Source: Actinomycetota bacterium (GTDB taxonomy: Bacteria; Actinomycetota; Geothermincolia; Fen-727; Anoxymicrobiaceae). Taken from it: a DNA stretch of 52,004 nucleotides. The translations under genes were made by a program, and so were the position numbers. Shown piece after piece: positions 1 through 52,004 of this stretch. Under the pieces are notes generated by a model that worked only from the letters and a program-made list of their open reading frames with translations, searched no databases and was not told where the DNA came from. Each line of letters opens with the position of its first letter. Within the stretch, counting starts at the first letter, position 1. The stretch is taken from the NCBI GenBank assembly GCA_003154635.1, contig PMDX01000093.1, positions 250 through 52,253 on the forward strand. The letters are read 5' to 3'.

Positions 1-922
1 CCATGTCCACGCACGCCCTGTCCAGAGCGACCGGGTCGCGCGACGCCAATATCCCTATGTCCGCTACCAGGGCCGTGTCGTTATAGCTCCAGCAGTCACA
101 GAAAGGAGCGACGTCGGTAATGAAGTTCACGTGCAGGCAGGGCTTGTCCTTGACTACCCCCAGCGCGTACTCGGCGATCTTCTCGCCCGCGTTCACCCCG
201 GACTCGTTGAATATCGCCTGTGCCGCCCCGTACTGGCACATCGCGATACACTGCCCGCAACCGATGCACCTGTCGTAATCTATCTCCGCCTTGTGGCTGT
301 CCAGGTTCCAGTGAATGGCCTCCTGGGGGCACGACTTGATGCATTCGCCGCAGGACTTGCAGCTCTCTGTTACGATTTTGGGCTTCGAAGATGAGTGCAT
401 CTCCAGCTTGCCGCCCCTCGAGCCGCACCCCATTCCCAGGTTCTTTATCGCTCCTCCGATTCCAGTGAGCTCGTGTCCCTTGAAATGGGAGAGAGACACC
501 ACGACGTCGGCGTCGGCGACCGCTGAAGCGATCCTGGCGGTGCGAAAGTGCCTCTGGTTGATGACGACCTCGCGGTACTCGGTACCTTTCAGTCCGTCCG
601 CGATGATGACATCGCAGCCGAGCACCAACCTGTTGAAGCCGTTCTCGGAGGCCGCAAGCAGATGGTCCACCGCGTTACCCCTGCGGCCCGTGTACAGGCT
701 GTTCGCGTCGGTGGCAAACGGCGCTCCACCGGCCGCGCGTATCATCGCCGCCGTGGTGGCGGCATAGTTTGGCCGGATGAACGCGAGGTTTCCCGGTTCG
801 CCGAAGTGGAGCTTGATGGCGACGAACTTTTTCTGGAGGTCAAGGTCGTCAAACCCCGCTCGCCGCAGGAGAGTCTCGTACTTGGTCGGAAGGCCGCGCC
901 CCGGACCTGTCCTGAGGTTCAT
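1..922 (-). CDS. DUF362-type protein with embedded 2x[4Fe-4S] ferredoxin motifs (partial; C-terminus lies beyond window start)
   Basis: Own translation of the minus strand from the ATG at complement 920-922: MNLRTGPGRGLPTKYETLLRRAGFDDLDLQKKFVAIKLHFGEPGN...SLSHFKGHELTGIGGAIKNLGMGCGSRGGK...CKSCGECIKSCP...CIGCGQCIAMC...FCDCWSYND. The frame stays open to position 1, so it is absent from the ORF track. Confidence 0.8.
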   Translation of the reverse strand, partial: MNLRTGPGRGLPTKYETLLRRAGFDDLDLQKKFVAIKLHFGEPGNLAFIRPNYAATTAAMIRAAGGAPFATDANSLYTGRRGNAVDHLLAASENGFNRLVLGCDVIIADGLKGTEYREVVINQRHFRTARIASAVADADVVVSLSHFKGHELTGIGGAIKNLGMGCGSRGGKLEMHSSSKPKIVTESCKSCGECIKSCPQEAIHWNLDSHKAEIDYDRCIGCGQCIAMCQYGAAQAIFNESGVNAGEKIAEYALGVVKDKPCLHVNFITDVAPFCDCWSYNDTALVADIGILASRDPVALDRACVDM

Positions 923-1130
923 CGCGAATGTGTCTGACCCCGCCACACCTGATCCTTTCTTTCGCGCGATTCCCACGTGCCGCGCGATCGCCATCCCAAA
1001 ACGCTCGCGCAAAAGCTACTTTGAACACAGAGCGGCTTTTTCCTTCTCAGCTGGCCCCCTGCCCTGGAGGCTTTGTCCGATCAGCGGCGAATCGACTACT
1101 TGAAACATTCAACAAAGGGTGGAAGAGGCT

Positions 1131-1781
1131 ATGGCAACATTCGATTACGACGCGGAATGCAACAGGCAGCTGGACAGGGTCATCGAAGCGCGCCGGACGG
1201 TGAGATCTTTCACTGATGAGGTGCCCGACAGGGAGCTGATCGAGAGAATCCTTAACGCCGGTCTCGCGGCGCCGTACGCTGCGGTTGCAATCGGCGTCGA
1301 GCCGAGGTTCCGGAGGTTCTTCGTGATGCCCCGGGGAGGAGAAGCCGCCCTGAAAACCGCAGAGATAATGAAGCGCAACACCTTGGCTGCGTGGCAGAAC
1401 ATCCATGCGAACCTCCCTGAGGGCATGGAGCCCCCGCCGTTCGCGATGCGCCTGAAGGCGATCGCGGAGGGCGGTGACATCGGGTTCGAGAAAGTGCCTT
1501 ACTTCATTGTGGTAGCGGAGCTCAAGGGGATACCACCGGTGGAGCAGGAGTCGCTCGCACATGTCCTGCAGAACATGTGGCTGAAAGCCGCGGCCCTGGG
1601 CCTCGGGTTCAGGTTGATCTCTGCGACCTCGCGCCTGGCGGACAACCCCGATTTCTGCGGCTTGCTGGGGTTGGCACCGGGACGGTTCGGGATCAACGGG
1701 TGTGCTATCGGCTACGCAGCCGAGACCCCCGCGGCCACACCCCGCCCACCCCTGGACGAAGTCACTGCCTGGCTCGACTAG
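1131..1781 (+). CDS. nitroreductase family protein
   Basis: ORF 1119..1781. The ATG at 1131 is preceded by AAAGGGTGGAAGAGG. The N-terminus LDRVIEARRTVRSFTDEVPDRELIERILNAGLAAP is typical of the nitroreductase fold. Confidence 0.8.
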   Translation: MATFDYDAECNRQLDRVIEARRTVRSFTDEVPDRELIERILNAGLAAPYAAVAIGVEPRFRRFFVMPRGGEAALKTAEIMKRNTLAAWQNIHANLPEGMEPPPFAMRLKAIAEGGDIGFEKVPYFIVVAELKGIPPVEQESLAHVLQNMWLKAAALGLGFRLISATSRLADNPDFCGLLGLAPGRFGINGCAIGYAAETPAATPRPPLDEVTAWLD

Positions 1782-2952
1782 CTAACTCGACCTTCTCGAT
1801 CCAGGACGATATCGCGGGGTAGACGTCGCGCTCGACGTGCTTGCCCATAAGCAGGTCGATGTGCCCGTATTCCGGTAACTGCAGGAACTCCTTCATCTCG
1901 CTCGATACGCACCCGTAAGCGTACCTTTTTATGATGGCCGGGCCGTGATCGTGGTCGCCGGTAATGAAGAGGATGGGCAGACTCACGAGAGGGATGTTCG
2001 CGGCATAGTCGTACAGGCTGCCGCGCGGCACCGATGGGTACTGCGTGAGGTGCCCGTCGATGACACCGTAGACCCTCTGCACCCACATCGCCGTGGAGAC
2101 GTCGTCGGTTCCCCACCTGGCGAGACACATGGTGGTCTCTTTATCCGTGTTCACCCTGTTGTAGGCGCCGGCGGCGAAAGGAGAGCGCGTGATTGCCATG
2201 GCCAACCTCGGGTGGCGATGGGGGAGCCCATCCGGCCCGCCCATCCCTGTTACCCTGGGCGTCACTTCCTCCTTGATACGAAGGATCTCGACCTCCGATC
2301 TTGCCAGCTGCCTGCCGAACTCGGAGCTCATGCCAACGCTGGAAGGGTCGTTGTACGGCCAGCATAACACGGTCGCAGCTCCAAGGGTTGCACCTCCAAG
2401 AAGCTTGTCGTGACGGTCCCGCACCAGCGCAGGGTCCGAGACCACGTGGCCGTCTCCGGCGAACCGGACGCCCTGAAGGTACATGTAGAGGACGATACCT
2501 CCCATGCTGTGACCCACCCAGAAGACCTTCCTGCCGGTCTCTTGTGTAATGCCGTCGACCAGTGCGCTTGCGTCGTAAATCGCAAGGTGGTCGAAAGAGT
2601 GGCTCCAGTCGCCCCCTTCACTCAAGTACGGCGCGCGCCCGCACCCCCTGAACGAGGATACCCAGACGTCGCAGCCTCTGCGGGCAAGGTAGACCGCCAT
2701 GTTGTGCCCGACCCTCGGCAGGTCCATGGTGAAACCGTTTCCCCCGAAGCCGTGGGTGAGCAGCACCGGCACCGCGCCGGGGTTGGCGTACCGTTTGAGC
2801 CGCAGCGTGAGGCCGTCGGCGGTGACGAACTCGTGCAAGCGGACGTCCAGGCCGCTGGAGACGTCCTGGTCCATGCCGGGGATCGGGGTCTTCAACCCCT
2901 TGTATACGAACGTTGCATACAGCGCAAGCGACGCGCCGAACCAGCGGTCCAT
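1762..2952 (-). CDS. alpha/beta-fold hydrolase (lipase/esterase-like)
   Basis: 396-aa ORF with an HGFGGNG oxyanion region and a GHSMGG nucleophile elbow. The RBS GCAGGAGCA lies before the ATG. The 3' end overlaps the convergent nitroreductase by 20 nt. Confidence 0.8.
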   Translation of the reverse strand: MDRWFGASLALYATFVYKGLKTPIPGMDQDVSSGLDVRLHEFVTADGLTLRLKRYANPGAVPVLLTHGFGGNGFTMDLPRVGHNMAVYLARRGCDVWVSSFRGCGRAPYLSEGGDWSHSFDHLAIYDASALVDGITQETGRKVFWVGHSMGGIVLYMYLQGVRFAGDGHVVSDPALVRDRHDKLLGGATLGAATVLCWPYNDPSSVGMSSEFGRQLARSEVEILRIKEEVTPRVTGMGGPDGLPHRHPRLAMAITRSPFAAGAYNRVNTDKETTMCLARWGTDDVSTAMWVQRVYGVIDGHLTQYPSVPRGSLYDYAANIPLVSLPILFITGDHDHGPAIIKRYAYGCVSSEMKEFLQLPEYGHIDLLMGKHVERDVYPAISSWIEKVELASRARQ

Positions 2953-3050
2953 AGATGCTCCTGCGTCATTGAGCGAGATGAGTGGCCAATCGAGTTTCGT
3001 CCTCTTTCGATTTTATGAAAGAGTCGGGTTTCCCGCCAGCCCCTCGCGAG

Positions 3051-3224
3051 CTACAGCATGGAGCTGATGATGATGCGCTGGACCTGGTTCGCGCTTTCGA
3101 ATATCGACATTGCCTTGGCGTCGCGCAGGTACTTTTCTAGCGGCAGGTCCTTCGAGTAGCCGACCGCGCCGAATATCTCGAGCGCCTTGCTGCAGACGCG
3201 CTCCACCATAAAGGCACCAACGGC
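3051..3224 (-). pseudogene. acyl-CoA dehydrogenase C-terminal remnant (about 57 codons)
   Basis: Own translation: AVGAFMVERVCSKALEIFGAVGYSKDLPLEKYLRDAKAMSIFESANQVQRIIISSML*. It matches the ACAD C-terminal pattern (GG.GY...P.E+..RDA+...I.EGT.EIQ+..I). The frame is closed by a TGA a few codons upstream, and no N-terminal 300+ aa is present. Confidence 0.55.
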
Positions 3225-3243
3225 TTGATTACAACAAGATGTC

Positions 3244-3272
3244 TTGACCCATATAACATATTGTCATACAAT
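3244..3272 (+). promoter_or_regulatory. sigma70-like promoter TTGACC-17 nt-TACAAT
   Basis: -35 TTGACC at 3244-3249, 17-nt spacer, -10 TACAAT at 3267-3272. It sits in an AT-rich patch about 75 nt upstream of the CDS at 3345. Confidence 0.6.
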
Positions 3273-3292
3273 GATTATGACAATATGTTATA
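3252..3292. promoter_or_regulatory. perfect 17-bp inverted repeat (candidate operator) overlapping the promoter
   Basis: TATAACATATTGTCATA (3252-3268), 7-nt spacer CAATGAT, TATGACAATATGTTATA (3276-3292). The arms are exact reverse complements and cover the spacer, the -10 box and the likely transcription start. Confidence 0.6.
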
Positions 3293-3344
3293 AACGGCCG
3301 GCTGTTCGAACCGACATCGCAGAGCGTCAAGGGGGTCCGGAACG

Positions 3345-3905
3345 ATGAGTTTGAGCGAGATGGAAACGGTTGACATGAGCGACGAGGTGGCGGAGGCCAT
3401 CGACCGCGTCCAGCACGCGGACATGCGCGAGCTCCTGGCAAAGGGAAGGTACTCGTGCGAGTCCAGGTGGATGATGGCGATGGTGGCCGCCGCCGGTTGG
3501 GAGACTGCCAACGAGATGAACCGGCAGGTCGCGCGCGACGTCGGCGCCGGGGAGATGCACCGGCTTATGCGGTTGATGGGTTGGAGCACACCGACGACTT
3601 TCGGCGATTTCATGCTGATGACGACCACGGCGGTCGAACTCTTCCTGCCGAAAAAGTACTTCGACTACGAGTTCAAATCACTCGGCGATGGCAGGATGCT
3701 GGCCGTGCTTCGCGGGTGCCTCGCGGCCACCAAGGTAAAGAGCATCGGCGTGCAACAGAACTATGAGTGTGGGTGTTTCAGCATGAGGGCCGGCTGGTAT
3801 CAGAGCATGGGTATCGAAGTAGAGGAGACCATGCGCAAGTGCATGATAGATGGCGACGAGCATTGCGAGATCGTCATCCAGACGGTGAGCCCGCTCGCTG
3901 GCTAG
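3345..3905 (+). CDS. uncharacterised Cys-motif protein (paralog of 12452..12955)
   Basis: 186-aa ORF that aligns by eye with the 12452 protein: MRELLAKGRYSCESRWMM / LRELLVKCWMTHDGMWFY; FDYEF / FDYDF; NYECG / DYECG; C-terminal C..G...CE.V. RBS AAGGGGG upstream. Confidence 0.7.
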   Translation: MSLSEMETVDMSDEVAEAIDRVQHADMRELLAKGRYSCESRWMMAMVAAAGWETANEMNRQVARDVGAGEMHRLMRLMGWSTPTTFGDFMLMTTTAVELFLPKKYFDYEFKSLGDGRMLAVLRGCLAATKVKSIGVQQNYECGCFSMRAGWYQSMGIEVEETMRKCMIDGDEHCEIVIQTVSPLAG

Positions 3906-3959
3906 AGTGAACGTCGCCGCGGCCGGTGGGGCAGCGATATCAAGTTCCCAGGATGAGTT

Positions 3960-5873
3960 TCACAGCTTGACCGAAGGCTCGGATGCCCGGTAATCCATCT
4001 TGAGGTAGTAGACCCCGGAGTCGACCGTCTTCTTGACGTCCAGGAGCTTCTCGAAGACGTGGAGCATCGGCCTGTTCTCCACCACTACCTCGGCGGTGAA
4101 ACCCAGGAGACCCTGCCGCATCGCCTGCTGTATCAAGTACGATAGCAGCTCCGTGCCGATGCCCCTGTCCTGGAACTCGTCCTTCACCACGAATGCTATA
4201 TCGGCGGTGTGATTCTCCTGGTCGATCGTGTACTGTCCGATGCCGGCGATCACGTCTTTCTCCGTGTCCGGTATCACCGCAAGGATTACCAGTTCCTTGG
4301 TGAAGTCGATGACCACGTACTCCTGCAGGCGCTCGTGGGGCATGTCCTGGCGGCGCGAGATGAACCTTCGATAGAGGCTCTGGTCGGACAGGGAGTAGAA
4401 GAAGTCTTTCACGATGGGCTCGTCGCTTATCTTCACCGGACGGAAGAGGACCTCGACCCCGTCCTTGGTCGTCCTGTAAACCTCGAGCTCCTCGGGGTAC
4501 TCGCCCGCCTCGCCCGGTATGAACGCCTGGTCCGCGTAGATCAGGTTGAGCTTCTTCGCCTCCTCAATGAGCCACGGCCTGAACTTCGGGTGGGCGATCG
4601 ATGTAAGCTCCATCGCGCGCTCGCGGATGTTCTTGCCGTGGAGGTAAGCGATGCCGTACTCGGTCACCACGTAGTGGATGTCGCCCCGCGTGAGCGTGAC
4701 GCCGGCGCCCTCCAGGATGGAGGGCAATATCCTGGACACTTCGCCCTCGCCGGTCGTGGCCGTCGACGGAAGGGCGAGGATGGTCTTGCCGCCCGGCGAG
4801 AGCACCGCGCCTCGCATGAAGTCTGCCTGCCCCCCGACGCCGCTGTAGAAGACCTTGCCCAGGGACTCGGCCGTAGCCTGCCCGGTGAGGTCTATCTGCA
4901 GCGCCGCGTTTATCGCGACCATCTTGTTGTTCCGTGCGATGTTCAGAGGGTTGTTGGTGTAGTCGATAGGCCGGAACTCGATGCTCGGGTTGTCGTTGAT
5001 GAACTCGTAAATCGCCTCCGTGCCCATACAGAAAGTCGCGACCGTCTTGCCCCGGTTGACGATCTTCCATGAGTTGTCGACAACGCCTTTCTTGATGAGG
5101 TCCACGATGCCGTCGGAGAGCAGCTCGGTGTGCACGCCCAGGTGCTTCTTGTCCTCGAGGTTCGCGAGGATGGCGTTCGGGAGGCTGCCGTACCCGATCT
5201 GTATCGTGTCACCGTCTTCGACTATGCGCGCAACGTACTTGCCGATCTCGCGCGCCAGCTCGTCCGAGACCATCGGCTTGTACTCGAGGAGCGGCTCGTC
5301 GTGGTAGACGATAAAGTCAACATCCCTGACGTGTATGAAAGTGTCACCGTGGACTCGAGGCATGCGCGGGTTTACCTGGGTTATGACCACCTTGGCGTTC
5401 TCGACGGCGGCCTTCGAGATGTCTACACTGACCCCCAGGCTCATGAAACCGTTGTTGTCGGGCGGCGACGTCTGTATCAAAGCGACGTCGATCGGGATAT
5501 ACCTGCGGTAAAAGAGCTCGGGCACCTGCGACAGGAATATCGGAGTGTAGTCCGCGAGCCCCGCGTTGACCGCGTCCCTCGTGTTGTCGCCGATAAAGAA
5601 AGAATTGTGCCTGAACTGCCTCTTGAACTTGTCCTCGTCGTACGGCGCAACGCCAAGCGTCCACACTTGGAACACCTCGGTGTCGAAGAAAGCCTTGGGA
5701 TGCGCATCGATGTACTCGGCAAGAGCCGCTATGAGGTACTGCGGTTCCCCGCACCCGGTGCTCACGAAAAGGTGGTCTCCCCTGCGTATCGACTCGAATA
5801 CCTTCTCTTCGGTCGCGAATTTATCAGGGTAAGATTTCTTTATTTCTTCGAATATTGCTACGTAGCGCTCCAT
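3960..5873 (-). CDS. acetyl-CoA hydrolase/transferase family domain fused to a C-terminal Pat-type GNAT acyltransferase domain
   Basis: 637 aa. The N-terminal 440 aa resemble 4-hydroxybutyrate/acetyl-CoA transferases (VSTGCGEPQ, GGQADFMRGA). The C-terminal 190 aa carry SLYRRFISRR...IAFVVKDEFQDRGIGTELL...VVVENRPMLHVFEKL, as in the GNAT domain of protein lysine acetyltransferase Pat. Confidence 0.85.
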   Translation of the reverse strand: MERYVAIFEEIKKSYPDKFATEEKVFESIRRGDHLFVSTGCGEPQYLIAALAEYIDAHPKAFFDTEVFQVWTLGVAPYDEDKFKRQFRHNSFFIGDNTRDAVNAGLADYTPIFLSQVPELFYRRYIPIDVALIQTSPPDNNGFMSLGVSVDISKAAVENAKVVITQVNPRMPRVHGDTFIHVRDVDFIVYHDEPLLEYKPMVSDELAREIGKYVARIVEDGDTIQIGYGSLPNAILANLEDKKHLGVHTELLSDGIVDLIKKGVVDNSWKIVNRGKTVATFCMGTEAIYEFINDNPSIEFRPIDYTNNPLNIARNNKMVAINAALQIDLTGQATAESLGKVFYSGVGGQADFMRGAVLSPGGKTILALPSTATTGEGEVSRILPSILEGAGVTLTRGDIHYVVTEYGIAYLHGKNIRERAMELTSIAHPKFRPWLIEEAKKLNLIYADQAFIPGEAGEYPEELEVYRTTKDGVEVLFRPVKISDEPIVKDFFYSLSDQSLYRRFISRRQDMPHERLQEYVVIDFTKELVILAVIPDTEKDVIAGIGQYTIDQENHTADIAFVVKDEFQDRGIGTELLSYLIQQAMRQGLLGFTAEVVVENRPMLHVFEKLLDVKKTVDSGVYYLKMDYRASEPSVKL

Positions 5874-6118
5874 CTTGATTGCGCCTCCAGGCTCGTGGTC
5901 TCAGGCGGGCCATGGGACGGCCCGGTCGACCCATCTCGGTGCCTCGGGCGCCCTTCCGGACGCCACACCTATCTATTATATGAGTCGTCGGCCAATCCTT
6001 TCTTTCCGCTGCCCCTAAAAGGGTGTAGCGGACTCGACGGAGCCGCACCCCCCGGGAAGGAATGGTGGGAATAGAGGCTCTTCGAATAGTATATCCCCTT
6101 GGATAAAGGGGAAGACGT

Positions 6119-6607
6119 ATGGATATGATCAAGCCGATAGACAGAGACTCGAACCTCGAGCAGGCCGCGATGGTCGTCAGGGCTGCTTTCGCTACGGTGG
6201 CGGAGGAGTTCGGTCTCACGCCGGACAACTGCCCGACCCACGCATCTCTTACGACGGGAGAGCAACTGGGTGCGATGTGCGAAGAAGGGGTCGAGATGTT
6301 CGGGCTATTCCTCGATGCAGTCCTTGCCGGGTTTGCCGCGCTCGAAGATGGGGGTAGCGGTATCTTCTACATCGAAAAACTCGCCGTTCTGCCCGAGTGC
6401 AGGCACCAGGGGTACGGGGAGCAGCTCATGCGTTTCGCCTGCGATCTGGCCGTGATAAGGGGAGGGACGCGAGCCTCCGTCGGCATCATCGACGAGAGCA
6501 CTGTCCTGGCGGAATGGTACGCACGCCTTGGGTTCAACGATAGAGAGACCAGGGAGTATCCCCATCTTCCTTTCAGGGTGCGCATCATGGAGAAAGAGCT
6601 GAGCTGA
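6119..6607 (+). CDS. GNAT family N-acetyltransferase
   Basis: 162 aa. The motif A region is FYIEKLAVLPECRHQGYGEQLMRFACDLA. Confidence 0.8.
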   Translation: MDMIKPIDRDSNLEQAAMVVRAAFATVAEEFGLTPDNCPTHASLTTGEQLGAMCEEGVEMFGLFLDAVLAGFAALEDGGSGIFYIEKLAVLPECRHQGYGEQLMRFACDLAVIRGGTRASVGIIDESTVLAEWYARLGFNDRETREYPHLPFRVRIMEKELS

Positions 6608-6639
6608 ACGATACGGACCCCACCTCCTTCGGCGGGGCT

Positions 6640-7305
6640 TCACTCCTCCTTTTCGCGTCTCGATATCTCCAGCGCTTTCGCGTCGAGCTGTTCGGAGTAC
6701 TTCTTCCATTCGGATTTCTCGTCTTGCGACGCGCGCCAGATGACGAAGCGGCACGTGTCCGCGCCGGCGGGGATGGTCTGGGTGAACCGCACCTGCCAGT
6801 TGGAGAGCCAGCCGCGGTCCGCGGCGGCATCGAGCATGCCCTGTACGAAGTTTCGCTGAACGCGGCAATCGAAGGCGTTGTAGCAATCCTGGTGAGGGCA
6901 CCAGAGTATGTCGAAGCTGACCTTATCCTCCGAGTCTATCCTGGGGTCCTCGAGCGACGCGTATGCGATGCGATTGATGACGGTCGCGAAGAAGCTGACG
7001 GCTTCCGCCTCCGACATGCCCTCGGGCTTTTCTATACCGGTGAGGATCTGCCTGCCGACGTCGAACCCCACCTTTCGAAGGGCTTCAGTCACAATGCGCT
7101 GCCCATCTTCGCCGAACTTCTTCTCACAATCCTTGAGTATCTGTATGACGGCCATGGCCTGCATGGTTCCCCACTGCCACAGTACCGCGGGGTCGAAGTC
7201 GGTATCATCCAGCACCTCTTCGCGCAGGCGCTTCATCCCCCTCTCGTAAGGTTGATTGAAGCTGAACTGCTTCCAGGATTCTTCATCGCGATTCTGCCAG
7301 TGCAT
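6640..7305 (-). CDS. hypothetical protein, L-2-amino-thiazoline-4-carboxylate hydrolase-like pattern
   Basis: I chose the ATG at 7305 (MHWQNRDEE) because GGAGGTG lies 5 nt upstream. The C-terminal half reads FDILWCPHQDCYNAFDCRVQRNF...IPAGADTCRFVIW and resembles the ATC-hydrolase-type signature. The family assignment is from memory only. Confidence 0.6.
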   Translation of the reverse strand: MHWQNRDEESWKQFSFNQPYERGMKRLREEVLDDTDFDPAVLWQWGTMQAMAVIQILKDCEKKFGEDGQRIVTEALRKVGFDVGRQILTGIEKPEGMSEAEAVSFFATVINRIAYASLEDPRIDSEDKVSFDILWCPHQDCYNAFDCRVQRNFVQGMLDAAADRGWLSNWQVRFTQTIPAGADTCRFVIWRASQDEKSEWKKYSEQLDAKALEISRREKEE

Positions 7306-7420
7306 GCTCACCTCCACCTTGACTCCTTGAGCAGGACCTCCAGAAACCCGGCTCAAGAGTGTTGAGGAAAGAAAGAGCCGGGTCTCTCATGACCCGGCTC
7401 AAGATTCAGTTCGGGATTCC

Positions 7421-9103
7421 TTATCCGCCCATCATGGATTTCAGCTCGCGCTTGAGGATCTTGCCGACGCCGCTTGTCGGAAGCTCGTCCATGAACTCGA
7501 TTGTCTTGGGTACCTTGTAGGGCGCGACGTTTTCGCGCATGAACGAGAGGATCTTCTCCTTCTCCGCGTCGTCGGGTTTAATGCCGTTCTTGAGGACGAT
7601 CGCCGCTACGACGCGCTCGGAGCCGGGCCGGTCCGGGTCGGGTATTCCGAGGGTCGCGGCCAGGTCGATGTCGGGGTGCTTGGCGAGCACGTCGTCGAGC
7701 TCGCGCGTGAAGACCTTGAACCCGGAGATGTTGACCATGTCTTTAACGCGGTCGACGATGTAGAAGTAGCCGTCCTCATCCATCCTGGCGACGTCCCCGG
7801 TGAACATCCAGCCGTCTCGGACGGCGTTGTCGGTCTCCTCAGGCTGACCGAAGTAAGCTCTCATGAGCTGTGGTCCCCTTATCGCCATCTCGCCGGGCTC
7901 TCCCAACAGGGCGAGTTCCCCAGTCGCCGGGTCGACAAGCTTCAACTCTGTATTGGGAATCGGCATCCCTATGGACGACGGCTTCTTTTTGCCGTAACGC
8001 GGGTTACAGCACGTGACAGGGGATGTCTCGGTCATGCCGTACAGCTCGATGAAGTTGGGGCCGATAATGCTCTCTAGCTCGGCAATATTTTCCGCCGGGA
8101 ACGGTGCCGCCGCGCTGAGACAGAAGTCGAGGTTGCTCAGGTCGAGTGCCTTGAACTCGGGTTGCTTCATCAACTCGAAGAAGACCGTCGGAACGTTTAT
8201 CACGGTATTAGGCTTGTACTTCTTCAGTTGCTCGATGAGAAAGTGGGAATCCCTCGGGTCCGGAACGCATATCTGCGTCGCCCCGTTCGTGATCGAGAAG
8301 CCCCCCATAGCCAACCCGGCGATGTGGAAGAGTGGGAACGCGGACAGCGTCACGATGCCGGGCTGAAGGTCGAGGTATGTGAGCGTCTGGAGCCTGTCCG
8401 ACATGTAGCTCCGCTGCGTGAGCATCGCTCCCTTGGCGGGCCCCGTGGTGCCGCCCGTGTACATGAGGAAGATGAGGTCGTCCATGGTCCGCTTTACCTC
8501 GACGCGGTCGGGCGGCATGCCATTTAGCGCGTCCATGAAGCTGACGACCTTCTTGCCTGGCAGCGGTGTCACCTCGGCGGTCGGTATCTTCTTGAGGAGC
8601 TTCCCGAGAACCCGCTTGAAACCGGGGAGGAAATCGGCGATCCCCGTGACTATTACCGTGGAGAAATTCGTCTTGTCGGCCACCTCGACTATCTTCTCGA
8701 ACATGAGATCGATCGAGATGATCGCCTTGGCTCCGGAGTCGTTGATCTGGTGAACCATCTCGGGAGGCGTGAGCAACGGGCTGAGCCCCGTCGAGACGCA
8801 CCCGGCTTTCTGGACGGCGATGAACCCGATGTAATGCGCCGGCACGTTGGGCATGTGGAGGCCGACTACATCGTCCGGCTTGAGTCCACTCTTGATCAGG
8901 TATGCGGCCAACTGGTTGGACAGCGTGTCAATCTCGCGGAAGCTGATCTTCTTGTCCATGTAGATTATCGCGGGTCTGTCCGGGTACTTCCCGGCGATCT
9001 CGCGGAATTTCTCTGCGAAAGTCTTTTCCTCGAACTCAAGTTCGGCGGGGACATTCTTGTCGTAGTTCTTCAGCCAGGGCTTCTCTGAATAGATGTCGCT
9101 CAT
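7421..9103 (-). CDS. AMP-forming acyl-CoA ligase (long/medium-chain fatty acid--CoA ligase family)
   Basis: 560 aa with the YTGGTTGPAKGAMLT P-loop-like motif, GEPGEMAIRGPQLMRAY, FTGDVARMDEDGYFYIVDRVKD and C-terminal LPTSGVGKILKRELK. RBS AAAGGAG. Confidence 0.9.
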   Translation of the reverse strand: MSDIYSEKPWLKNYDKNVPAELEFEEKTFAEKFREIAGKYPDRPAIIYMDKKISFREIDTLSNQLAAYLIKSGLKPDDVVGLHMPNVPAHYIGFIAVQKAGCVSTGLSPLLTPPEMVHQINDSGAKAIISIDLMFEKIVEVADKTNFSTVIVTGIADFLPGFKRVLGKLLKKIPTAEVTPLPGKKVVSFMDALNGMPPDRVEVKRTMDDLIFLMYTGGTTGPAKGAMLTQRSYMSDRLQTLTYLDLQPGIVTLSAFPLFHIAGLAMGGFSITNGATQICVPDPRDSHFLIEQLKKYKPNTVINVPTVFFELMKQPEFKALDLSNLDFCLSAAAPFPAENIAELESIIGPNFIELYGMTETSPVTCCNPRYGKKKPSSIGMPIPNTELKLVDPATGELALLGEPGEMAIRGPQLMRAYFGQPEETDNAVRDGWMFTGDVARMDEDGYFYIVDRVKDMVNISGFKVFTRELDDVLAKHPDIDLAATLGIPDPDRPGSERVVAAIVLKNGIKPDDAEKEKILSFMRENVAPYKVPKTIEFMDELPTSGVGKILKRELKSMMGG

Positions 9104-9422
9104 GCGGCTCTCCTTTCACGGTTACACGTCATGCGGACATAATGAAACATCGAGGGGCTGCTTTCGGACAATGAACCTGCCGGGTGCGCGGAGACATATT
9201 ACGCGATCTCCTTCAGCCGGTAATTCCGGGTGTTCCTGACTTATCGTTAGCGCCGGAATCTCATCCCGCCTCCAGCGCGTTGTACCGCCTGGCTCTTGGA
9301 AAGCCGAGAGAATAATATCTCAAATCGCTTGTCCTGTCATCATTGAAGCGAGGCACATTTGACAGCGGCGTCCGGTTGTATCATCAATGGACCCACATGC
9401 GGAAACCAATGGGAGGACAGCC

Positions 9423-10229
9423 GTGATCGAGATAAGCGAGTTCGAAGAAGTCACCTGCATAAAGATGAGTATCGAGGCTGAAGGCAGGCCGGTATACTGG
9501 GTGGCCGCATACCTCGTCGACGGCCTGCTCATCGACACAGGAGGCGCACGCACCGCCCCCGAGCTCGTCGGGTTTCTCGAGAACCGGCGGCTCGACCTGG
9601 TGGTCAACACCCATTATCACGAAGACCACATCGGAGCGAACAAACTGATAACCGAGCGATATGGAGTGCAGATCTTCGCGCATCCGGACTCGGTGCCCCT
9701 GATAAACAGGGTCCCGGAACTGCGCCCGTACCAGGAGTATGTCTGGGGGTATCCCGAGCCGTCGAAGGTCCTGCCGCTGGGCGATATGATAAAAACTGAA
9801 AGCTTCAGGTTCGAGGTCGTCGAGGTCGGCGGCCACAGCGAGGGTCACGTGGCACTCTTCGAGCGCGACAAGGGGTGGTGTTTCTCCGGTGACATCTTCA
9901 TTACCGAGAAGCCCAAGGTCATAAGGGCCGACGAGGACGCCCGAGGCTTGATCGCGTCAATGCTCATGCTGGCCGCGCTTCCCTCGGAACGGCTCGTGCT
10001 TTTGACGTCGATGGGCAGGGTTATCCCCGAGGGCCGTGAGGCTCTACTGTCCTGCGCCGGTTATTTCGAGGAACTCGGCGAGCGGGCGAAATCGCTTGCC
10101 GCGGAAGGGATCTCTCAGGCTGAGATACGCGAGAGCATCTTCGGGGAGGGGAGCTCCCTCGCCGCGCTGACGGGCGGGCATTTCAGCTCGGACAACCTCA
10201 TAGCCTCGCTGCTCGCGCCGGACCGGTAA
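9423..10229 (+). CDS. MBL-fold metallo-hydrolase
   Basis: HYHEDH (HxHxDH) motif. I prefer the GTG at 9423 (GGGAGGA 5 nt upstream) over the track start at 9387, which lacks an RBS. Confidence 0.8.
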   Translation: MIEISEFEEVTCIKMSIEAEGRPVYWVAAYLVDGLLIDTGGARTAPELVGFLENRRLDLVVNTHYHEDHIGANKLITERYGVQIFAHPDSVPLINRVPELRPYQEYVWGYPEPSKVLPLGDMIKTESFRFEVVEVGGHSEGHVALFERDKGWCFSGDIFITEKPKVIRADEDARGLIASMLMLAALPSERLVLLTSMGRVIPEGREALLSCAGYFEELGERAKSLAAEGISQAEIRESIFGEGSSLAALTGGHFSSDNLIASLLAPDR

Positions 10230-10317
10230 GCAAACACTGTCCCTCCGGATACCTGATAATGACTCTGGCATGCATCGACCGGATAAGCACTATCCGACCG
10301 GGAGGAGGGAGGTTGCG

Positions 10318-11250
10318 ATGAGCGCGAAAATCGAAACGGTGGCAATAATCGGTGCGGGCATCATGGGCGCCGGGCTCGCGCAGTTGTTTGCCCAGAACGG
10401 TTACGCGGTGAAGCTTCATGACGTCAGCATTGATGCGCTCGACCGCGCGGTGACGAGAGCCGGAAACAACATGGCGATGCAGTCGGATTTCGGCTGGATA
10501 CCTGCGGAGGATATCGTGCCCGCGCTTGAGATGATGCAGTGCACGACCGACCTCGGGGAAGCTGTGAGCAAAGCGGACTTCATCATCGAGGCAGTGCCTG
10601 AGGTGCTCGAGCTCAAGAAAAACGTCTTTGCCCGGCTCGGTGGGCTGGCGCCGGAGCATACCGTGCTCGCCAGCAATACTTCCACGTTCGACGTCATGGC
10701 CGAGATGCCGGATGCGATAGCAGGCCGAGTCCTGATAACCCATTTCTTCAACCCGCCGCAGCTCGTGCCGCTCGTCGAGGTCGTGAGGGGCGAGAGGACC
10801 GCGGATGAGGTCATCGAGACGGCGATGGAGCTGATGCGCGCGGTGGGCAAGTATCCGCTAATGCTGAATCGCTACCTGCCTGGTTTTGTCGTGAACCGTA
10901 TACAGCTCGCGATCAACGGCATGGCGTACATGATCCTCAATGAGGGAATCCTCGAGCCGGAGGATATCGACAAAGCGATCGAAAACTCCATCAGCCTGCG
11001 CCTGGCCGTGGGAGGCCCGTTCGCTACGATGGACCTGGGCGGCCTCGATGTCATGGCCGCGTCCGCGCGCGCGATGGGGGTGGAGCCGCCGCCCGCGCTC
11101 GCCGAACGAGTCGAACGTGGAGACCTCGGGGTCAAGACCGGCCGCGGGTTCTATGACTATGCCGGCATTGATGAAGAAGAGATACTTGCCCGTCGCGACC
11201 GCCGTCTCATGCTCCTACTTGACGCCTACATGCGCGGCCTCAAGGACTGA
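10318..11250 (+). CDS. 3-hydroxyacyl-CoA dehydrogenase (NAD-binding)
   Basis: The ATG at 10318 follows GGAGGAGGGAGG. Rossmann motif VAIIGAGIMGAGLAQ, plus the PE...LK and FFNPP motifs of the HAD family. Confidence 0.85.
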   Translation: MSAKIETVAIIGAGIMGAGLAQLFAQNGYAVKLHDVSIDALDRAVTRAGNNMAMQSDFGWIPAEDIVPALEMMQCTTDLGEAVSKADFIIEAVPEVLELKKNVFARLGGLAPEHTVLASNTSTFDVMAEMPDAIAGRVLITHFFNPPQLVPLVEVVRGERTADEVIETAMELMRAVGKYPLMLNRYLPGFVVNRIQLAINGMAYMILNEGILEPEDIDKAIENSISLRLAVGGPFATMDLGGLDVMAASARAMGVEPPPALAERVERGDLGVKTGRGFYDYAGIDEEEILARRDRRLMLLLDAYMRGLKD

Positions 11251-11259
11251 GGAGGCAGG

Positions 11260-11649
11260 TTACTCGCCACCCCAGAGTTTTCCGCGGCCCGAAATTGAGA
11301 TGAGAACCAGGCCGAGCGCGCAGAGAAGACCAACCGCTTCGATGGGCTCGATCCACTTCGGGGTCGTGCCGGATATTACGATGTTGCAGATAAGCGCGAT
11401 AAGTAAGAGAACGATGGAGACGATTCCAAGTCCCCATGCAAGCATCTGAAGCGTGGTGAAGCCGCCTTCGACCTCGGAGTGCGGTGCTACGAGGTACTGG
11501 ATGATAACGACGGACACGAACATTATCCAACCCAACTCCTCAGCAGGTCTGACCCAGCGGTGCGAACCGCTTGTGGCTAACCCTATGATCGCAACTATGA
11601 AGCATGCGATCGCTACCGCGCCAAGGCTCCAGACCAGCTTCCTGTACAT
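11260..11649 (-). CDS. small integral membrane protein (about 4 TM), unknown function
   Basis: The start MYRKLVW at 11649 follows GGGGAGGTG. Hydrophobic helices run throughout. The longer track ORF (to 11835) lacks an RBS. Confidence 0.55.
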   Translation of the reverse strand: MYRKLVWSLGAVAIACFIVAIIGLATSGSHRWVRPAEELGWIMFVSVVIIQYLVAPHSEVEGGFTTLQMLAWGLGIVSIVLLLIALICNIVISGTTPKWIEPIEAVGLLCALGLVLISISGRGKLWGGE

Positions 11650-11740
11650 GAGCACCTCCCCGAGCTCGAACGCGGTCGATAATGCAATCGTACACCTCCA
11701 AATATAATCATTGAAGCGGATCCCGCGAAAGGGAATGACA

Positions 11741-12352
11741 ATGGTAGACATCGTATCGAGGACGCTTGAGGAGTGGACGGCGGGGCTCGACGACCGCGCG
11801 GCGAGGATTGCGGTCTTCGAACACATCCGGGACATCGAGTATGCGCTGGTGCCCGACCTCGTCGACTCGCGCCTCGGCCCGCGGGGAATTCTCGAACTGG
11901 GAAAGGGCTCCTGCTCGCCGAGACACTTCCTCCTTGGAAGGATGTTCGAGACGATGGACGTTCGAGTGCGCTACGTCACGTACACGCTCGATTGGAGCGA
12001 TCAGGGTATCGCGATGCCTGCTCGCCTGGCCGATCTCGCGGCCTCCCTGCCGCTGGAATGTCACCTCAACTGCGATGTCCTGATCGACGGCAGGTGGGTG
12101 ATGGTCGACGCCACCTGGGATCCTCCGCTCGAGCGCGCGGGATTTCCGGTCAATTTGAAATGGGATGGCTGCGGCGATACCCTCAATGCCGTGAAGCCTA
12201 TCGAAAAGATAGTGCACGATAGCGCGGGCGAGCGCGACGAGTACGCCAGAGAGATGGAGGCCGGCTACAGCGTGGCAGGGTCCGAGGCTTACACACGGTT
12301 CGTGAAAGAGTTCAACGCGTGGCTCGCCCGGGTGCGCGCCGGGGGAGCCTGA
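11741..12352 (+). CDS. transglutaminase-like cysteine peptidase superfamily protein
   Basis: GKGSCSPRHFLLGRMF (Cys nucleophile context), NCDVLIDGRWVMVDATWD (His/Asp region). ATG at 11741 after GAAAGGGAA; the ATG at 11735 is also possible. Confidence 0.7.
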   Translation: MVDIVSRTLEEWTAGLDDRAARIAVFEHIRDIEYALVPDLVDSRLGPRGILELGKGSCSPRHFLLGRMFETMDVRVRYVTYTLDWSDQGIAMPARLADLAASLPLECHLNCDVLIDGRWVMVDATWDPPLERAGFPVNLKWDGCGDTLNAVKPIEKIVHDSAGERDEYAREMEAGYSVAGSEAYTRFVKEFNAWLARVRAGGA

Positions 12353-12451
12353 CGGACACTCACGGACGCCCGTCCGCCCCCACGGGTTTTGCCGTACAGA
12401 AGGGATTATAATCTCACGTGCGTAGCGTTGCGAACGGGGATGGAGGTCGAC

Positions 12452-12955
12452 ATGTTATCCGTTGAAGGCGACGAGCTCAGAGAGTTGCTGGTGAAGTGCT
12501 GGATGACCCACGACGGCATGTGGTTCTACAACAGTTACCTCGAATACGGCATACGCGCCGCGAACAAGCTCAACAAGGCGGCGATCAAATCGCTTGCGCC
12601 CATAGAGCTTCACAGGGTGACCAGGGCGCTCGGGATCAAGCTAGAAGGAATCTCTTCGTTCGACGAGGTCCGTGCCGTCATCGACGGCGCGTTCTCGATA
12701 ATTGGAGGCGACTTCATGGGTTTCGATTATGACTTCCCCGAGGAGAACATCCTTCACTGGGTCATGCACAGGTGCTTTGCGCTCGAGGGCATGAAGATGA
12801 TAGGCGCTTACGACGATTACGAGTGCGGCGTGTTGTACCGAGTCCTGTGCTGGCTCGACTGCATCGGGATCGGCTACGAGGTCGAACCTCGTGTGGAGGG
12901 CTGCCTGATGAGGGAGTCCGGCGTATGCGAGGGGGTCGTCCGGTTCGCCATCTAG
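12452..12955 (+). CDS. uncharacterised Cys-motif protein (paralog of 3345..3905)
   Basis: The ATG at 12452 lies 5 nt after GGAGG. Sequence: MLSVEGDELRELLVKCWMTHDGMWFYNS...DYECGVLYRVLCWLDCIGIG...EGCLMRESGVCEGVVRF. Confidence 0.7.
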   Translation: MLSVEGDELRELLVKCWMTHDGMWFYNSYLEYGIRAANKLNKAAIKSLAPIELHRVTRALGIKLEGISSFDEVRAVIDGAFSIIGGDFMGFDYDFPEENILHWVMHRCFALEGMKMIGAYDDYECGVLYRVLCWLDCIGIGYEVEPRVEGCLMRESGVCEGVVRFAI

Positions 12956-12957
12956 TG

Positions 12958-14370
12958 CTAATCACTTGTCGCTTTGCTTTGAAGTGAGTGCAACCTCGTC
13001 AGCGCGATGATGGCGCTAGCGGTCTTTTCCGCCCTGTTGTAAGTCGGCACGCCCTCCGCCTGTATTCCGGCCATCTCCTGCGCGAACATCGCCGGCGCCG
13101 TCAGGCAGAGGAAAACGGGTTTCCCGTATTTGCGCCCGATCGAGGCGTATTCACGCGCCGGGAAAGTGATGCCGGAACCCATCCCGGACTGGAACACCGC
13201 AATCGCGCAATGAATGTCGTCCTGGCTCAGTGCAAGCTCGGTGGCCTTCAGATAGAGACGGGCGTCCGTCCAGGCGAAAGCGAACATGTCCAGCGGGTTC
13301 GCGGGCACGGCGTGCGGCGGCAGGAACTCGAGCATGGCATCGGCGACCTCGGGGTTCAGGTCGGGGAAGCGCACCCCGTTCTTCTCACACCGGTCGGTAA
13401 TTACTATCGCGGGGCCTGCCGTGTGTGTTGAGAGGAAGACGCCGTTGCCACCGAGGACGGCCCCCATCGAAAGCGCTTTTGCCGCGAGCACCATCTGTTC
13501 CACGCTGTCCGCCTGCAGTATTCCCGCCTGGGCGAATGCACCCCTGTAGACGACCTCGGAACTCGCTACGGAGCCCGTGTGGGACAGGGCCGTGCGGGTT
13601 GAGTGCTCGGTATGTCCGAGGTTACACGCGAGCAACGGCTTGAGCCCGGAAACGTCGGATGCTCGTTCGAAGAAATCGCGCCCGTCGTCCAGGCCTTCTA
13701 CGAACAGGCACGTGACTGACGTGTCTTCGTCCGCCGCGAGGTACTCGACCATGTCGGAGAATTCGATGTTGGCGCGGTCTCCGATGCTGATGAACTTTCC
13801 TATGCTGGCGAGCTCATCGGTAAGCTGCGAGATGATGCAAGTGCCCACGCCTCCGCTCTGGCTTACGACGGAAACGTTCCCGGCGGGGAGCATCCCAAGC
13901 GGAGCGGCAAAAGTCGCGTTGAGATGTGCGTGGGTGTTCAGGACGCCGATGCAGTTCGGCCCGATAAGCTTCATCCCCGCGGTAGCCGCGGCGTCCACCA
14001 GTTCTCGCTGCCTCAACCGGCCGCTCTCACCGGTCTCCCGAAAACCGCCCGCGAATATGACCCCGGCCTTCCCGCCTCTGCCGGCGGCCTGGCGGACCGC
14101 GTCTATGACCTTGTCGTCTGGTATTGCATAGACGTAGAGGTCGACCCCGTCCGGCAGTTCCGCCACGGACTTGTACGATCGGATGCCCTGTACCACTGAA
14201 TCCGCCCCGGGGTTGACCGGATAGACTTCACCTTTGAAGCCCGCCGACATAACGGCCTTCAGGGCCTGGAAGCCGAGCTTGAAAGGGTTGTCACTCGCCC
14301 CGACCACTGCAATGGACCGTGGGTAGAAGAGCGGCCTGTACGAATCGACCAGGCCTCGCTCGTCTTTCAA
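12958..14370 (-). CDS. ADP-forming acyl-CoA synthetase, alpha module only (CoA-binding + CoA-ligase domains; no ATP-grasp)
   Basis: PRSIAVVGASDNPFKLGF..., LIGPNCIGVLN, and the phosphohistidine-type motif ALSHTGSVAS. I prefer the TTG at 14370, which overlaps the upstream stop (TTGA). The track start GTG at 14421 is the alternative. Confidence 0.8.
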   Translation of the reverse strand: MKDERGLVDSYRPLFYPRSIAVVGASDNPFKLGFQALKAVMSAGFKGEVYPVNPGADSVVQGIRSYKSVAELPDGVDLYVYAIPDDKVIDAVRQAAGRGGKAGVIFAGGFRETGESGRLRQRELVDAAATAGMKLIGPNCIGVLNTHAHLNATFAAPLGMLPAGNVSVVSQSGGVGTCIISQLTDELASIGKFISIGDRANIEFSDMVEYLAADEDTSVTCLFVEGLDDGRDFFERASDVSGLKPLLACNLGHTEHSTRTALSHTGSVASSEVVYRGAFAQAGILQADSVEQMVLAAKALSMGAVLGGNGVFLSTHTAGPAIVITDRCEKNGVRFPDLNPEVADAMLEFLPPHAVPANPLDMFAFAWTDARLYLKATELALSQDDIHCAIAVFQSGMGSGITFPAREYASIGRKYGKPVFLCLTAPAMFAQEMAGIQAEGVPTYNRAEKTASAIIALTRLHSLQSKATSD

Positions 14371-15443
14371 TCCCAATTCGTCACCTCGATGTCGAGGGTA
14401 TCGTCGGGGGACATCTCCCACTCGACTTTGCTCTCCTTACCGTACGCCAGCTCGTAGAGGCCCTGGGTTATTCCCACGATCATGAGGTGGAGAGTGGCGT
14501 GGTGGACGCGCATCCGCACGCCCTGCCGCCCCATCGTCAGCTCGACGATGTTGCCCAGGCCCCTGAGCGCGAACAGGTTTCGCATGTGCGATTCGCTCCG
14601 TACCTCGCTCGACGAGTAGAATCCGCCGCGCACGAACCGCCGCTCGGCTTCCACCACCAGCTCGGGGATGATCTCTCCCTCCTTCTGCTCGAGATATTCA
14701 AAGAGTGGAGCTATCATCGCCGGCCCGAGCACGGCCATCCTCCTGCCATTGTGCTTTCCGGTTATTACCCCCCTGTGAAGGTCCCAACCGTACCTTGTGA
14801 GCATGGCCGGACCTCCGCATGACATGCATCTTCGAAGCTCGATATCACCCTCGCGCGGTATTTCTGGGGGCTCCCATCTCTGCGCCTTGTGTTTGATGGG
14901 GTCCGACAAAGTGTATGTCAGGAGGTGTGTCCCATCGGGAAGATCTTCGTGAACGATCTCTCCGTCCCGTTGTGTCAGCGTTCTGGTTGTCCCGGCGATG
15001 TTCCCGTCCATGAGGGGCACCGAGTATGGCTCGGAATAGTGGACTTTGACGAAATCGCCCTCGTCGAGCTTGAAACGCAGGTTGAATTCCGCGATTTGGC
15101 CGTACCCCATCACTCGCGCAAGTTGGACCACGACGCCGGCCGCCTGGTTCAGGTAGTCGGCCGCGCCGGGACCCGCGACGAGCTCCTTCAGCTCGCCGGG
15201 GACGAGCTCGTCCATGTAGTTGAACGTCTCGCGACACGCGGCCTCCGTTACCATCTGTTGAACGGGTTCGCCGCAAAGGTTTCCGATGCCGGCGAACAAC
15301 GGATCCAGGCTCTCGCACTCAAAGAACGAAACCCGGAAACGCCTCTGCCGTGTCTGGACGACAGCTCCGCTCGGCAACCAGGTATGTTCGGTCGTTATGT
15401 GCAGCGGTACTCCGCATTCCGGACAGAACGGTATCTCAACCAT
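14367..15443 (-). CDS. uncharacterised protein, internal duplication of a CxxC + V4R-like module (paralog A)
   Basis: 358 aa. The N-half starts FCPECGVP...W...G.VV; the C-half starts LRRCMSCGGP...W...GVI...GRRMAVLG...F..LE...GE.IPELVVEAERRF. The ATG directly abuts the upstream TAG, and GGAGGG lies inside the upstream gene's end. Confidence 0.8.
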   Translation of the reverse strand: MVEIPFCPECGVPLHITTEHTWLPSGAVVQTRQRRFRVSFFECESLDPLFAGIGNLCGEPVQQMVTEAACRETFNYMDELVPGELKELVAGPGAADYLNQAAGVVVQLARVMGYGQIAEFNLRFKLDEGDFVKVHYSEPYSVPLMDGNIAGTTRTLTQRDGEIVHEDLPDGTHLLTYTLSDPIKHKAQRWEPPEIPREGDIELRRCMSCGGPAMLTRYGWDLHRGVITGKHNGRRMAVLGPAMIAPLFEYLEQKEGEIIPELVVEAERRFVRGGFYSSSEVRSESHMRNLFALRGLGNIVELTMGRQGVRMRVHHATLHLMIVGITQGLYELAYGKESKVEWEMSPDDTLDIEVTNWD

Positions 15444-16559
15444 CTAGGCGCCCTCCCGGATCGCGGTCCTGCCATGCCCTCGGGACTCATCCCACGGGAC
15501 TACGGATACCTCCAGGACACCGTCTTCCGAGAGCTCCCATTCGACCTTGCTCTCGATACCGGAGTACAGTTCGTACATACCCTGGGCCATGCCTGTCGAC
15601 AGCAGCGGCGTGCTCGACCTCTCAAGTATCATGTGTACGCCCTTCCTGCCCATCGTTAGTTCTTTGATGCATCCTATGCCCCTGAGAGCCAGCTGGTCGC
15701 GCATGTCGGCGACGCTTCGCACCTCGGATACGGAGTAGCTGCCGCTCCGCACGAACCTGCGCTGCGCTTCGACGACTACTTCTGGAATCGATTCTCCGAG
15801 CTCCTTCTCGAGCTCCCTGAAGACAGGTTCGATTATGGGGGAACCAACCAGCGCCATGCGCCTGCCGGACGTCTTGCTGGTGATGACGCCTGTATCGGTG
15901 TCCCACTCGAACTCGGAGAGCTTCGCCGGACCTCCGCACAGCGTACACCTTCTTAGCTCGATTTCGTCGGGACCCGCCTTGTAAGGCATGATGCGCACCC
16001 GTTCCCTGGTTTCGGCTTGCCGCCGTGATGGGAAGACGTTGATGTCGATCGTATCCTTGTCTACTTCATCGTAGGTCACACATGCCTGCCGGCCCACGTA
16101 CGACTCGACGGTGCCCGCCACCGTGCCGGCGATGAGTGGCACGGAGCACGGGTTGCGATACCTCAGGGTTACAAGGTCGTCATCTCTCTGCTCGAACCTT
16201 ACGTCAAGCAACTCCGGCGATCCGTATCCCACGATACGGGCGAGACGGAACATCGTCTCGAGAACAAGATGGATGTCGATGCGGCCGTTCGCCAGTTGAT
16301 CCCTGACTTCATCGGACATGAGCTTGTTCATATAGGCCCGGGTCGACCTTCGGGCTGTGTTTACGACAAATGGTTCGACCGGTTCGCCGACTAGTTCGCT
16401 TATGCCGCAATAAAGGGGGTCGAAGCTTTCGGTCTCGATAAACACGAGCCGGTAGTAAGGGTAAGCGGTCTGAACGATCGACCCATCGTCAAGCCATGAA
16501 TGCTTGGAAGTGATGTCCGAAGGAACCCCGCATTGCTTGCAACGAGGTGTCTCAGGCAT
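15444..16559 (-). CDS. uncharacterised protein, internal duplication of a CxxC + V4R-like module (paralog B)
   Basis: It aligns along its full length with paralog A (RCKQCGVP..., LRRCTLCGGP..., GRRMALVG..., VVEAQRRFVRSG..., KVEWELSEDG). ATG at 16559 (MPETPRC); the GTG at 16571 is also possible. Confidence 0.8.
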   Translation of the reverse strand: MPETPRCKQCGVPSDITSKHSWLDDGSIVQTAYPYYRLVFIETESFDPLYCGISELVGEPVEPFVVNTARRSTRAYMNKLMSDEVRDQLANGRIDIHLVLETMFRLARIVGYGSPELLDVRFEQRDDDLVTLRYRNPCSVPLIAGTVAGTVESYVGRQACVTYDEVDKDTIDINVFPSRRQAETRERVRIMPYKAGPDEIELRRCTLCGGPAKLSEFEWDTDTGVITSKTSGRRMALVGSPIIEPVFRELEKELGESIPEVVVEAQRRFVRSGSYSVSEVRSVADMRDQLALRGIGCIKELTMGRKGVHMILERSSTPLLSTGMAQGMYELYSGIESKVEWELSEDGVLEVSVVPWDESRGHGRTAIREGA

Positions 16560-16642
16560 ATCCAACCTCACCGTGGTTCGCGGGCCGGTAACCCCGTTCT
16601 ATCCAGGCACCAATATTTATCGCAACAAGAGCCCCGTCATTT

Positions 16643-16918
16643 TTACCTGCGGCGGCTGTATCCTCCGCCACCGTACGAGGAGAGATCAAGGAAGAAGCCT
16701 ATGACTACAAAAACATATCCCCATCCGCTGATACCGAGGCCGGGTTGATACGCCAGCGCATAGAACATCGTCGTGAAGGGGAGGAAGAGCAGGCCGAGGA
16801 AAGGCCAGATGAACGTGTGGTGAAAAGCTATTGTGACCTGAGACGTAAAGATCCAGACCAGAAGCAGGGCGATGCGCGGCGCGAAAGAAGAGATCAATGC
16901 CAGAAGGCAGCAGCCCAT
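16643..16918 (-). CDS. small membrane protein (about 3 TM), unknown function
   Basis: The start MGCCLLALISS at 16918 follows GGGAGG. The C-terminus is the Gly-rich SSYGGGGYSRRR. The longer track ORF (to 17158) overlaps the upstream gene and is not supported. Confidence 0.55.
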   Translation of the reverse strand: MGCCLLALISSFAPRIALLLVWIFTSQVTIAFHHTFIWPFLGLLFLPFTTMFYALAYQPGLGISGWGYVFVVIGFFLDLSSYGGGGYSRRR

Positions 16919-16920
16919 GC

Positions 16921-17271
16921 CTAACCTCCCTGCTCGTCCGACCCAACGGGAACCCGTGTCAACATGTAGATGACTGATCCGACCCACGTCAGCAGAAATA
17001 GCAAGATGGCTGCAACCCACTGTGAGCCGTCCAGCTTGAGATAGCTTCCGAACCAGAATGTCGCATACAGGAAAAGTACGACCGCGACGATGGCAAGAGT
17101 GAGGCTCGCGGCACCCGGGAGCTTGACGAACATGAGTACCGGCGAGCTGAACGCGCATATCGAGGCAATTACCACGATGACGGAATAAGTCCAGAACCTC
17201 TTACCGTACTCGTCGTCTTCTCTTAGTTCCCGCCTGCGTATCCCGGCGGCCGTATCGTTACCAGATGCCAT
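16921..17271 (-). CDS. small membrane protein, PLD-N-terminal-like helical hairpin
   Basis: The ATG at 17271 (MASGNDT) lies 6 nt after GGAGGA. It has two to three TM helices. WVAAILLFLLTWVGSVIYMLT resembles the cardiolipin-synthase N-terminal domain type. Confidence 0.6.
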   Translation of the reverse strand: MASGNDTAAGIRRRELREDDEYGKRFWTYSVIVVIASICAFSSPVLMFVKLPGAASLTLAIVAVVLFLYATFWFGSYLKLDGSQWVAAILLFLLTWVGSVIYMLTRVPVGSDEQGG

Positions 17272-17442
17272 CCCAGTTCCTCCATACCGTGCCACATCAC
17301 ACCAACAGGATATTCCAAACCGTTGCGCTATTCAAAACGCGGGGACATTGAGCAAGCCATGAATGTCGGCTCGGATGGATGGGCCGGGTGCTTAGTCGTA
17401 TCATGAAACCAGAGAAACCGTGGTACAGACGGGGGGTGCACA

Positions 17443-18879
17443 ATGGAAGAGCTTGCTTTCATGGATGCTACCGCGCAGGCTGACCTTGTGCGGCGAGGCG
17501 AAGTCTCGGCACTCGATCTGGTGAGCGCGGCCGTTGAACGGATAGAACGGCTGAATCCCCAACTCAACGCGGTTGTAACACCGATGTTCGGCAAAGCATG
17601 TGAGACCGCGGCTCTGCCGGCGAGCGCACTGCCCGAAGGTCCTTTCACGGGGGTTCCGTTCCTCCTCAAGGACCTGATGGCGAGCTACGCCGGATTCCGC
17701 ATCACTTCGGGCTCCGCTTTCCTCGAGTACTACGTGGCGGACCATGATAGTGAACTGGTCGCAAGGCACAAGAGGGCCGGCCTTATCGTTGTGGGAAAGA
17801 CTAACACCTCGGAGTTCGGCATCCTTCCGACCGCCGAGCCGAAGTTCTTCGGCGCATGCCACAACCCCTGGGACGCGAGCAGGAGCACGGGTGGCTCGAG
17901 CGGTGGCTCGGCCGCGGCGGTGGCATCCGGCATGGTACCGATGGCACACGCAAACGACGCCGGCGGGTCGATCAGGATACCCGCGTCGTGTTGCGGTGTC
18001 TTCGGGCTGAAGCCGACACGCGCGAGAAACCCGATGGGTCCGGACATCGGCGATGCCTTTGGCGGGATGATCGTGGAGCATGCGGTAACCCGCTCTGTCC
18101 GCGATAGCGCGGCGCTGCTGGATGCTACGTGCGGGCCAACACCCGGCGATCCCTACTGGGCGCCGCCGAACGCGCGCCCGTACGTTCAGGAAGTGGGCGC
18201 GGACCCCGGCCGTCTGCGCATCGCGGTTGTCACCGGGGATCCGACGGGGGGCAAGGTCCACGACGACTGTATCAAAGCGGTGCGAGACGTCGCCTCTCTT
18301 TGCGACGGGTTGGGACACGAGATAATCGAGGATGTAGCGGTGAGATTCGACCTGCAGACCGTGATCCCTGCGTACACGGCCGTATATGCCGCCGGCAACG
18401 CCTGGGCTATCGACGGTGGGGGAATCATGTCGGGGCGGACCCCGTCACCGGAGAAGTTCGAGAAACTGACCTGGGCGCTCTACGAGATGGGTCACGGCAT
18501 AGACGCGCCGCAGTTCCTGCTCCACATGACCGCTCTCCAGCGAGCAGCGCGGGACATAGCCCGCTCGTTCGAGGACTATGACGTAGTCTTGACCCCCACG
18601 GTCACGGAGCCACCGCCGCCTCTAGGCACGTTCGACTCACCGCCGGACAACCCGCTGTACGGCCTGATGCGCGCCGCGTCGTACGTGCCGTTTACAACCG
18701 TAGCCAACTTTACGGGACTGCCGGCGATGTCGGTCCCGCTGCACTGGAACGCCGATGGTCTTCCCATCGGGACACAGTTCATCGGGAAGTCTGGTGACGA
18801 GGCGACCCTGTTTCGCCTTGCCGCCCAGCTCGAAGAGGCGCGCCCATGGGGCGGCCGGAGGCCCGCGATCCATGCGTAG
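17443..18879 (+). CDS. amidase (amidase-signature family)
   Basis: 478 aa. The signature is [33 protein letters not shown]. Confidence 0.9.
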
Positions 18880-18949
18880 ACAGCGGGGACTTGCGCGAGC
18901 CCGCATCCTGTTTTCAATAATCCCAGTGGGCGACTATCATATATCCAGT

Positions 18950-18973
18950 GCACTGTGACGGGCACTGTGACGG
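18950..18973. repeat. perfect tandem 12-mer GCACTGTGACGG x2
   Basis: Read directly: 18950-18961 and 18962-18973 are identical. It lies 30 nt upstream of the K+ channel ORF. Confidence 0.9.
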
Positions 18974-19003
18974 CCCTCCGGATGGCGCCGAGAAAGGGAT
19001 CTT

Positions 19004-20071
19004 GTGGCAAGAGTGGGATTTAGAAAGAGGTACGCCTATCGCAAGGATGCGACGCGCCTCAAGCTGAGTACAAAGGCAGCGGCGATCGTGCTCCTTGTCA
19101 ATATACTCCTCGTCATCATGTTCGGCTCGATGGTCCTCTTGCACTTCGAAAAACACAAAAACCCAAGGGTCAACACGTACGGGGATGCTGTATGGTTGAC
19201 GTGGGTCACCATTACGACGGTCGGTTACGGTAACAACTACCCGGTAACGACGGCCGGAAAGTGGACCATAGTGGTCATTATGATCCTCGGCGTAGGGATG
19301 CTCACTTCGTATTTTTCTCTCAGATCCGCGAAGAAGGTGCGGGATGTCCAGACTAAAAGGAAGGGGTTGAACGTGAAGATAAGCAGCCGTGACCACTACG
19401 TGGTCCTGGGTTGGAACGAAAGGGCCCCATCTCTGTTAGAGAACCTGAGGAAGCTGCTCGAGCCGGAGCGGACCGCGGTCTTGCTCATGTGCGACCTCGA
19501 GGAACAGCCGTTCGACGATGATTACATCTTCTACATGCGTGGCCGCCCAACGAGCGAGCGTGACCTCAAGAGGGCTAACGTGAGCGAGGCGAGGGTGGCC
19601 ATTCTGCTGGCCAACGACGACCCCGAAACCTCAGGAAGCGATATCGATGCGAAGACCGTGTTGACAGCATTGACCATACATTCGTTGAACCCCGCGGTCA
19701 GGATGACCGCCGAGGTCCTGGAATCCGAGAATATCCACCACCTTGAGCTCGCGGGTGTCAATGAGGTGCTCGATTCCAACCTCGTGCTGGGCAGCCTGCT
19801 CGCGCGTTCAGCCAAGAGCTTCGGTCTGATAGGGTTCGTGACCCAGATTATGACCGCGGAGCCAAGCGAGGGGCTCACGAGAGTGCAGGTCGACGATGAA
19901 ATCGCCGGAATGCCTGTGGAGCGACGCGAAGAGTATCTACTCGAAGAACTTCACATGCTCCCGCTGGCATTGAACTCACATGGAGAGATCAGGCGATATT
20001 CACGGGATATGGAGCTCACGCCGGGTGACTTCATCGTGGTCATATCGAGGCCGAAGACGCCGGAGCCCTAG
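19004..20071 (+). CDS. potassium channel protein with C-terminal RCK/TrkA-N domain
   Basis: Selectivity filter TITTVGYGN, two flanking TM helices, then a DHYVVLGWNERAPSLLENL Rossmann-like RCK domain. GTG start in the track; the exact start is uncertain. Confidence 0.85.
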   Translation: MARVGFRKRYAYRKDATRLKLSTKAAAIVLLVNILLVIMFGSMVLLHFEKHKNPRVNTYGDAVWLTWVTITTVGYGNNYPVTTAGKWTIVVIMILGVGMLTSYFSLRSAKKVRDVQTKRKGLNVKISSRDHYVVLGWNERAPSLLENLRKLLEPERTAVLLMCDLEEQPFDDDYIFYMRGRPTSERDLKRANVSEARVAILLANDDPETSGSDIDAKTVLTALTIHSLNPAVRMTAEVLESENIHHLELAGVNEVLDSNLVLGSLLARSAKSFGLIGFVTQIMTAEPSEGLTRVQVDDEIAGMPVERREEYLLEELHMLPLALNSHGEIRRYSRDMELTPGDFIVVISRPKTPEP

Positions 20072-20144
20072 CGCATCGCTCCGGCGCACCGTCTTCTAAT
20101 CGATACCTGCGACCCGCGCTTCATGGATAAGGTAATATCTCCTT

Positions 20145-21161
20145 ATGCCTTTAAGAGACAATCTCCAGAAAGCGGCCAAAGTGCTGGATCGCCAGGCGCG
20201 ACACTACGGCCGTGCAGGAGAGTCGCTATACAAGACCCTGGTCGCGGACCGCCGGTGGTTCGCGGCAACCTCCGCCGCTGTAACCGACTACTGGCAGAAG
20301 AAGTTGTACTACTTCAACGGTAACTTCACCTACAACGCTTTTCTCGCCGTGATCGCGCTGCTGGTGGCTCTCTCGTCACTGATCGGCATAATGGCACAGG
20401 CCAACAAGAATTTTAGCGACAACATCGTCAAGTTCCTCAAGAGCACGGTCCCGCTCTTCGGCTCGGCGCCGCAGTCTACGCTGAACGCCATGAAGACGTA
20501 CCGCAGCGTGGTGGGCGTGCTGGGTTTCCTCGCCCTCCTCTGGACCGGGACGAAGATTTCCCACGCGGTCGATTGGGGGTTCTCCCAGATCTGGGGGACA
20601 AAGAGCCGCTCCTACATCAAGGGCAAGGTGTTCGGCCTGTTTTTCATCTCGATAGTCGGCCTGTTGTTCCTCGGCGCCTTCCTCGTCCAGTTCGGTTTCG
20701 AGGCTGCATGGAAGTGGATAGCGGGCTCTCACCATGTGGTCTATAACGGGGTCATTGCAGTCGTCAAACCGTTGCTTGGCCTGATGGTGAATTTCGGCCT
20801 GTTCTTCTTCCTGTTTGCGGTCGTCCCCAGGGTCAAGCAGCTCTACAGAAAAGTAGCTGTCGCGGCGGTCGTCTCGGCTGCGCTCTTCCTTGCCATGCAG
20901 TACCTGATCGGGTTCTACTTCCGCTCGATCTCCAACGTGCCCTCGGTTTACGGGTCAATATCGACGGCGATAATACTCATTGTCTGGCTTCACGGGATGG
21001 GCCTGATAACTTTCTTCGGCGGTGAGCTGTCATACGTGCTTCAGCACGATGAACTCGTCGAGGAGCATCGCATCAAGGCGAGTTCGTGGAGCCTGTTCGG
21101 AGAGCTCGGGAAACCGGCCCGGGTCTCGAATGAAAAGGACAGCGAAGCGGGAACGGACTGA
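20145..21161 (+). CDS. YihY/BrkB (virulence factor BrkB/ribonuclease BN-like) family membrane protein
   Basis: 338 aa with 6 TM. The pattern NAFLAVIALLVALSSL...LLWTGTKISHAVDWGFSQIWG...GSISTAIILIVWLHGMGLITFFGGEL is typical of this family. Confidence 0.8.
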   Translation: MPLRDNLQKAAKVLDRQARHYGRAGESLYKTLVADRRWFAATSAAVTDYWQKKLYYFNGNFTYNAFLAVIALLVALSSLIGIMAQANKNFSDNIVKFLKSTVPLFGSAPQSTLNAMKTYRSVVGVLGFLALLWTGTKISHAVDWGFSQIWGTKSRSYIKGKVFGLFFISIVGLLFLGAFLVQFGFEAAWKWIAGSHHVVYNGVIAVVKPLLGLMVNFGLFFFLFAVVPRVKQLYRKVAVAAVVSAALFLAMQYLIGFYFRSISNVPSVYGSISTAIILIVWLHGMGLITFFGGELSYVLQHDELVEEHRIKASSWSLFGELGKPARVSNEKDSEAGTD

Positions 21162-21187
21162 ATCCGTAACGCACCATGCCCGGAAGG

Positions 21188-21547
21188 CTACTCTTTCCTG
21201 TGCTCTTTGGCCTCTTTTATCTCTTCTTTGAGCTGCTTCCTGGCTGCTTTGAAATCGACCCTGGGGTAATCGCTCAGGGTCTCCGCCGAGCCGGCGGTTT
21301 CTCCGCAGTGTGGGCAGATCTCGTTCGTGGGCGCGAATAGCCCGCCGCAGTTCTTGCACTCAGCCTCGTTGATGTTATCGACTCGCTCGGCTGTTGCGTG
21401 GATCTCATCCCTGAGCTTATGGTCGGATTCTTTGACCTTGGCCCCGGGCATCTCGGTCATGGCTTCGGCGCCCGGGGTATCGCCGCAATGCGGGCAAAGG
21501 TCGGCGTCCGTCGGGAGCGGCTTGCCGCAATCCTTACACTCTGCCAT
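21188..21547 (-). CDS. double zinc-ribbon protein with Lys/Glu-rich C-terminal helix
   Basis: The ATG at 21547 (MAECKDCG) follows CAGGAGGGAA. There are two copies of ECK.CG-x10-12-CPHCG(D/E)T.G. Confidence 0.65.
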   Translation of the reverse strand: MAECKDCGKPLPTDADLCPHCGDTPGAEAMTEMPGAKVKESDHKLRDEIHATAERVDNINEAECKNCGGLFAPTNEICPHCGETAGSAETLSDYPRVDFKAARKQLKEEIKEAKEHRKE

Positions 21548-21617
21548 CGATTCCCTCCTGTATATATGAGGCCGTGAACCTCGGCCTCCTTTACATATGA
21601 TTATACACGCGCCCACA

Positions 21618-22439
21618 TCAGGTATCGACGAGTTCGAATGCGCTCTCCATCAGCTCCGCGAGCCGGGCCGTGAACCTTGCGGCCGGAGCTCCGTCGACGA
21701 CATCGTGGTCGAACATTATGGTCAGGTGAAGAAAATCGCGCGCCTCGATGCTGTCGCCGACCATGCCCGGTTTCCTTGTCACCGATCCCAGCGCGAAGCA
21801 GAGTGGGAGGGTCGTTATCGGCAACGCCCACGCGGAGACGTTTCCGAACATTCCCAGGGAGGTGACGATCACGGTCCCCGTCATCTTCTTGGTCAGTGAT
21901 GGGCTATTGGACAGGACCCTCCAGAACGTCCTTCCAAGGACGCGAGGCATCCTCAGGTAGAGCTTCGCCATTCTCGCGGCGCGCTCGTTGCCCAGCACCA
22001 GCCCTTCATCGCGGGTCTTCTTCGAGCCCGAGAGCTCCTCGTTTATCTGCGAAAGAGTCTTTTCGTTTGCTTTTCTGAGCAGGTACGGGCGTGGCACGCG
22101 TTTGCCACCCAACTCACCCTCGACCATCACCGTCAAGTCGACGTCGTCAAAGACGAAAAGCCTGTTGCGTTTTCTGACCGCGTGGGCCTCAGGCTGTTCC
22201 GCCGCCACCTGGCTTATGCACCTGGTTGCCCACGCCGTGAGCGTGACCGGTTCGCCGGATTCCTTGCGCCGCGCGAGTGTCTTCATCGCGTCAGTCACGT
22301 CGACCTCCACGAGACCCATCACGTGGTGCTTCCTGACACCTATCGCGAGCATGTCGATGGAGAAGAACCGCGTGCCCGGAAGGTCGCGAACCGTATATCT
22401 GCCGAGGATGTCGCTCTTAGACACTGCCCACTCCATCAA
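21618..22439 (-). CDS. stand-alone 2-oxoacid dehydrogenase E2-type acyltransferase catalytic domain
   Basis: 273 aa. The catalytic-type motif is TIMFDHDVVDGAPAARF (DHxxxDG). No lipoyl or subunit-binding domains are present. Confidence 0.75.
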   Translation of the reverse strand: MMEWAVSKSDILGRYTVRDLPGTRFFSIDMLAIGVRKHHVMGLVEVDVTDAMKTLARRKESGEPVTLTAWATRCISQVAAEQPEAHAVRKRNRLFVFDDVDLTVMVEGELGGKRVPRPYLLRKANEKTLSQINEELSGSKKTRDEGLVLGNERAARMAKLYLRMPRVLGRTFWRVLSNSPSLTKKMTGTVIVTSLGMFGNVSAWALPITTLPLCFALGSVTRKPGMVGDSIEARDFLHLTIMFDHDVVDGAPAARFTARLAELMESAFELVDT

Positions 22440-23145
22440 GCTTGCCGCGGATTATCTTCAGGCCGTACTCCGCCGGGGGAATCGCCAGGACATCGAAGTC
22501 CCTGAATCCGGCATCCCGGAGGTAGCCGAGCCATGCTTCGGAAGTGATCACGTACTCGCCGTTCTCCCGCAGGTCGTTGGGTATCGACTCGATAATCATG
22601 ACAGCCTTATCGTACGCGTCGTTGTCGAGGCAGTACATCGCCCAGCCGGTCATCTTCCGGATGGTGTCTCGCGCACGCTCCGGGTCTCCCGGGGGGCCGT
22701 CACGGTCGACGAAGCGATCGGCGTACAGCAGCGTACCACCCGGTTTCAGAACCCGCGCGAGCTCAATGGCGCTCCCGGCCTTTGTTTCACGCGGCACGTG
22801 GTGCAGCGCGAGGCTCGTTACGATGAAGTCGAACTCGGAGTCCCGCGCGGGTATCGCCAGCGCGTCCCCATCCGTGACCGCTACGTTTTCGAGCCCCGAG
22901 AACCTGCCCGAGAACAACTCCCGCATCTTCGCCGAAGGATCCATGCCCAGCACCAGGGCACCCGGGGAACGTTGGAGCAACTGGAACGCGAGGTTACCCG
23001 TACCGCAGCCGATGTCAAGGATACGCTTTTCGTCAACGTCTCCGAGCTGTTCGAGGATCATCTCGAGCATGTTGATGTAGACGGGGTCTCTCAGAAAAAC
23101 TCCGTCATAGTCGTTTGCGAACTCGTCCCAGTCGAGCCAGCCCAT
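22417..23145 (-). CDS. class I SAM-dependent methyltransferase
   Basis: ILDIGCGTGNLAFQLL motif I. The ATG at 23145 (MGWLDWDEF) follows GAGAGAGGAA. The 3' end overlaps the downstream E2-like ORF by 23 nt. Confidence 0.8.
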   Translation of the reverse strand: MGWLDWDEFANDYDGVFLRDPVYINMLEMILEQLGDVDEKRILDIGCGTGNLAFQLLQRSPGALVLGMDPSAKMRELFSGRFSGLENVAVTDGDALAIPARDSEFDFIVTSLALHHVPRETKAGSAIELARVLKPGGTLLYADRFVDRDGPPGDPERARDTIRKMTGWAMYCLDNDAYDKAVMIIESIPNDLRENGEYVITSEAWLGYLRDAGFRDFDVLAIPPAEYGLKIIRGKLDGVGSV

Positions 23146-23570
23146 GTCATTCCTCTCTCTTGAAAAATGCCGATACCCGTTCACCCATGTCGCGGGCGGG
23201 CGCAGCGGAAAGCGGGTTTTCACGGTTTTCTGGCGCCTTCGGGAGGCGTTTCCCTGGAGGTATTGTCACCTGTTCGTGTAATTAGGGCAACTGAAAGGAG
23301 AGCAAGGAGATGAAGACAGGAAGTAGACTGAGCGCCGGCGCGGCGGTGGCCGGGGGAAGGTTTCTTGAAGGGCGGCCGGCCACCCGGAATGCCTCTACCT
23401 TATATTCACAAACGGCATAGCGATCGGCGAGAAGATGGAAAGGCTTGGCACGTTGACCGCCGCCATATCGGTCGAAGGGATGTGCGAGACGACCGACCGG
23501 AGGCGAGAGGAAGGAGCGTTCGACCGCGCGCTTGGCGCCATGTCCGACCTGTGGGAGGAGAAGCGAAGCG

Positions 23571-24047
23571 TCAGTTCCCTGGCTGCTTGAGCAGGGAAAT
23601 CGAAAATGTAATTGCCGCCAGCGATAGTAATTGCATAAGTAACAGGCCTATGCTCGGAGGACAGCCTTCCATTTGAGAACCGATACAAACAATTGCGCAT
23701 GAGCCCAATAGTTGTTGAAGCCCGGCAAAGAAAACCGGCCCATAGATCATCGGTTTTTCAGCAACGGTCCTGGTAAGGAAGATGCAGATAACCACAAGAG
23801 CAAGTGAAGAGGAAAGTATCAAGCAGCTCAAAATGGAAAGAGCACTAACTCTAAACTGACGGATAAACGTATCGCCTGAAAGAAATGGAGCGTCTGTGGG
23901 CTGGATAAAGCGCTTGCAGAAGCAGGATTCAAACCACCCTGAGCTGCTGCGATAAAGAGCTGTGGAGGCGAGCGTCAGGAAAGAGGCAGGCCAAGGAACC
24001 TGTCGGGTGGGAGTCAGGGAGACGAACGTAAGTGAACGGCTTGACAT
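23571..24047 (-). CDS. possible small membrane protein in a low-GC patch
   Basis: The ORF contains 3-4 hydrophobic segments (VSALSILSCLILSSSLALVVICIFL, MIYGPVFFAGLQQLL, IGLLLMQLLSLAAITFSISLL). There is no clear RBS and I recognise no family. The start at 24047 is a guess. Confidence 0.35.
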   Translation of the reverse strand: MSSRSLTFVSLTPTRQVPWPASFLTLASTALYRSSSGWFESCFCKRFIQPTDAPFLSGDTFIRQFRVSALSILSCLILSSSLALVVICIFLTRTVAEKPMIYGPVFFAGLQQLLGSCAIVCIGSQMEGCPPSIGLLLMQLLSLAAITFSISLLKQPGN

Positions 24048-24271
24048 GTCTGCGGAGCCTGAGCATAATCTGCATAATATGTAACTGCGATCCATCTGCA
24101 GGCAACAAGGCGGGGGGGGTGGGAACCAGGTTACTTCCAAGGGCTTCAGGTGCAAATCGTGCGGCAACACAGCTTGAATCCGACATCTCAAACACTCTCG
24201 AATAAGCAGTTCATGCAATCTACCGCCTTTGAGCGGGAACAAGAATATTCAGTTTCACCGGGAGGTGGCTT

Positions 24272-27130
24272 ATGTTGTTATTCAGCAAAGCAGTTTCAGG
24301 TTGGAAACGCCAGCTTGTTCGAACAATCATGATCATCTCGGTTGCTTCGCTGTTTTCGTTCCTGGCCCTGACCGTAACCCCGAATAAGGCGGAAGCAGTG
24401 CCCGCGAGCGGCAGGCACGATTACAAATCGAGCATCGACGGAACTAACCTGACGTGCTCGATATATACGCCGCAGAACAGGACGAAAACCACCCCACTTC
24501 CAGTCTGGGTAATGCTGCACGCGCTTGGTGGGCCCTCCCCGGATTACCTCCAGGAGTACCAGGATGTTGCAAATACTTACGATGTTATTTGCATAACGCC
24601 CAACGGGCGGAACTATCAAAGCTTGTACGCGGATGGCGTGCCCGTGACCGGCGAACCATCGATAATGGACGATTTCAGCAGCGGGACAACCGGATGGGCT
24701 TTCAAGTCCGGCCACTGGTACATCCCAACGGGCCAACAATATCTGGTCCAGGATCAGAATTCCCAGACTTTCAGTGTGGCGGAGCGCACTGGCTCCTCGG
24801 GGGTCGAGTACGCCGTGAGCACCGATATCACAGTGCAATCGGACTCGGTCCCAAGTTACGGCGGCGTTTCCTTCCGTAAGCAGGACGACAACAACCAGTA
24901 CTGGGCGGGGCTTTTGAATGATGGCACCAAGAAATTCGGGCTTTGCAAGGAGGTAAACGGGGTCTGGACCACGCTGGCCACCAACAGCGATACCTCATTG
25001 ACCTGGAGCTACAACCAGCCATACAGGTTGAAGGTGCTGGTGTACGATGACTACATCGAACTGCTGGTTAACAACCAGATAATAGCCTTGACGAACTCGG
25101 TCCACCCCCAGTTGGCAGGCTACACGGACACCGGAACGACCTTTAGGAGCGGAAACGCGGGCTTGATCACCTACGGTAGCGTTGACCTTTTTGACAACTT
25201 TAAGGTTCAGGACGAGTTCCAGTACGGGGCGACGGATATTACCGATACGATCCAACAGTTCCTCGATGAGTTCAGCGTTGACCCTCACTACACTGCTGAT
25301 CCCTCCAAGATCTACCTTGGTGGTTATTCGATGGGGGGTGGAGGCACTTGGAGCCTCGGCCTGCAGAACCCGGAACTGTTCGCTGCGCTTCATCCCAATC
25401 AGGGTACATCAGATCTGACAGCGACATACAGCTGGATCAGTGCGCATTACGCTGAGCGGCCGATCGATCAGTACGCCTATCCCGAACAGGACGTCCAGAT
25501 CGTGGAGACCTCCAATGCGATCATCGGTTCGGACGACCCCCTGAACAGCACCGATCCCAGGGTCATGAGCGGTCTTCGCGAGAACAGTGGCCGCTATCTC
25601 CTGGAAAATGGCTTGAATACCTCCATCCGGATTGAAGACAAGTGCCGTGACACGTTGATACCCAATACCACTGCGCCTGACAATGGCGATGCACCTCTTG
25701 CCATACGGTACTTGTCAACGAATCCCTGGACACTCTATATGGATCTTGACCACTATGCCACCGGCAATGCGGCGGACAACCACGGGCTTCCCAATCCCAA
25801 ACCCGGCTACGCCAACGGCTACTATCCATGGTGCCAACTGCATATAACCAACATGTCTAAAGGCACCGTGGAAACGAGCCGGTTCGATCAGAATGGTGTG
25901 GGACCTGGAACCGATTACCACATCCTGGGTGATTATTTCGACAACTTCCCATACGATAACTCCATGGTTTATGGAGCTCACGGAGTCGGTGGCGCTACAA
26001 CGCAGACGCAATTCCTGGATACCGGCCCGGATTACTACGCGAAGCAGATGGGCTTCTTCCTGAACCGGGCCCTGGCATCAGATAAGTACTACCAGCACGT
26101 TGACCCAGGCGAGGTCGCGTACAAGACGTACGATACGACTCATAACAGCGCGTGGTGGCTGACGGTGGTAGCCGCGCAACCGAACAATAAGGATTATCCC
26201 GGGCTTGCCAGGGTCAAAAGAGATACTGCCAATAACAAGGTCAATGTTCATGTGAAGAACGTGGCGACCACGACCCTGGACATCAAGCGAATGGCCCGCG
26301 TAAACGACTCGGGGACCGCGCAGCTCAACCTGGGGAACGGACAGAAGTTGACAATTGTAGTGGACAACAATACAGCGCCTGAATCTGAGCCTGTTTCCGA
26401 TGCAGCAAGCCAGACCAATCTAAAGCTGGTAGGCGAGTGGTATCCGGCTCTGAGCTATACGATCAAGAAGAATGGGACCACAATTACTCCCGCCATTACG
26501 GGAACCACAATAACGATCCCCGGCGTTACCAGTTCACCGACGACGACAATCGAGATCACGATGCCATCCAACCAGTCAGGCGCCAACTTGCTCTCAAGCC
26601 TTAACTGCGGCTTTGAGAGTGGTACCCAGTACTGGAGTACCTTCGAGAACGGCACACTGAATGGCACCTACGATGTCAACAGCATGAAGTGCCTTGCTCA
26701 TTCGGGCAACAAGTCGTTGAGGATCAAAGACTCAATTCCCTCGCAGTCTCCGTATACGTCTCAGTGGAAGCTCACGACGCCTGTAAGCATAACGGCGAAT
26801 AATAACTACTCGCTCAGCGCGTTCGTTGACACGAGGGAACTCAACAGTAAGTCAAGGGTCTACGAGAACGGGGTATATAGCCAGAACGATGCGTACAATT
26901 CCGCGGTGGGAATAGGGATAGCGTGGATTAACTCCCAGGGTGCTCAGGTCGGCTGGACTACCGGTCCGGGTACCAGGGGAACCAAGGAATGGGTACCCAT
27001 GGAGGTGCAAGGCCAGGCTCCCGGAACCGCCGTGAAGGCACAACCGATCCTGTACGTGATCAACCACGACAGCCAGGGCTTCTCGGGCAGCGTCTGGTTT
27101 GATGATGTTGGGCTTCGTAGATTGAACTAA
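24272..27130 (+). CDS. secreted multidomain hydrolase: signal peptide, alpha/beta esterase core split by a LamG/DUF1080-like beta-sandwich, C-terminal CBM4/9-like module
   Basis: RBS GGGAGGTGG. Signal peptide ...FLALTVTPNKAEA. Esterase N-part LPVWVMLHALGG. Inserted domain DDFSSGTTGWAFKSGHWY...YRLKVLVYDDYIELLVNNQ...GSVDLFDNFKV. Nucleophile elbow IYLGGYSMGGGG. C-terminus NCGFESGTQYW...SGSVWFDDVGL. Confidence 0.8.
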   Translation: MLLFSKAVSGWKRQLVRTIMIISVASLFSFLALTVTPNKAEAVPASGRHDYKSSIDGTNLTCSIYTPQNRTKTTPLPVWVMLHALGGPSPDYLQEYQDVANTYDVICITPNGRNYQSLYADGVPVTGEPSIMDDFSSGTTGWAFKSGHWYIPTGQQYLVQDQNSQTFSVAERTGSSGVEYAVSTDITVQSDSVPSYGGVSFRKQDDNNQYWAGLLNDGTKKFGLCKEVNGVWTTLATNSDTSLTWSYNQPYRLKVLVYDDYIELLVNNQIIALTNSVHPQLAGYTDTGTTFRSGNAGLITYGSVDLFDNFKVQDEFQYGATDITDTIQQFLDEFSVDPHYTADPSKIYLGGYSMGGGGTWSLGLQNPELFAALHPNQGTSDLTATYSWISAHYAERPIDQYAYPEQDVQIVETSNAIIGSDDPLNSTDPRVMSGLRENSGRYLLENGLNTSIRIEDKCRDTLIPNTTAPDNGDAPLAIRYLSTNPWTLYMDLDHYATGNAADNHGLPNPKPGYANGYYPWCQLHITNMSKGTVETSRFDQNGVGPGTDYHILGDYFDNFPYDNSMVYGAHGVGGATTQTQFLDTGPDYYAKQMGFFLNRALASDKYYQHVDPGEVAYKTYDTTHNSAWWLTVVAAQPNNKDYPGLARVKRDTANNKVNVHVKNVATTTLDIKRMARVNDSGTAQLNLGNGQKLTIVVDNNTAPESEPVSDAASQTNLKLVGEWYPALSYTIKKNGTTITPAITGTTITIPGVTSSPTTTIEITMPSNQSGANLLSSLNCGFESGTQYWSTFENGTLNGTYDVNSMKCLAHSGNKSLRIKDSIPSQSPYTSQWKLTTPVSITANNNYSLSAFVDTRELNSKSRVYENGVYSQNDAYNSAVGIGIAWINSQGAQVGWTTGPGTRGTKEWVPMEVQGQAPGTAVKAQPILYVINHDSQGFSGSVWFDDVGLRRLN

Positions 27131-27142
27131 TTGAAACGTGGT

Positions 27143-27184
27143 GGGAATTCAGCAGCGCCGCCCAGGCAGCGCTGCTGAATTCCC
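27143..27184. terminator. 16-bp perfect stem hairpin between convergent genes
   Basis: GGGAATTCAGCAGCGC (27143-27158), 10-nt loop, GCGCTGCTGAATTCCC (27169-27184). There is no clean U-tract on either side. Confidence 0.55.
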
Positions 27185-27324
27185 TGAATAGACCACCTGA
27201 TAGTGTCAATTCAGTTGGTAGCTGGATCAGAAAGAATAGCATTGGACCCGGGGCGGGATCATTTCTTCAATAACACGAAATGTGGCTCCGGGGTTTTTCC
27301 ACGCTGGAGGCTCCGTCGGGATCT

Positions 27325-28350
27325 TCAAACGGGGAACAGCGGCTTGCGACGCTTCACGGCCCGGAGGTACATCTGGGGTGCGCTGTGATACCGCCACCAG
27401 CTGTTATCGTCGACCTTGATAAAATGTTCTCGCAACCGGAGCCTGAGCCCCATGAAGAAGTAGGTGGGGAAGTAGGGAAAGCCGGTGCGCTTCTCGACGT
27501 CGAACCCCATGAAGTCGAGCATGTTTTCAATCTCCCGGCTGCTGAACTCGCGGAGATGCTCGTCAATGGAGGCTTTTTCGCGATCGGTTATTCCCAGCCC
27601 TTCGCCCATCTCCTTGAGCTTCCCGTACTCGACATCGAATTCTTCACGGACGTCGGGTGACAGGCGGTCTATAACCTTCTTTGTAAGGTCCTCCTCTTTG
27701 CCGGCGAAAACCTTGCGTAAAGCCCAGCGGATCGCTTTCATCGGAAGGACCGACTTCAACAGCTTGTAAAGGCGCACGTAGTAAGAGGAGGTGTTGGGCG
27801 TGCCCAGAACAAGCACTCCACCCGCGCGGAGCACGCGGAAGATCTCACTTACAACCTTGCCCGGCAGGTCGACGTGTTCTACAACCTCGGTGCAGACAAC
27901 TACGTCGAAGCACTCGTCACCGAACGGGAGGTCCTGGGCGTCGGCGGCCTGGAAGCGCACGCCGCGGCCCGGATACCTCTCTAATGCTTCCTCGGTACAC
28001 CTGGCCACCCACCTCTCCGATATATCGACGCCCGTCACGTCGGCGCCCTTTTCGAGCAGGTAAAAAGAGAAAACACCGTACTGGCAGCCCACATCGAGAA
28101 CTTTCTTGCCCGAGACCGAGCCGGCGAGCTGGAATACCATCTCCGAGCGGAAGTTTTCGATCCACTCCTTGCCTTTTTGCAAGAAGCCGCCCAGGTTGGC
28201 GTCGAGGACCATCTCCTGGACGATGCCGTACTGGTCGTACCACTCGGCAAGTTTGTATCGCCGGTCCTCGGATATCATATTGTCGCTACGATCTGTGGTT
28301 ACTTCATCCATGGCTGTGTTGATTGTAAACGAAAAGGCTCTACTTGACAC
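27325..28350 (-). CDS. class I SAM-dependent methyltransferase with C-terminal extension
   Basis: VLDVGCQYGVFSFYLLEKGADVTGVDIS (motif I plus acidic residue), FDVVVCTEVVEHV, GGVLVLGTPN. The start is uncertain; the ATG at 28311 is also possible. Confidence 0.75.
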   Translation of the reverse strand: MSSRAFSFTINTAMDEVTTDRSDNMISEDRRYKLAEWYDQYGIVQEMVLDANLGGFLQKGKEWIENFRSEMVFQLAGSVSGKKVLDVGCQYGVFSFYLLEKGADVTGVDISERWVARCTEEALERYPGRGVRFQAADAQDLPFGDECFDVVVCTEVVEHVDLPGKVVSEIFRVLRAGGVLVLGTPNTSSYYVRLYKLLKSVLPMKAIRWALRKVFAGKEEDLTKKVIDRLSPDVREEFDVEYGKLKEMGEGLGITDREKASIDEHLREFSSREIENMLDFMGFDVEKRTGFPYFPTYFFMGLRLRLREHFIKVDDNSWWRYHSAPQMYLRAVKRRKPLFPV

Positions 28351-28376
28351 GCGGCGGGGCCTTCTCGAAAGCGGAA

Positions 28377-28452
28377 AGATACTACAGCTACGGGCAAAGC
28401 AACTCCCGGGGAATCACGTCCGGCCCGGACGGCGCGCTCTGGTTCACCGACT
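28377..28452 (+). pseudogene. isolated fragment resembling one Vgb/streptogramin-lyase-type beta-propeller repeat
   Basis: The translation YYSYGQSNSRGITSGPDGALWFTD matches the repeat signature GIT.GPDG.LWFT. It has no gene context and the surrounding frames are broken. Confidence 0.3.
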
Positions 28453-28691
28453 GCGCTGATGCACGAGAATATAGCGTATCGCGGTCTCGACCCCGCCTTG
28501 AAGATTGCCATCCTGGAGTGGAAGATAATCCTGGCGCCGATCTTCTCCAAGGCCTGGAGGGGACATGGAGAGGTCAGTCGGCGAGCATGCCGAGGAATCC
28601 AGCCAACCGTGCCGGAAAGAAGCGGTTCGTTGTAAAATCACGGCGTTGGAAGCGGTGCATGGAGGATGTCGGTTTGCAGACTGATGTAGCT

Positions 28692-28720
28692 TGATGGAGT
28701 GGGATTCGAACCCACCGCCC
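28692..28720 (-). other. orphan tRNA 3' fragment (T arm + 3' acceptor strand)
   Basis: The minus strand reads GGCGGTGGGTTCGAATCCCACTCCATCA, a canonical T stem-loop GTGGG/TTCGAAT/CCCAC. I found no complementary 5' acceptor strand, D arm or anticodon arm in the 100 nt upstream. Confidence 0.5.
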
Positions 28721-28797
28721 CATACGCCTGCGTCGCGCGGTGACTCCGGGGCAGTGGGTGGAAGGATTCTCTCGCATTTCGATCTGTCGAGGACTCT

Positions 28798-29160
28798 ATG
28801 ACCAAGTTCAGAGAAGTCTCATCGGAGGACCGCAAAAATTACGGTATCATCCTTCTGATCTACATTGCCGCGGCTGTTGTGAGCATGTTTTTCCTGCTTC
28901 CAGAGTATTGGTATGTGGTACTGGCGATCTTGATTGCCGGCGCGCTATTGATGACAGGTTTAACCACTCGCGACTACGGTGCCCGCTGTGCAAATTGCGG
29001 CAACGAGTTCGAGCTTTCATTTACGCGGGAGGTACTTGCTCCTCATGGAGGCGGCCGTAGCGGTTCATGGCAATACGTCAAGTGCCCCAATTGCGGGAAA
29101 CGCACGAGGGCTCTTGTAGTCAAGAAGGTCACAGAAGATGAGCGAGTAGAAGGTCAGTGA
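28798..29160 (+). CDS. membrane-anchored zinc-ribbon protein
   Basis: 120 aa with two TM helices (GIILLIYIAAAVVSMFFLL, YVVLAILIAGALLMTGL), then CANCG...CPNCG. Confidence 0.6.
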   Translation: MTKFREVSSEDRKNYGIILLIYIAAAVVSMFFLLPEYWYVVLAILIAGALLMTGLTTRDYGARCANCGNEFELSFTREVLAPHGGGRSGSWQYVKCPNCGKRTRALVVKKVTEDERVEGQ

Positions 29161-29211
29161 GTTATTCGAGGTTCAATAGGGCAAGGTCAATCGAGAGAAA
29201 AGGTCGTGCGG

Positions 29212-29424
29212 ATGTCTTGTTATTTCAGGCACATGAAAGACGTGTTCGAAGAGGCAGGCATAGAGGTTGGGCCGGATAACAAGAAAGGCGTCGATAGGCG
29301 GATCCACGAGATCGTAGGCGTGACTTACAAAGACTGTCCGGCCGCGTGGCGCGCGGTCAAGGAAGAGATCAACGACGAGGCTTCCAGGGAAGCCTTTGTC
29401 AAGCGTCTCAAGGCGGCGAAATAG
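29212..29424 (+). CDS. small conserved-looking hypothetical protein (70 aa)
   Basis: MSCYFRHMKDVFEEAGIEVGPDNKKGVDRRIHEIVGVTYKDCPAAWRAVKEEI. The stop TAG directly abuts the next ATG (29425). Confidence 0.55.
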   Translation: MSCYFRHMKDVFEEAGIEVGPDNKKGVDRRIHEIVGVTYKDCPAAWRAVKEEINDEASREAFVKRLKAAK

Positions 29425-29796
29425 ATGAACGAGAATATCGCGTACTGTGGGCTTGACTGCTCGCGATGCCCGGCGCTCATCGCAACGCGCGAAGGAGATA
29501 AGGAGGCGCTTGCCGCCGTAGCCGCGAGATGGAGCTCCGACACAGGTCGTGGAATAGTGGTGGAGTCCATCCTCTGCGACGGGTGCAAGTCAGGCAGCAC
29601 GCGCATCAACACCTTCTGCGCCGCCTGTGCGATCCGCGATTGCGCCTCCGGTCGCGGATACGAGACTTGCGCGCACTGCGACGAGTATCCGTGCGGCCGC
29701 CTGGAAAGCTTTCCCGCATTCCTGGCCGAGGGCAAGGCTTGCCTCGACCTGATCAGGCAACGCCTGTTGATGGATGGCCCACCTCGCCCTGAGTGA
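29425..29796 (+). CDS. DUF3795-type Cys-rich protein
   Basis: The N-terminal YCGLDCSRCPA and later CDGC...FCAACAIRDC...CAHCDEYPC are typical of DUF3795. Confidence 0.75.
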   Translation: MNENIAYCGLDCSRCPALIATREGDKEALAAVAARWSSDTGRGIVVESILCDGCKSGSTRINTFCAACAIRDCASGRGYETCAHCDEYPCGRLESFPAFLAEGKACLDLIRQRLLMDGPPRPE

Positions 29797-29906
29797 CAAA
29801 CGTCGCGCTTCAGGGGTTCCTTGGTGCCGTTGCCATCGTGTTACTATACGATTGTCTCGTGAAGCCCGAGCACTGCTGCCCGGAGCATGTATACGGAGGT
29901 GGAACA

Positions 29907-31730
29907 GTGTTGTCTATTCTTCATCTCGACAATATCACCGCAAGGAGGCTTCTGGCCTCGGCCATCGTCGCGCTTGCCATACTCGCGTGTCTCTCGCTGC
30001 CGGCCGCCGCCTCGCGGACTACCCCCGGCTTCGGCCCGGAGGTTCCCGTGGTGAGCGCGGGCGGTCCACGGTTCGCCCAGGTGACCGGCGAAAAGACCTG
30101 GTTCTTCGAGCGCTTCGATTCAGACGTCAAGGTAAACACCGACGGCTCGCTGACGGTGCGAGAGACCCAGGTTGCAAACTTCCAGGGTAATTTCACTTTC
30201 CTCAACAGGGACCTCACAGTGAGCAAAGCAAGCTTCAGTGAAGGCCGTAGCTACGGTAGTGTGCGCTACAGTGACATCAAGGTCTATGACCTCAAGGGCT
30301 CTCCTTACAAGAGCTTCAAGGTAGAGAACATCAATGGGGGCAAGCGCGTCCACATCTCTTTCTCGGCAAGCTTCCAGACGATGGGCTGGATAGTCGAGTA
30401 CAAGATGAAGGGCGCCGTCATCTATGCGAAAAACTACGACAGGCTCTATTACAACGCGGTTTCCCTCGATCGCGACGTAGCCATCGCTTCTTCGCGCATT
30501 ACCGTGCGGCTCCCCGCCGGAACGGACATGAGCAAAGTCAAATCGACGGAGTACCCGGACAAAGTATCGCCTCCGGGCCCGGCCCAGTCGGGACGCGACG
30601 GCACGACGCTCTGGTGGCAGGTCAAAGACATAAAACCTCAGACGACTTTCACGGTCGACGTCTCTTTCCCAAAGGGCATAGTCTCGGTGCCTCTCGTGTA
30701 CAGGGCCTGGTTCGGCATCCTCATGATAGCGATCGCCTTTCTCCTCGGTGCGGGCGCTCTCGTGTTGATGATCTTTCTCTGGTGGAGGAAAGGCCGCGAC
30801 GTCGCTGCTCCCGAGCTGGACGTAGTGCGGTATGAACCGCCGGAGGACATGCGCCCCGCGGAAGTTGGCGTGCTGGTGAAGGAGAAGCCTCTCATCGGGG
30901 ATATCACCGCGACCATCGTAGACCTGGCGATACGCCGTAAGCTAGTCATCAACGACCTCGGGGAGGAGGGAATCCTCAAGCACAGGAAGTTCGGTTTCCA
31001 GCGCTGGGACCCCGACATAGATGACACCGCGCCTTTCGAGAAAGAACTGCTGATCGGCCTTTTTGAAAACGGCCCTTCCGTCACGGAGGACGACCTCAAG
31101 GACAAGTTCTACAAGCACGTCAGCACGATCGATAAGAATCTCACGGAGCAGGTGATGTCCAAGGGCCTGTTCGACGGCGAACCGGCAAAGGTAAAGGCGA
31201 AGTACACCAGGCTCGCCATCGTCCTGCTCCTCCTGATGGGCGGGGTTTACCTGCTATGGCGCTGGTACGACCTTGGTTATTTCCTTGTGCTGGCAGGTGG
31301 GTTCGCCGTCGCCGCGATAGCCGTATTCATCGTGGGGCTCTACATGCCGAGGAGAACGGTGAAGGGCTCCGAGATGCTCTCTTACGTCAACGGCTTCAAG
31401 GAGTATATGTCGACCGCCGAGCGCGAAGAGATGAAGCTCATGACCGCCGACAACTTCCAGGCGAATCTCCCTTACGCGATGGTCCTCGGTGTCGCAAAAG
31501 AGTGGGCCGGCAAGTTCGCGGACATCTACAAGGAGCCGCCGGAGTGGTTCCGCGGCTATCCAGGGACGACGTTCAGCGCCGTATATCTAGCGGATTCGCT
31601 CTACATGATGCAGTCCAACGTGGGCACCACCCTTACCTCCCAGCCGTCCTCCAGCAGCGGCGGCGGCGGAGGGTTCGGCGGAGGTTTCTCAGGCGGAGGG
31701 TTCGGCGGCGGAGGCTCCTCGGCGGGATAG
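29907..31730 (+). CDS. DUF2207-type membrane protein
   Basis: The GTG at 29907 lies 6 nt after GGAGGTGG. Signal/TM segment, about 270-aa extracytoplasmic domain, TM cluster, and a Gly-rich tail SSSGGGGGFGGGFSGGGFGGGGSSAG characteristic of DUF2207. Confidence 0.8.
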   Translation: MLSILHLDNITARRLLASAIVALAILACLSLPAAASRTTPGFGPEVPVVSAGGPRFAQVTGEKTWFFERFDSDVKVNTDGSLTVRETQVANFQGNFTFLNRDLTVSKASFSEGRSYGSVRYSDIKVYDLKGSPYKSFKVENINGGKRVHISFSASFQTMGWIVEYKMKGAVIYAKNYDRLYYNAVSLDRDVAIASSRITVRLPAGTDMSKVKSTEYPDKVSPPGPAQSGRDGTTLWWQVKDIKPQTTFTVDVSFPKGIVSVPLVYRAWFGILMIAIAFLLGAGALVLMIFLWWRKGRDVAAPELDVVRYEPPEDMRPAEVGVLVKEKPLIGDITATIVDLAIRRKLVINDLGEEGILKHRKFGFQRWDPDIDDTAPFEKELLIGLFENGPSVTEDDLKDKFYKHVSTIDKNLTEQVMSKGLFDGEPAKVKAKYTRLAIVLLLLMGGVYLLWRWYDLGYFLVLAGGFAVAAIAVFIVGLYMPRRTVKGSEMLSYVNGFKEYMSTAEREEMKLMTADNFQANLPYAMVLGVAKEWAGKFADIYKEPPEWFRGYPGTTFSAVYLADSLYMMQSNVGTTLTSQPSSSSGGGGGFGGGFSGGGFGGGGSSAG

Positions 31731-31731
31731 G

Positions 31732-32298
31732 TCAGGTAACGGACGCGTCCGGCGCCTGCCTGGCTTCCGGGTCTTTCAGCTCGAAGTACTCGCGTGGGCC
31801 GAAGCTGTTCTTCATCATGCCCGCTACGACGTTGCCGGGGAAGCTCTCGCGCGCGTTGTCGTAGTACATCACCGAGCCGTTGTAGTACTTACGGGCTCCG
31901 GCGATCCTTGTCTCGGTTTGAGATAGTTGCGCTTGGAACTTGAGGAAGTCCTGGTTCGCCTTGAGGTCGGGATAGCTCTCCGCAACGGCCAGCAAACCGC
32001 CTATGGCGCCGGTCAGGCTGTCTTCAGCCGGGCCTTTTTCGCTGACGCTGCCCGCGTTCATTGCCCTGCCACGAGCCTCGGCGGCCGAGACCAGTACGCC
32101 CTTCTCGTGCGAGGCGTATCCCTTGACCACCTCGGACAGCTCGGGCACGAGGTCGTGTCGCCTGTTCAGCTCGACGTCGATCTGGTGCCATGCGTTGTCC
32201 GTCTTGTTGCGCAGGCGCACAAGCCTGTTGAACAGCACCAGGAGCGCGGCGAGCACCACGACCAGCACGGCTACGACAGCGATTATTGCTCCAGTCAT
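31732..32298 (-). CDS. lemA: LemA family protein
   Basis: The ATG at 32298 (MTGAIIAVVAV) follows GGGAAAGGAAAGAG. Single N-terminal TM, then FNRLVRLRNKTDNAWHQIDVELNRRHDLVP...ESYPDLKAN..F..LQ..L..TE..I..AR..YN. The track extension to 32619 is unsupported. Confidence 0.85.
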   Translation of the reverse strand: MTGAIIAVVAVLVVVLAALLVLFNRLVRLRNKTDNAWHQIDVELNRRHDLVPELSEVVKGYASHEKGVLVSAAEARGRAMNAGSVSEKGPAEDSLTGAIGGLLAVAESYPDLKANQDFLKFQAQLSQTETRIAGARKYYNGSVMYYDNARESFPGNVVAGMMKNSFGPREYFELKDPEARQAPDASVT

Positions 32299-32474
32299 CT
32301 CTTTCCTTTCCCAGGAGCGTTCGACAGCGACTCGCGCCAGGCGAGGGTCCGGCATCGGCGTTCCTTCTTTCCTGCGCTCAAGATACATTATGACGTAATT
32401 CGCGCGTACTGGCTCTCGTGGACGTGTGTCCCGCCGGGGCTTATGCTTGATATGGACCCGCGGGGAGGGCTGGC

Positions 32475-32747
32475 TTGGAAAGACTTGTGCTGGTGATAAA
32501 CGAGAATGACAACGTGGCTGTTGCGCTGCGAGAGATCGTCGCGGGAACGGGGGTCGAGGTGCCGGGCAGGGGCGTTCTGAAGGCAGTGGACGACATCCCG
32601 TACGGACACAAGATCGCACTCGAGGAAATACCCGAGGGCCACCCGGTCGTCAAGTACGGCGAGACGATCGGGTTTGCCTCCAGTCACGTCCAGGAAGGTG
32701 GATGGGTCCATACTCATAACATGGGACCGGTCGAGGTGAACAGTTGA
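32475..32747 (+). CDS. UxaA-family hydrolyase small subunit (SAF domain)
   Basis: 90 aa, NDNVAVALREI..G......L..DIPYGHKIAL..I..G..V.KYGE.IG.A...V..G.WVH.HN. TTG start after GGGGAGGG. Confidence 0.8.
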   Translation: MERLVLVINENDNVAVALREIVAGTGVEVPGRGVLKAVDDIPYGHKIALEEIPEGHPVVKYGETIGFASSHVQEGGWVHTHNMGPVEVNS

Positions 32748-33901
32748 GCGGGTTCAACGGTTTCGAGAGGTCGGACGGCACCGTGGGCGTTCGAAATCAC
32801 GTCGTTGTCATTCCGTCAGTCGCGTGCGCGAACGGTGTCGCGGCCGAGATCGTCAGGCAGGTCCCCCAGGCAGTACCCCTCTACCACGGCCACGGATGCA
32901 GCAGGGCCGGCCGCGACCTGGAGCTGCACTTCCGAACACTTTCAAACCTCGCGCGCCACCCGAACGTCAGCGCAGCGCTCGTCGTAGGTCTCGGTTGCGA
33001 GGTCATCAAGGCGGACCTGCTCTCGGGAGAGGTCTCTGGAACGGGCAGGCGAGTCGAGCATATCGATATCCAGGCGGAAGGCGGCTCGCGCCGCGCGGCT
33101 GAAAAGGGTGCCGGTATCGTGCGCAACCTCCTGGCGGACGCGGCAAAAGAGAGCCGGGCAGCGGTCGGCATCGACCGGCTCATCGTGGGGCTCGAGTGCG
33201 GAGGCTCCGATGCATTCTCCGGCATCACGGCGAACCCCGCGGTCGGGGTCTTGTCCGATCTCGTCGTCGCCGATGGCGGTACTGTGATACTCACCGAGAA
33301 CACGGAGATGATAGGAACGAGCCATATCCTCGAGCGTCGCGCGGTCAGCCCGGAAGTGGCGGAGCGCATCCGCGATATGGTGGCGCGCGCCGAGAAGAGG
33401 ACCAGGGATATCCTCGGCCCACTGGCTTCAATGGTGATAGCACCCGGCAACATGGACGGTGGTATGAGTTCCATCCAGGAGAAATCTCTCGGCTGTATCA
33501 CGAAGGGAGGCAGCTCACCCATCACCCGGGTGGTCGATTACGCGGAGTCCCCGACCGGGAAAGGACTTGTCCTCATGGACGCGCCGGGGTATGACGTTGA
33601 GTCGATGGCTGGAGTTGTGGCCGCCGGAGCGCAGGTCGTCATCTTCACAACGGGGCGCGGGAATCCCATCGGCTTTCCGATTGCTCCGGTCATCAAGGTC
33701 GCCAGCACTTCGAAGCTCTTCGCGTCAATGGAGGACGACATGGACGTCGACGCCGGAAAGGTGCTCGAAAGGGGTATCGACGAAGTCGGCCGTGAAGTAC
33801 AACGATTGATGATGGGAGTCCTTAACGGAGAGCCTGCAAAGGCCGAGAAAAACCGCCAGGATGGCATCCTCTGCCTCTATACGACTGGGCCTTCGTTCTA
33901 A
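32744..33901 (+). CDS. UxaA-family hydrolyase large subunit (altronate/galactarate dehydratase-like)
   Basis: 385 aa, GF.R.DG.VGVRNHVVVIPSV.CAN, GLGCE, LECGGSDAFSGITANP. The TTG start overlaps the upstream TGA (TTGA). Confidence 0.85.
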   Translation: MSGFNGFERSDGTVGVRNHVVVIPSVACANGVAAEIVRQVPQAVPLYHGHGCSRAGRDLELHFRTLSNLARHPNVSAALVVGLGCEVIKADLLSGEVSGTGRRVEHIDIQAEGGSRRAAEKGAGIVRNLLADAAKESRAAVGIDRLIVGLECGGSDAFSGITANPAVGVLSDLVVADGGTVILTENTEMIGTSHILERRAVSPEVAERIRDMVARAEKRTRDILGPLASMVIAPGNMDGGMSSIQEKSLGCITKGGSSPITRVVDYAESPTGKGLVLMDAPGYDVESMAGVVAAGAQVVIFTTGRGNPIGFPIAPVIKVASTSKLFASMEDDMDVDAGKVLERGIDEVGREVQRLMMGVLNGEPAKAEKNRQDGILCLYTTGPSF

Positions 33902-34037
33902 GCCTGCGTCGATCCGGGGACGCTCGGGGGTGAGCGCGATCGCCAAAGAAACCGGCCCCAAATCCCGCTTGTCCCAATCATAGAAACGAACCGGGCCTGG
34001 AGAGGCCGGGCTCAAGCAGCAAGGTCTCCGCACCGCT

Positions 34038-34496
34038 CTAGGAGGAGGCGATCATCTCGGCGACTCTTTCAGCGCAGAATCGAACGTAGAGCGAGCACTG
34101 CTGCTCGAAGACCCCATCCCGTCTGGCTTTCTCCCTGGCAACGCTATCAGAGAGGTCGACGTCGATCAGCATCCCGCAGCTAGTAGAGAGGAACTTCTCC
34201 GTGAACTCGTCGATGAGGGTCGAACCCGACTCGTAGACCTGGTCCAGGTTATCAGCGCCAGATTCCCTGCCAAAGGTCCAGCCGAGCGCTATCACCGCGC
34301 CGGTCAGTGCTCCACAGACCTGGCACGTCCTTGCGATGCCTCCACCGAAACCGGAGGCCACCCGTGGCATCCAGTCTCCTTCGACTCCGAGCATCTCCAT
34401 GTTGGCGGTGAGCACCGACTCGGCACAGTTCATCCCCGAAAGAAACAGATCGCTCGCCCTGGTCCCCACCTTCTCGTAATCTTCCGCGGTAGCCAT
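34038..34496 (-). CDS. C_GCAxxG_C_C family protein
   Basis: 152 aa with the MNCAESVL, CGALTGAV and C-terminal Cys pattern. Confidence 0.8.
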   Translation of the reverse strand: MATAEDYEKVGTRASDLFLSGMNCAESVLTANMEMLGVEGDWMPRVASGFGGGIARTCQVCGALTGAVIALGWTFGRESGADNLDQVYESGSTLIDEFTEKFLSTSCGMLIDVDLSDSVAREKARRDGVFEQQCSLYVRFCAERVAEMIASS

Positions 34497-34535
34497 CTAT
34501 GATTCACCTCCGGCCGCAAACGGTTCGATATGCCT

Positions 34536-34895
34536 TCAAAGGATCTCCTCATCCTCGGGACGCCACGCAGGGTCCACTATGCAGAGAAAGACGAGGTCCT
34601 CCACCCCGGTGTTCGTGATGTACTGGATGGCACCGGGCGGTATGTAGACCGTCTCTTGAGGACCGACGTCTTTCATCTCGTCGTCGATGCTCATCAGGCC
34701 TGTGCCTGAGAGCAAGTAGTAGACTTCTGAGGTCCTGAGCCTGTGTGGCGCGGTCGACGACCCAGGCTCCACTATCGCATGCGCGAGGCTGTACCGCAGC
34801 TCCAGGGGAGCCTTGTCCGGGTGGAGCAACTCCCTGAGGCGTGCTCCGTCTCCAGAAATGAACTCCTCGCATTCCTCGAGCGAAAGTGTAAACAT
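34536..34895 (-). CDS. cupin domain protein
   Basis: 119 aa, ...HRLRTSEVYYLLSGTGLMSIDDE...VYIPPGAIQYITNTG, typical cupin motifs. Confidence 0.75.
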   Translation of the reverse strand: MFTLSLEECEEFISGDGARLRELLHPDKAPLELRYSLAHAIVEPGSSTAPHRLRTSEVYYLLSGTGLMSIDDEMKDVGPQETVYIPPGAIQYITNTGVEDLVFLCIVDPAWRPEDEEIL

Positions 34896-35122
34896 CGATA
34901 TCTCCCGTTCCTTCAGAGGACCTTTCGCAGATCATGCCCGCGTTACGGGCTATCCTCACCGTTGCAAGACAATAAGCCGGAACGCCGACTTGCTTGATGC
35001 TGCCCTGCGCCGATATTACAGCAACGCGCGCCATACATAAAAGCACGAAGCAACTGAAAGGCACGTACAAGTTCTGGTACTCTTTAGGGCGGCAGGGGAA
35101 ACAGCGGACTTAAGGGGGCGCG

Positions 35123-37507
35123 CTGTCCAATAGTGAGGAGCTCGCAGGCATAACCGGCCTCACTGAGGCGGAGGTCGGGGAGCGGGTCGAGAACGGGCAG
35201 ACCAACGCGGTCAGGGAAGCTACGAGCCGCAGCTACTGGCACATTGTCCGCTCGAACGTGTTCACGAGGTTCAACGCGATCCTCGGGACCCTCTTCATAG
35301 TGATCATGTTGTTCGGGTCGTTGCGCGATGGCCTCTTCGGACTCGTGCTCGTCGGCAACACTTTCATCGGTATCATCCAGGAGGTCCGGGCGAAGTGGAC
35401 CCTCGACCACCTTCACGTCCTGAGCACGCCAAGATCACGCGTTGTCAGGGACGGCAAGATATCCGAGATCCCGCTCGAGCAGGTTGTCCTCGATGACGTC
35501 CTAGACCTGCAGACCGGAGACCAGCTTATCGTCGATGGCGTGGTCCTGACCTCCGAGGGACTTGAGATCGACGAGTCGCTCCTGACAGGCGAGTCCGTGC
35601 CCATTGAAAAACAGGTGTCTGACGAGGTCTTCTCGGGTAGCTTCGTGGTGTCGGGCGCGGGTCGCTTCAGGGCAACCGCGGTCGGAGCCGATTCTTACGC
35701 CCGCAAGCTCGCCGCCGAGGCGAAGCGGTACCAGGTCGTTCCCTCCGAGCTACGGGATGGCATCAACAAGATACTCAGGTATATCACCTGGATCATGATC
35801 CCCGTCGGAGCCCTGCTGCTCGCCAGCCAGATGCACGTATACGGTACGTTCAAGAGGGCGGTCCCGGGCACGGTAGCGGGTCTGGTCGGCATGGTCCCTG
35901 AGGGCCTGGTGCTCCTGGCAAGCATCGCGTTCGCGGTAAGCGTGGTGGCGCTGGGCCAGCAGCGCGTGCTCGTGCAGGAACTGCCCGCGGTTGAAGGCCT
36001 GGCCCGTGTCGATGTCATCTGCCTGGACAAGACCGGGACCCTGACCGATGGAAATCTCGCGTTCAGCGAGATGGAGCCACTAGACTCAGTGGAGGGACTC
36101 GAGGACGCGCTCGGCGCAATGGGAGCGAGCACTTCGTCGCGCAGCTCCACACTCGCCGCGATAGCCGCGGCTTTTCCCGCTCCCTCCGGTTGGGAGCATA
36201 CCCGAAGCGTACCGTTCTCTTCCGCCAGGAAGTGGAGCTCGGAGAGCTTCGGCGACCGCGGCACGTGGATCCTGGGGGCACCCGAAGTGCTACTTGAAAA
36301 GAGCGGAGCGGGCGGCGGGATCCAGGACAAGGTAAACGAGCTTGCCTCCACAGGCTGGCGCGTACTGCTTCTCGCCAGGACGGAGGCTGAGACAGACGCC
36401 GAGTCGCTGCCGGATTCCTTCCAGCCCGCGGCTCTCCTGCTCTTCGAGGAGCAGGTCCGCGAGGATGCGGCCAGTACCATGAAATACTTCACCGATCAGG
36501 GAGTCGTCATCAAGGTCATCTCAGGTGACAACCCGACGACCGTGGCCGCTGTCGCCGGGCGCGCGGGAGTACCCGACGTGGGATCACCTTTCGACGCCAG
36601 GCGCCTTCCCGGAGACCTCGACCAGCTCGCCGACGTTCTCGAAGAGACGACTGTGTTTGGTCGAGTCAACCCGGACCAGAAGGAGCACATGGTACAGGCG
36701 CTGCAGTCCAGGGGCCATGTCGTGGCAATGACCGGTGACGGGGTCAACGACGTGCTCGCGTTGAAGCGCGCCGACATAGGCATAGCGATGGGTTCCGGCT
36801 CGGCGGCCTCCAAGGCCGTGGCGCAACTCGTGCTCCTCGACGGCCAGTTCAACGCGATGCCCGGGGTTGTCGGTGAAGGAAGGCGAGTCGCCGGCAACAT
36901 CGAGCGGGTGGCGAATTTATTCCTTACCAAGACCACTTACGCGACGCTTCTCTCACTCATCATCGGGCTCGCCAACTGGGCGTTCCTGTTTCTGCCGCGA
37001 CACCTGACACTTGTCAGCAGCATTACCATCGGCGCACCCGCGCTCGTGCTCTCGTTTGCCCCGAACAAGCAGAGATACCGTTCCGGTTTTGTCGGCCGGG
37101 TGTTGCGGTTCGCCATTCCGGCCGGCCTTGTGATGGCGCTCGCCGCGCTCGCCGCCGGATCGCTTTCGCACGTGCAGCCCACCGTCTCGCTCGCGGAATC
37201 GAGGACCATGGCTACGCTCGTGCTCGCGATAGCGGGCCTGTGGGTGCTTGGAAGGCTTGCCAGGCCACTCAACTGGTGGAAGGGGCTGCTGGTTGGAGCG
37301 ATGGTGCTCGGCCTGATACTGGTGATCGCGACACCCTACGGGAGGGAGTTCTTCGCTCTCGATTTACCTTCCTGGACCATCATCGTCGAGACGCTGGCCA
37401 TATCCGGAGCCGCCATCGTATTGCTCGAGATCGTCTGGCATTTCTCTGACTGGATCGGCCGCCATGACCACCACAAAAGCCTGGCGCCGGAAACATCGGC
37501 CGAATAA
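35123..37507 (+). CDS. cation-transporting P-type ATPase (P2-like, PEGL motif)
   Basis: CLDKTGTLT, VPEGL, TGDGVNDVLALKRADIG. The conserved N-terminus (GLTEAEVGERVENGQTN...) lies upstream of the track start at 35258. The only plausible start there is the CTG at 35123, 4 nt after AAGGGGG (see findings). Confidence 0.85.
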   Translation: MSNSEELAGITGLTEAEVGERVENGQTNAVREATSRSYWHIVRSNVFTRFNAILGTLFIVIMLFGSLRDGLFGLVLVGNTFIGIIQEVRAKWTLDHLHVLSTPRSRVVRDGKISEIPLEQVVLDDVLDLQTGDQLIVDGVVLTSEGLEIDESLLTGESVPIEKQVSDEVFSGSFVVSGAGRFRATAVGADSYARKLAAEAKRYQVVPSELRDGINKILRYITWIMIPVGALLLASQMHVYGTFKRAVPGTVAGLVGMVPEGLVLLASIAFAVSVVALGQQRVLVQELPAVEGLARVDVICLDKTGTLTDGNLAFSEMEPLDSVEGLEDALGAMGASTSSRSSTLAAIAAAFPAPSGWEHTRSVPFSSARKWSSESFGDRGTWILGAPEVLLEKSGAGGGIQDKVNELASTGWRVLLLARTEAETDAESLPDSFQPAALLLFEEQVREDAASTMKYFTDQGVVIKVISGDNPTTVAAVAGRAGVPDVGSPFDARRLPGDLDQLADVLEETTVFGRVNPDQKEHMVQALQSRGHVVAMTGDGVNDVLALKRADIGIAMGSGSAASKAVAQLVLLDGQFNAMPGVVGEGRRVAGNIERVANLFLTKTTYATLLSLIIGLANWAFLFLPRHLTLVSSITIGAPALVLSFAPNKQRYRSGFVGRVLRFAIPAGLVMALAALAAGSLSHVQPTVSLAESRTMATLVLAIAGLWVLGRLARPLNWWKGLLVGAMVLGLILVIATPYGREFFALDLPSWTIIVETLAISGAAIVLLEIVWHFSDWIGRHDHHKSLAPETSAE

Positions 37508-37568
37508 TCCCCTGCCGGATCCCATCTTACCCTTGTGCCCGGCACCGATGACCGCTTCGAGACGGAAA

Positions 37569-38426
37569 TCAAGAACCGAGGATTTCGGATTTGATGCTGT
37601 TCTTACCGGCACGTTTTACTTCGTACATGACCTTGTCAGCTTTACCGAGCATTTCATCGAAGGAGCCGGGAGGCTTCATGAAAGTGACAAGGCCGATGCT
37701 GACCGATACCGGGAAACCACTTGCCCTCATTCCATCGCAAAGCGATTCGTGCAGCTTGTTCACGACCATCTCGCTGGCCTCTGGCCCGCCGTCCGGGAGG
37801 ATGACGGCGAATTCGTCGCCTCCCATTCGGCCTACCGTGTCGGTCCGCCGCAAGGCGCCGCTCAGGATGTCGGCCACGGTGCGCAGGAGTTCGTCGCCCG
37901 CCGCGTGCCCGCGTGTGTCGTTGATGGATTTGAAGTCGTCGATGTCCATGTAGGCAAGCGAGACAGGGTGCGGGTACCTGTCCGCCCGGCGGATCTCCGC
38001 TCCGGCAAGCTCCCCGAAGTACCTGCGGTTGTAAAGGCCGGTAAGCGGGTCTGTCCTTGACAGCTTCTCCTCGCGAATCAACGCGGCCTTGAGCAGGGCG
38101 GTGAGGCCCACGAGGAGCAACAGGAAGAGCAACGGCACGATCGTGTTCCACGCGGCAGCGAGTGGCTGGACCTTCGTGGCTCCCCAGAGTACCTCGGTGA
38201 GGTAAAGCGAGATAGCGCTCAGCGTGCTCACAAGGACGCCGGGTGCCGTGCCAACGAACCATCCCACGATAAGCACCGGGACTATGTAAAACGCCGACGA
38301 GCTTATCTGCTTACCGGCATAGTAATCGAACAACCCGATGCCGATGATCATAACGAGCGAGGCGATCGTCAGGGTAACTTTGGAACGCCTGCTTAGAAAA
38401 GACGTCAGGCGGCTCAGGACCTTCAG
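37569..38426 (-). CDS. membrane-anchored diguanylate cyclase (GGDEF) with intact I-site
   Basis: DPLTGLYNRRYF, RRTD-x5-GGDEF. About 5 TM helices N-terminally. The start is probably the CTG at 38426, 5 nt after GAAAGGGGG. The track start at 38585 overlaps the upstream gene by 136 nt. Confidence 0.8.
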   Translation of the reverse strand: MKVLSRLTSFLSRRSKVTLTIASLVMIIGIGLFDYYAGKQISSSAFYIVPVLIVGWFVGTAPGVLVSTLSAISLYLTEVLWGATKVQPLAAAWNTIVPLLFLLLLVGLTALLKAALIREEKLSRTDPLTGLYNRRYFGELAGAEIRRADRYPHPVSLAYMDIDDFKSINDTRGHAAGDELLRTVADILSGALRRTDTVGRMGGDEFAVILPDGGPEASEMVVNKLHESLCDGMRASGFPVSVSIGLVTFMKPPGSFDEMLGKADKVMYEVKRAGKNSIKSEILGS

Positions 38427-38449
38427 TTCGACCCCCTTTCGCCGGCCGC

Positions 38450-39538
38450 TTACTTTGAGTGCATCTCTACGAAATCCGCGAGCTTGCCTTTCTCCTGGAG
38501 GATGATGACGCCCATGTCCCTGGTGGTCTGTGCCGGTTGCGCTGCCGCTTCGCGCCTGACGAGAACCAGGGCGTCGTTGGGGCAACCGGTTACGCAGAGT
38601 CCGCAGCCGATGCAGAGCGCCTTATCGACAACCGCCGTGTCGCCCTTGACGGACATGGCACCGACCGGGCAGCGCTCTTCCGCGCAGATGCCGCAAGCGT
38701 CGCACGCGCCCGCATCCACCTCGGGCATGAATCCGCTGGAAGCGTAAACGAACGTATTGCCAAAGGCGGAGGCCGAGCGGAGTAGCATGCAACAGCACCT
38801 GCAGCAATTGCAGATAAAGCTCGTCTTGTCCATGGAGTTGTTGACCTGGTGAACGAGCCCGGCCCGGTCGAACTCGCGGAGCTTCTCTTTCATCTCCTCA
38901 CGCGTAAGGTAACGGGCGATGCCTCGCTCGACGAGGTAGTCGCACGTCTCGTCGAACACCATGCATGCTTCGCGTGGAGCGTCGCAGTTCTGTTCGCTTT
39001 CGCGGCAGGCGCAATGCGCGATGCCGATCGACTTCGCCGAATCGATGAGGCTATCGATCATCTCGAAAGTAAGGATACCGGGCACGCTCTCGACCTGCTC
39101 CTGGATCGGGATGATGCGTGACATGCTCATGCCGGGGCTGCCGAACCCGAGGCTCAAGACAGGGAGGTACTCTTTCCATAGCGCGGCGAGCTTCTCCTGC
39201 AGCTCCGTGTGCTCGCCTTTCATGAAGGGGAACTCGAAGAGCCCCGGCATCACCGGCAGGAGGGCGTATCCACACACACCGTCCTTGGTGCGCGAGTACG
39301 TCAACCCACGGTCCGCGAGACCCTCGAGTATGGGAGCCACCTCCGCTGGCTCGAGGCCCGCCCGTGGAGCGATCCAATCCGCAGGCCTGGGCACAAAGAC
39401 CATTGAGGCCGCGACCCGCGCTTCCTCCGGGCTGAAGAGAGTCTGCAGTATCTCGATGATCCCGGGACCCTCGGGGCAGCCGGAGGGGTGCTTGTCGAGG
39501 ACATCGCGGAGCTGTGAGTAGTGATCGGCGTCCTGCAT
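38450..39538 (-). CDS. Cys-rich 4Fe-4S dicluster protein
   Basis: The ATG at 39538 (MQDADHY) follows AAAGGAG. Motifs: CNCCRCCCMLL, CDACGICAEERCP, CIGCGLCVTGCP. Confidence 0.8.
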   Translation of the reverse strand: MQDADHYSQLRDVLDKHPSGCPEGPGIIEILQTLFSPEEARVAASMVFVPRPADWIAPRAGLEPAEVAPILEGLADRGLTYSRTKDGVCGYALLPVMPGLFEFPFMKGEHTELQEKLAALWKEYLPVLSLGFGSPGMSMSRIIPIQEQVESVPGILTFEMIDSLIDSAKSIGIAHCACRESEQNCDAPREACMVFDETCDYLVERGIARYLTREEMKEKLREFDRAGLVHQVNNSMDKTSFICNCCRCCCMLLRSASAFGNTFVYASSGFMPEVDAGACDACGICAEERCPVGAMSVKGDTAVVDKALCIGCGLCVTGCPNDALVLVRREAAAQPAQTTRDMGVIILQEKGKLADFVEMHSK

Positions 39539-39643
39539 AACGGCGCACTCCTTTTGCCGGGTCCAAAGCTTCCGTCCTGACGATACTACTCCAGCAGGTG
39601 ACCTCCGCGGAACCGTGGACCAATCGGTTCGCCTCTTGTGGTT

Positions 39644-39675
39644 ATAAATAAGGGGGCGGGTCAGCAGACCCGCCC
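39644..39675 (-). terminator. intrinsic-terminator-like hairpin (minus strand)
   Basis: Minus strand: GGGCGGGTC-TGCT-GACCCGCCC (9-bp perfect stem, 4-nt loop) followed by CCTTATTTAT. It lies between the kinase gene stop (39918) and the Fe-S gene start (39538). Confidence 0.5.
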
Positions 39676-39917
39676 TATTGCGCGCAGCAACAACGAAGTT
39701 GCTCGCGTTCAACTACGATCCGTGTGTAACACGTTCAATTTTAGGATCGTCTTGTTAATACTCTGAACAATAGTGAACGTTATTGGTATTTACTACTCAC
39801 CAGGTCCCGCCCGCAGTAGCCACAAGGTTAACCTGCTTGACTAACCCGTTTGCCTCCCTCCGGGCACCCGTTTGGGGGGCAACCACTAGCTACTGGTTGC
39901 ACTCCTTGTCGGTGCTG

Positions 39918-41144
39918 TCAGCCGACGAGGCCCTGGATTACAAACTCGAAGCAAGCGCCATCGTTATTGTAGGCGCTTATCTCGCCGTTGTAGAGCTTTA
40001 CTATCTTGTCCGCTATCGCGAGCTCTACACCGGTCGACCCTTTATCGCCCTCGTGGAAGGGAACAAACACCTTTTCGAGCTCTTCGGTGGGAATGCCGGC
40101 GCCATTATCCCGCAAAAGGAACTTCGCCCACCCACCGGGCTCGTCCGTGAGCCTGCGGATCTCGATCACGGGCCGCGAGGCGTCATTGTGCGTGATGGCG
40201 TTGTCGACGAGGTTGGCGAAGAGTTGGTGCATGTGTATCGCGCTGGCGCGGATTGTGCCCAGGTCATCGTCCAGTAGCACCTCGACGTCTCGATCCCTGA
40301 TGACAAGGGCTCTCTCCGCCAGAACGCGGGCGATCACCTCGTTGAGGTCCAGCTCGGATTCCACAGTGGAAGCTTGCCCTGCTTCGGCGAGCGCGAGCAG
40401 GTCGTCGATGAGCGCTGCCGAACGACGGACGTTGTTCTTTATCGTATCAACGAGCATCTGGACACCCCGGTCGCCACCGCTCATGCCGCCCGACTCGAGC
40501 TTCTCCCGCAGGAGCTCGTTGGCCAGCATGATATCTGTGAGCGGACCCTTGAGGTCATGGGAGACCACGTGAGCGTACCCATCGAGCTCGCGGTTCAACC
40601 GTGCGAGCTCCCGCATCGCCCCAAAGAGCTCCCGGTTTTGTTCCTGTATCTCGAGGAATACGCTTTCGGGCCTGCTCCGTCGGGCAAGCTCACCGGCTAT
40701 CTTGGAGAGGGCTTCCCCGGCGACCCTCGGCGTACCCGGGGGGAACTGCTTGCTCAACAGCACTCGCGTACTCTCGGGCTCGCTTGTCATGCCGATGTCG
40801 TCGAGCAACTCCCGGGCGAACGGGAACGCATCCGTCCCGGCTAATGCACTATCGAAAGAGAGCATGACCTGGAACAGTTGTGCGGGGGAAGACTCTTCGA
40901 CCAGGAACTGCACGTCGACAGGCGATACGGAGTTGAGGATGGTTGCGCCCGCCCCAGCCGTTCCAGCCGCTATCTCAGCCTGCTGGCGCGTGGGAAATCC
41001 GAGCAACCCCGCTATCTGCCTGGTCCGCTGCCTCAGCTCGAGGAGGTCATCCTCGGAGCCGATGCTCATCGTCAGAATCGTAACGCTCATCGTACTGTCA
41101 TCTGTCGTCATTGCTCCATGCGCGAAGCTCACGCGGGAATCCAA
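39918..41144 (-). CDS. sensor histidine kinase (HisKA + HATPase_c) with unassigned ~170-aa N-terminal domain
   Basis: H-box YAHVVSHDLKGPL. N/G boxes ITHND...DNGAGIP...GSTGVELAI. No TM or PAS domain. The start is uncertain. Confidence 0.85.
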   Translation of the reverse strand: MDSRVSFAHGAMTTDDSTMSVTILTMSIGSEDDLLELRQRTRQIAGLLGFPTRQQAEIAAGTAGAGATILNSVSPVDVQFLVEESSPAQLFQVMLSFDSALAGTDAFPFARELLDDIGMTSEPESTRVLLSKQFPPGTPRVAGEALSKIAGELARRSRPESVFLEIQEQNRELFGAMRELARLNRELDGYAHVVSHDLKGPLTDIMLANELLREKLESGGMSGGDRGVQMLVDTIKNNVRRSAALIDDLLALAEAGQASTVESELDLNEVIARVLAERALVIRDRDVEVLLDDDLGTIRASAIHMHQLFANLVDNAITHNDASRPVIEIRRLTDEPGGWAKFLLRDNGAGIPTEELEKVFVPFHEGDKGSTGVELAIADKIVKLYNGEISAYNNDGACFEFVIQGLVG

Positions 41145-41184
41145 CGGTTATCATAGCTCGGCGTACCGACGGACTCGTAACGCG

Positions 41185-42876
41185 TCAGTCGGGAGGGGAA
41201 TCCGAATCGTCGCTGACAGCATCCTGCACGATGGGCTCGTCGATCTCGAGCACTGCCCCCGGTTTGCCGGTCTCGTCTATCACGACGGTCCACCTGCTGA
41301 TAACCGGAACGACGTCGCCGCTCCTTGAAGTATGGGTCAGACGCCCTTCCCAGCAACCATTGGCGAGCAGGACGAAATCGATCTCACCGGGTGGGCATGG
41401 GAACACCGTTTCGAGGAGCTCGTGAGCGACCTTGCCAACGGCTTCATCCGCGTTCCACCCGAACAGGCTTTCCGCACCGGCGTTCCATGTGCGGATCCCG
41501 TCGTTCATATCACGATGGATTATTGCGAAAGGCAGCACATCCATGAGGCGGGCTTTCTCTTCGAGCTCGACGGCGCGATGCCGAAGGTCGTCCATGGCGA
41601 GCTCTTCCTCCGTGACTTCCCTCATGGTTGCCAGGACGGCACTCACATTTGCGTCCCAACCGGTTATCGGACTGAGGATATACTCGAACTCGCCCTCACC
41701 GCTAACGGTCGGAAGATGCAGCCGGCCCGCACGCTGCTCTCCGGTCCTGACGACATTCTCGCGCATCACGTCGAGGGGGTGCATGGCCTTTTCGGAGAGT
41801 CCAAGGTCCCACCAGTACCGGCCCTCCACTTCGCCCTGCTTCAGCCCGAGCAGCTTCGATGCGGGCTCGCTTGCGTAGATGAACTTGCCTCTGGTGTCAA
41901 AGAGGTAGAAGTGGTCGGGGGACGAGGAGAGTATCTGGTCGAGCATCCTTGCCTGCCCGTGCACCTGCGCTGACAGCGTCTTGAGCGAGCCTTCTACCCT
42001 CTGTCTGACGGCGATTTCGGCCCGGAGCTCGCGGTTCGACTCGGCCAGTTGCGACGTGCGCTCGCGCACCCGCTCCTCGAGCTCATCGCGGGCTTTCTTG
42101 ACCGCGTCCTCCGCCCTCCTGCGCTCGGTCATATCCTGAGCGAAGAGCGCCACTCTCTCGACCTCGCCGTTCTCACCCGCGATTGGGTGTATCACCAGCT
42201 CGAGGTACGTGCCTTTGTACTCATCGCTGAAGTGCGCCGGTGCGCCGGTGTTGAACACCTCCGCCATCGTCTCCTTGCATTCCCGGGCGAGCTCGGGAGG
42301 GGTGTGCTCGAAGAAATTCATTCCTGTTATCTCGTCTGGCTCCATCTTCATGCGTTTAGCCGCCGTCTCGTTGGCCGCAAGCACGGTCCCCTGCCTGTCG
42401 AGTAGCACCAGGGTCTGGAGAGTGGCGTTCAGCAGGGCGCGCTCGTTCTCCTCGCTACGCCGCAGCCTCTCCTCGGCTTTATTGAGAGCGATCTCGTTGA
42501 GGACGTTCGCGACAGCCTCGGGCAGCCGCGCGGACATCCTGTTGTCCTTTACCACGTATCCAGAGACGCGTAGCCTCAGCGCTTCGGAGGCGACCGACTC
42601 ATCGCCCTGACCCGTGACCATTATGACGGGCGGGTGGTTCTTCTTGCCGGTGATCTCGTTGAGGAGTTGCAGGCCGGAACCGTCGGGAAGCTGGTAATCG
42701 AGAATCACCACGTCGATCGCCTGAGAAACGAGGTGCCGCCTCGCCTCCTGGACGTCGCTGGCTATCTCTACGGACGCCTGAAAACGCCTTGAAAGCAGGC
42801 GTTCCACACTCCGCGCGATCTCGGCGTCGTCGTCGACGACCAGCATGCGGGTTCTGGTGTCAGTGCTAAGTGTCAT
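41185..42876 (-). CDS. response-regulator receiver domain followed by about three PAS domains (no output domain)
   Basis: MLVVDDDAEIARSVE...DVVILDYQLPDGSGL...VIMVTGQGDE is the REC domain. Repeated PAS-like segments and coiled-coil linkers follow. Confidence 0.85.
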   Translation of the reverse strand: MTLSTDTRTRMLVVDDDAEIARSVERLLSRRFQASVEIASDVQEARRHLVSQAIDVVILDYQLPDGSGLQLLNEITGKKNHPPVIMVTGQGDESVASEALRLRVSGYVVKDNRMSARLPEAVANVLNEIALNKAEERLRRSEENERALLNATLQTLVLLDRQGTVLAANETAAKRMKMEPDEITGMNFFEHTPPELARECKETMAEVFNTGAPAHFSDEYKGTYLELVIHPIAGENGEVERVALFAQDMTERRRAEDAVKKARDELEERVRERTSQLAESNRELRAEIAVRQRVEGSLKTLSAQVHGQARMLDQILSSSPDHFYLFDTRGKFIYASEPASKLLGLKQGEVEGRYWWDLGLSEKAMHPLDVMRENVVRTGEQRAGRLHLPTVSGEGEFEYILSPITGWDANVSAVLATMREVTEEELAMDDLRHRAVELEEKARLMDVLPFAIIHRDMNDGIRTWNAGAESLFGWNADEAVGKVAHELLETVFPCPPGEIDFVLLANGCWEGRLTHTSRSGDVVPVISRWTVVIDETGKPGAVLEIDEPIVQDAVSDDSDSPPD

Positions 42877-42982
42877 ATTGATCCCAGGTCAAAGGAAATG
42901 TCGGAATATCTAATTCAACGAAGGGCAACCAGCCCCTGCCAACGGGATGGGACGTTTTTGTGGACTCCGTGTGAAAAGGTGC

Positions 42983-44623
42983 TCAGGGCTCGGCCTTGAT
43001 GTCTCTGAGCGATAGCTCAAAGCACGCGCCTCCGTTGTTGTAAGCCCTGACATCTCCTCCGTACGCGCTAACGACTTTCTTGACTATGGCCAGGCCGATT
43101 CCACTACTGCGGTTTTTTCCCGACCTGACGAACGGCGTGAATATCTCGTCGATCACCTGTTCCGGGATGCCCGAGCTGTTATCGCACACCTGGAACCGGT
43201 GGGCGCCGGCCTTGTCATCCAGTCTTCTGATGGCGACGACCGGCTCGGGGCTGTCGTTGTGCAGGATAGCATTTGATATGAGGTTGCCGAACACCTGGTA
43301 CATCTGCGTCTCGTTTGCCCTGATCGTCCCGAGGTCAGGATCGATCTGGAGTTTGACGCCATGGGATGCGACTTGATGCGCGTACTCTTCGACCACCTTG
43401 TGGACCACGCCCCTGATGTCGACTTCGGTGATGTTGACTGGTTGCTGCCCGGCCTCGGCGAGGAGCAGGAGGTCGTTAATCAGCTTGTAGGCCTTGCTGG
43501 TGCTACGCCCGATAAGCGCGGTCTCTTCGTCGATCTCCGAGCGCAGGATCTCGTCTTTGTCATCGAGCGCGTCGCGGAGCAGTTCGTTTGCCATTATGAC
43601 CGCCGAGAGCGGACTCCTGAGGTCGTGGGAGACTGTGTGGGCATACGCGTCGAGCCCCTCGTTGGCGCGTCTCAAGTCCTCTTCGGTCTTCTTGCGGTCG
43701 CTGATATCGCGGAACATGAGCACACGTCCGATTGCCTGCCCCTGGTCATCCAGCATGACACTGACTGAAACCAGCGCCGGCAGCGTGGAGCCGTCCTTCC
43801 GGGTCATCTCGATCTCACCGTTCCACTCTGCCGTGTTCTCAAACGCTTCGGACAGCTCGGCCGGGAACAACCCGACCTGCTTTCCGGAGAGCATCGATTC
43901 GTAACTTTGCTGCCCTAGCAACTCCCCCTCTTCGTATCCGAGCAGCCTGTAGAACGCCGTGTTGGCATAGACGAGGCGAAGATCCCCATCGAGCACGTTA
44001 ATGGCCTCGAAAGAGCTGTCGGCAAGATACTTGAACCTCCGCAACTCAGAGGTCCTTTCCGCGACCTGTCGCTCGAGCTCCCTGGCCCGCTCACGGTCGA
44101 TGCGTTCCTGTTCGCGAAGGTCAGTGACCACCGCAAAGAGTACACGCGAATCCGCGAGGTCCATCGGGGCGACGGCAAGATACACCTCCACAGGCTTGCC
44201 GGAACCGCTCCTGAGCTCGAACTCGCCCCTGACACCGCCGTTTGCCTGCAGCTGTGAAAGGCGGAGGAAATCACTCTTCTGCTCGGGTGAAGACAGGAAG
44301 CGGAAGAAAGATGAGCCGATGACGGAATCCATCGGTTCGTCGACAATGGTCGCGAATAATGAGTTGCAGTAGAGCACAGTGCCATCTTCCCCTATGGTCA
44401 CGGCTCCTTCGTGCATGGTCTCGATGATGGTGCGGTATGCCTGGTCGGCGCCATCGAGGGTGTAGACCCTGGCGTCGGATTCCCCGGTGACCACAAAGGC
44501 GTCAACCTCGCCGAGGCTGATAGCCCGGAGGGTGTCTTCGGCCTCGCGCAACCGCTCGCGCAACCGCGCGATCTCTGAGGCATTTTCGCGGCCGGGCTGC
44601 TCGTCCTCCGACACTGGAATCAC
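42983..44623 (-). CDS. PAS-domain sensor histidine kinase
   Basis: H-box YAHTVSHDLRSPL. The HATPase_c C-terminus (AYNNGGACFELSL) is paralogous to the 39918 gene. Two PAS segments. GTG start. Confidence 0.85.
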   Translation of the reverse strand: MIPVSEDEQPGRENASEIARLRERLREAEDTLRAISLGEVDAFVVTGESDARVYTLDGADQAYRTIIETMHEGAVTIGEDGTVLYCNSLFATIVDEPMDSVIGSSFFRFLSSPEQKSDFLRLSQLQANGGVRGEFELRSGSGKPVEVYLAVAPMDLADSRVLFAVVTDLREQERIDRERARELERQVAERTSELRRFKYLADSSFEAINVLDGDLRLVYANTAFYRLLGYEEGELLGQQSYESMLSGKQVGLFPAELSEAFENTAEWNGEIEMTRKDGSTLPALVSVSVMLDDQGQAIGRVLMFRDISDRKKTEEDLRRANEGLDAYAHTVSHDLRSPLSAVIMANELLRDALDDKDEILRSEIDEETALIGRSTSKAYKLINDLLLLAEAGQQPVNITEVDIRGVVHKVVEEYAHQVASHGVKLQIDPDLGTIRANETQMYQVFGNLISNAILHNDSPEPVVAIRRLDDKAGAHRFQVCDNSSGIPEQVIDEIFTPFVRSGKNRSSGIGLAIVKKVVSAYGGDVRAYNNGGACFELSLRDIKAEP

Positions 44624-45084
44624 CTAGTCCCTGGTCTTTACATCAAGGCCGACCAGCCCTCGCTCTTAATCCGAAAGGTCGCCGATGAATTTCTGGAAAG
44701 GCGGAGGCAGCTCCGTGATCTAGTCCAACCCGGGAATGCCCGTCGTCACTTTCTCTATGCCCGGCCTAACGCTGGTTGGTTGCTCTTCCAGCGTATCCCC
44801 CCAGAGCCAGGCAGAAAATCCGAAACCCGGTAAGTGCTCGCAATCAAATATTTTACCACTGGAGGAGAGCGAAGCAAAGAAACCAGTGGCTGGGTGGAGG
44901 TGGTATCCACGCCGGGCTCCAGACGCCGGTTTTGGGTTAATGGAAGCGCATTTCACCATGCCGACAACGTCATGTCACGAAACAACAGGAATGGGCTGGA
45001 CGTCCAAACGGGTAGGCTTGTCCGGAGAAGGAACGAATAATATAGTGGGCGTGTTCGAGTGACGGTAATATAACAAGGATACTT

Positions 45085-45115
45085 TCAGGGAGCGGGTGCG
45101 CCAGCCGCTCCCTGA
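45085..45115. repeat. 11-bp perfect inverted repeat hairpin
   Basis: TCAGGGAGCGG (45085-45095), 9-nt loop, CCGCTCCCTGA (45105-45115). It lies 25 nt upstream of the TTG start at 45140. Confidence 0.6.
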
Positions 45116-45139
45116 TGGTTCAAGAGGAGAAACCGGTAG

Positions 45140-46897
45140 TTGATCAGAGCCAAAGCCCTCTCAATCAATGAATGGGCAACGAGGTGCCTCGAGCCCGCAT
45201 ACCCGGCGATCGCGAGCTTCGCGATATGTTCGGCGCTGATCATGTGCACCCTTAACTTCGCGGTAGCGATCGGCCACGGGGTCGGGGCCGCGGCCACACG
45301 CGCGGGGCAGTTCGTCCGGGTCGGCACCTGGCAGGGGCCTGCCGCGCTGCCCATCCTGCTCTGCATATTCTTCCTGGTGCTGTGTTACGAGCTGTGGCTC
45401 AGAAAGAGGACGGCCCTGATAATCCTCTCCTCGGTCATCATCATCCAGGCGGTCGTCGATATCTTCAAGGGCATGAATCCCGCAAAGGGCATCCTCACCA
45501 TGATGGCCGGCGTCGTGCTCCTTGCCTCGATGCGCGAGTTTCCCGCGCGGCCCGACAGGAAGTCATTCAGGCATCTCAAGATCCTCTTGCCCGCCCTGAT
45601 GGCATCGTTCTTCGCCTACGGGGTCGTGGGCCTCTACTTTTTACGGTTCGACCTCGGGCTCGGCGGAAGCCGGGCCTACGCGCTCGCGTACCGCTCGATC
45701 CAGGTGGCGGCGGGTGAGAGCGACCTTCTTTTCAGCGGCTGGATGGTTGTCTACAAAGATCTACTGATACTCCTCGCGCTGGCGATTATCGTGTTCATCG
45801 GAGTGATGCTATTCAGGCCTTATCGTGAGGCCGCCGTTTCCGACCCGTTGCTCCGTGAAAAGGCACGAGACATTGTCAAGCGTTACGGGTCTGATTCGCT
45901 CGCCTATTTCAACCTCCGCGATGACAAGAGGCTTTACTTCTACGGCGACGAGATGTTCATCGCATACAAGCTGGTCGGTGACCTGGCGATCATCTCCAGC
46001 GATCCCGTGGGGCGCACAGACCTCATACCCCCAGCGATAGAGTCATTCAAGGAGTATTGCCGAGAGCGTGGGTGGCGCGTGGGAGGTGTCGCCGCTAATG
46101 GTGACCTGCTGCCGTTGTACGAGGATGCCGGGCTCAAGGGGTTTCATTTCGGCGACGAATCGGTGCTGGACCTATCACGGTTCACGCTCGAGGGCCGTGA
46201 CGTACGAAAGCTGAGACAGTCGGTGAACAAGCTCGACAAGTCCGGGGTCACTATCGAGTTCATGTTCAACTCGAGCATGCCGACCCACATCAGACATGAC
46301 CTCGGTCGGATCTCCACCGACTGGCGCGGCGGCAAGGAAGAGACCGGTTACTCGATGGGGCTCGGCCGCCTGATGAGCTCAGAGGACCCCGACTGCCTGC
46401 TGTCCGTTGCTTACGACAAAGACATGAGCCCTATCGGCTTCATGTACTGGGTCCCCATGTACCCGCACCTCGGGTATTCGCTCGATATCCACCGCAGCAG
46501 GCTCGACGCGCCGGGTGCAATGTCCGAGTACATCATCGCCAAGACCGCGGCTTTCCTGGGCGAAAACGGCTACAGCTACCTGTCACTGCATTTCCTCGCC
46601 TTCGCTCAGCACTACCGCGAAGACAGGACCGAGCCCGGCAGCCCGTTCTGGCGAAACGTGGCCAGGGTGTTCAGCAGGATTTTCCCGGTCATCTCGGTCT
46701 ATCGATTCGACAAGAAGTTCTCTCCGATCTGGAAAAAGCGTATGATTCTACATCAGAGTGCTGTAGACACGCTGCTGGTCGGACTCGCGATCATCTCAGC
46801 CGAATCGGCGCTGGGCGTGACAAGGCCGTCTGACCGCGACCGGAAAAACGAACCGGGTTTCGCTACAAGGCTTAAGTCCCGGCTCAAGAAGAAGTAG
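45140..46897 (+). CDS. MprF C-terminal-like (DUF2156, aminoacyl-phosphatidylglycerol synthase-type) protein with N-terminal TM domain
   Basis: 585 aa. About 6 TM helices, then VKRYGSDSLAYFNLRDDKRLYFYGDEMFIAYKLVGDLAIISSDPVG and the FRFDKKF-type C-terminus (YRFDKKFSPIW). Confidence 0.8.
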   Translation: MIRAKALSINEWATRCLEPAYPAIASFAICSALIMCTLNFAVAIGHGVGAAATRAGQFVRVGTWQGPAALPILLCIFFLVLCYELWLRKRTALIILSSVIIIQAVVDIFKGMNPAKGILTMMAGVVLLASMREFPARPDRKSFRHLKILLPALMASFFAYGVVGLYFLRFDLGLGGSRAYALAYRSIQVAAGESDLLFSGWMVVYKDLLILLALAIIVFIGVMLFRPYREAAVSDPLLREKARDIVKRYGSDSLAYFNLRDDKRLYFYGDEMFIAYKLVGDLAIISSDPVGRTDLIPPAIESFKEYCRERGWRVGGVAANGDLLPLYEDAGLKGFHFGDESVLDLSRFTLEGRDVRKLRQSVNKLDKSGVTIEFMFNSSMPTHIRHDLGRISTDWRGGKEETGYSMGLGRLMSSEDPDCLLSVAYDKDMSPIGFMYWVPMYPHLGYSLDIHRSRLDAPGAMSEYIIAKTAAFLGENGYSYLSLHFLAFAQHYREDRTEPGSPFWRNVARVFSRIFPVISVYRFDKKFSPIWKKRMILHQSAVDTLLVGLAIISAESALGVTRPSDRDRKNEPGFATRLKSRLKKK

Positions 46898-46907
46898 AAT
46901 CACACGT

Positions 46908-47561
46908 ATGCTCGTAGATCTGCACGTACACACCAACATCTCTTCGAGGTGCTCTTCGGTCCAGCCTGAGGAGCTGGTCGAACGTGCGCGCCAACTCGGC
47001 CTCGACGCCGTATGCGTTACCGAGCACTCCACATTTCGTGGTGCGCAGGTCAACTACGAGTACGCGCTTGAGCGGGGGTTCAAGGTATTCCGCGGTATGG
47101 AGGTCTACACTGAGCTCGGGGACATGATCGTGTTCGGCTGGGAGACGAACATACGCTACTACCTGTTCCCGTTCGAGGACCTCAAGCGCGAGGTGCAGGA
47201 GCGCAACGGGGTCATCATCCCCGCGCATCCGTGCCGGGGGGTCGCCGACGCGCGGCACCGCCACCGGGACGGAATGGACGAAGACCTCCTCGAGTGCATC
47301 TCCGCCATCGAGACGCACAACGGGGCAATGACCCGCAAGAGCAATGACGAGGCCGAGTGCATTCGCGAAAAGTACGGGCTCTTCGGCGTCGGGGGAAGCG
47401 ACGCTCATCACGTCAGCCATATCGGCCGGTGCGTTACCGTCTTCGAGGACGAAATTGCCGACGAGGTGGAGTTGATGGAGGCTCTGCGGTCCGGGCGTTA
47501 TAGGGCCTGCTACGGCAAGGAGGTCCTGGGGGTCGACCTGGAGATCGAACCGACCGCCTGA
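46908..47561 (+). CDS. PHP-domain metal-dependent phosphoesterase
   Basis: MLVDLHVHTNISSRCS...AVCVTEHS...PAHP...GGSDAHH metal-ligand motifs. Confidence 0.8.
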   Translation: MLVDLHVHTNISSRCSSVQPEELVERARQLGLDAVCVTEHSTFRGAQVNYEYALERGFKVFRGMEVYTELGDMIVFGWETNIRYYLFPFEDLKREVQERNGVIIPAHPCRGVADARHRHRDGMDEDLLECISAIETHNGAMTRKSNDEAECIREKYGLFGVGGSDAHHVSHIGRCVTVFEDEIADEVELMEALRSGRYRACYGKEVLGVDLEIEPTA

Positions 47562-47655
47562 CCGAACCAGCCCGGTTCCTCGCAACGGCAAGCCTCCCAC
47601 CCACACTTATCCAACAAACTTTCCGTTCAAGTTGCTCGACTTGCCGCTCTACAGA

Positions 47656-47683
47656 TTGACTATACGTTCAAAACTTATAGAAT
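47656..47683 (+). promoter_or_regulatory. sigma70-like promoter TTGACT-16 nt-TAGAAT
   Basis: -35 at 47656-47661 and -10 at 47678-47683, in the AT-richer gap upstream of the DUF35/thiolase-like operon. Confidence 0.45.
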
Positions 47684-47876
47684 AGTCTCGCTTTTTGTTC
47701 AGAGCCCAGAGGTGACGGAGAGCAGCTTGCTTAGACCTTACTCGTTCATGTCAAGGCCATCCGCGCCGGCCCATCATGCGGCCGCGGCAAGTCACCGACT
47801 CCGTTCACGAGAAACCCCGCCAAGGTTCCCTGGTTCCGCAAATTAATAGAGTCTTGTAACGGTTTGGCGAAAAGAG

Positions 47877-48350
47877 GTGAGGCAGTTGGCTGGTTGGAAA
47901 GACGAGGTGGAGGAGATCATCTTCCCGGGCAAGATATGCGTGCCCTATTCCTGGACCGTCGGCAGCACCCTCAGCAAATGGTACGTACAGCTGAGGGATG
48001 ACGGAGAAATTTGGGCAAACCGCTGTCCGTCCTGCGGGAAGGTCTACGTCCCCCCCAAGATCAAGTGCATCGATTGCTACAAGGACATGAACGACTGGAT
48101 CAAGCTGCCCGGCACGGGCACGGTCGAGACCTACACCGTGGTTCATTACAGCGAGCCGGGGCTGCACCCCAAGAAGCCACCATTCGTCTACGGTGTCATC
48201 AAGATGGACGGAGCCGACACGGGCCTGGTCCATCTGATCGACGGTGTGGATCCAGATAAGGTCAAGGTGGGAATGCGGGTGCAGGCCGTGATGGCCAAGG
48301 AACGCGATGGCCACATCACGGATATCAAGCACTTCAAGCCCATCGCTTAA
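47877..48350 (+). CDS. Zn-ribbon/OB-fold protein (DUF35 family)
   Basis: CPSCGKVYVPPKIKCIDCY rubredoxin-like knuckle followed by an OB-fold segment (GTVETYTVVH...). The start is uncertain (GTG at 47877 or TTG at 47886). Confidence 0.85.
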   Translation: MRQLAGWKDEVEEIIFPGKICVPYSWTVGSTLSKWYVQLRDDGEIWANRCPSCGKVYVPPKIKCIDCYKDMNDWIKLPGTGTVETYTVVHYSEPGLHPKKPPFVYGVIKMDGADTGLVHLIDGVDPDKVKVGMRVQAVMAKERDGHITDIKHFKPIA

Positions 48351-48381
48351 CGTCAGCGGAAAAAGAACGGTGGTGAGATAA

Positions 48382-49518
48382 TTGGAACGAGTAGCTGTCA
48401 TAGGCGTAGGGCAGACGAAGTACAGCGCCGGAATGCGCGAGACATTTCATGAGCTCGTCTTCGACGTGGCGACGAAGGCCCTCAAAGACGCGGGCATAAC
48501 CATCAAAGATATCGACAACGTCGTGTCAGTCTCCAGCGACTTCTGGGATGGCCGTACTATATCCAGCATGGCGATATCCGACGCCTCCGGCGCGTTTGGC
48601 AAAGATATTTCGACGGTAGAGGGCGACGGCACTTTCGGTGTCCTCTACGGCATGATGAGAATCCTCTCCGGTAGCTTCGGCACGACCATGGTAGTCGCGC
48701 ATCACAAGGGCACCGAGAGCAACATGAACGGCATTACCAACACCTCATTCGACCCGCTGGTCGAGCGCAAGCTCGGGCTCGACGCGGTGAGTTCGGCGGC
48801 GCTGCAGGCCCGCAGGTACATGACTACCTCCGGGGGCTCCGAGGAGCAGTTCGCGATGGTGTCGGTCAAGAACCACGGCAACGCGATGAACAACCCGTTC
48901 GCGATGCTTCCCATGGAGATCACGGTCGAGGACGTCATGGCATCCAGGATGCTCGCGACGCCCATTAAGAAGCTCGACTGCTCTCCGGTGACCGATGGCG
49001 CGGCCGCGGTCGTTCTGGCGGCCGAGCGCAACGCAAAGAAGTTCACGACGAACAAGAAGAGGGTCTGGCTCAACGGCGTCGGCCATTGCTCTGACGCGTA
49101 CAGGCTCGGCGACCGCGACCTCGCGGATACCCGCGCGCTAAAGCAGGCCGCAAAGATGGCCTACGACATGGCGGGTGTCACATTGGACGACATCGACGTC
49201 GCCGAGGTATACGACGCTTTCTCCTACATGGAGCCGATGTGGCTCGAAGGCCTTGGCTTCTGCGAGGACGGCATGGGTCCCGAGATGACCGAGCGCGGCA
49301 CCTTCAACATGGACGGGGCGCTGCCGGTCAACCCGTCGGGCGGAAGGCTCTCGGCCAATCCCGTGCAGGTCGCGGGGCTGGCGGCCCTCATCGAATGCGT
49401 ACTTCAAATCCGCGGTGAGGCCGGCAAGCGCCAGGTGAAGAAGGCTGAAAAAGCCCTCGCACACGGCATCAACGGGATGTGCGGCCAGTCCCATTGCGTC
49501 TGGATACTGGGTAAGTAG
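48382..49518 (+). CDS. thiolase-fold (SCP-x type) protein lacking the canonical catalytic Cys and His
   Basis: VAVIGVGQTKY N-terminus and VNPSGGRLS...QIRGEAGKRQV C-terminus typical of SCP-x thiolases. The nucleophile position reads VEGDGTFG (canonical VEAACASG), and the GHP site reads SANPVQVAG. Confidence 0.85.
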   Translation: MERVAVIGVGQTKYSAGMRETFHELVFDVATKALKDAGITIKDIDNVVSVSSDFWDGRTISSMAISDASGAFGKDISTVEGDGTFGVLYGMMRILSGSFGTTMVVAHHKGTESNMNGITNTSFDPLVERKLGLDAVSSAALQARRYMTTSGGSEEQFAMVSVKNHGNAMNNPFAMLPMEITVEDVMASRMLATPIKKLDCSPVTDGAAAVVLAAERNAKKFTTNKKRVWLNGVGHCSDAYRLGDRDLADTRALKQAAKMAYDMAGVTLDDIDVAEVYDAFSYMEPMWLEGLGFCEDGMGPEMTERGTFNMDGALPVNPSGGRLSANPVQVAGLAALIECVLQIRGEAGKRQVKKAEKALAHGINGMCGQSHCVWILGK

Positions 49519-49530
49519 GGGGAATGCCAT

Positions 49531-50685
49531 ATGGGAAAGCGAGTCGGAATCGTAGGGGTCGGACAGACCCACCACGCGTCGCAGCGTCTCGATTGCTCGG
49601 GCGTTGAGTTGATAGCGGAGGCAGTGACGAGGGCGCTCGACGACGCAGAGGTAACCCTTGATGATATCGATGCAATAGTCATCGGCAACATGGACCATTT
49701 CGAAAACGTAAACTACGTCGACATGTGGGCCACCGACGGCCTCGGCTCTTGCATGAAGCCGGTCATCAAAGTCACCACCGGAGGCACGACGGGCACCTCG
49801 GTAGCCGCTTGCGCGTACTACCACTCGGCGTCCGGCCTCTTCGATACGGTCATGGCCGTCGGCTGGGAGAAGAACTCCGAGTCGGACACCCAGGCCGCAA
49901 TCGCGACGTGCGCCAACCCGGTGCTCGAGCGCGACCCGTTCGCCGGCGCCATCGGGCCGCTGGCGACCGAGTACTCAATGTACATGGAAGCTTATGGAGC
50001 CACGGAGGAGGACTCGGCGAGAGTAGCCGCGCGCGACCGCAACAACGCGATGAACAACATCTACGCGCACAACCGGATGCACGTGACCGTCGAAGACGTC
50101 CTCAACTCACCGATGCTCTCGTACCCGGTGAAGTTCCTCGACATGTGCCCGCGTTCCGACGGGGCCTGCGCGGTGATCTTCTCTTCGGAGGAAAAAGCCA
50201 AGAAGCTTGCTCCTCAGCCGGCGTGGGTGCACGCTTCGGTCGTGCGCCATGACTACACGCACTTCGGCGACCTGGCATGGCAGTGGATGCCGACGCTCGA
50301 GATGGCCACGCTAGAGGCGTACAAGATAGCGGGCATCACGAATCCAGTCAAAGAGTTCGACGTCGCAGAGCTCTACCTCCCGTGCTCTACCTGCGGGGTC
50401 AAGTGGATGGACTCCTTCTACTTCTGTGAGAGGGGCCAGGCGCCCAAGCTCATCAGGAGCGGGGCGACCCACATGGACGGGATCCTGCCGATCAACCCGT
50501 CGGGCGGCGTCATCTCGTGCAACCCGATCGGCGCGACCGCCCTCCTGCGCGTGGGCGAAGCGGCGTGGCAGATAATGGGCAAATCAGGCGACAGGCAGAT
50601 ACCGAATGTCAAAAAGACTCTCTCGAGTGGGTTCGGCGGCTGCAGTTGGACTGACATAATGATACTCGGAGCAGACTTGCCATAA
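49531..50685 (+). CDS. thiolase-fold (SCP-x type) protein lacking the canonical catalytic Cys and His
   Basis: VGIVGVGQTHH...INPSGGVIS. The nucleophile position reads VTTGGTTG and the GHP site reads SCNPIGATA. RBS AGGGGGAA. Confidence 0.85.
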   Translation: MGKRVGIVGVGQTHHASQRLDCSGVELIAEAVTRALDDAEVTLDDIDAIVIGNMDHFENVNYVDMWATDGLGSCMKPVIKVTTGGTTGTSVAACAYYHSASGLFDTVMAVGWEKNSESDTQAAIATCANPVLERDPFAGAIGPLATEYSMYMEAYGATEEDSARVAARDRNNAMNNIYAHNRMHVTVEDVLNSPMLSYPVKFLDMCPRSDGACAVIFSSEEKAKKLAPQPAWVHASVVRHDYTHFGDLAWQWMPTLEMATLEAYKIAGITNPVKEFDVAELYLPCSTCGVKWMDSFYFCERGQAPKLIRSGATHMDGILPINPSGGVISCNPIGATALLRVGEAAWQIMGKSGDRQIPNVKKTLSSGFGGCSWTDIMILGADLP

Positions 50686-50706
50686 GTCAAGGGAGGTTAA
50701 CAGACA

Positions 50707-51354
50707 ATGGGACTGTACACTGATAAAAGGAAGACGACGACCACCCCCGACGGGTATGAGCTGCTAACGCATGAGTCCGGCCCGATCGAGTACAAGTTCA
50801 ACTGGCACATGGGCCCGTTCTGGAGCAAGTACCTTGCCGCCATGCGCGACGAGGGAAAGATCCTGGGAGTGAAATGCCCCAAGTGTGGCATCGTCTACAT
50901 ACCGCCACGAGCGGTGTGCGGCCAGTGTTTCGTGGAGCCTAACGAGTGGGTAGAAGTCGGCCCCGAGGGGCTGCTCAAGGGCTTTACCGTCGTGAGGTTC
51001 CCTTACATCGACCCCAACACCGGACACCTCATGAAGGTGCCGTTCACCGCTGTCTGGATAACTCTGGACGGTGCCGACACCCGCATGATGCACTTCTGCA
51101 ATGAGTTGGACGAGCACAAGATGCGGGTCGGAATGCCCATGAAGGCAGTATTCGCCAAGAAGCCCCGCCCGACATCCATCCACGCGGTGGAACGCTTCGA
51201 CATCATCCCCGGAGGAAAGGTCGTTGAGGAGGTACACCCGCCGCGGATGGACGTTCCCATAAAGATGGAGCTTCCTACCAAGGCGACCGCAAAGCGCAAG
51301 GGTGCCGGCGCCAAGAAGGCTACCAAGAAAAAGGTAGCCGCCAAGAAAAAATAA
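50707..51354 (+). CDS. Zn-ribbon/OB-fold protein (DUF35 family) with Lys/Ala-rich C-terminal tail
   Basis: CPKCGIVYIPPRAVCGQCF plus an OB segment. The last ~26 aa are PTKATAKRKGAGAKKATKKKVAAKKK. RBS AGGGAGG. Confidence 0.85.
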   Translation: MGLYTDKRKTTTTPDGYELLTHESGPIEYKFNWHMGPFWSKYLAAMRDEGKILGVKCPKCGIVYIPPRAVCGQCFVEPNEWVEVGPEGLLKGFTVVRFPYIDPNTGHLMKVPFTAVWITLDGADTRMMHFCNELDEHKMRVGMPMKAVFAKKPRPTSIHAVERFDIIPGGKVVEEVHPPRMDVPIKMELPTKATAKRKGAGAKKATKKKVAAKKK

Positions 51355-51380
51355 CAGAACCTGAAAAGGTCATAGAACAA

Positions 51381-51409
51381 AAGAGCGGGGTCCTGACGGC
51401 CCCGCTCTT
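51381..51409 (+). terminator. rho-independent terminator-like hairpin
   Basis: AAGAGCGGGG (51381-51390), 9-nt loop, CCCCGCTCTT (51400-51409), followed by TCCTATTCC. It lies 27 nt after the operon's last stop. Confidence 0.6.
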
Positions 51410-51606
51410 TCCTATTCCCTTGAGACCCTGCATTCAAAAGAACAAGAAGACTGTGGTCTGTTTCTGCTTCTTGAGCCGGGTCTCTCAGGCCCGGGTCTCT
51501 TTCTTGGATTTGCGCCAGGGTAAGACTCGCGTTGAACAAGGGATCTGGCCTGACGACGTATGGTACGATATCCACAGAGCTCAAATTCAAGCAGGAGGGG
51601 ACACTG

Positions 51607-52004
51607 ATGAAGAAGGCAATCGTGGCGATGCTTGCGGTCTTCCTGGTCCTCGGAGCGGCAGCGCTGGTCGGCTGCGGTTCCAAGAGTATCAGCGTAAACA
51701 CCGACAAGGGCAGCCTGAACATCAACACCGACAAAGGCTCGGTTCAACTCAACACAAAGACGCCGACCGAAGCTCAGCTCGGAATGCCGATATACCCGGG
51801 TGCAAAGGCGTCGGCGAACTCATCGGCCTCTTACTCTCAGGGTGGGCAGGCCACCTCGGTGGCACAGTTCGTGACCACGGACTCCGTCGAGAAGGTCGTG
51901 GCCTGGTACAAGGAACAGCTCTCAGGCAAGCCCGAGTACAGGGACATGACGACGGTGCAGGGCGGTATAATCACTTTCCGGTCAGGTAACGACATCAAGA
52001 TGGC
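51607..52004 (+). CDS. lipoprotein, unknown function (partial; runs off window end)
   Basis: Own translation from the ATG at 51607, after AGGAGGGG: MKKAIVAMLAVFLVLGAAALVGCGSKSISVNTDKGSLNINTDKGSVQLNTK... The lipobox is LVGC. It is not in the track because there is no stop in the window. The track ORF 51420..51989 is in a different frame. Confidence 0.7.
   Translation, partial: MKKAIVAMLAVFLVLGAAALVGCGSKSISVNTDKGSLNINTDKGSVQLNTKTPTEAQLGMPIYPGAKASANSSASYSQGGQATSVAQFVTTDSVEKVVAWYKEQLSGKPEYRDMTTVQGGIITFRSGNDIKM

Follow-up and report, generated by a model that had tools for sequence, protein, structure and literature searches.

NDP-forming acyl-CoA synthetases (ACDs) normally have unlinked alpha and beta genes, and in the Thermococcales shared beta subunits are also the norm (PMC3942289). 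Bet3 is proposed to have evolved from V4R domains, and GxxxG pairs have been described for both; the presumed role of V4R domains is the binding of hydrophobic ligands and signalling in cis or in trans (PMC2253512). In the V4R protein MsvR, cysteines of this domain mediate redox-sensitive behaviour (PMC3729527). Here we describe a locus, in a stretch of 52,004 nucleotides of actinobacterial DNA (the window), at which two proteins of a family without a name, A and B, are encoded directly ahead of an ACD alpha-type gene.

Gene layout and module build

Proteins A and B are paralogs, 44% identical in an alignment over their whole length (E 2e-103), and each chain is a tandem duplication of one module: BLASTP between the N- and C-terminal halves gives E 2e-9 for A and 3e-5 for B, and hhalign of the N-module against the C-module profile gives 97.9% probability (E 3.2e-13, 158 columns). 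In each module a CxxCG-P knuckle and a beta-meander make up a short N-terminal part, and an alpha/beta domain of the same fold class as V4R, H-NOX and Bet3 comes after it. The original prediction for this DNA had described the paralogy, the duplication, the four knuckle motifs (Table 1) and the single CxxC ahead of each module, all of which were found, and had been unable to name a family; no model in Pfam, NCBIfam, PADLOC or PHROGs matches either protein.

Table 1. Features of the locus, in window coordinates.
Feature	Position	Strand	Description
Small membrane protein 1	16921..17271	(-)	about 116 aa from ATG; ORF list and translation
Small membrane protein 2	16643..16918	(-)	91 aa; sequence and junction
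Protein A	15444..16559	(-)	371 aa; tandem pair of modules, in each of which a CxxCG-P knuckle precedes a V4R/H-NOX-like domain
A, N-module	15975-16559	(-)	
A, knuckle CKQCGVP	16521..16541	(-)	A residues 7-13
A, C-module	15447-15974	(-)	
A, knuckle CTLCGGP	15927..15947	(-)	A residues 205-211
Protein B	14367..15443	(-)	358 aa; paralog of A, likewise built of two modules
B, N-module	14868-15443	(-)	
B, knuckle CPECGVP	15405..15425	(-)	B residues 7-13
B, C-module	14370-14867	(-)	
B, knuckle CMSCGGP	14808..14828	(-)	B residues 206-212
ACD alpha-type protein (alpha-only NDP-forming acyl-CoA synthetase)	12958..14376	(-)	472 aa from TTG 14376 (likelier start); Pfam and NCBIfam
SHTGS phosphohistidine-loop motif	13570..13584	(-)	alpha residues 265-269
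DUF6125 gene	12389..12955	(+)	convergent; ends 2 nt from the ACD alpha stop; Pfam DUF6125, 30 bits

The ATG of B directly follows the TAG of A, as had been noted, and B overlaps the alpha gene. The overlap is real, but the 4-nt TTGA overlap first proposed, with a TTG start at 14370, is possible rather than probable. A start at TTG 14376 is likelier: it has a Shine-Dalgarno-like GAGGTG 5 nt upstream, it is the start codon of a 472-aa gene call in a protein collection (P0170, ~100% identical to alpha), and it gives a 10-nt overlap with B that is also present in contig L060. Upstream of A the two small membrane-protein genes that had been reported are coupled stop to start, the ATG of the second lying 2 nt after the stop of the first with GGGAGG just upstream. 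The reading frame of the first reaches further, to a GTG at 17295, and a Pfam scan of its product gave no confident match; a PADLOC search with the second gave no hit. Both genes are conserved in two related loci, the first in the same position (72% identity in L060, 57% in L013) and the second at 68% and 63%, respectively. The DUF6125 gene keeps its position and orientation in L060, L013 and L063, and is a conserved neighbour and at most a putative member of the A/B-alpha unit.

The alpha protein has the domains CoA_binding_2, Succ_CoA_lig and Ligase_CoA_2 (Pfam), in agreement with the earlier assignment, and falls in a large clade of alpha-only proteins, ~470 aa long and with no name other than 'CoA-binding protein'. 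It looks standard: SHTGS is present, and alphas linked to A/B-type genes differ from unlinked ones by two diagnostic substitutions only, with no subgroup-specific indels.

Predicted fold and a candidate metal site

Foldseek matches the AlphaFold model of full-length B (m9114ecbde0fd; pLDDT 87.7, pTM 0.87), with probability 1.0 each, to H-NOX, TPC6/Bet3, the MopR/PoxR phenol-sensor domain and YslB; the top matches are all of one fold class and cover 135-181 residues, that is, one module. The isolated C-module again retrieves PoxR, YslB, TPC6/Bet3 and H-NOX, together with BcsD. The earlier guess of V4R-like modules was thus right at the level of the fold, and with modest TM-scores (0.38-0.55, target-normalised) and an rmsd of ~5 Å the likeness to H-NOX, Bet3 and V4R is one of fold class only. 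Neither A nor B is matched by the Pfam models for V4R, HNOB or TRAPP, even at E <= 1, and for zinc ribbons there are weak profile matches to eL37 (E 0.2-2) at the C-module knuckle. GxxxG pairs of the V4R/Bet3 type occur in B at G54-G58, G145-G149 and G324-G328.

In the family alignment all four cysteines are kept in 101 of 101 N-terminally complete relatives, among which no other Cys or His is conserved, and the C-module pair is invariant in 108 of 108 relatives. The knuckle region is confidently modelled only with both modules present, its pLDDT being 89-94 in the full-length B model and 53-62 in the isolated module. One Cys4 site assembled from two half-sites is a plausible candidate. A single metal ion, most likely structural Zn, may be bound jointly by both knuckles of a chain or, in the manner of a Rad50-type zinc hook, by knuckles of two partner chains; such a shared metal would hold the two lobes together as a pseudo-dimer.

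Linkage to ACD alpha and competing explanations

The family comprises ~520 clusters at 50% identity, and its genome loci all lie in Actinomycetota MAGs (39/39), several of them named Geothermincolia, so that it appears confined to a single deep-branching class of that phylum. The family is multicopy, with 5 to 9 members or more in a genome, often as tandem pairs; tandem paralog pairs recur across several subclades (L004, L011, L019, L021, L028, L034, L037 and L047), which we counted as a sign of partnering, and L048 has four family genes in a row. Most members (~40 loci) have no ACD alpha nearby. Other conserved contexts are a B12-radical-SAM gene with a GGR-like flavoprotein, GluRS and PALP. 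Family members not linked to alpha probably play a comparable part for partners of their own.

The association with ACD alpha is genuine, though confined to a narrow group. Among alpha orthologs of at least 68% identity, 7 of the 8 informative cases have one to three family genes 0-30 nt upstream or overlapping; at 64% identity or less, 0 of 8 do. The linked loci (the window, L060, L061/L062, L015, L018, L064 and L079) include those in which the closest relatives of A sit directly ahead of alpha (L015, L018, L061 and L079), and the His at -8 from the phosphohistidine (H258) is invariant in 6 linked alphas and absent from 9 of 9 unlinked ones. Co-occurrence of family genes with alpha holds within this ortholog group; beyond it, most family members and most alpha-only homologs are unlinked. 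In the syntenic relative L013 the membrane genes, the pair and the DUF6125 gene are kept and alpha is absent.

Inherited gene order could account for part of the linkage, because the loci concerned may all derive from organisms that are close relatives. That the adjacency is nothing else, a functionally meaningless relic in a few closely related MAGs, is improbable. Such a relic would suit the confinement of the linked loci to one NJ subclade of the family and one alpha group, and the occurrence of either gene without the other (L013 and P0172). However, identities among these loci are just 40-59% for the A/B-type proteins and 68-79% for alpha, the near-identical contigs L061/L062 excepted; the flanking genes differ, the spacing to alpha is held at -10 to +30 nt, and the junction to alpha has survived changes in the number of genes upstream.

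The original prediction went further and suggested that A and B may replace the missing ATP-grasp (beta) part. On this reading the pair and alpha would make up an ACD-type enzyme of a new sort, with either another phosphoryl acceptor or the acyl-phosphate or the acid as its end product. No ATP-grasp gene was found in the window: the ATP-grasp parts of two fused ACDs, used as tblastn queries, had no match in it, and Pfam scans of ~34 of its ORFs, nearly all the longest included, revealed none. ATP-grasp_5-like sequence or a beta gene was likewise absent from the 69 of 79 related loci that were searched (L001-L052 and L063-L079), and a KEGG table of 25 related genomes lists 8-13 acdA and zero acdB, with acylphosphatase present and pta and ack absent (PMC7325909, Table S10), although a KO-based absence from MAGs is not proof of absence. 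These observations, with the conserved linkage to one alpha ortholog group (7/8) and its diagnostic His, speak for the proposal. Replacement of beta is nevertheless not supported, and we consider it very improbable: the fold is not that of a nucleotide-binding ATP-grasp, there is no conserved His for a phosphoryl relay, the number of family genes ahead of alpha is not fixed, most family members and most alpha-only homologs are unlinked, L013 keeps the pair without alpha, and more than 100 alpha-only clusters include Desulfobacterota, where no family member was found. Unlinked beta genes are in any case ordinary for ACDs.

We tentatively favour a reading in which A and B bind ligands and serve alpha, to which they are coupled, as accessories or sensors; they would be putative metal-stapled double lobes rather than a beta substitute. 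Each lobe would offer the hydrophobic cavity typical of the fold class, of the kind occupied by heme in H-NOX, by palmitate in Bet3 and by phenols in MopR/PoxR; coupled translation would yield A and B stoichiometrically with alpha, whose CoA-thioester/acyl-phosphate site they may serve as a specificity, substrate-presenting or allosteric sensor partner. They would not supply its nucleotide site, which would then come from an unlinked ATP-grasp protein, unless alpha works without nucleotide. Set against this are the majority of family members beside no ACD gene, the alpha-less L013, the unmatched Pfam profiles, the modest TM-scores and the possible share of inherited gene order. It is rather unlikely that A and B are instead free-standing small-molecule or redox sensors, signalling in trans to kinases or cyclases like stand-alone H-NOX proteins and adjacent to alpha through co-regulation, not as a complex. 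The many unrelated contexts and copies, the signalling ascribed to V4R domains and the MsvR cysteines all fit such sensors; at 8 loci there is a histidine kinase or response regulator within 3.5 kb, which is weak evidence because histidine kinases are abundant. Overlapping or abutting stops and starts kept with alpha in 7 loci with differing flanks are, however, more typical of fixed-ratio subunits. There is also a slim chance that the four cysteines bind iron, as a rubredoxin-like Fe(Cys)4 site, or form a thiol switch, making A and B electron-transfer or redox-gating proteins and not ligand carriers. CPxCG and CxxCG knuckles are a rubredoxin as well as a zinc-ribbon signature, MsvR is a known case of a V4R protein whose cysteines are redox-active, and the related clades are described as anaerobes with the Wood-Ljungdahl pathway (Merino et al., PMC7325909). 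Yet Zn and Fe cannot be told apart from sequence, redox enzymes are not consistently adjacent to family genes, and no function would remain for the alpha/beta lobes, which are large and conserved.

Comparison with known systems

The alpha protein is homologous over its full length to the ACD alpha of P. horikoshii PH0766 (2csu, E 6e-91) and of Ca. Korarchaeum (4xyl, E 3e-74), with the same domains and the same SHTGS loop. Unlike equivalog ACDs, it scores under the TIGR02717 cut-off (359 against 567 bits) and has V4R-like genes ahead of it.

Rubredoxin and zinc-ribbon knuckle pairs and the Rad50 zinc hook are split Cys4 sites, to which A and B would compare in having one CxxC per unit and four cysteines per metal, with motifs of the classical rubredoxin/zinc-ribbon knuckle signature. 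In contrast to those sites, the A/B knuckles are ~200 residues apart, at the starts of two duplicated domains. V4R proteins (PF02830/COG1719: MJ1460, BchJ and the sensor domains of XylR/DmpR/MopR/PoxR) have the alpha/beta fold class in common with A and B, the PoxR and MopR sensor domains giving the longest Foldseek alignments (181-185 columns); both groups have GxxxG helix motifs and are stand-alone or accessory, with no catalytic motif. A and B differ from them in having no PF02830 profile match, two modules fused in tandem, a CxxCG-P knuckle ahead of each and no output domain of the DNA-binding or AAA+ kind. In MopR the zinc site is internal to the domain, and its construction is unlike that of these knuckles.

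H-NOX proteins, stand-alone sensors often encoded beside the enzyme they regulate, give the best Foldseek E-values against B (5e-4). Heme binding by A and B is unlikely, because the alignment has neither a conserved heme-ligating His nor a conserved YxSxR-type motif. The TRAPP subunits Bet3/TPC6 (Trs33) have the same fold as the A/B modules, with TM-scores up to 0.55 on the target, but are single-domain parts of a eukaryotic tethering complex, of ~150-190 aa and without Cys knuckles. Bet3-family paralogs form heterodimers (PDB titles), a parallel to the tandem paralog pairs of the A/B family.

Duplicated modules, cysteine knuckles and fold of A and B

Proteins A and B align over their full length with 44% identity (E 2e-103), and within each of them the N-terminal half resembles the C-terminal half (BLASTP E 2e-9 for A and 3e-5 for B). 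Profiles built from 16 N-modules and 16 C-modules matched each other in hhalign with a probability of 97.9% (E 3.2e-13 over 158 columns). At the level of sequence, the paralogy of the pair and the internal duplication of each protein put forward in the original prediction are confirmed, far beyond chance, and all four of the CxxCG-P motifs (knuckles) that it quoted for the starts of the modules were found in A and B.

In B numbering, C7, C10, C206 and C209 are cysteine in every one of the 101 family members that are complete at the N-terminus, and these four are the only conserved cysteine or histidine positions among 108 near-full-length relatives. Both knuckles carry the CxxCG-P signature, and four cysteines in two CxxC pairs are the pattern of a Cys4 zinc-ribbon or rubredoxin-like site. 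Because a single CxxC is insufficient for a metal, and four invariant cysteines with nothing else conserved are available, the simplest reading is that each protein would hold one putative Cys4 site to which both knuckles contribute; hook-like sites between partner chains are the putative alternative. In full-length B the knuckle and meander region has a pLDDT of 89-94; for the C-module on its own the value drops to 53-62, which suggests that this region is packed onto the other module.

When A and B were compared with Pfam-A by hmmscan (E <= 1), nothing beyond zinc-finger noise below threshold came up, with no match to V4R (PF02830), HNOB (PF07700) or TRAPP Bet3 (PF04051), and no model of NCBIfam, PADLOC or PHROGs matched either protein, so that, as originally stated, no family name is available for them. 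A defence-system or phage protein was ruled out by the lack of PADLOC and PHROGs matches. A sequence-only profile search of the PDB gave nothing but eL37 zinc-ribbon matches without significance (E >= 0.19), which fall on the knuckle of the C-module, and noise of this kind accounts for a single JGI annotation that reads 'ribosomal protein L37E'.

The AlphaFold2 model of B, for which 19 homologs were supplied, is confident (pLDDT 87.7, pTM 0.87). Both modules run from the knuckle through a three-stranded meander and three or four helices to an alpha-beta-beta-alpha-beta-beta unit. Foldseek comparison of this model with the PDB returned a single fold class, all matches having probability 1.0 and each covering one module: H-NOX domains (best E 5e-4), TRAPP TPC6/Bet3, the phenol-sensing domains of MopR and PoxR (the longest alignments, 181-185 columns) and B. 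subtilis YslB. As the TM-scores are modest (0.38-0.55 on target), the likeness is at superfamily level only, and at that level the model places the modules in the V4R/H-NOX/Bet3 fold class. PoxR, YslB, TPC6/Bet3 and H-NOX were found again with the isolated C-module, together with BcsD; that model is of low confidence (pLDDT 69.5) and its Foldseek scores are weak, and it serves as a consistency check only. The earlier description 'V4R-like' therefore holds for the fold and not for membership of the Pfam V4R family. V4R and Bet3 have been described as homologous and as marked by GxxxG pairs in their packing helices (Podar et al., 2008; PMC2253512). B has GxxxG pairs at G54/G58, G145/G149 and G324/G328 as candidate counterparts; within the family, conservation is 92% or more at G58 and at G324, and the equivalent helix of the C-module has no such pair.

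Gene order and linkage to the ACD alpha gene

A and B lie in a run of five genes that ends with alpha, the NDP-forming acyl-CoA synthetase (ACD) alpha-type gene; coordinates are collected in the table below. The two membrane-protein genes are separated by 2 nt, with GGGAGG just before the second ATG, and some 83 nt lie between the second of them and A. The TAG of A directly abuts the ATG of B, which agrees with the predicted stop-to-start coupling, and the end of B overlaps the start of alpha. The TTGA overlap first proposed, with alpha starting at 14370, is possible; TTG 14376 is better placed, since GAGGTG lies 5 nt upstream, P0170 (a 472-aa gene call about 100% identical to alpha) starts there, and the resulting 10-nt overlap with B is also present in the related contig L060. 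A convergent DUF6125 gene stops 2 nt from the alpha stop. Scanning 12300-17600 for promoters and terminators gave counts at chance level, which are uninformative. Long antisense ORFs (150-300 aa) overlap real genes at 10000-20000 of the window and in many loci, the DNA being about 60% GC.

Features of the window and of related loci
Feature	Sequence	Positions	Strand	Remark
Small membrane-protein gene 1	window	16921-17271	-	first of five genes, all on the minus strand
Small membrane-protein gene 2	window	16643-16918	-	second of five
Protein A, 371 aa	window	15444-16559	-	third of five
Protein B, 358 aa	window	14367-15443	-	fourth of five
ACD alpha-type gene	window	12958-14376	-	fifth of five
Antisense ORF	window	14889-15659	+	
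Antisense ORF	window	13577-14131	+	
637-aa fusion protein	window	3960-5873	-	PF02550, PF13336, C-terminal GNAT
AMP-binding ligase	window	7421-9103		
3-hydroxyacyl-CoA dehydrogenase	window	10270-11250		
LemA + DUF2207 membrane-protein pair	window	29793-32619		
Two SCP-x-type thiolase-like genes, then DUF35-type protein	window	48382-51354	+	Thiolase_C_1; zf-ChsH2 + OB fold
LemA + DUF2207 pair	L054	9971-12318		near unlinked alpha P0172
First family gene of pair, split	L013	7552-8648		149-aa + 215-aa ORFs
First family gene of pair, split	L016	6784-7856		same as L013 feature
Four tandem family paralogs	L048	5343-10490		one strand; MAG CAKZMC01
Block of a different family subclade	L011	4998-14352		

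A survey from the alpha side covered 16 informative genomic contexts, an alpha being counted as linked where one to three family genes lie directly upstream at -10 to about +30 nt. Linked alphas are those of the window itself, L060 (79% identity to the window alpha), L061/L062 (75%, three family genes), L015 and L018 (71% each), L064 (70%) and L079 (68%, two family genes). At 68% identity or more there is also an unlinked alpha, P0172/L053-55/L065 (71%); at 64% or less the alphas of L056, L066, L068, L069, L071, L072, L074 and L058 are unlinked, and no linked alpha was found in that range. All linked family genes fall into one subclade of the neighbour-joining tree. The linkage is confined to one ortholog group and general to neither family; it is conserved there and probably has a function. 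Seen from the family side, the majority of loci have no ACD gene nearby.

At locus L013, from the MAG FI88, the membrane genes, two family genes (one of them frameshifted) and DUF6125 are kept and alpha is missing, no ACD alpha lying between the syntenic pair and DUF6125; the split of the first gene of the pair into two ORFs is due either to a frameshift or to faulty assembly. LemA and DUF2207, paired membrane proteins of the window, also occur together near the unlinked alpha P0172, which hints at a wider shared gene order.

Identity of alpha and the question of its beta subunit

The prediction that the gene downstream of B has CoA-binding and CoA-ligase domains and the SHTGS motif is supported by Pfam matches (PF13380, 3e-22; PF13607, 5e-39; PF19045, 1e-4) and by a phosphohistidine loop at residues 265-269, and the PDB relatives 2csu and 4xyl match it over its full length (E <= 3e-74). 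Judged by these matches, it has the Rossmann CoA-binding domain, flavodoxin-like CoA-ligase domain, domain 5 and phosphohistidine loop of an ACD alpha subunit. It is a member of the ACD family that misses the trusted cut-off of TIGR02717, the acetate--CoA ligase alpha equivalog (359 vs 567 bits). Alpha sits in a large clade of about 470-aa alpha-only proteins comprising more than 100 clusters. Linked alphas are standard-looking, with SHTGS and no group-specific indels, and only two positions, H258 and T327, are diagnostic against unlinked ones. All 6 linked alphas have H258, which precedes the phosphohistidine by 8 residues (TEH-STRTALSH-TGS), and in each of the 9 unlinked alphas compared the position is N, S or A.

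The claim that the window holds no ATP-grasp gene withstood both Pfam analysis of about 34 ORFs, including nearly all the longest, and tblastn over the 52 kb with the ATP-grasp portions of the fused ACDs P0273 and P0279. The same queries likewise found none at L001-L052 and L063-L079, which make up 69 of 79 related loci, a result at the level of loci. Absence of beta at locus level proves little, since unlinked alpha and beta genes are normal, as in Pyrococcus furiosus, where alpha genes lie apart from beta genes and two betas serve five alphas (PMC3942289). In four genomes of clade RBG-13-55-18, SURF_21 among them, acdA (K01905) has 8, 10, 10 and 13 copies, related RBG-13-55-18 genomes have 5-22 acetyl-CoA C-acetyltransferase genes, and acdB (K22224) is zero in 25/25 genomes listed (Merino et al., 2020; PMC7325909 Table S10). 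SURF_21 also carries the A/B family (L028). In genomes of clades UBA1414, RBG-13-55-18 and UBA9087 pta and ack are zero, several having acylphosphatase, and the step from acetyl-CoA to acetyl-phosphate is called unclear by the same authors, who pass over the missing beta without comment (PMC7325909). It should be noted that zero acdB by KO in MAGs is not proof of absence and that fused forms may be counted as acdA, so that alpha remains a candidate orphan.

The window holds further acyl-CoA genes, for an AMP-binding ligase and a 3-hydroxyacyl-CoA dehydrogenase. A 637-aa protein in which acetyl-CoA hydrolase/transferase domains are joined to a GNAT acetyltransferase at the C-terminus resembles Pat-type protein acetyltransferases, with a CoA-transferase-like domain where the ACD-like N-terminal domain would be expected. 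Two SCP-x-type thiolase-like genes precede one for a DUF35-type protein that combines an OB fold with a zinc ribbon of the rubredoxin-like kind.

Distribution, candidate function and relation to known systems

A word-indexed search gave 20 family clusters and an exhaustive profile search 521 (clustering at 50% identity, E <= 1e-3), 196 of them with E <= 1e-30; most full-length members among the 150 best matches listed have about 345-380 aa. All 39 loci from the species-representative genome collection belong to Actinomycetota MAGs, which include Ca. Geothermincola, Ca. Solincola, Ca. Anoxymicrobiaceae, SURF_21 and FI88, the last labelled Acidimicrobium ferrooxidans; a near-identical alpha fragment is annotated Ca. 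Anoxymicrobiaceae. There are at least five copies in FI88, at least nine in CAKZMC01 and five in JAFGDU01, and tandem pairs are common, four paralogs standing in tandem in CAKZMC01. We found no literature on Anoxymicrobiaceae and, by title, none on Geothermincolia that concerns the family.

Neighbour clustering across loci revealed no universal partner, and one large cluster proved spurious, consisting of antisense ORFs that overlap family genes. A GGR-like flavoprotein, a B12-radical-SAM enzyme, one or two family genes, MazG, a CARDB-like protein and a two-component system recur as a complete or partial set at about 9-11 loci; other settings are GluRS with an ABC transporter (about four genomes) and PALP enzymes (two genomes). 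In the L011 version of the first block, which belongs to a different family subclade, MazG is on the opposite strand, the CARDB-like protein has 345 aa and the two-component genes are a HisKA_3 kinase and a GerE response regulator; similar blocks occur in L025, L031, L032, L033, L040, L042, L021, L034, L028 and L038, and several such loci also contain, a few kb off, a more divergent family member of 374 aa that has 25% identity and matches no Pfam model.

The fold, the duplication, the invariant cysteines and the operon linkage are established results; the remainder of the mechanism is inferred. A and B would be metal-stapled, twin-lobed small-molecule-binding proteins, made in fixed ratio with alpha, and would support it as a ligand-binding accessory that confers specificity, presents substrate or works allosterically, with paralogs elsewhere in the genome serving other partners. 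A rival reading, to be set beside the many loci that lack an ACD gene, makes A and B free-standing sensors; the translational coupling to alpha stands on the other side. The metal would be zinc or iron, which sequence does not tell apart, and a redox or iron protein is a further rival. Adjacency to alpha may also be inherited synteny, a reading to be considered with the block at L013 that has the pair and lacks alpha; the flanks of the linked loci differ.

The original prediction held that the pair may replace the missing beta. This is unlikely, because the fold is not a nucleotide-binding one, no histidine is available for a phosphoryl relay, the number of family genes before alpha varies from one to three, and Desulfobacterota have alpha-only homologs whereas every family locus from the genome scan is from Actinomycetota. 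A related proposal, which we consider a long shot, is that the twin-lobe proteins are true partners of alpha in an ACD-superfamily enzyme that has no ATP-grasp part; it could be acyl-CoA/acyl-phosphate or acid-activating, with the substrate held by the V4R-like lobes. The proposal starts from the 8-13 alpha-only ACD genes per genome with co-expanded twin-lobe proteins, and from the fact that acdB, pta and ack are all unannotated in this class of Actinomycetota; if true, it would also explain how these organisms process acyl-CoA.

V4R function is poorly understood, and a stand-alone, duplicated version, probably metal-stapled and coupled in its translation to a defined enzyme, offers a tractable way into the role of such domains. 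It touches the physiology of uncultured Actinomycetota with many acdA-type genes and no annotated acdB, pta or ack, a setting that makes the alpha-only ACD question worth direct experiment. The family, about 520 clusters when grouped at 50% identity, matches nothing in Pfam or NCBIfam; its fold, its domain plan and its place in the taxonomy are now described.

The proteins match H-NOX at the level of the fold and show neither its proximal heme histidine nor its YxSxR propionate-binding motif as a conserved feature: no position among 108 family members has a histidine conserved at 40% or more, which makes heme binding of the H-NOX kind unlikely, and no YxSxR-type motif was seen conserved in the family alignment. 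A and B represent an unannotated family, new within a fold class that is already known. Its architecture, a tandem V4R-like domain with a predicted split Cys4 site, is likewise new, and its operon partner is conserved.

Follow-up and report, generated by a model that had tools for sequence, protein, structure and literature searches.

A conserved DUF35–thiolase-like–thiolase-like–DUF35 cassette as a putative retro-aldol lyase distantly related to Ltp3 and Ltp4

Genes and regulatory features of the locus

The window analysed here, i.e. the whole 52,004-nucleotide stretch of contig PMDX01000093.1 from an Actinomycetota bacterium, carries four co-directional genes in the order D1 (DUF35), T1 (thiolase-like), T2 (thiolase-like) and D2 (DUF35) on the + strand (Table 1). 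The gaps between them are 31, 12 and 21 nt, and an SD-like sequence precedes every gene. An earlier note on this DNA had described four co-directional genes lying 11–31 nt apart, and the open reading frames are indeed found where it had placed them. For D1, whose open reading frame spans 47877–48350, the start is most likely TTG 47886, which is also the call in ENA; the alternative GTG at 47877 (157 aa) is disfavoured because it falls within the invariant SD AAGAGGTG, and neither this SD nor the TTG start varies among the lineages compared. The cassette stands alone in the window, with a PHP-domain gene on one side, an unrelated small gene on the other, and no pathway neighbours.

The promoter claimed earlier is well founded: its 10/12 match is accompanied by a −35 element, a spacer part (TCAAAAC) and a −10 element that are invariant in eight Geothermincolia lineages whose flanks have diverged. 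No Rfam family matched the leader. The claimed terminator hairpin stands in part, i.e. the stem is strong (dG −28.5 kcal/mol, z −4.3; none of 200 shuffles folds equally well) but the T-tract is weak. A consensus scanner left this hairpin unflagged and flagged a second one, at 51476–51494, instead.

Table 1. Positions of the genes, catalytic-site codons and regulatory features, numbered from the first letter of the window
Feature	Position	Strand	Basis
Sigma-70-type promoter-like site, TTGACT-16-TAGAAT	47656..47683	+	10/12 match; about 200 nt 5′ of D1
D1, DUF35 protein (Zn-ribbon + OB fold), 154 aa	47886..48350	+	Pfam, PDB matches, invariant SD/start
T1, Ltp4-like Cys-less SCP2-thiolase-fold protein, 378 aa, putative partner subunit	48382..49518	+	Pfam; best PDB match 7yvy, 5e-49
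T1 Gly83 codon, thiolase nucleophile-Cys position	48628..48630	+	Alignments; Gly in 51/51 orthologs
T1 Tyr277 codon, HDCF-His position, equivalent to CtSal Tyr302	49210..49212	+	YDAF on YDCY of 9myr_A; Tyr in 48/51 orthologs
T2, Ltp3-like Cys-less SCP2-thiolase-fold protein, 384 aa, putative catalytic subunit	49531..50685	+	Pfam, AF2, Foldseek
T2 Gly85 codon, thiolase nucleophile-Cys position	49783..49785	+	VTTGGTTG vs 6esq VEAACASG; Gly in 58/58 orthologs
T2 Tyr282 codon, HDCF-His position, proposed catalytic base	50374..50376	+	Alignments; Tyr in 58/58 orthologs
T2 Asn331 codon, GHP-His position (Ltp2 Tyr344, Sal Gln352)	50521..50523	+	Alignment; Asn in 58/58 orthologs
D2, DUF35 protein, 215 aa	50707..51354	+	Pfam zf-ChsH2 2e-8, OB_ChsH2_C 3.6e-9
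Terminator-like hairpin, 13-bp G+C-rich stem, 5-nt loop, then weak T-tract	51380..51410	+	Folding vs shuffles

The two DUF35 proteins are 36% identical to each other. D1 matches zf-ChsH2 (5e-8) and OB_ChsH2_C (4.5e-17) in Pfam, retains the four Zn-ribbon Cys residues, and matches 6esq_E, ChsH2(DUF35) 6ok1_B, 3irb and Shy(DUF35) 9myr_B in the PDB; for D2, the PDB matches are 3irb, 6esq_E, PhlB and Shy(DUF35). D2 also bears a Lys/Ala-rich C-terminal tail of PAKKA type (about 51199–51351), a lineage-specific addition present in only some Geothermincolia.

Fold and catalytic positions of T1 and T2

T1 and T2 are SCP2-thiolase-type paralogs, 35% identical, and the thiolase-fold proteins of the cassette are annotated in databases as thiolase. 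Both match Thiolase_N and Thiolase_C_1 in Pfam, with E-values down to 9e-45 (Thiolase_C_1 of T1), and an AF2 model of T2 (pLDDT 83.6, pTM 0.89) gave Foldseek TM values of 0.80–0.88 to SCP2 thiolases, BbsB, PhlC, Ltp2 and Sal.

Catalytic positions were placed by pairwise alignment to solved thiolases and by alignment of T1 with T2. At the position of the nucleophilic Cys both proteins have Gly, as the earlier note had claimed, and the nucleotide coordinates that it gave for the catalytic motifs were right to within a few bases. Cys occurs at this position in 0 of 51 T1 and 0 of 58 T2 orthologs; judging from these alignments, its loss is a family-wide trait rather than a local mutation. A 3-residue deletion lies just past the nucleophile position of T1. 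The replacement of the GHP His by Asn, also claimed for both proteins, is correct within the window (T1 Asn326, T2 Asn331) but does not extend to T1 as a family trait: among the 51 orthologs, 28 have Asn and 23 have His at position 326, and by this count the swap in T1 is lineage-specific. The HDCF motif is changed in both proteins, to YDAF in T1 and YLPC in T2, and therefore the second catalytic His is replaced by Tyr and the SCP2-type acid/base Cys by Ala (T1) or Pro (T2). This His-to-Tyr change had been overlooked in the earlier note.

Which subunit is the more probable site of catalysis? The invariant residues of the 58 T2 orthologs include TTGGTTG (82–88), the 10 residues GWEKNSESDT (111–120), Tyr282, Pro284, Asn331 and Cys371. 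In a set of 104 diverse representatives, 33 of the 49 T2-like members keep Tyr at the 282 position and 38 keep Asn at the 331 position, and T1-like members show no conserved residue at the matching positions. From the invariance of Tyr282 and Asn331 and from this class difference we infer that T2, rather than T1, is the catalytic subunit. Given that T1 is conserved as strongly as T2 and has invariant polar residues of its own (E80, D82, H107, K109, C367, Q369 and H371), it may be more than a passive partner.

Kinship to the sterol aldol-lyases Ltp3 and Ltp4

T2 is Ltp3-like (NCBIfam PRK08313 type), being 38% identical to a PRK08313 protein that adjoins an Ltp4-type gene; T1 is Ltp4-like (PRK07937 type), being 31% identical to a PRK07937 protein with which it has a VE-x-DG motif and the deletion in common. 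A T2-like representative, P0259, exceeds the PRK08313 cutoff (704 > 514), and its locus runs from an EchA19-like ECH through a fused double DUF35 and a PRK07937 'lipid-transfer protein' (562 > 419) to the PRK08313 protein, which is the same order as Rv3521–ltp4–ltp3 in Mtb (PMC6429209). This actinobacterial sterol locus has the same parts as our cassette, i.e. two DUF35 modules, a T1-like protein and a T2-like protein, although the DUF35 modules are fused there and encoded by two separate genes here. Ltp3 and Ltp4 are reported to act as aldol-lyases on C24-branched sterol side chains, from which they release propionyl-CoA, an assignment made by genetics only, and we found no published biochemistry or structure for them in the literature. 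By homology, then, the cassette is a distant relative of these sterol side-chain aldol-lyases. The earlier suggestion of an arrangement without a recognised counterpart must be withdrawn, as Rv3521–ltp4–ltp3 has the same set of parts and both its ltp genes are genetically characterised as aldol-lyases.

Distribution, gene neighbourhoods and alternative functions

The D-T-T-D order is kept in Geothermincolia, Dehalococcoidia, Deltaproteobacteria, Bacillota, Spirochaetota and one Asgard archaeon; about 45 loci, spanning the range between Actinomycetota and the Asgard archaeon, share this gene order. Purifying selection acts on each of the four genes, with dN/dS of 0.05–0.2 (about 0.1; D1 0.05–0.18, T1 0.08–0.12), and from this and the conserved order we conclude that all four are functional. 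Outside the Actinomycetota, 7 of 9 bacterial loci have a BKACE gene ahead of D1-T1-T2-D2 and an AMP-forming CoA ligase gene behind it, and in most of them genes for a MaoC hydratase and an ACAD come next; a T2-like family at 46% identity has MaoC, a T1-like gene, DUF35, BKACE, ACAD and ligase as its neighbours, and some Geothermincolia retain the ligase directly 3′ of D2. The cassette contains no HMG-CoA synthase, its two thiolase-fold genes being the T1 and T2 paralogs, which bears out the view that it is something other than the archaeal thiolase/HMGCS/DUF35 trio.

These neighbourhoods bear on whether the assembly is an enzyme at all. One alternative is a scaffold that binds acyl-CoA or lipid and organises other enzymes, another a moonlighting role related to nucleic acids: every classical catalytic residue has been lost, DUF35 proteins are known as scaffolds, for example in archaeal thiolase/HMGCS and fatty-acid-synthase complexes, and the DUF35 protein Sso2509/Trf of Sulfolobus is a translation recovery factor (PMC6996347); the polycationic tail of D2 and the isolation of the cassette in the window fit as well. 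We nonetheless find a non-catalytic function very improbable, given the metabolic operons in other phyla, the selection on all four genes, the confinement of the tail to few lineages, the identity of about 60% between bacterial and archaeal T2, and the extreme conservation of its active-site-equivalent loops (GWEKNSESDT, Tyr282, Asn331).

If catalytic, is it a thiolase after all? The deltaproteobacterial operons also contain 3-hydroxyacyl-CoA dehydrogenases, and in these and related operons the cassette fills the 'thiolase slot' beside genes for a CoA ligase, an ACAD, a hydratase and the dehydrogenase; the 8-kb flanks examined contained no further thiolase gene. A non-canonical β-ketoacyl-CoA thiolase or condensing enzyme would perform the last step of a β-oxidation-like pathway with a substitute Cys nucleophile (T2 Cys371 or Cys206, or T1 Cys367 or Cys372 with His371), and in the C-terminal loop where classical thiolases have their CxG motif a Cys is invariant (T1 C367 in 51/51 and T2 C371 in 58/58 orthologs); the closest solved structures by sequence are also true thiolases. 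We consider this function quite unlikely, however, as Cys is absent from the nucleophile site of every ortholog, the putative substitute Cys is not conserved over the wider T2-like class, T2 has neither catalytic His, the Tyr at the HDCF-His position is that of characterised aldolases, and the nearest homologs with an assigned function, Ltp3 and Ltp4, are aldol-lyases. In addition, the hydratase beside the cassette is of the (R)-specific MaoC type, whereas 3HCDH-family dehydrogenases normally take (S)-3-hydroxyacyl-CoA, and the dehydrogenase is therefore more likely to be paired with BKACE on a free β-hydroxy acid.

Carbanion chemistry of another kind would dispense with an acyl-enzyme, be it decarboxylation of malonyl- or β-carboxyacyl-CoA (KS-Q/CLF-type, TbSLP) or a biosynthetic aldol or Claisen condensation of acetyl-CoA with a ketone, aldehyde or β-keto acid. 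One Dehalococcoidia contig has biotin carboxylase, carboxyltransferase, ECH, BKACE and BCCP genes 3′ of the cassette, TbSLP, with a YDCF motif, slowly decarboxylates malonyl-CoA (PMC12329534), aldolase reactions are reversible, and the host lineage consists of anaerobes, in which condensation could serve assimilation. We judge such chemistry unlikely: the carboxylase neighbourhood was seen in that contig alone, the recurrent ligase, ACAD and MaoC hydratase are catabolic and yield 3-hydroxyacyl-CoA, and malonyl-CoA decarboxylase activity was not seen with CtSal (PMC12329534).

Proposed function and mechanism

Our favoured reading, to which we assign a probability of roughly 0.55, is a hetero-oligomeric retro-aldol (aldol) lyase of the thiolase superfamily that acts on a 3-hydroxyacyl-CoA, rather than a thiolase, with T2 as catalytic subunit and T1 as its partner. 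Going by the distant relationship of the cassette to the aldol-lyases Ltp3 and Ltp4, its products probably cut a C–C bond of the hydroxyacyl-CoA. The earlier proposal of a DUF35-scaffolded thiolase-fold acyl-CoA C–C lyase thus finds computational support in the Cys-less orthologs, the HDCF Tyr, the gene context and the Ltp3/Ltp4 homology.

We predict that T1 and T2 pair as a thiolase-type heterodimer and that a single DUF35 Zn-ribbon/OB protein caps each of its faces; T1 would shape the pocket or interface, and the working active site would lie in T2. The substrate would be supplied by the acyl-CoA ligase, acyl-CoA dehydrogenase and (R)-specific MaoC hydratase encoded near the cassette in other phyla, and BKACE, an enzyme handling a β-keto acid, often accompanies the cassette. 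Tyr282 of T2 may deprotonate the β-hydroxyl, and the Asn331 amide, together with the backbone NH of Gly85, would polarise the hydroxyl and thioester. The Cα–Cβ bond would then break to give a carbonyl compound and the enolate of acetyl- or propionyl-CoA, and an acid would protonate the enolate; a candidate is the invariant T2 Cys371, in the loop with the CxG motif of classical thiolases.

Comparison with characterised aldolases and thiolases

By sequence score, T1 and T2 are nearer to the archaeal-type thiolases 7yvy and 6esq (130–170 bits) than to Ltp2 or Sal (75–118 bits), and the Tyr at the HDCF-His position could therefore be convergent. This Tyr is nevertheless a likeness of both proteins to Ltp2 and Sal, in which the same position provides the catalytic base (Tyr294 of YDHF and Tyr302 of YDCY, respectively), and both also share with Sal the Gly at the nucleophile position (PMC12329534); the YDAF of T1 aligns directly on the Sal motif. 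The second catalytic residue of these aldolases is missing, in that Ltp2 Tyr344 corresponds to Asn in T2 and Sal Cys304 to Ala (T1) or Pro (T2), and the acid in our proposed mechanism is therefore a guess. At the level of the whole assembly, the D1-T1-T2-D2 gene order mirrors the DUF35-enzyme-enzyme-DUF35 arrangement in the Sal-Shy(DUF35) crystal structure, and ChsH1/H2-Ltp2 and Shy-Sal both follow a scheme in which a MaoC hydratase acts ahead of a DUF35-bound aldolase, a scheme that the neighbours of the cassette in other phyla fit.

Organization of the operon

The cassette encodes two DUF35 proteins, D1 and D2, and two Cys-less thiolase-fold proteins, T1 and T2. The four co-directional genes that the earlier note had read from the sequence are confirmed as open reading frames, with gaps of 31, 12 and 21 nt between D1 and T1, T1 and T2, and T2 and D2, and with a Shine-Dalgarno-like sequence 5' of every gene. 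The T1 and T2 genes are in frame with each other, and the read-through linker between them is four residues long, too short for a fused T1-T2 chain to adopt its native arrangement. The window's cassette forms a transcription unit by itself, with a PHP-domain gene on one side and, on the other, a small gene that is not related to it. For D1, the start is probably TTG 47886 because GTG 47877 sits inside the invariant Shine-Dalgarno sequence.

The promoter proposed earlier is borne out by comparison: the -35 and -10 elements and part of the spacer are invariant in eight lineages in which the flanking DNA has diverged. Within this stretch (window 47650-47690) the spacer is conserved along with the two elements (GATTGACTAtaCGTTCAAAACttATAGAAT), with TCAAAAC invariant in the eight lineages, and in most lineages a GACTAT...ATAGTC inverted repeat lies across it, which may be an operator for a regulator. 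The terminator of the earlier note holds as far as its strong stem is concerned, but the T-tract behind it is weak. An Rfam search of the ~200-nt leader gave no match to a riboswitch or other known RNA, and conservation of the leader is limited to the closest relatives. Elsewhere in the window, a histidine kinase, a PAS-domain response regulator and a PAS histidine kinase stand in a row just upstream of the LPG-synthase/PHP/cassette region.

Table. Features of the cassette, its window and the comparison loci. Coordinates refer to the window unless a locus (L0xx, a region fetched from another genome) is named.
Feature	Position	Strand	Remarks
D1	47877-48350	+	ORF, ChsH2-type Zn ribbon + OB fold (Pfam)
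T1	48382-49518	+	ORF, Thiolase_N + Thiolase_C_1 (Pfam)
T2	49531-50685	+	ORF, Thiolase_N + Thiolase_C_1 (Pfam)
D2	50707-51354	+	ORF, ChsH2-type Zn ribbon + OB fold (Pfam)
Lys/Ala/Pro-rich tail of D2	51199-51351	+	51 aa, 'PAKKA'-type
Promoter-like TTGACT-16-TAGAAT	47656-47683	+	10/12 match
Hairpin	51380-51410	+	-28.5 kcal/mol, z = -4.3
FadD-like acyl-CoA ligase	7433-9085	-	39% identical to the ligase 3' of D2 in Deltaproteobacteria
3-Hydroxyacyl-CoA dehydrogenase	10318-11187	+	39% identical to that of L056
Sensor/regulator trio	39918-44623	-	Two histidine kinases, one response regulator
Lone T2-like gene	about 8001-9155 or 10001-11155		Loci L025, L033, L036, L038-L040, L042, L046-L048, L069-L071
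Two Dehalococcoidia cassettes	L074:396-5153, L074:7771-16329		Same contig
Asgard (Jordarchaeum) cassette	L072:4441-6529		
Third type of Cys-less thiolase-like protein	L025:15156-16923, L038:15997-17152		DUF35 adjoining

Catalytic positions of T1 and T2

SCP2 thiolases carry an HDCF motif, a Cys/His catalytic set and a His at the GHP-His position. The aldolase Ltp2 has YDHF, with Tyr294 as base and with Tyr344, at the GHP-His position, as acid; the aldolase Sal has YDCY, with Tyr302 as base, Cys304 as acid, Gln352 at the GHP-His position and Gly at the former nucleophile (PMC12329534, the 2025 JBC paper on Sal, from which the reference residues for Ltp2 and Sal are taken).

We placed the corresponding positions of T1 and T2 by phmmer alignments to solved thiolases combined with a BLASTP alignment of T1 against T2, which are 35% identical. 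The nucleophilic Cys of V-E-A-A-C-A-S-G becomes Gly83 in T1 and Gly85 in T2, as the sequence-only reading had it, and Gly occupies this position in 51/51 T1 orthologs and 58/58 T2 orthologs; a deletion of three residues follows immediately in T1. The GHP His is replaced by Asn326 in T1 (SANP) and Asn331 in T2 (SCNP), so that the substitution reported earlier for both proteins is correct for the window, but in T1 it is lineage-specific: 28 of the 51 orthologs carry Asn and the other 23 His. That survey found the Cys and GHP changes but missed a third: the HDCF motif has become YDAF in T1 and YLPC in T2, and none of the 51 T1 orthologs has the His or the Cys of this motif. Tyr282 of T2 aligns with Tyr277 of T1, which is kept in 48/51 orthologs, and in a direct alignment to Sal (9myr_A) Y277-D-A-F of T1 falls on Y302-D-C304-Y.

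In other words, the window proteins lack the nucleophile Cys, the HDCF His/Cys and the GHP His of a true thiolase. By alignment, both instead combine the aldolase-type Tyr and Gly with an amide at the GHP position, and both lack the catalytic residue that accompanies the base in Ltp2 and in Sal. The acyl-cysteine intermediate that defines a thiolase would be impossible for any ortholog examined. A non-canonical thiolase would share its fold with the true enzymes, as T1 and T2 do; given beside the loss of all three catalytic positions, we consider this explanation quite unlikely.

Could the fold itself separate an aldolase from a thiolase? The AF2 model of T2 (pLDDT 83.6, pTM 0.89) matches SCP2-type structures, namely thiolases, BbsB, PhlC, Ltp2 and Sal, with TM 0.80-0.88 at 20-30% identity, including TM 0.85-0.88 to 6hsp, 6esq and 7yvy. 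All of these structures fit alike, and we set the fold comparison aside as a discriminator; from the near-equal match it follows that T2 is a clade of its own. Low confidence is confined to residues 56-63 and 117-138 (window about 49696-49719 and 49879-49944), which overlap the motifs MDHFENxNY and SESDT that are invariant across phyla. The model thus suggests that these loops are ordered only within the complex, and they are probably interface or lid loops.

The DUF35 proteins

D1 and D2 both carry ChsH2-type Pfam domains above the gathering cutoffs, the CxxC...CxxC of a four-Cys rubredoxin-like Zn ribbon is conserved in their orthologs, and the PDB matches agree. D1 and D2 would serve as staples on the thiolase-fold pair, to which their genes are strictly adjacent in about 45 loci. 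The two are 36% identical to each other, and this value, together with the 35% between T1 and T2, indicates that a module of one thiolase-like and one DUF35 gene was duplicated long ago to give the cassette.

The Lys/Ala/Pro-rich C-terminus of D2 has counterparts of 32-108 aa in roughly 18 Geothermincolia orthologs (L009, L011, L013-L015, L018, L022, L041 and L043 among them) and is absent from other Geothermincolia and from every other phylum. As a lineage-specific feature, this tail was set aside as a clue to function.

Conservation, spread and family size

The search for the same four-gene neighborhood that the earlier note recommended finds it widely. The order D1-T1-T2-D2 is kept in about 45 fetched Geothermincolia loci (the window itself derives from a Geothermincolia actinomycete of the 'Ca. 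Anoxymicrobiaceae', and the nearest genome contig is 96% identical to it at the protein level) and recurs in Deltaproteobacteria, Bacillota, Spirochaetota/Leptospirales and Zymogenaceae MAGs, with thiolase-like proteins 54-66% identical, as well as in Dehalococcoidia and the Asgard archaeon Ca. Jordarchaeum. Purifying selection acts on each of the four genes, dN/dS being 0.05-0.2 over a dS range of 0.1-1.4. Decaying pseudogenes or pseudoenzymes are ruled out by the dN/dS of about 0.1 in the four genes and by the roughly 60% identity of T2 between Bacteria and Archaea.

The invariant residues of T2 are MDHFE 54-58, TTGGTTG 82-88, GWEKNSESDT 111-120 and C206-P-R208, followed by Tyr282, Pro284, N331-P-I-G-A-T, Cys371 and Trp373; those of T1 are DF(W)DGRTIS 53-61, E80, D82, G83, H107, K109, C367, Q369 and H371. 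A non-catalytic scaffold, which would be compatible with the loss of the thiolase residues, is very improbable next to such a set of invariant positions in T2.

At least ten Geothermincolia MAGs additionally have a lone second T2 paralog, about 80% identical to the cassette T2, that forms a separate clade, keeps all invariant residues, has no T1, D1 or D2 alongside and always lies between pth + unknown genes and mfd.

To gauge the size of the family, 1.84 billion cluster representatives (clusters defined at 50% identity) were searched with T2 by HMMER. Of the 2440 that matched at E <= 1e-10, 281 reached E <= 1e-30, and 104 full-length representatives were assigned to types by the residues at the three catalytic positions (see census table). 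In a number of loci that are not related to one another (L053, L074, L076, L080), a T1-like and a T2-like gene are neighbors and have one or two DUF35 genes with them, a pairing that, as far as the sequences tell, resembles a catalytic subunit with a partner subunit.

Table. Census of 104 full-length representatives from the T2 search.
Type	Count	HDCF-His position	GHP-His position
T2-like ([GAS]-G at nucleophile)	49/104	Tyr in 33	Asn in 38
T1-like (Asp-Gly at nucleophile)	20/104	No conserved residue	No conserved residue
Canonical Cys/His/His thiolases	17/104	His in 15	His in 16
Other	18/104	Mixed	Mixed

Two further Cys-less relatives were seen. One, the third type in L025 and L038, has Gly for the nucleophile (VEGGGGTG) and keeps both catalytic His residues (EVHDAY, GHP). 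The other, the uncharacterised ST0096 of Sulfolobus tokodaii, has an apparent Ser at the nucleophile (VDNTSGSG) and retains HD.. and GHP; its crystal structure already exists (PDB 4yzo).

Genomic context and possible pathway

In the window, no pathway genes adjoin the cassette. The nearest acyl-CoA genes, a FadD-like ligase and a 3-hydroxyacyl-CoA dehydrogenase that lie close together about 38 kb away, may be dispersed pathway partners. Neighbors are more telling in other phyla: seven of the nine non-actinobacterial bacterial loci have the order TetR ... BKACE - D1-T1-T2-D2 - AMP-forming CoA ligase, where BKACE denotes the beta-keto acid cleavage enzyme family, and most of these seven continue with a MaoC hydratase and an acyl-CoA dehydrogenase (ACAD), several also with 3-hydroxyacyl-CoA dehydrogenases. 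Several Geothermincolia have a ligase immediately 3' of D2 that is 44% identical to the deltaproteobacterial one, and a T2-like family at 46% identity sits with MaoC, a T1-like gene, DUF35, BKACE, ACAD and a ligase. NCBIfam names of the partner enzymes are generic and give no substrate clue.

The known ChsE/ChsH/Ltp2 and Shy/Sal systems share a logic of ligase, ACAD, (R)-hydratase and DUF35-bound Cys-less thiolase-fold protein; by analogy, the order ligase, ACAD, (R)-hydratase, cassette would follow that same logic. That BKACE recurs suggests a beta-keto acid as product or co-substrate. As a speculative example, a 3-hydroxy-3-alkylglutaryl-CoA-type substrate might be cleaved to acetyl-CoA and a beta-keto acid, and BKACE might then turn the beta-keto acid and acetyl-CoA into an acyl-CoA and acetoacetate.

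One Dehalococcoidia contig, L074, has two cassettes: a T-T-D-D one with a CoA-transferase, and a D-T-T-D one with genes for biotin carboxylase, carboxyltransferase, ECH, BKACE and BCCP behind it. Upstream of the Jordarchaeum cassette, and divergent from it, lies a split B12-dependent acyl-CoA mutase. The Dehalococcoidia and Asgard neighbors hint at branched-chain or carboxylated acyl-CoA substrates.

Proposed function

Taken together, we favor, at a probability of roughly 0.55, a heteromeric retro-aldol lyase in which T2 is catalytic, T1 is its partner and D1/D2 are the staples. T2 is predicted to use Tyr282 as the base, with the NH of Gly85 and Asn331 polarising the substrate and possibly Cys371 as the acid; T1 would be the partner subunit, held with T2 by D1 and D2. 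Among the weaknesses of this proposal, T1 is conserved as much as T2, some operons contain 3-hydroxyacyl-CoA dehydrogenase genes, and the mechanism is without an assigned acid. Another carbanion reaction, for example decarboxylation or condensation, is an unlikely alternative.

Beyond the retro-aldol lyase itself, we raise a wider and tentative idea, which we think doubtful on present grounds: D1-T1-T2-D2 might be prototypical of an extensive and so far unstudied radiation of thiolase-fold C-C lyases, Cys-less heterodimers with a catalytic solution of their own and a place in an anaerobe route. Such a radiation would extend over about 280 clusters (50% identity) at E <= 1e-30 to T2, with the 49 T2-like and 20 T1-like members among 104. 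If the idea is true, catalysis would be unlike that of Ltp2 (Tyr/Tyr) and Sal (Tyr/Cys) and would rely on Tyr282 and Asn331 together with an acid that either another loop or the partner subunit supplies. The complex, BKACE, MaoC hydratase and ACAD would then make up a thiolase-independent, NAD-independent route by which anaerobes, Asgard archaea among them, break down acyl-CoAs that are beta-substituted or non-oxidisable for another reason.

Implications

Thousands of family entries in databases are named 'acetyl-CoA C-acetyltransferase', 'propanoyl-CoA acyltransferase' or 'thiolase family protein'; the family is widespread, mis-annotated as thiolase and biochemically unexplored. Since no examined ortholog would be able to form the acyl-cysteine intermediate, metabolic reconstructions of Geothermincolia, Dehalococcoidia, Deltaproteobacteria and Asgard archaea are probably wrong where they treat these genes as thiolases of beta-oxidation or as acetoacetyl-CoA thiolases. 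Additionally, the conserved BKACE link hints at an undescribed beta-keto/beta-hydroxy acid pathway in anaerobes.

The Ltp3/Ltp4 type of aldol-lyase is required for phytosterol side-chain removal in industrial mycobacteria, and the cassette offers a compact four-protein model system for it. If our proposal is right, the cassette would represent a third way to rebuild a thiolase active site for retro-aldol chemistry and would show the reason for a heterodimer with two distinct DUF35 staples.

Comparison with known systems

The steroid side-chain aldolase Ltp2-ChsH2(DUF35) (6ok1) resembles the cassette in its SCP2-thiolase fold (Foldseek TM 0.82-0.83), its lack of the catalytic Cys, the Tyr at the HDCF-His position and its DUF35 partner, and the Ltp2 step comes behind a MaoC-type hydratase in its pathway. 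Sequence similarity to T1/T2 is weak, however (77-90 bits), and Ltp2, a homodimer, is bound to a DUF35 that is built into the hydratase subunit as a domain; the acid Tyr344 corresponds to Asn326 of T1 and Asn331 of T2, and His296 of YDHF to Ala or Pro. The bile-acid aldolase Sal-Shy(DUF35) of Comamonas testosteroni (9myr) has Gly at the nucleophile, a Tyr (Tyr302) equivalent to T1 Tyr277 and an amide, Gln352, at the GHP-His position where T1/T2 have Asn, and its DUF35-enzyme-enzyme-DUF35 architecture is mirrored by the D-T-T-D gene order. Unlike T1/T2, Sal is a homodimer whose DUF35 is fused to a MaoC hydratase, its essential Cys304 is Ala279 in T1 and Pro284 in T2, and T2 is only about 24% identical to it (Foldseek). 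The cassette therefore shares the base Tyr and the Gly at the former nucleophile with both aldolases (T1 Tyr277/Gly83, T2 Tyr282/Gly85) but not their homodimer on a MaoC-hydratase DUF35: it encodes a pair of paralogous subunits, and both of its DUF35 proteins are free-standing. A MaoC gene is absent from the window, and MaoC adjoins cassette-type genes only in other phyla.

The closest solved structures to T1/T2 (135-144 bits, TM 0.86-0.88) are the archaeal thiolase/HMG-CoA synthase/DUF35-type complexes, in which DUF35 is a staple and two thiolase-fold proteins share a complex, as proposed for the cassette. Their thiolases, unlike T1/T2, keep the Cys/His/Cys/His set and are active ketothiolases, the second thiolase-fold partner is HMG-CoA synthase, and there is one DUF35 type rather than two. 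The possibility raised by the earlier note, that the cassette is simply this archaeal trio, was rejected: there is no HMG-CoA synthase family match, and both central genes encode SCP2-thiolase-type paralogs. An archaeal 'fatty acid synthase' preprint also concerns active ketothiolase/DUF35 pairs, distinct from the T1/T2 family. The benzoylsuccinyl-CoA thiolase BbsAB (7pxp) and the acyltransferases PhlABC/MucABC (5m3k, 9vbo) pair an SCP2-type thiolase-fold subunit with a DUF35 subunit, as here, and PhlA/PhlC demonstrate that two different thiolase-fold proteins are able to share one DUF35-stapled complex; BbsB and PhlC, unlike T1/T2, work through a catalytic Cys, and PhlA is KAS-III-like and no SCP2-thiolase paralog. 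Identity with BbsAB was rejected on NCBIfam scores of 22.5 and 16.2 bits for BbsA (cutoff 250) and 141 and 115 bits for BbsB (cutoff 750).

It is the Ltp3/Ltp4 type that comes nearest. T1 and T2 have PRK08313 and PRK06064/65/66 ('thiolase domain-containing protein') as their nearest NCBIfam models, all below cutoff. In locus L080, an EchA19-like enoyl-CoA hydratase, a 315-aa double-DUF35 protein, a PRK07937 'lipid-transfer protein' (562 bits, cutoff 419) and the T2-like PRK08313 protein P0259 (704 bits, cutoff 514) stand in order, an arrangement that matches the cholesterol region of M. tuberculosis with Rv3521 (conserved hypothetical), Rv3522 ltp4, Rv3523 ltp3 and echA19 nearby (PMC6429209). 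From gene order and family names we infer that PRK08313 corresponds to Ltp3, and the matching layout likens Rv3521 to the double-DUF35 protein. According to 2012 work as cited in PMC6593523 and PMC10832528, Ltp3 and Ltp4 are aldol-lyases required for C24-branched sterol side chains. Our literature search found no biochemical or structural study (structure, kinetics) of this type, nor a characterised equivalent for DUF35 with BKACE or for a heteromeric thiolase-like protein with DUF35. The earlier note's reading, a C-C lyase or condensing enzyme and not a thiolase, is largely upheld, but a Cys-less pair with two DUF35 units is not unprecedented, as Ltp3/Ltp4/Rv3521 is a known genetic counterpart.

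T1 and T2 are nevertheless relatives, not orthologs, of the PRK07937 and PRK08313 proteins, because their scores (189 bits for T1 against the cutoff of 419, 356 bits for T2 against 514) are far under both cutoffs and their contexts are non-steroid, with no steroid genes (echA19, fadD19, KstR regulon context) in the window or related loci. Two separate DUF35 genes flank the pair here, whereas one fused gene lies upstream there; the hosts here are anaerobic Geothermincolia, Dehalococcoidia, Deltaproteobacteria and Asgard archaea, and BKACE, a FadD-like ligase, MaoC and ACAD take the place of the EchA19/FadD19 companions. The likenesses run through every component: T2 is 38% identical to the L080 PRK08313 protein, and the two have in common Gly at the nucleophile and the motifs V-x-T-x-G, FEKxSES, E-x-Y-x-P and S-A-N-P-I-G; between T1 and the PRK07937 protein identity is 31%, with VE-x-DG, the 3-residue deletion, SSD-x-x-x-GR and H-x-x-x-G-x-C in both; and either half of the double-DUF35 protein matches D1 or D2 at 28-33% identity. 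Both systems consist of one T2-like and one T1-like protein with two DUF35 modules, encoded by adjacent, co-directional genes, and the role assigned to the Ltp3/Ltp4 type is retro-aldol C-C cleavage of a branched acyl-CoA.
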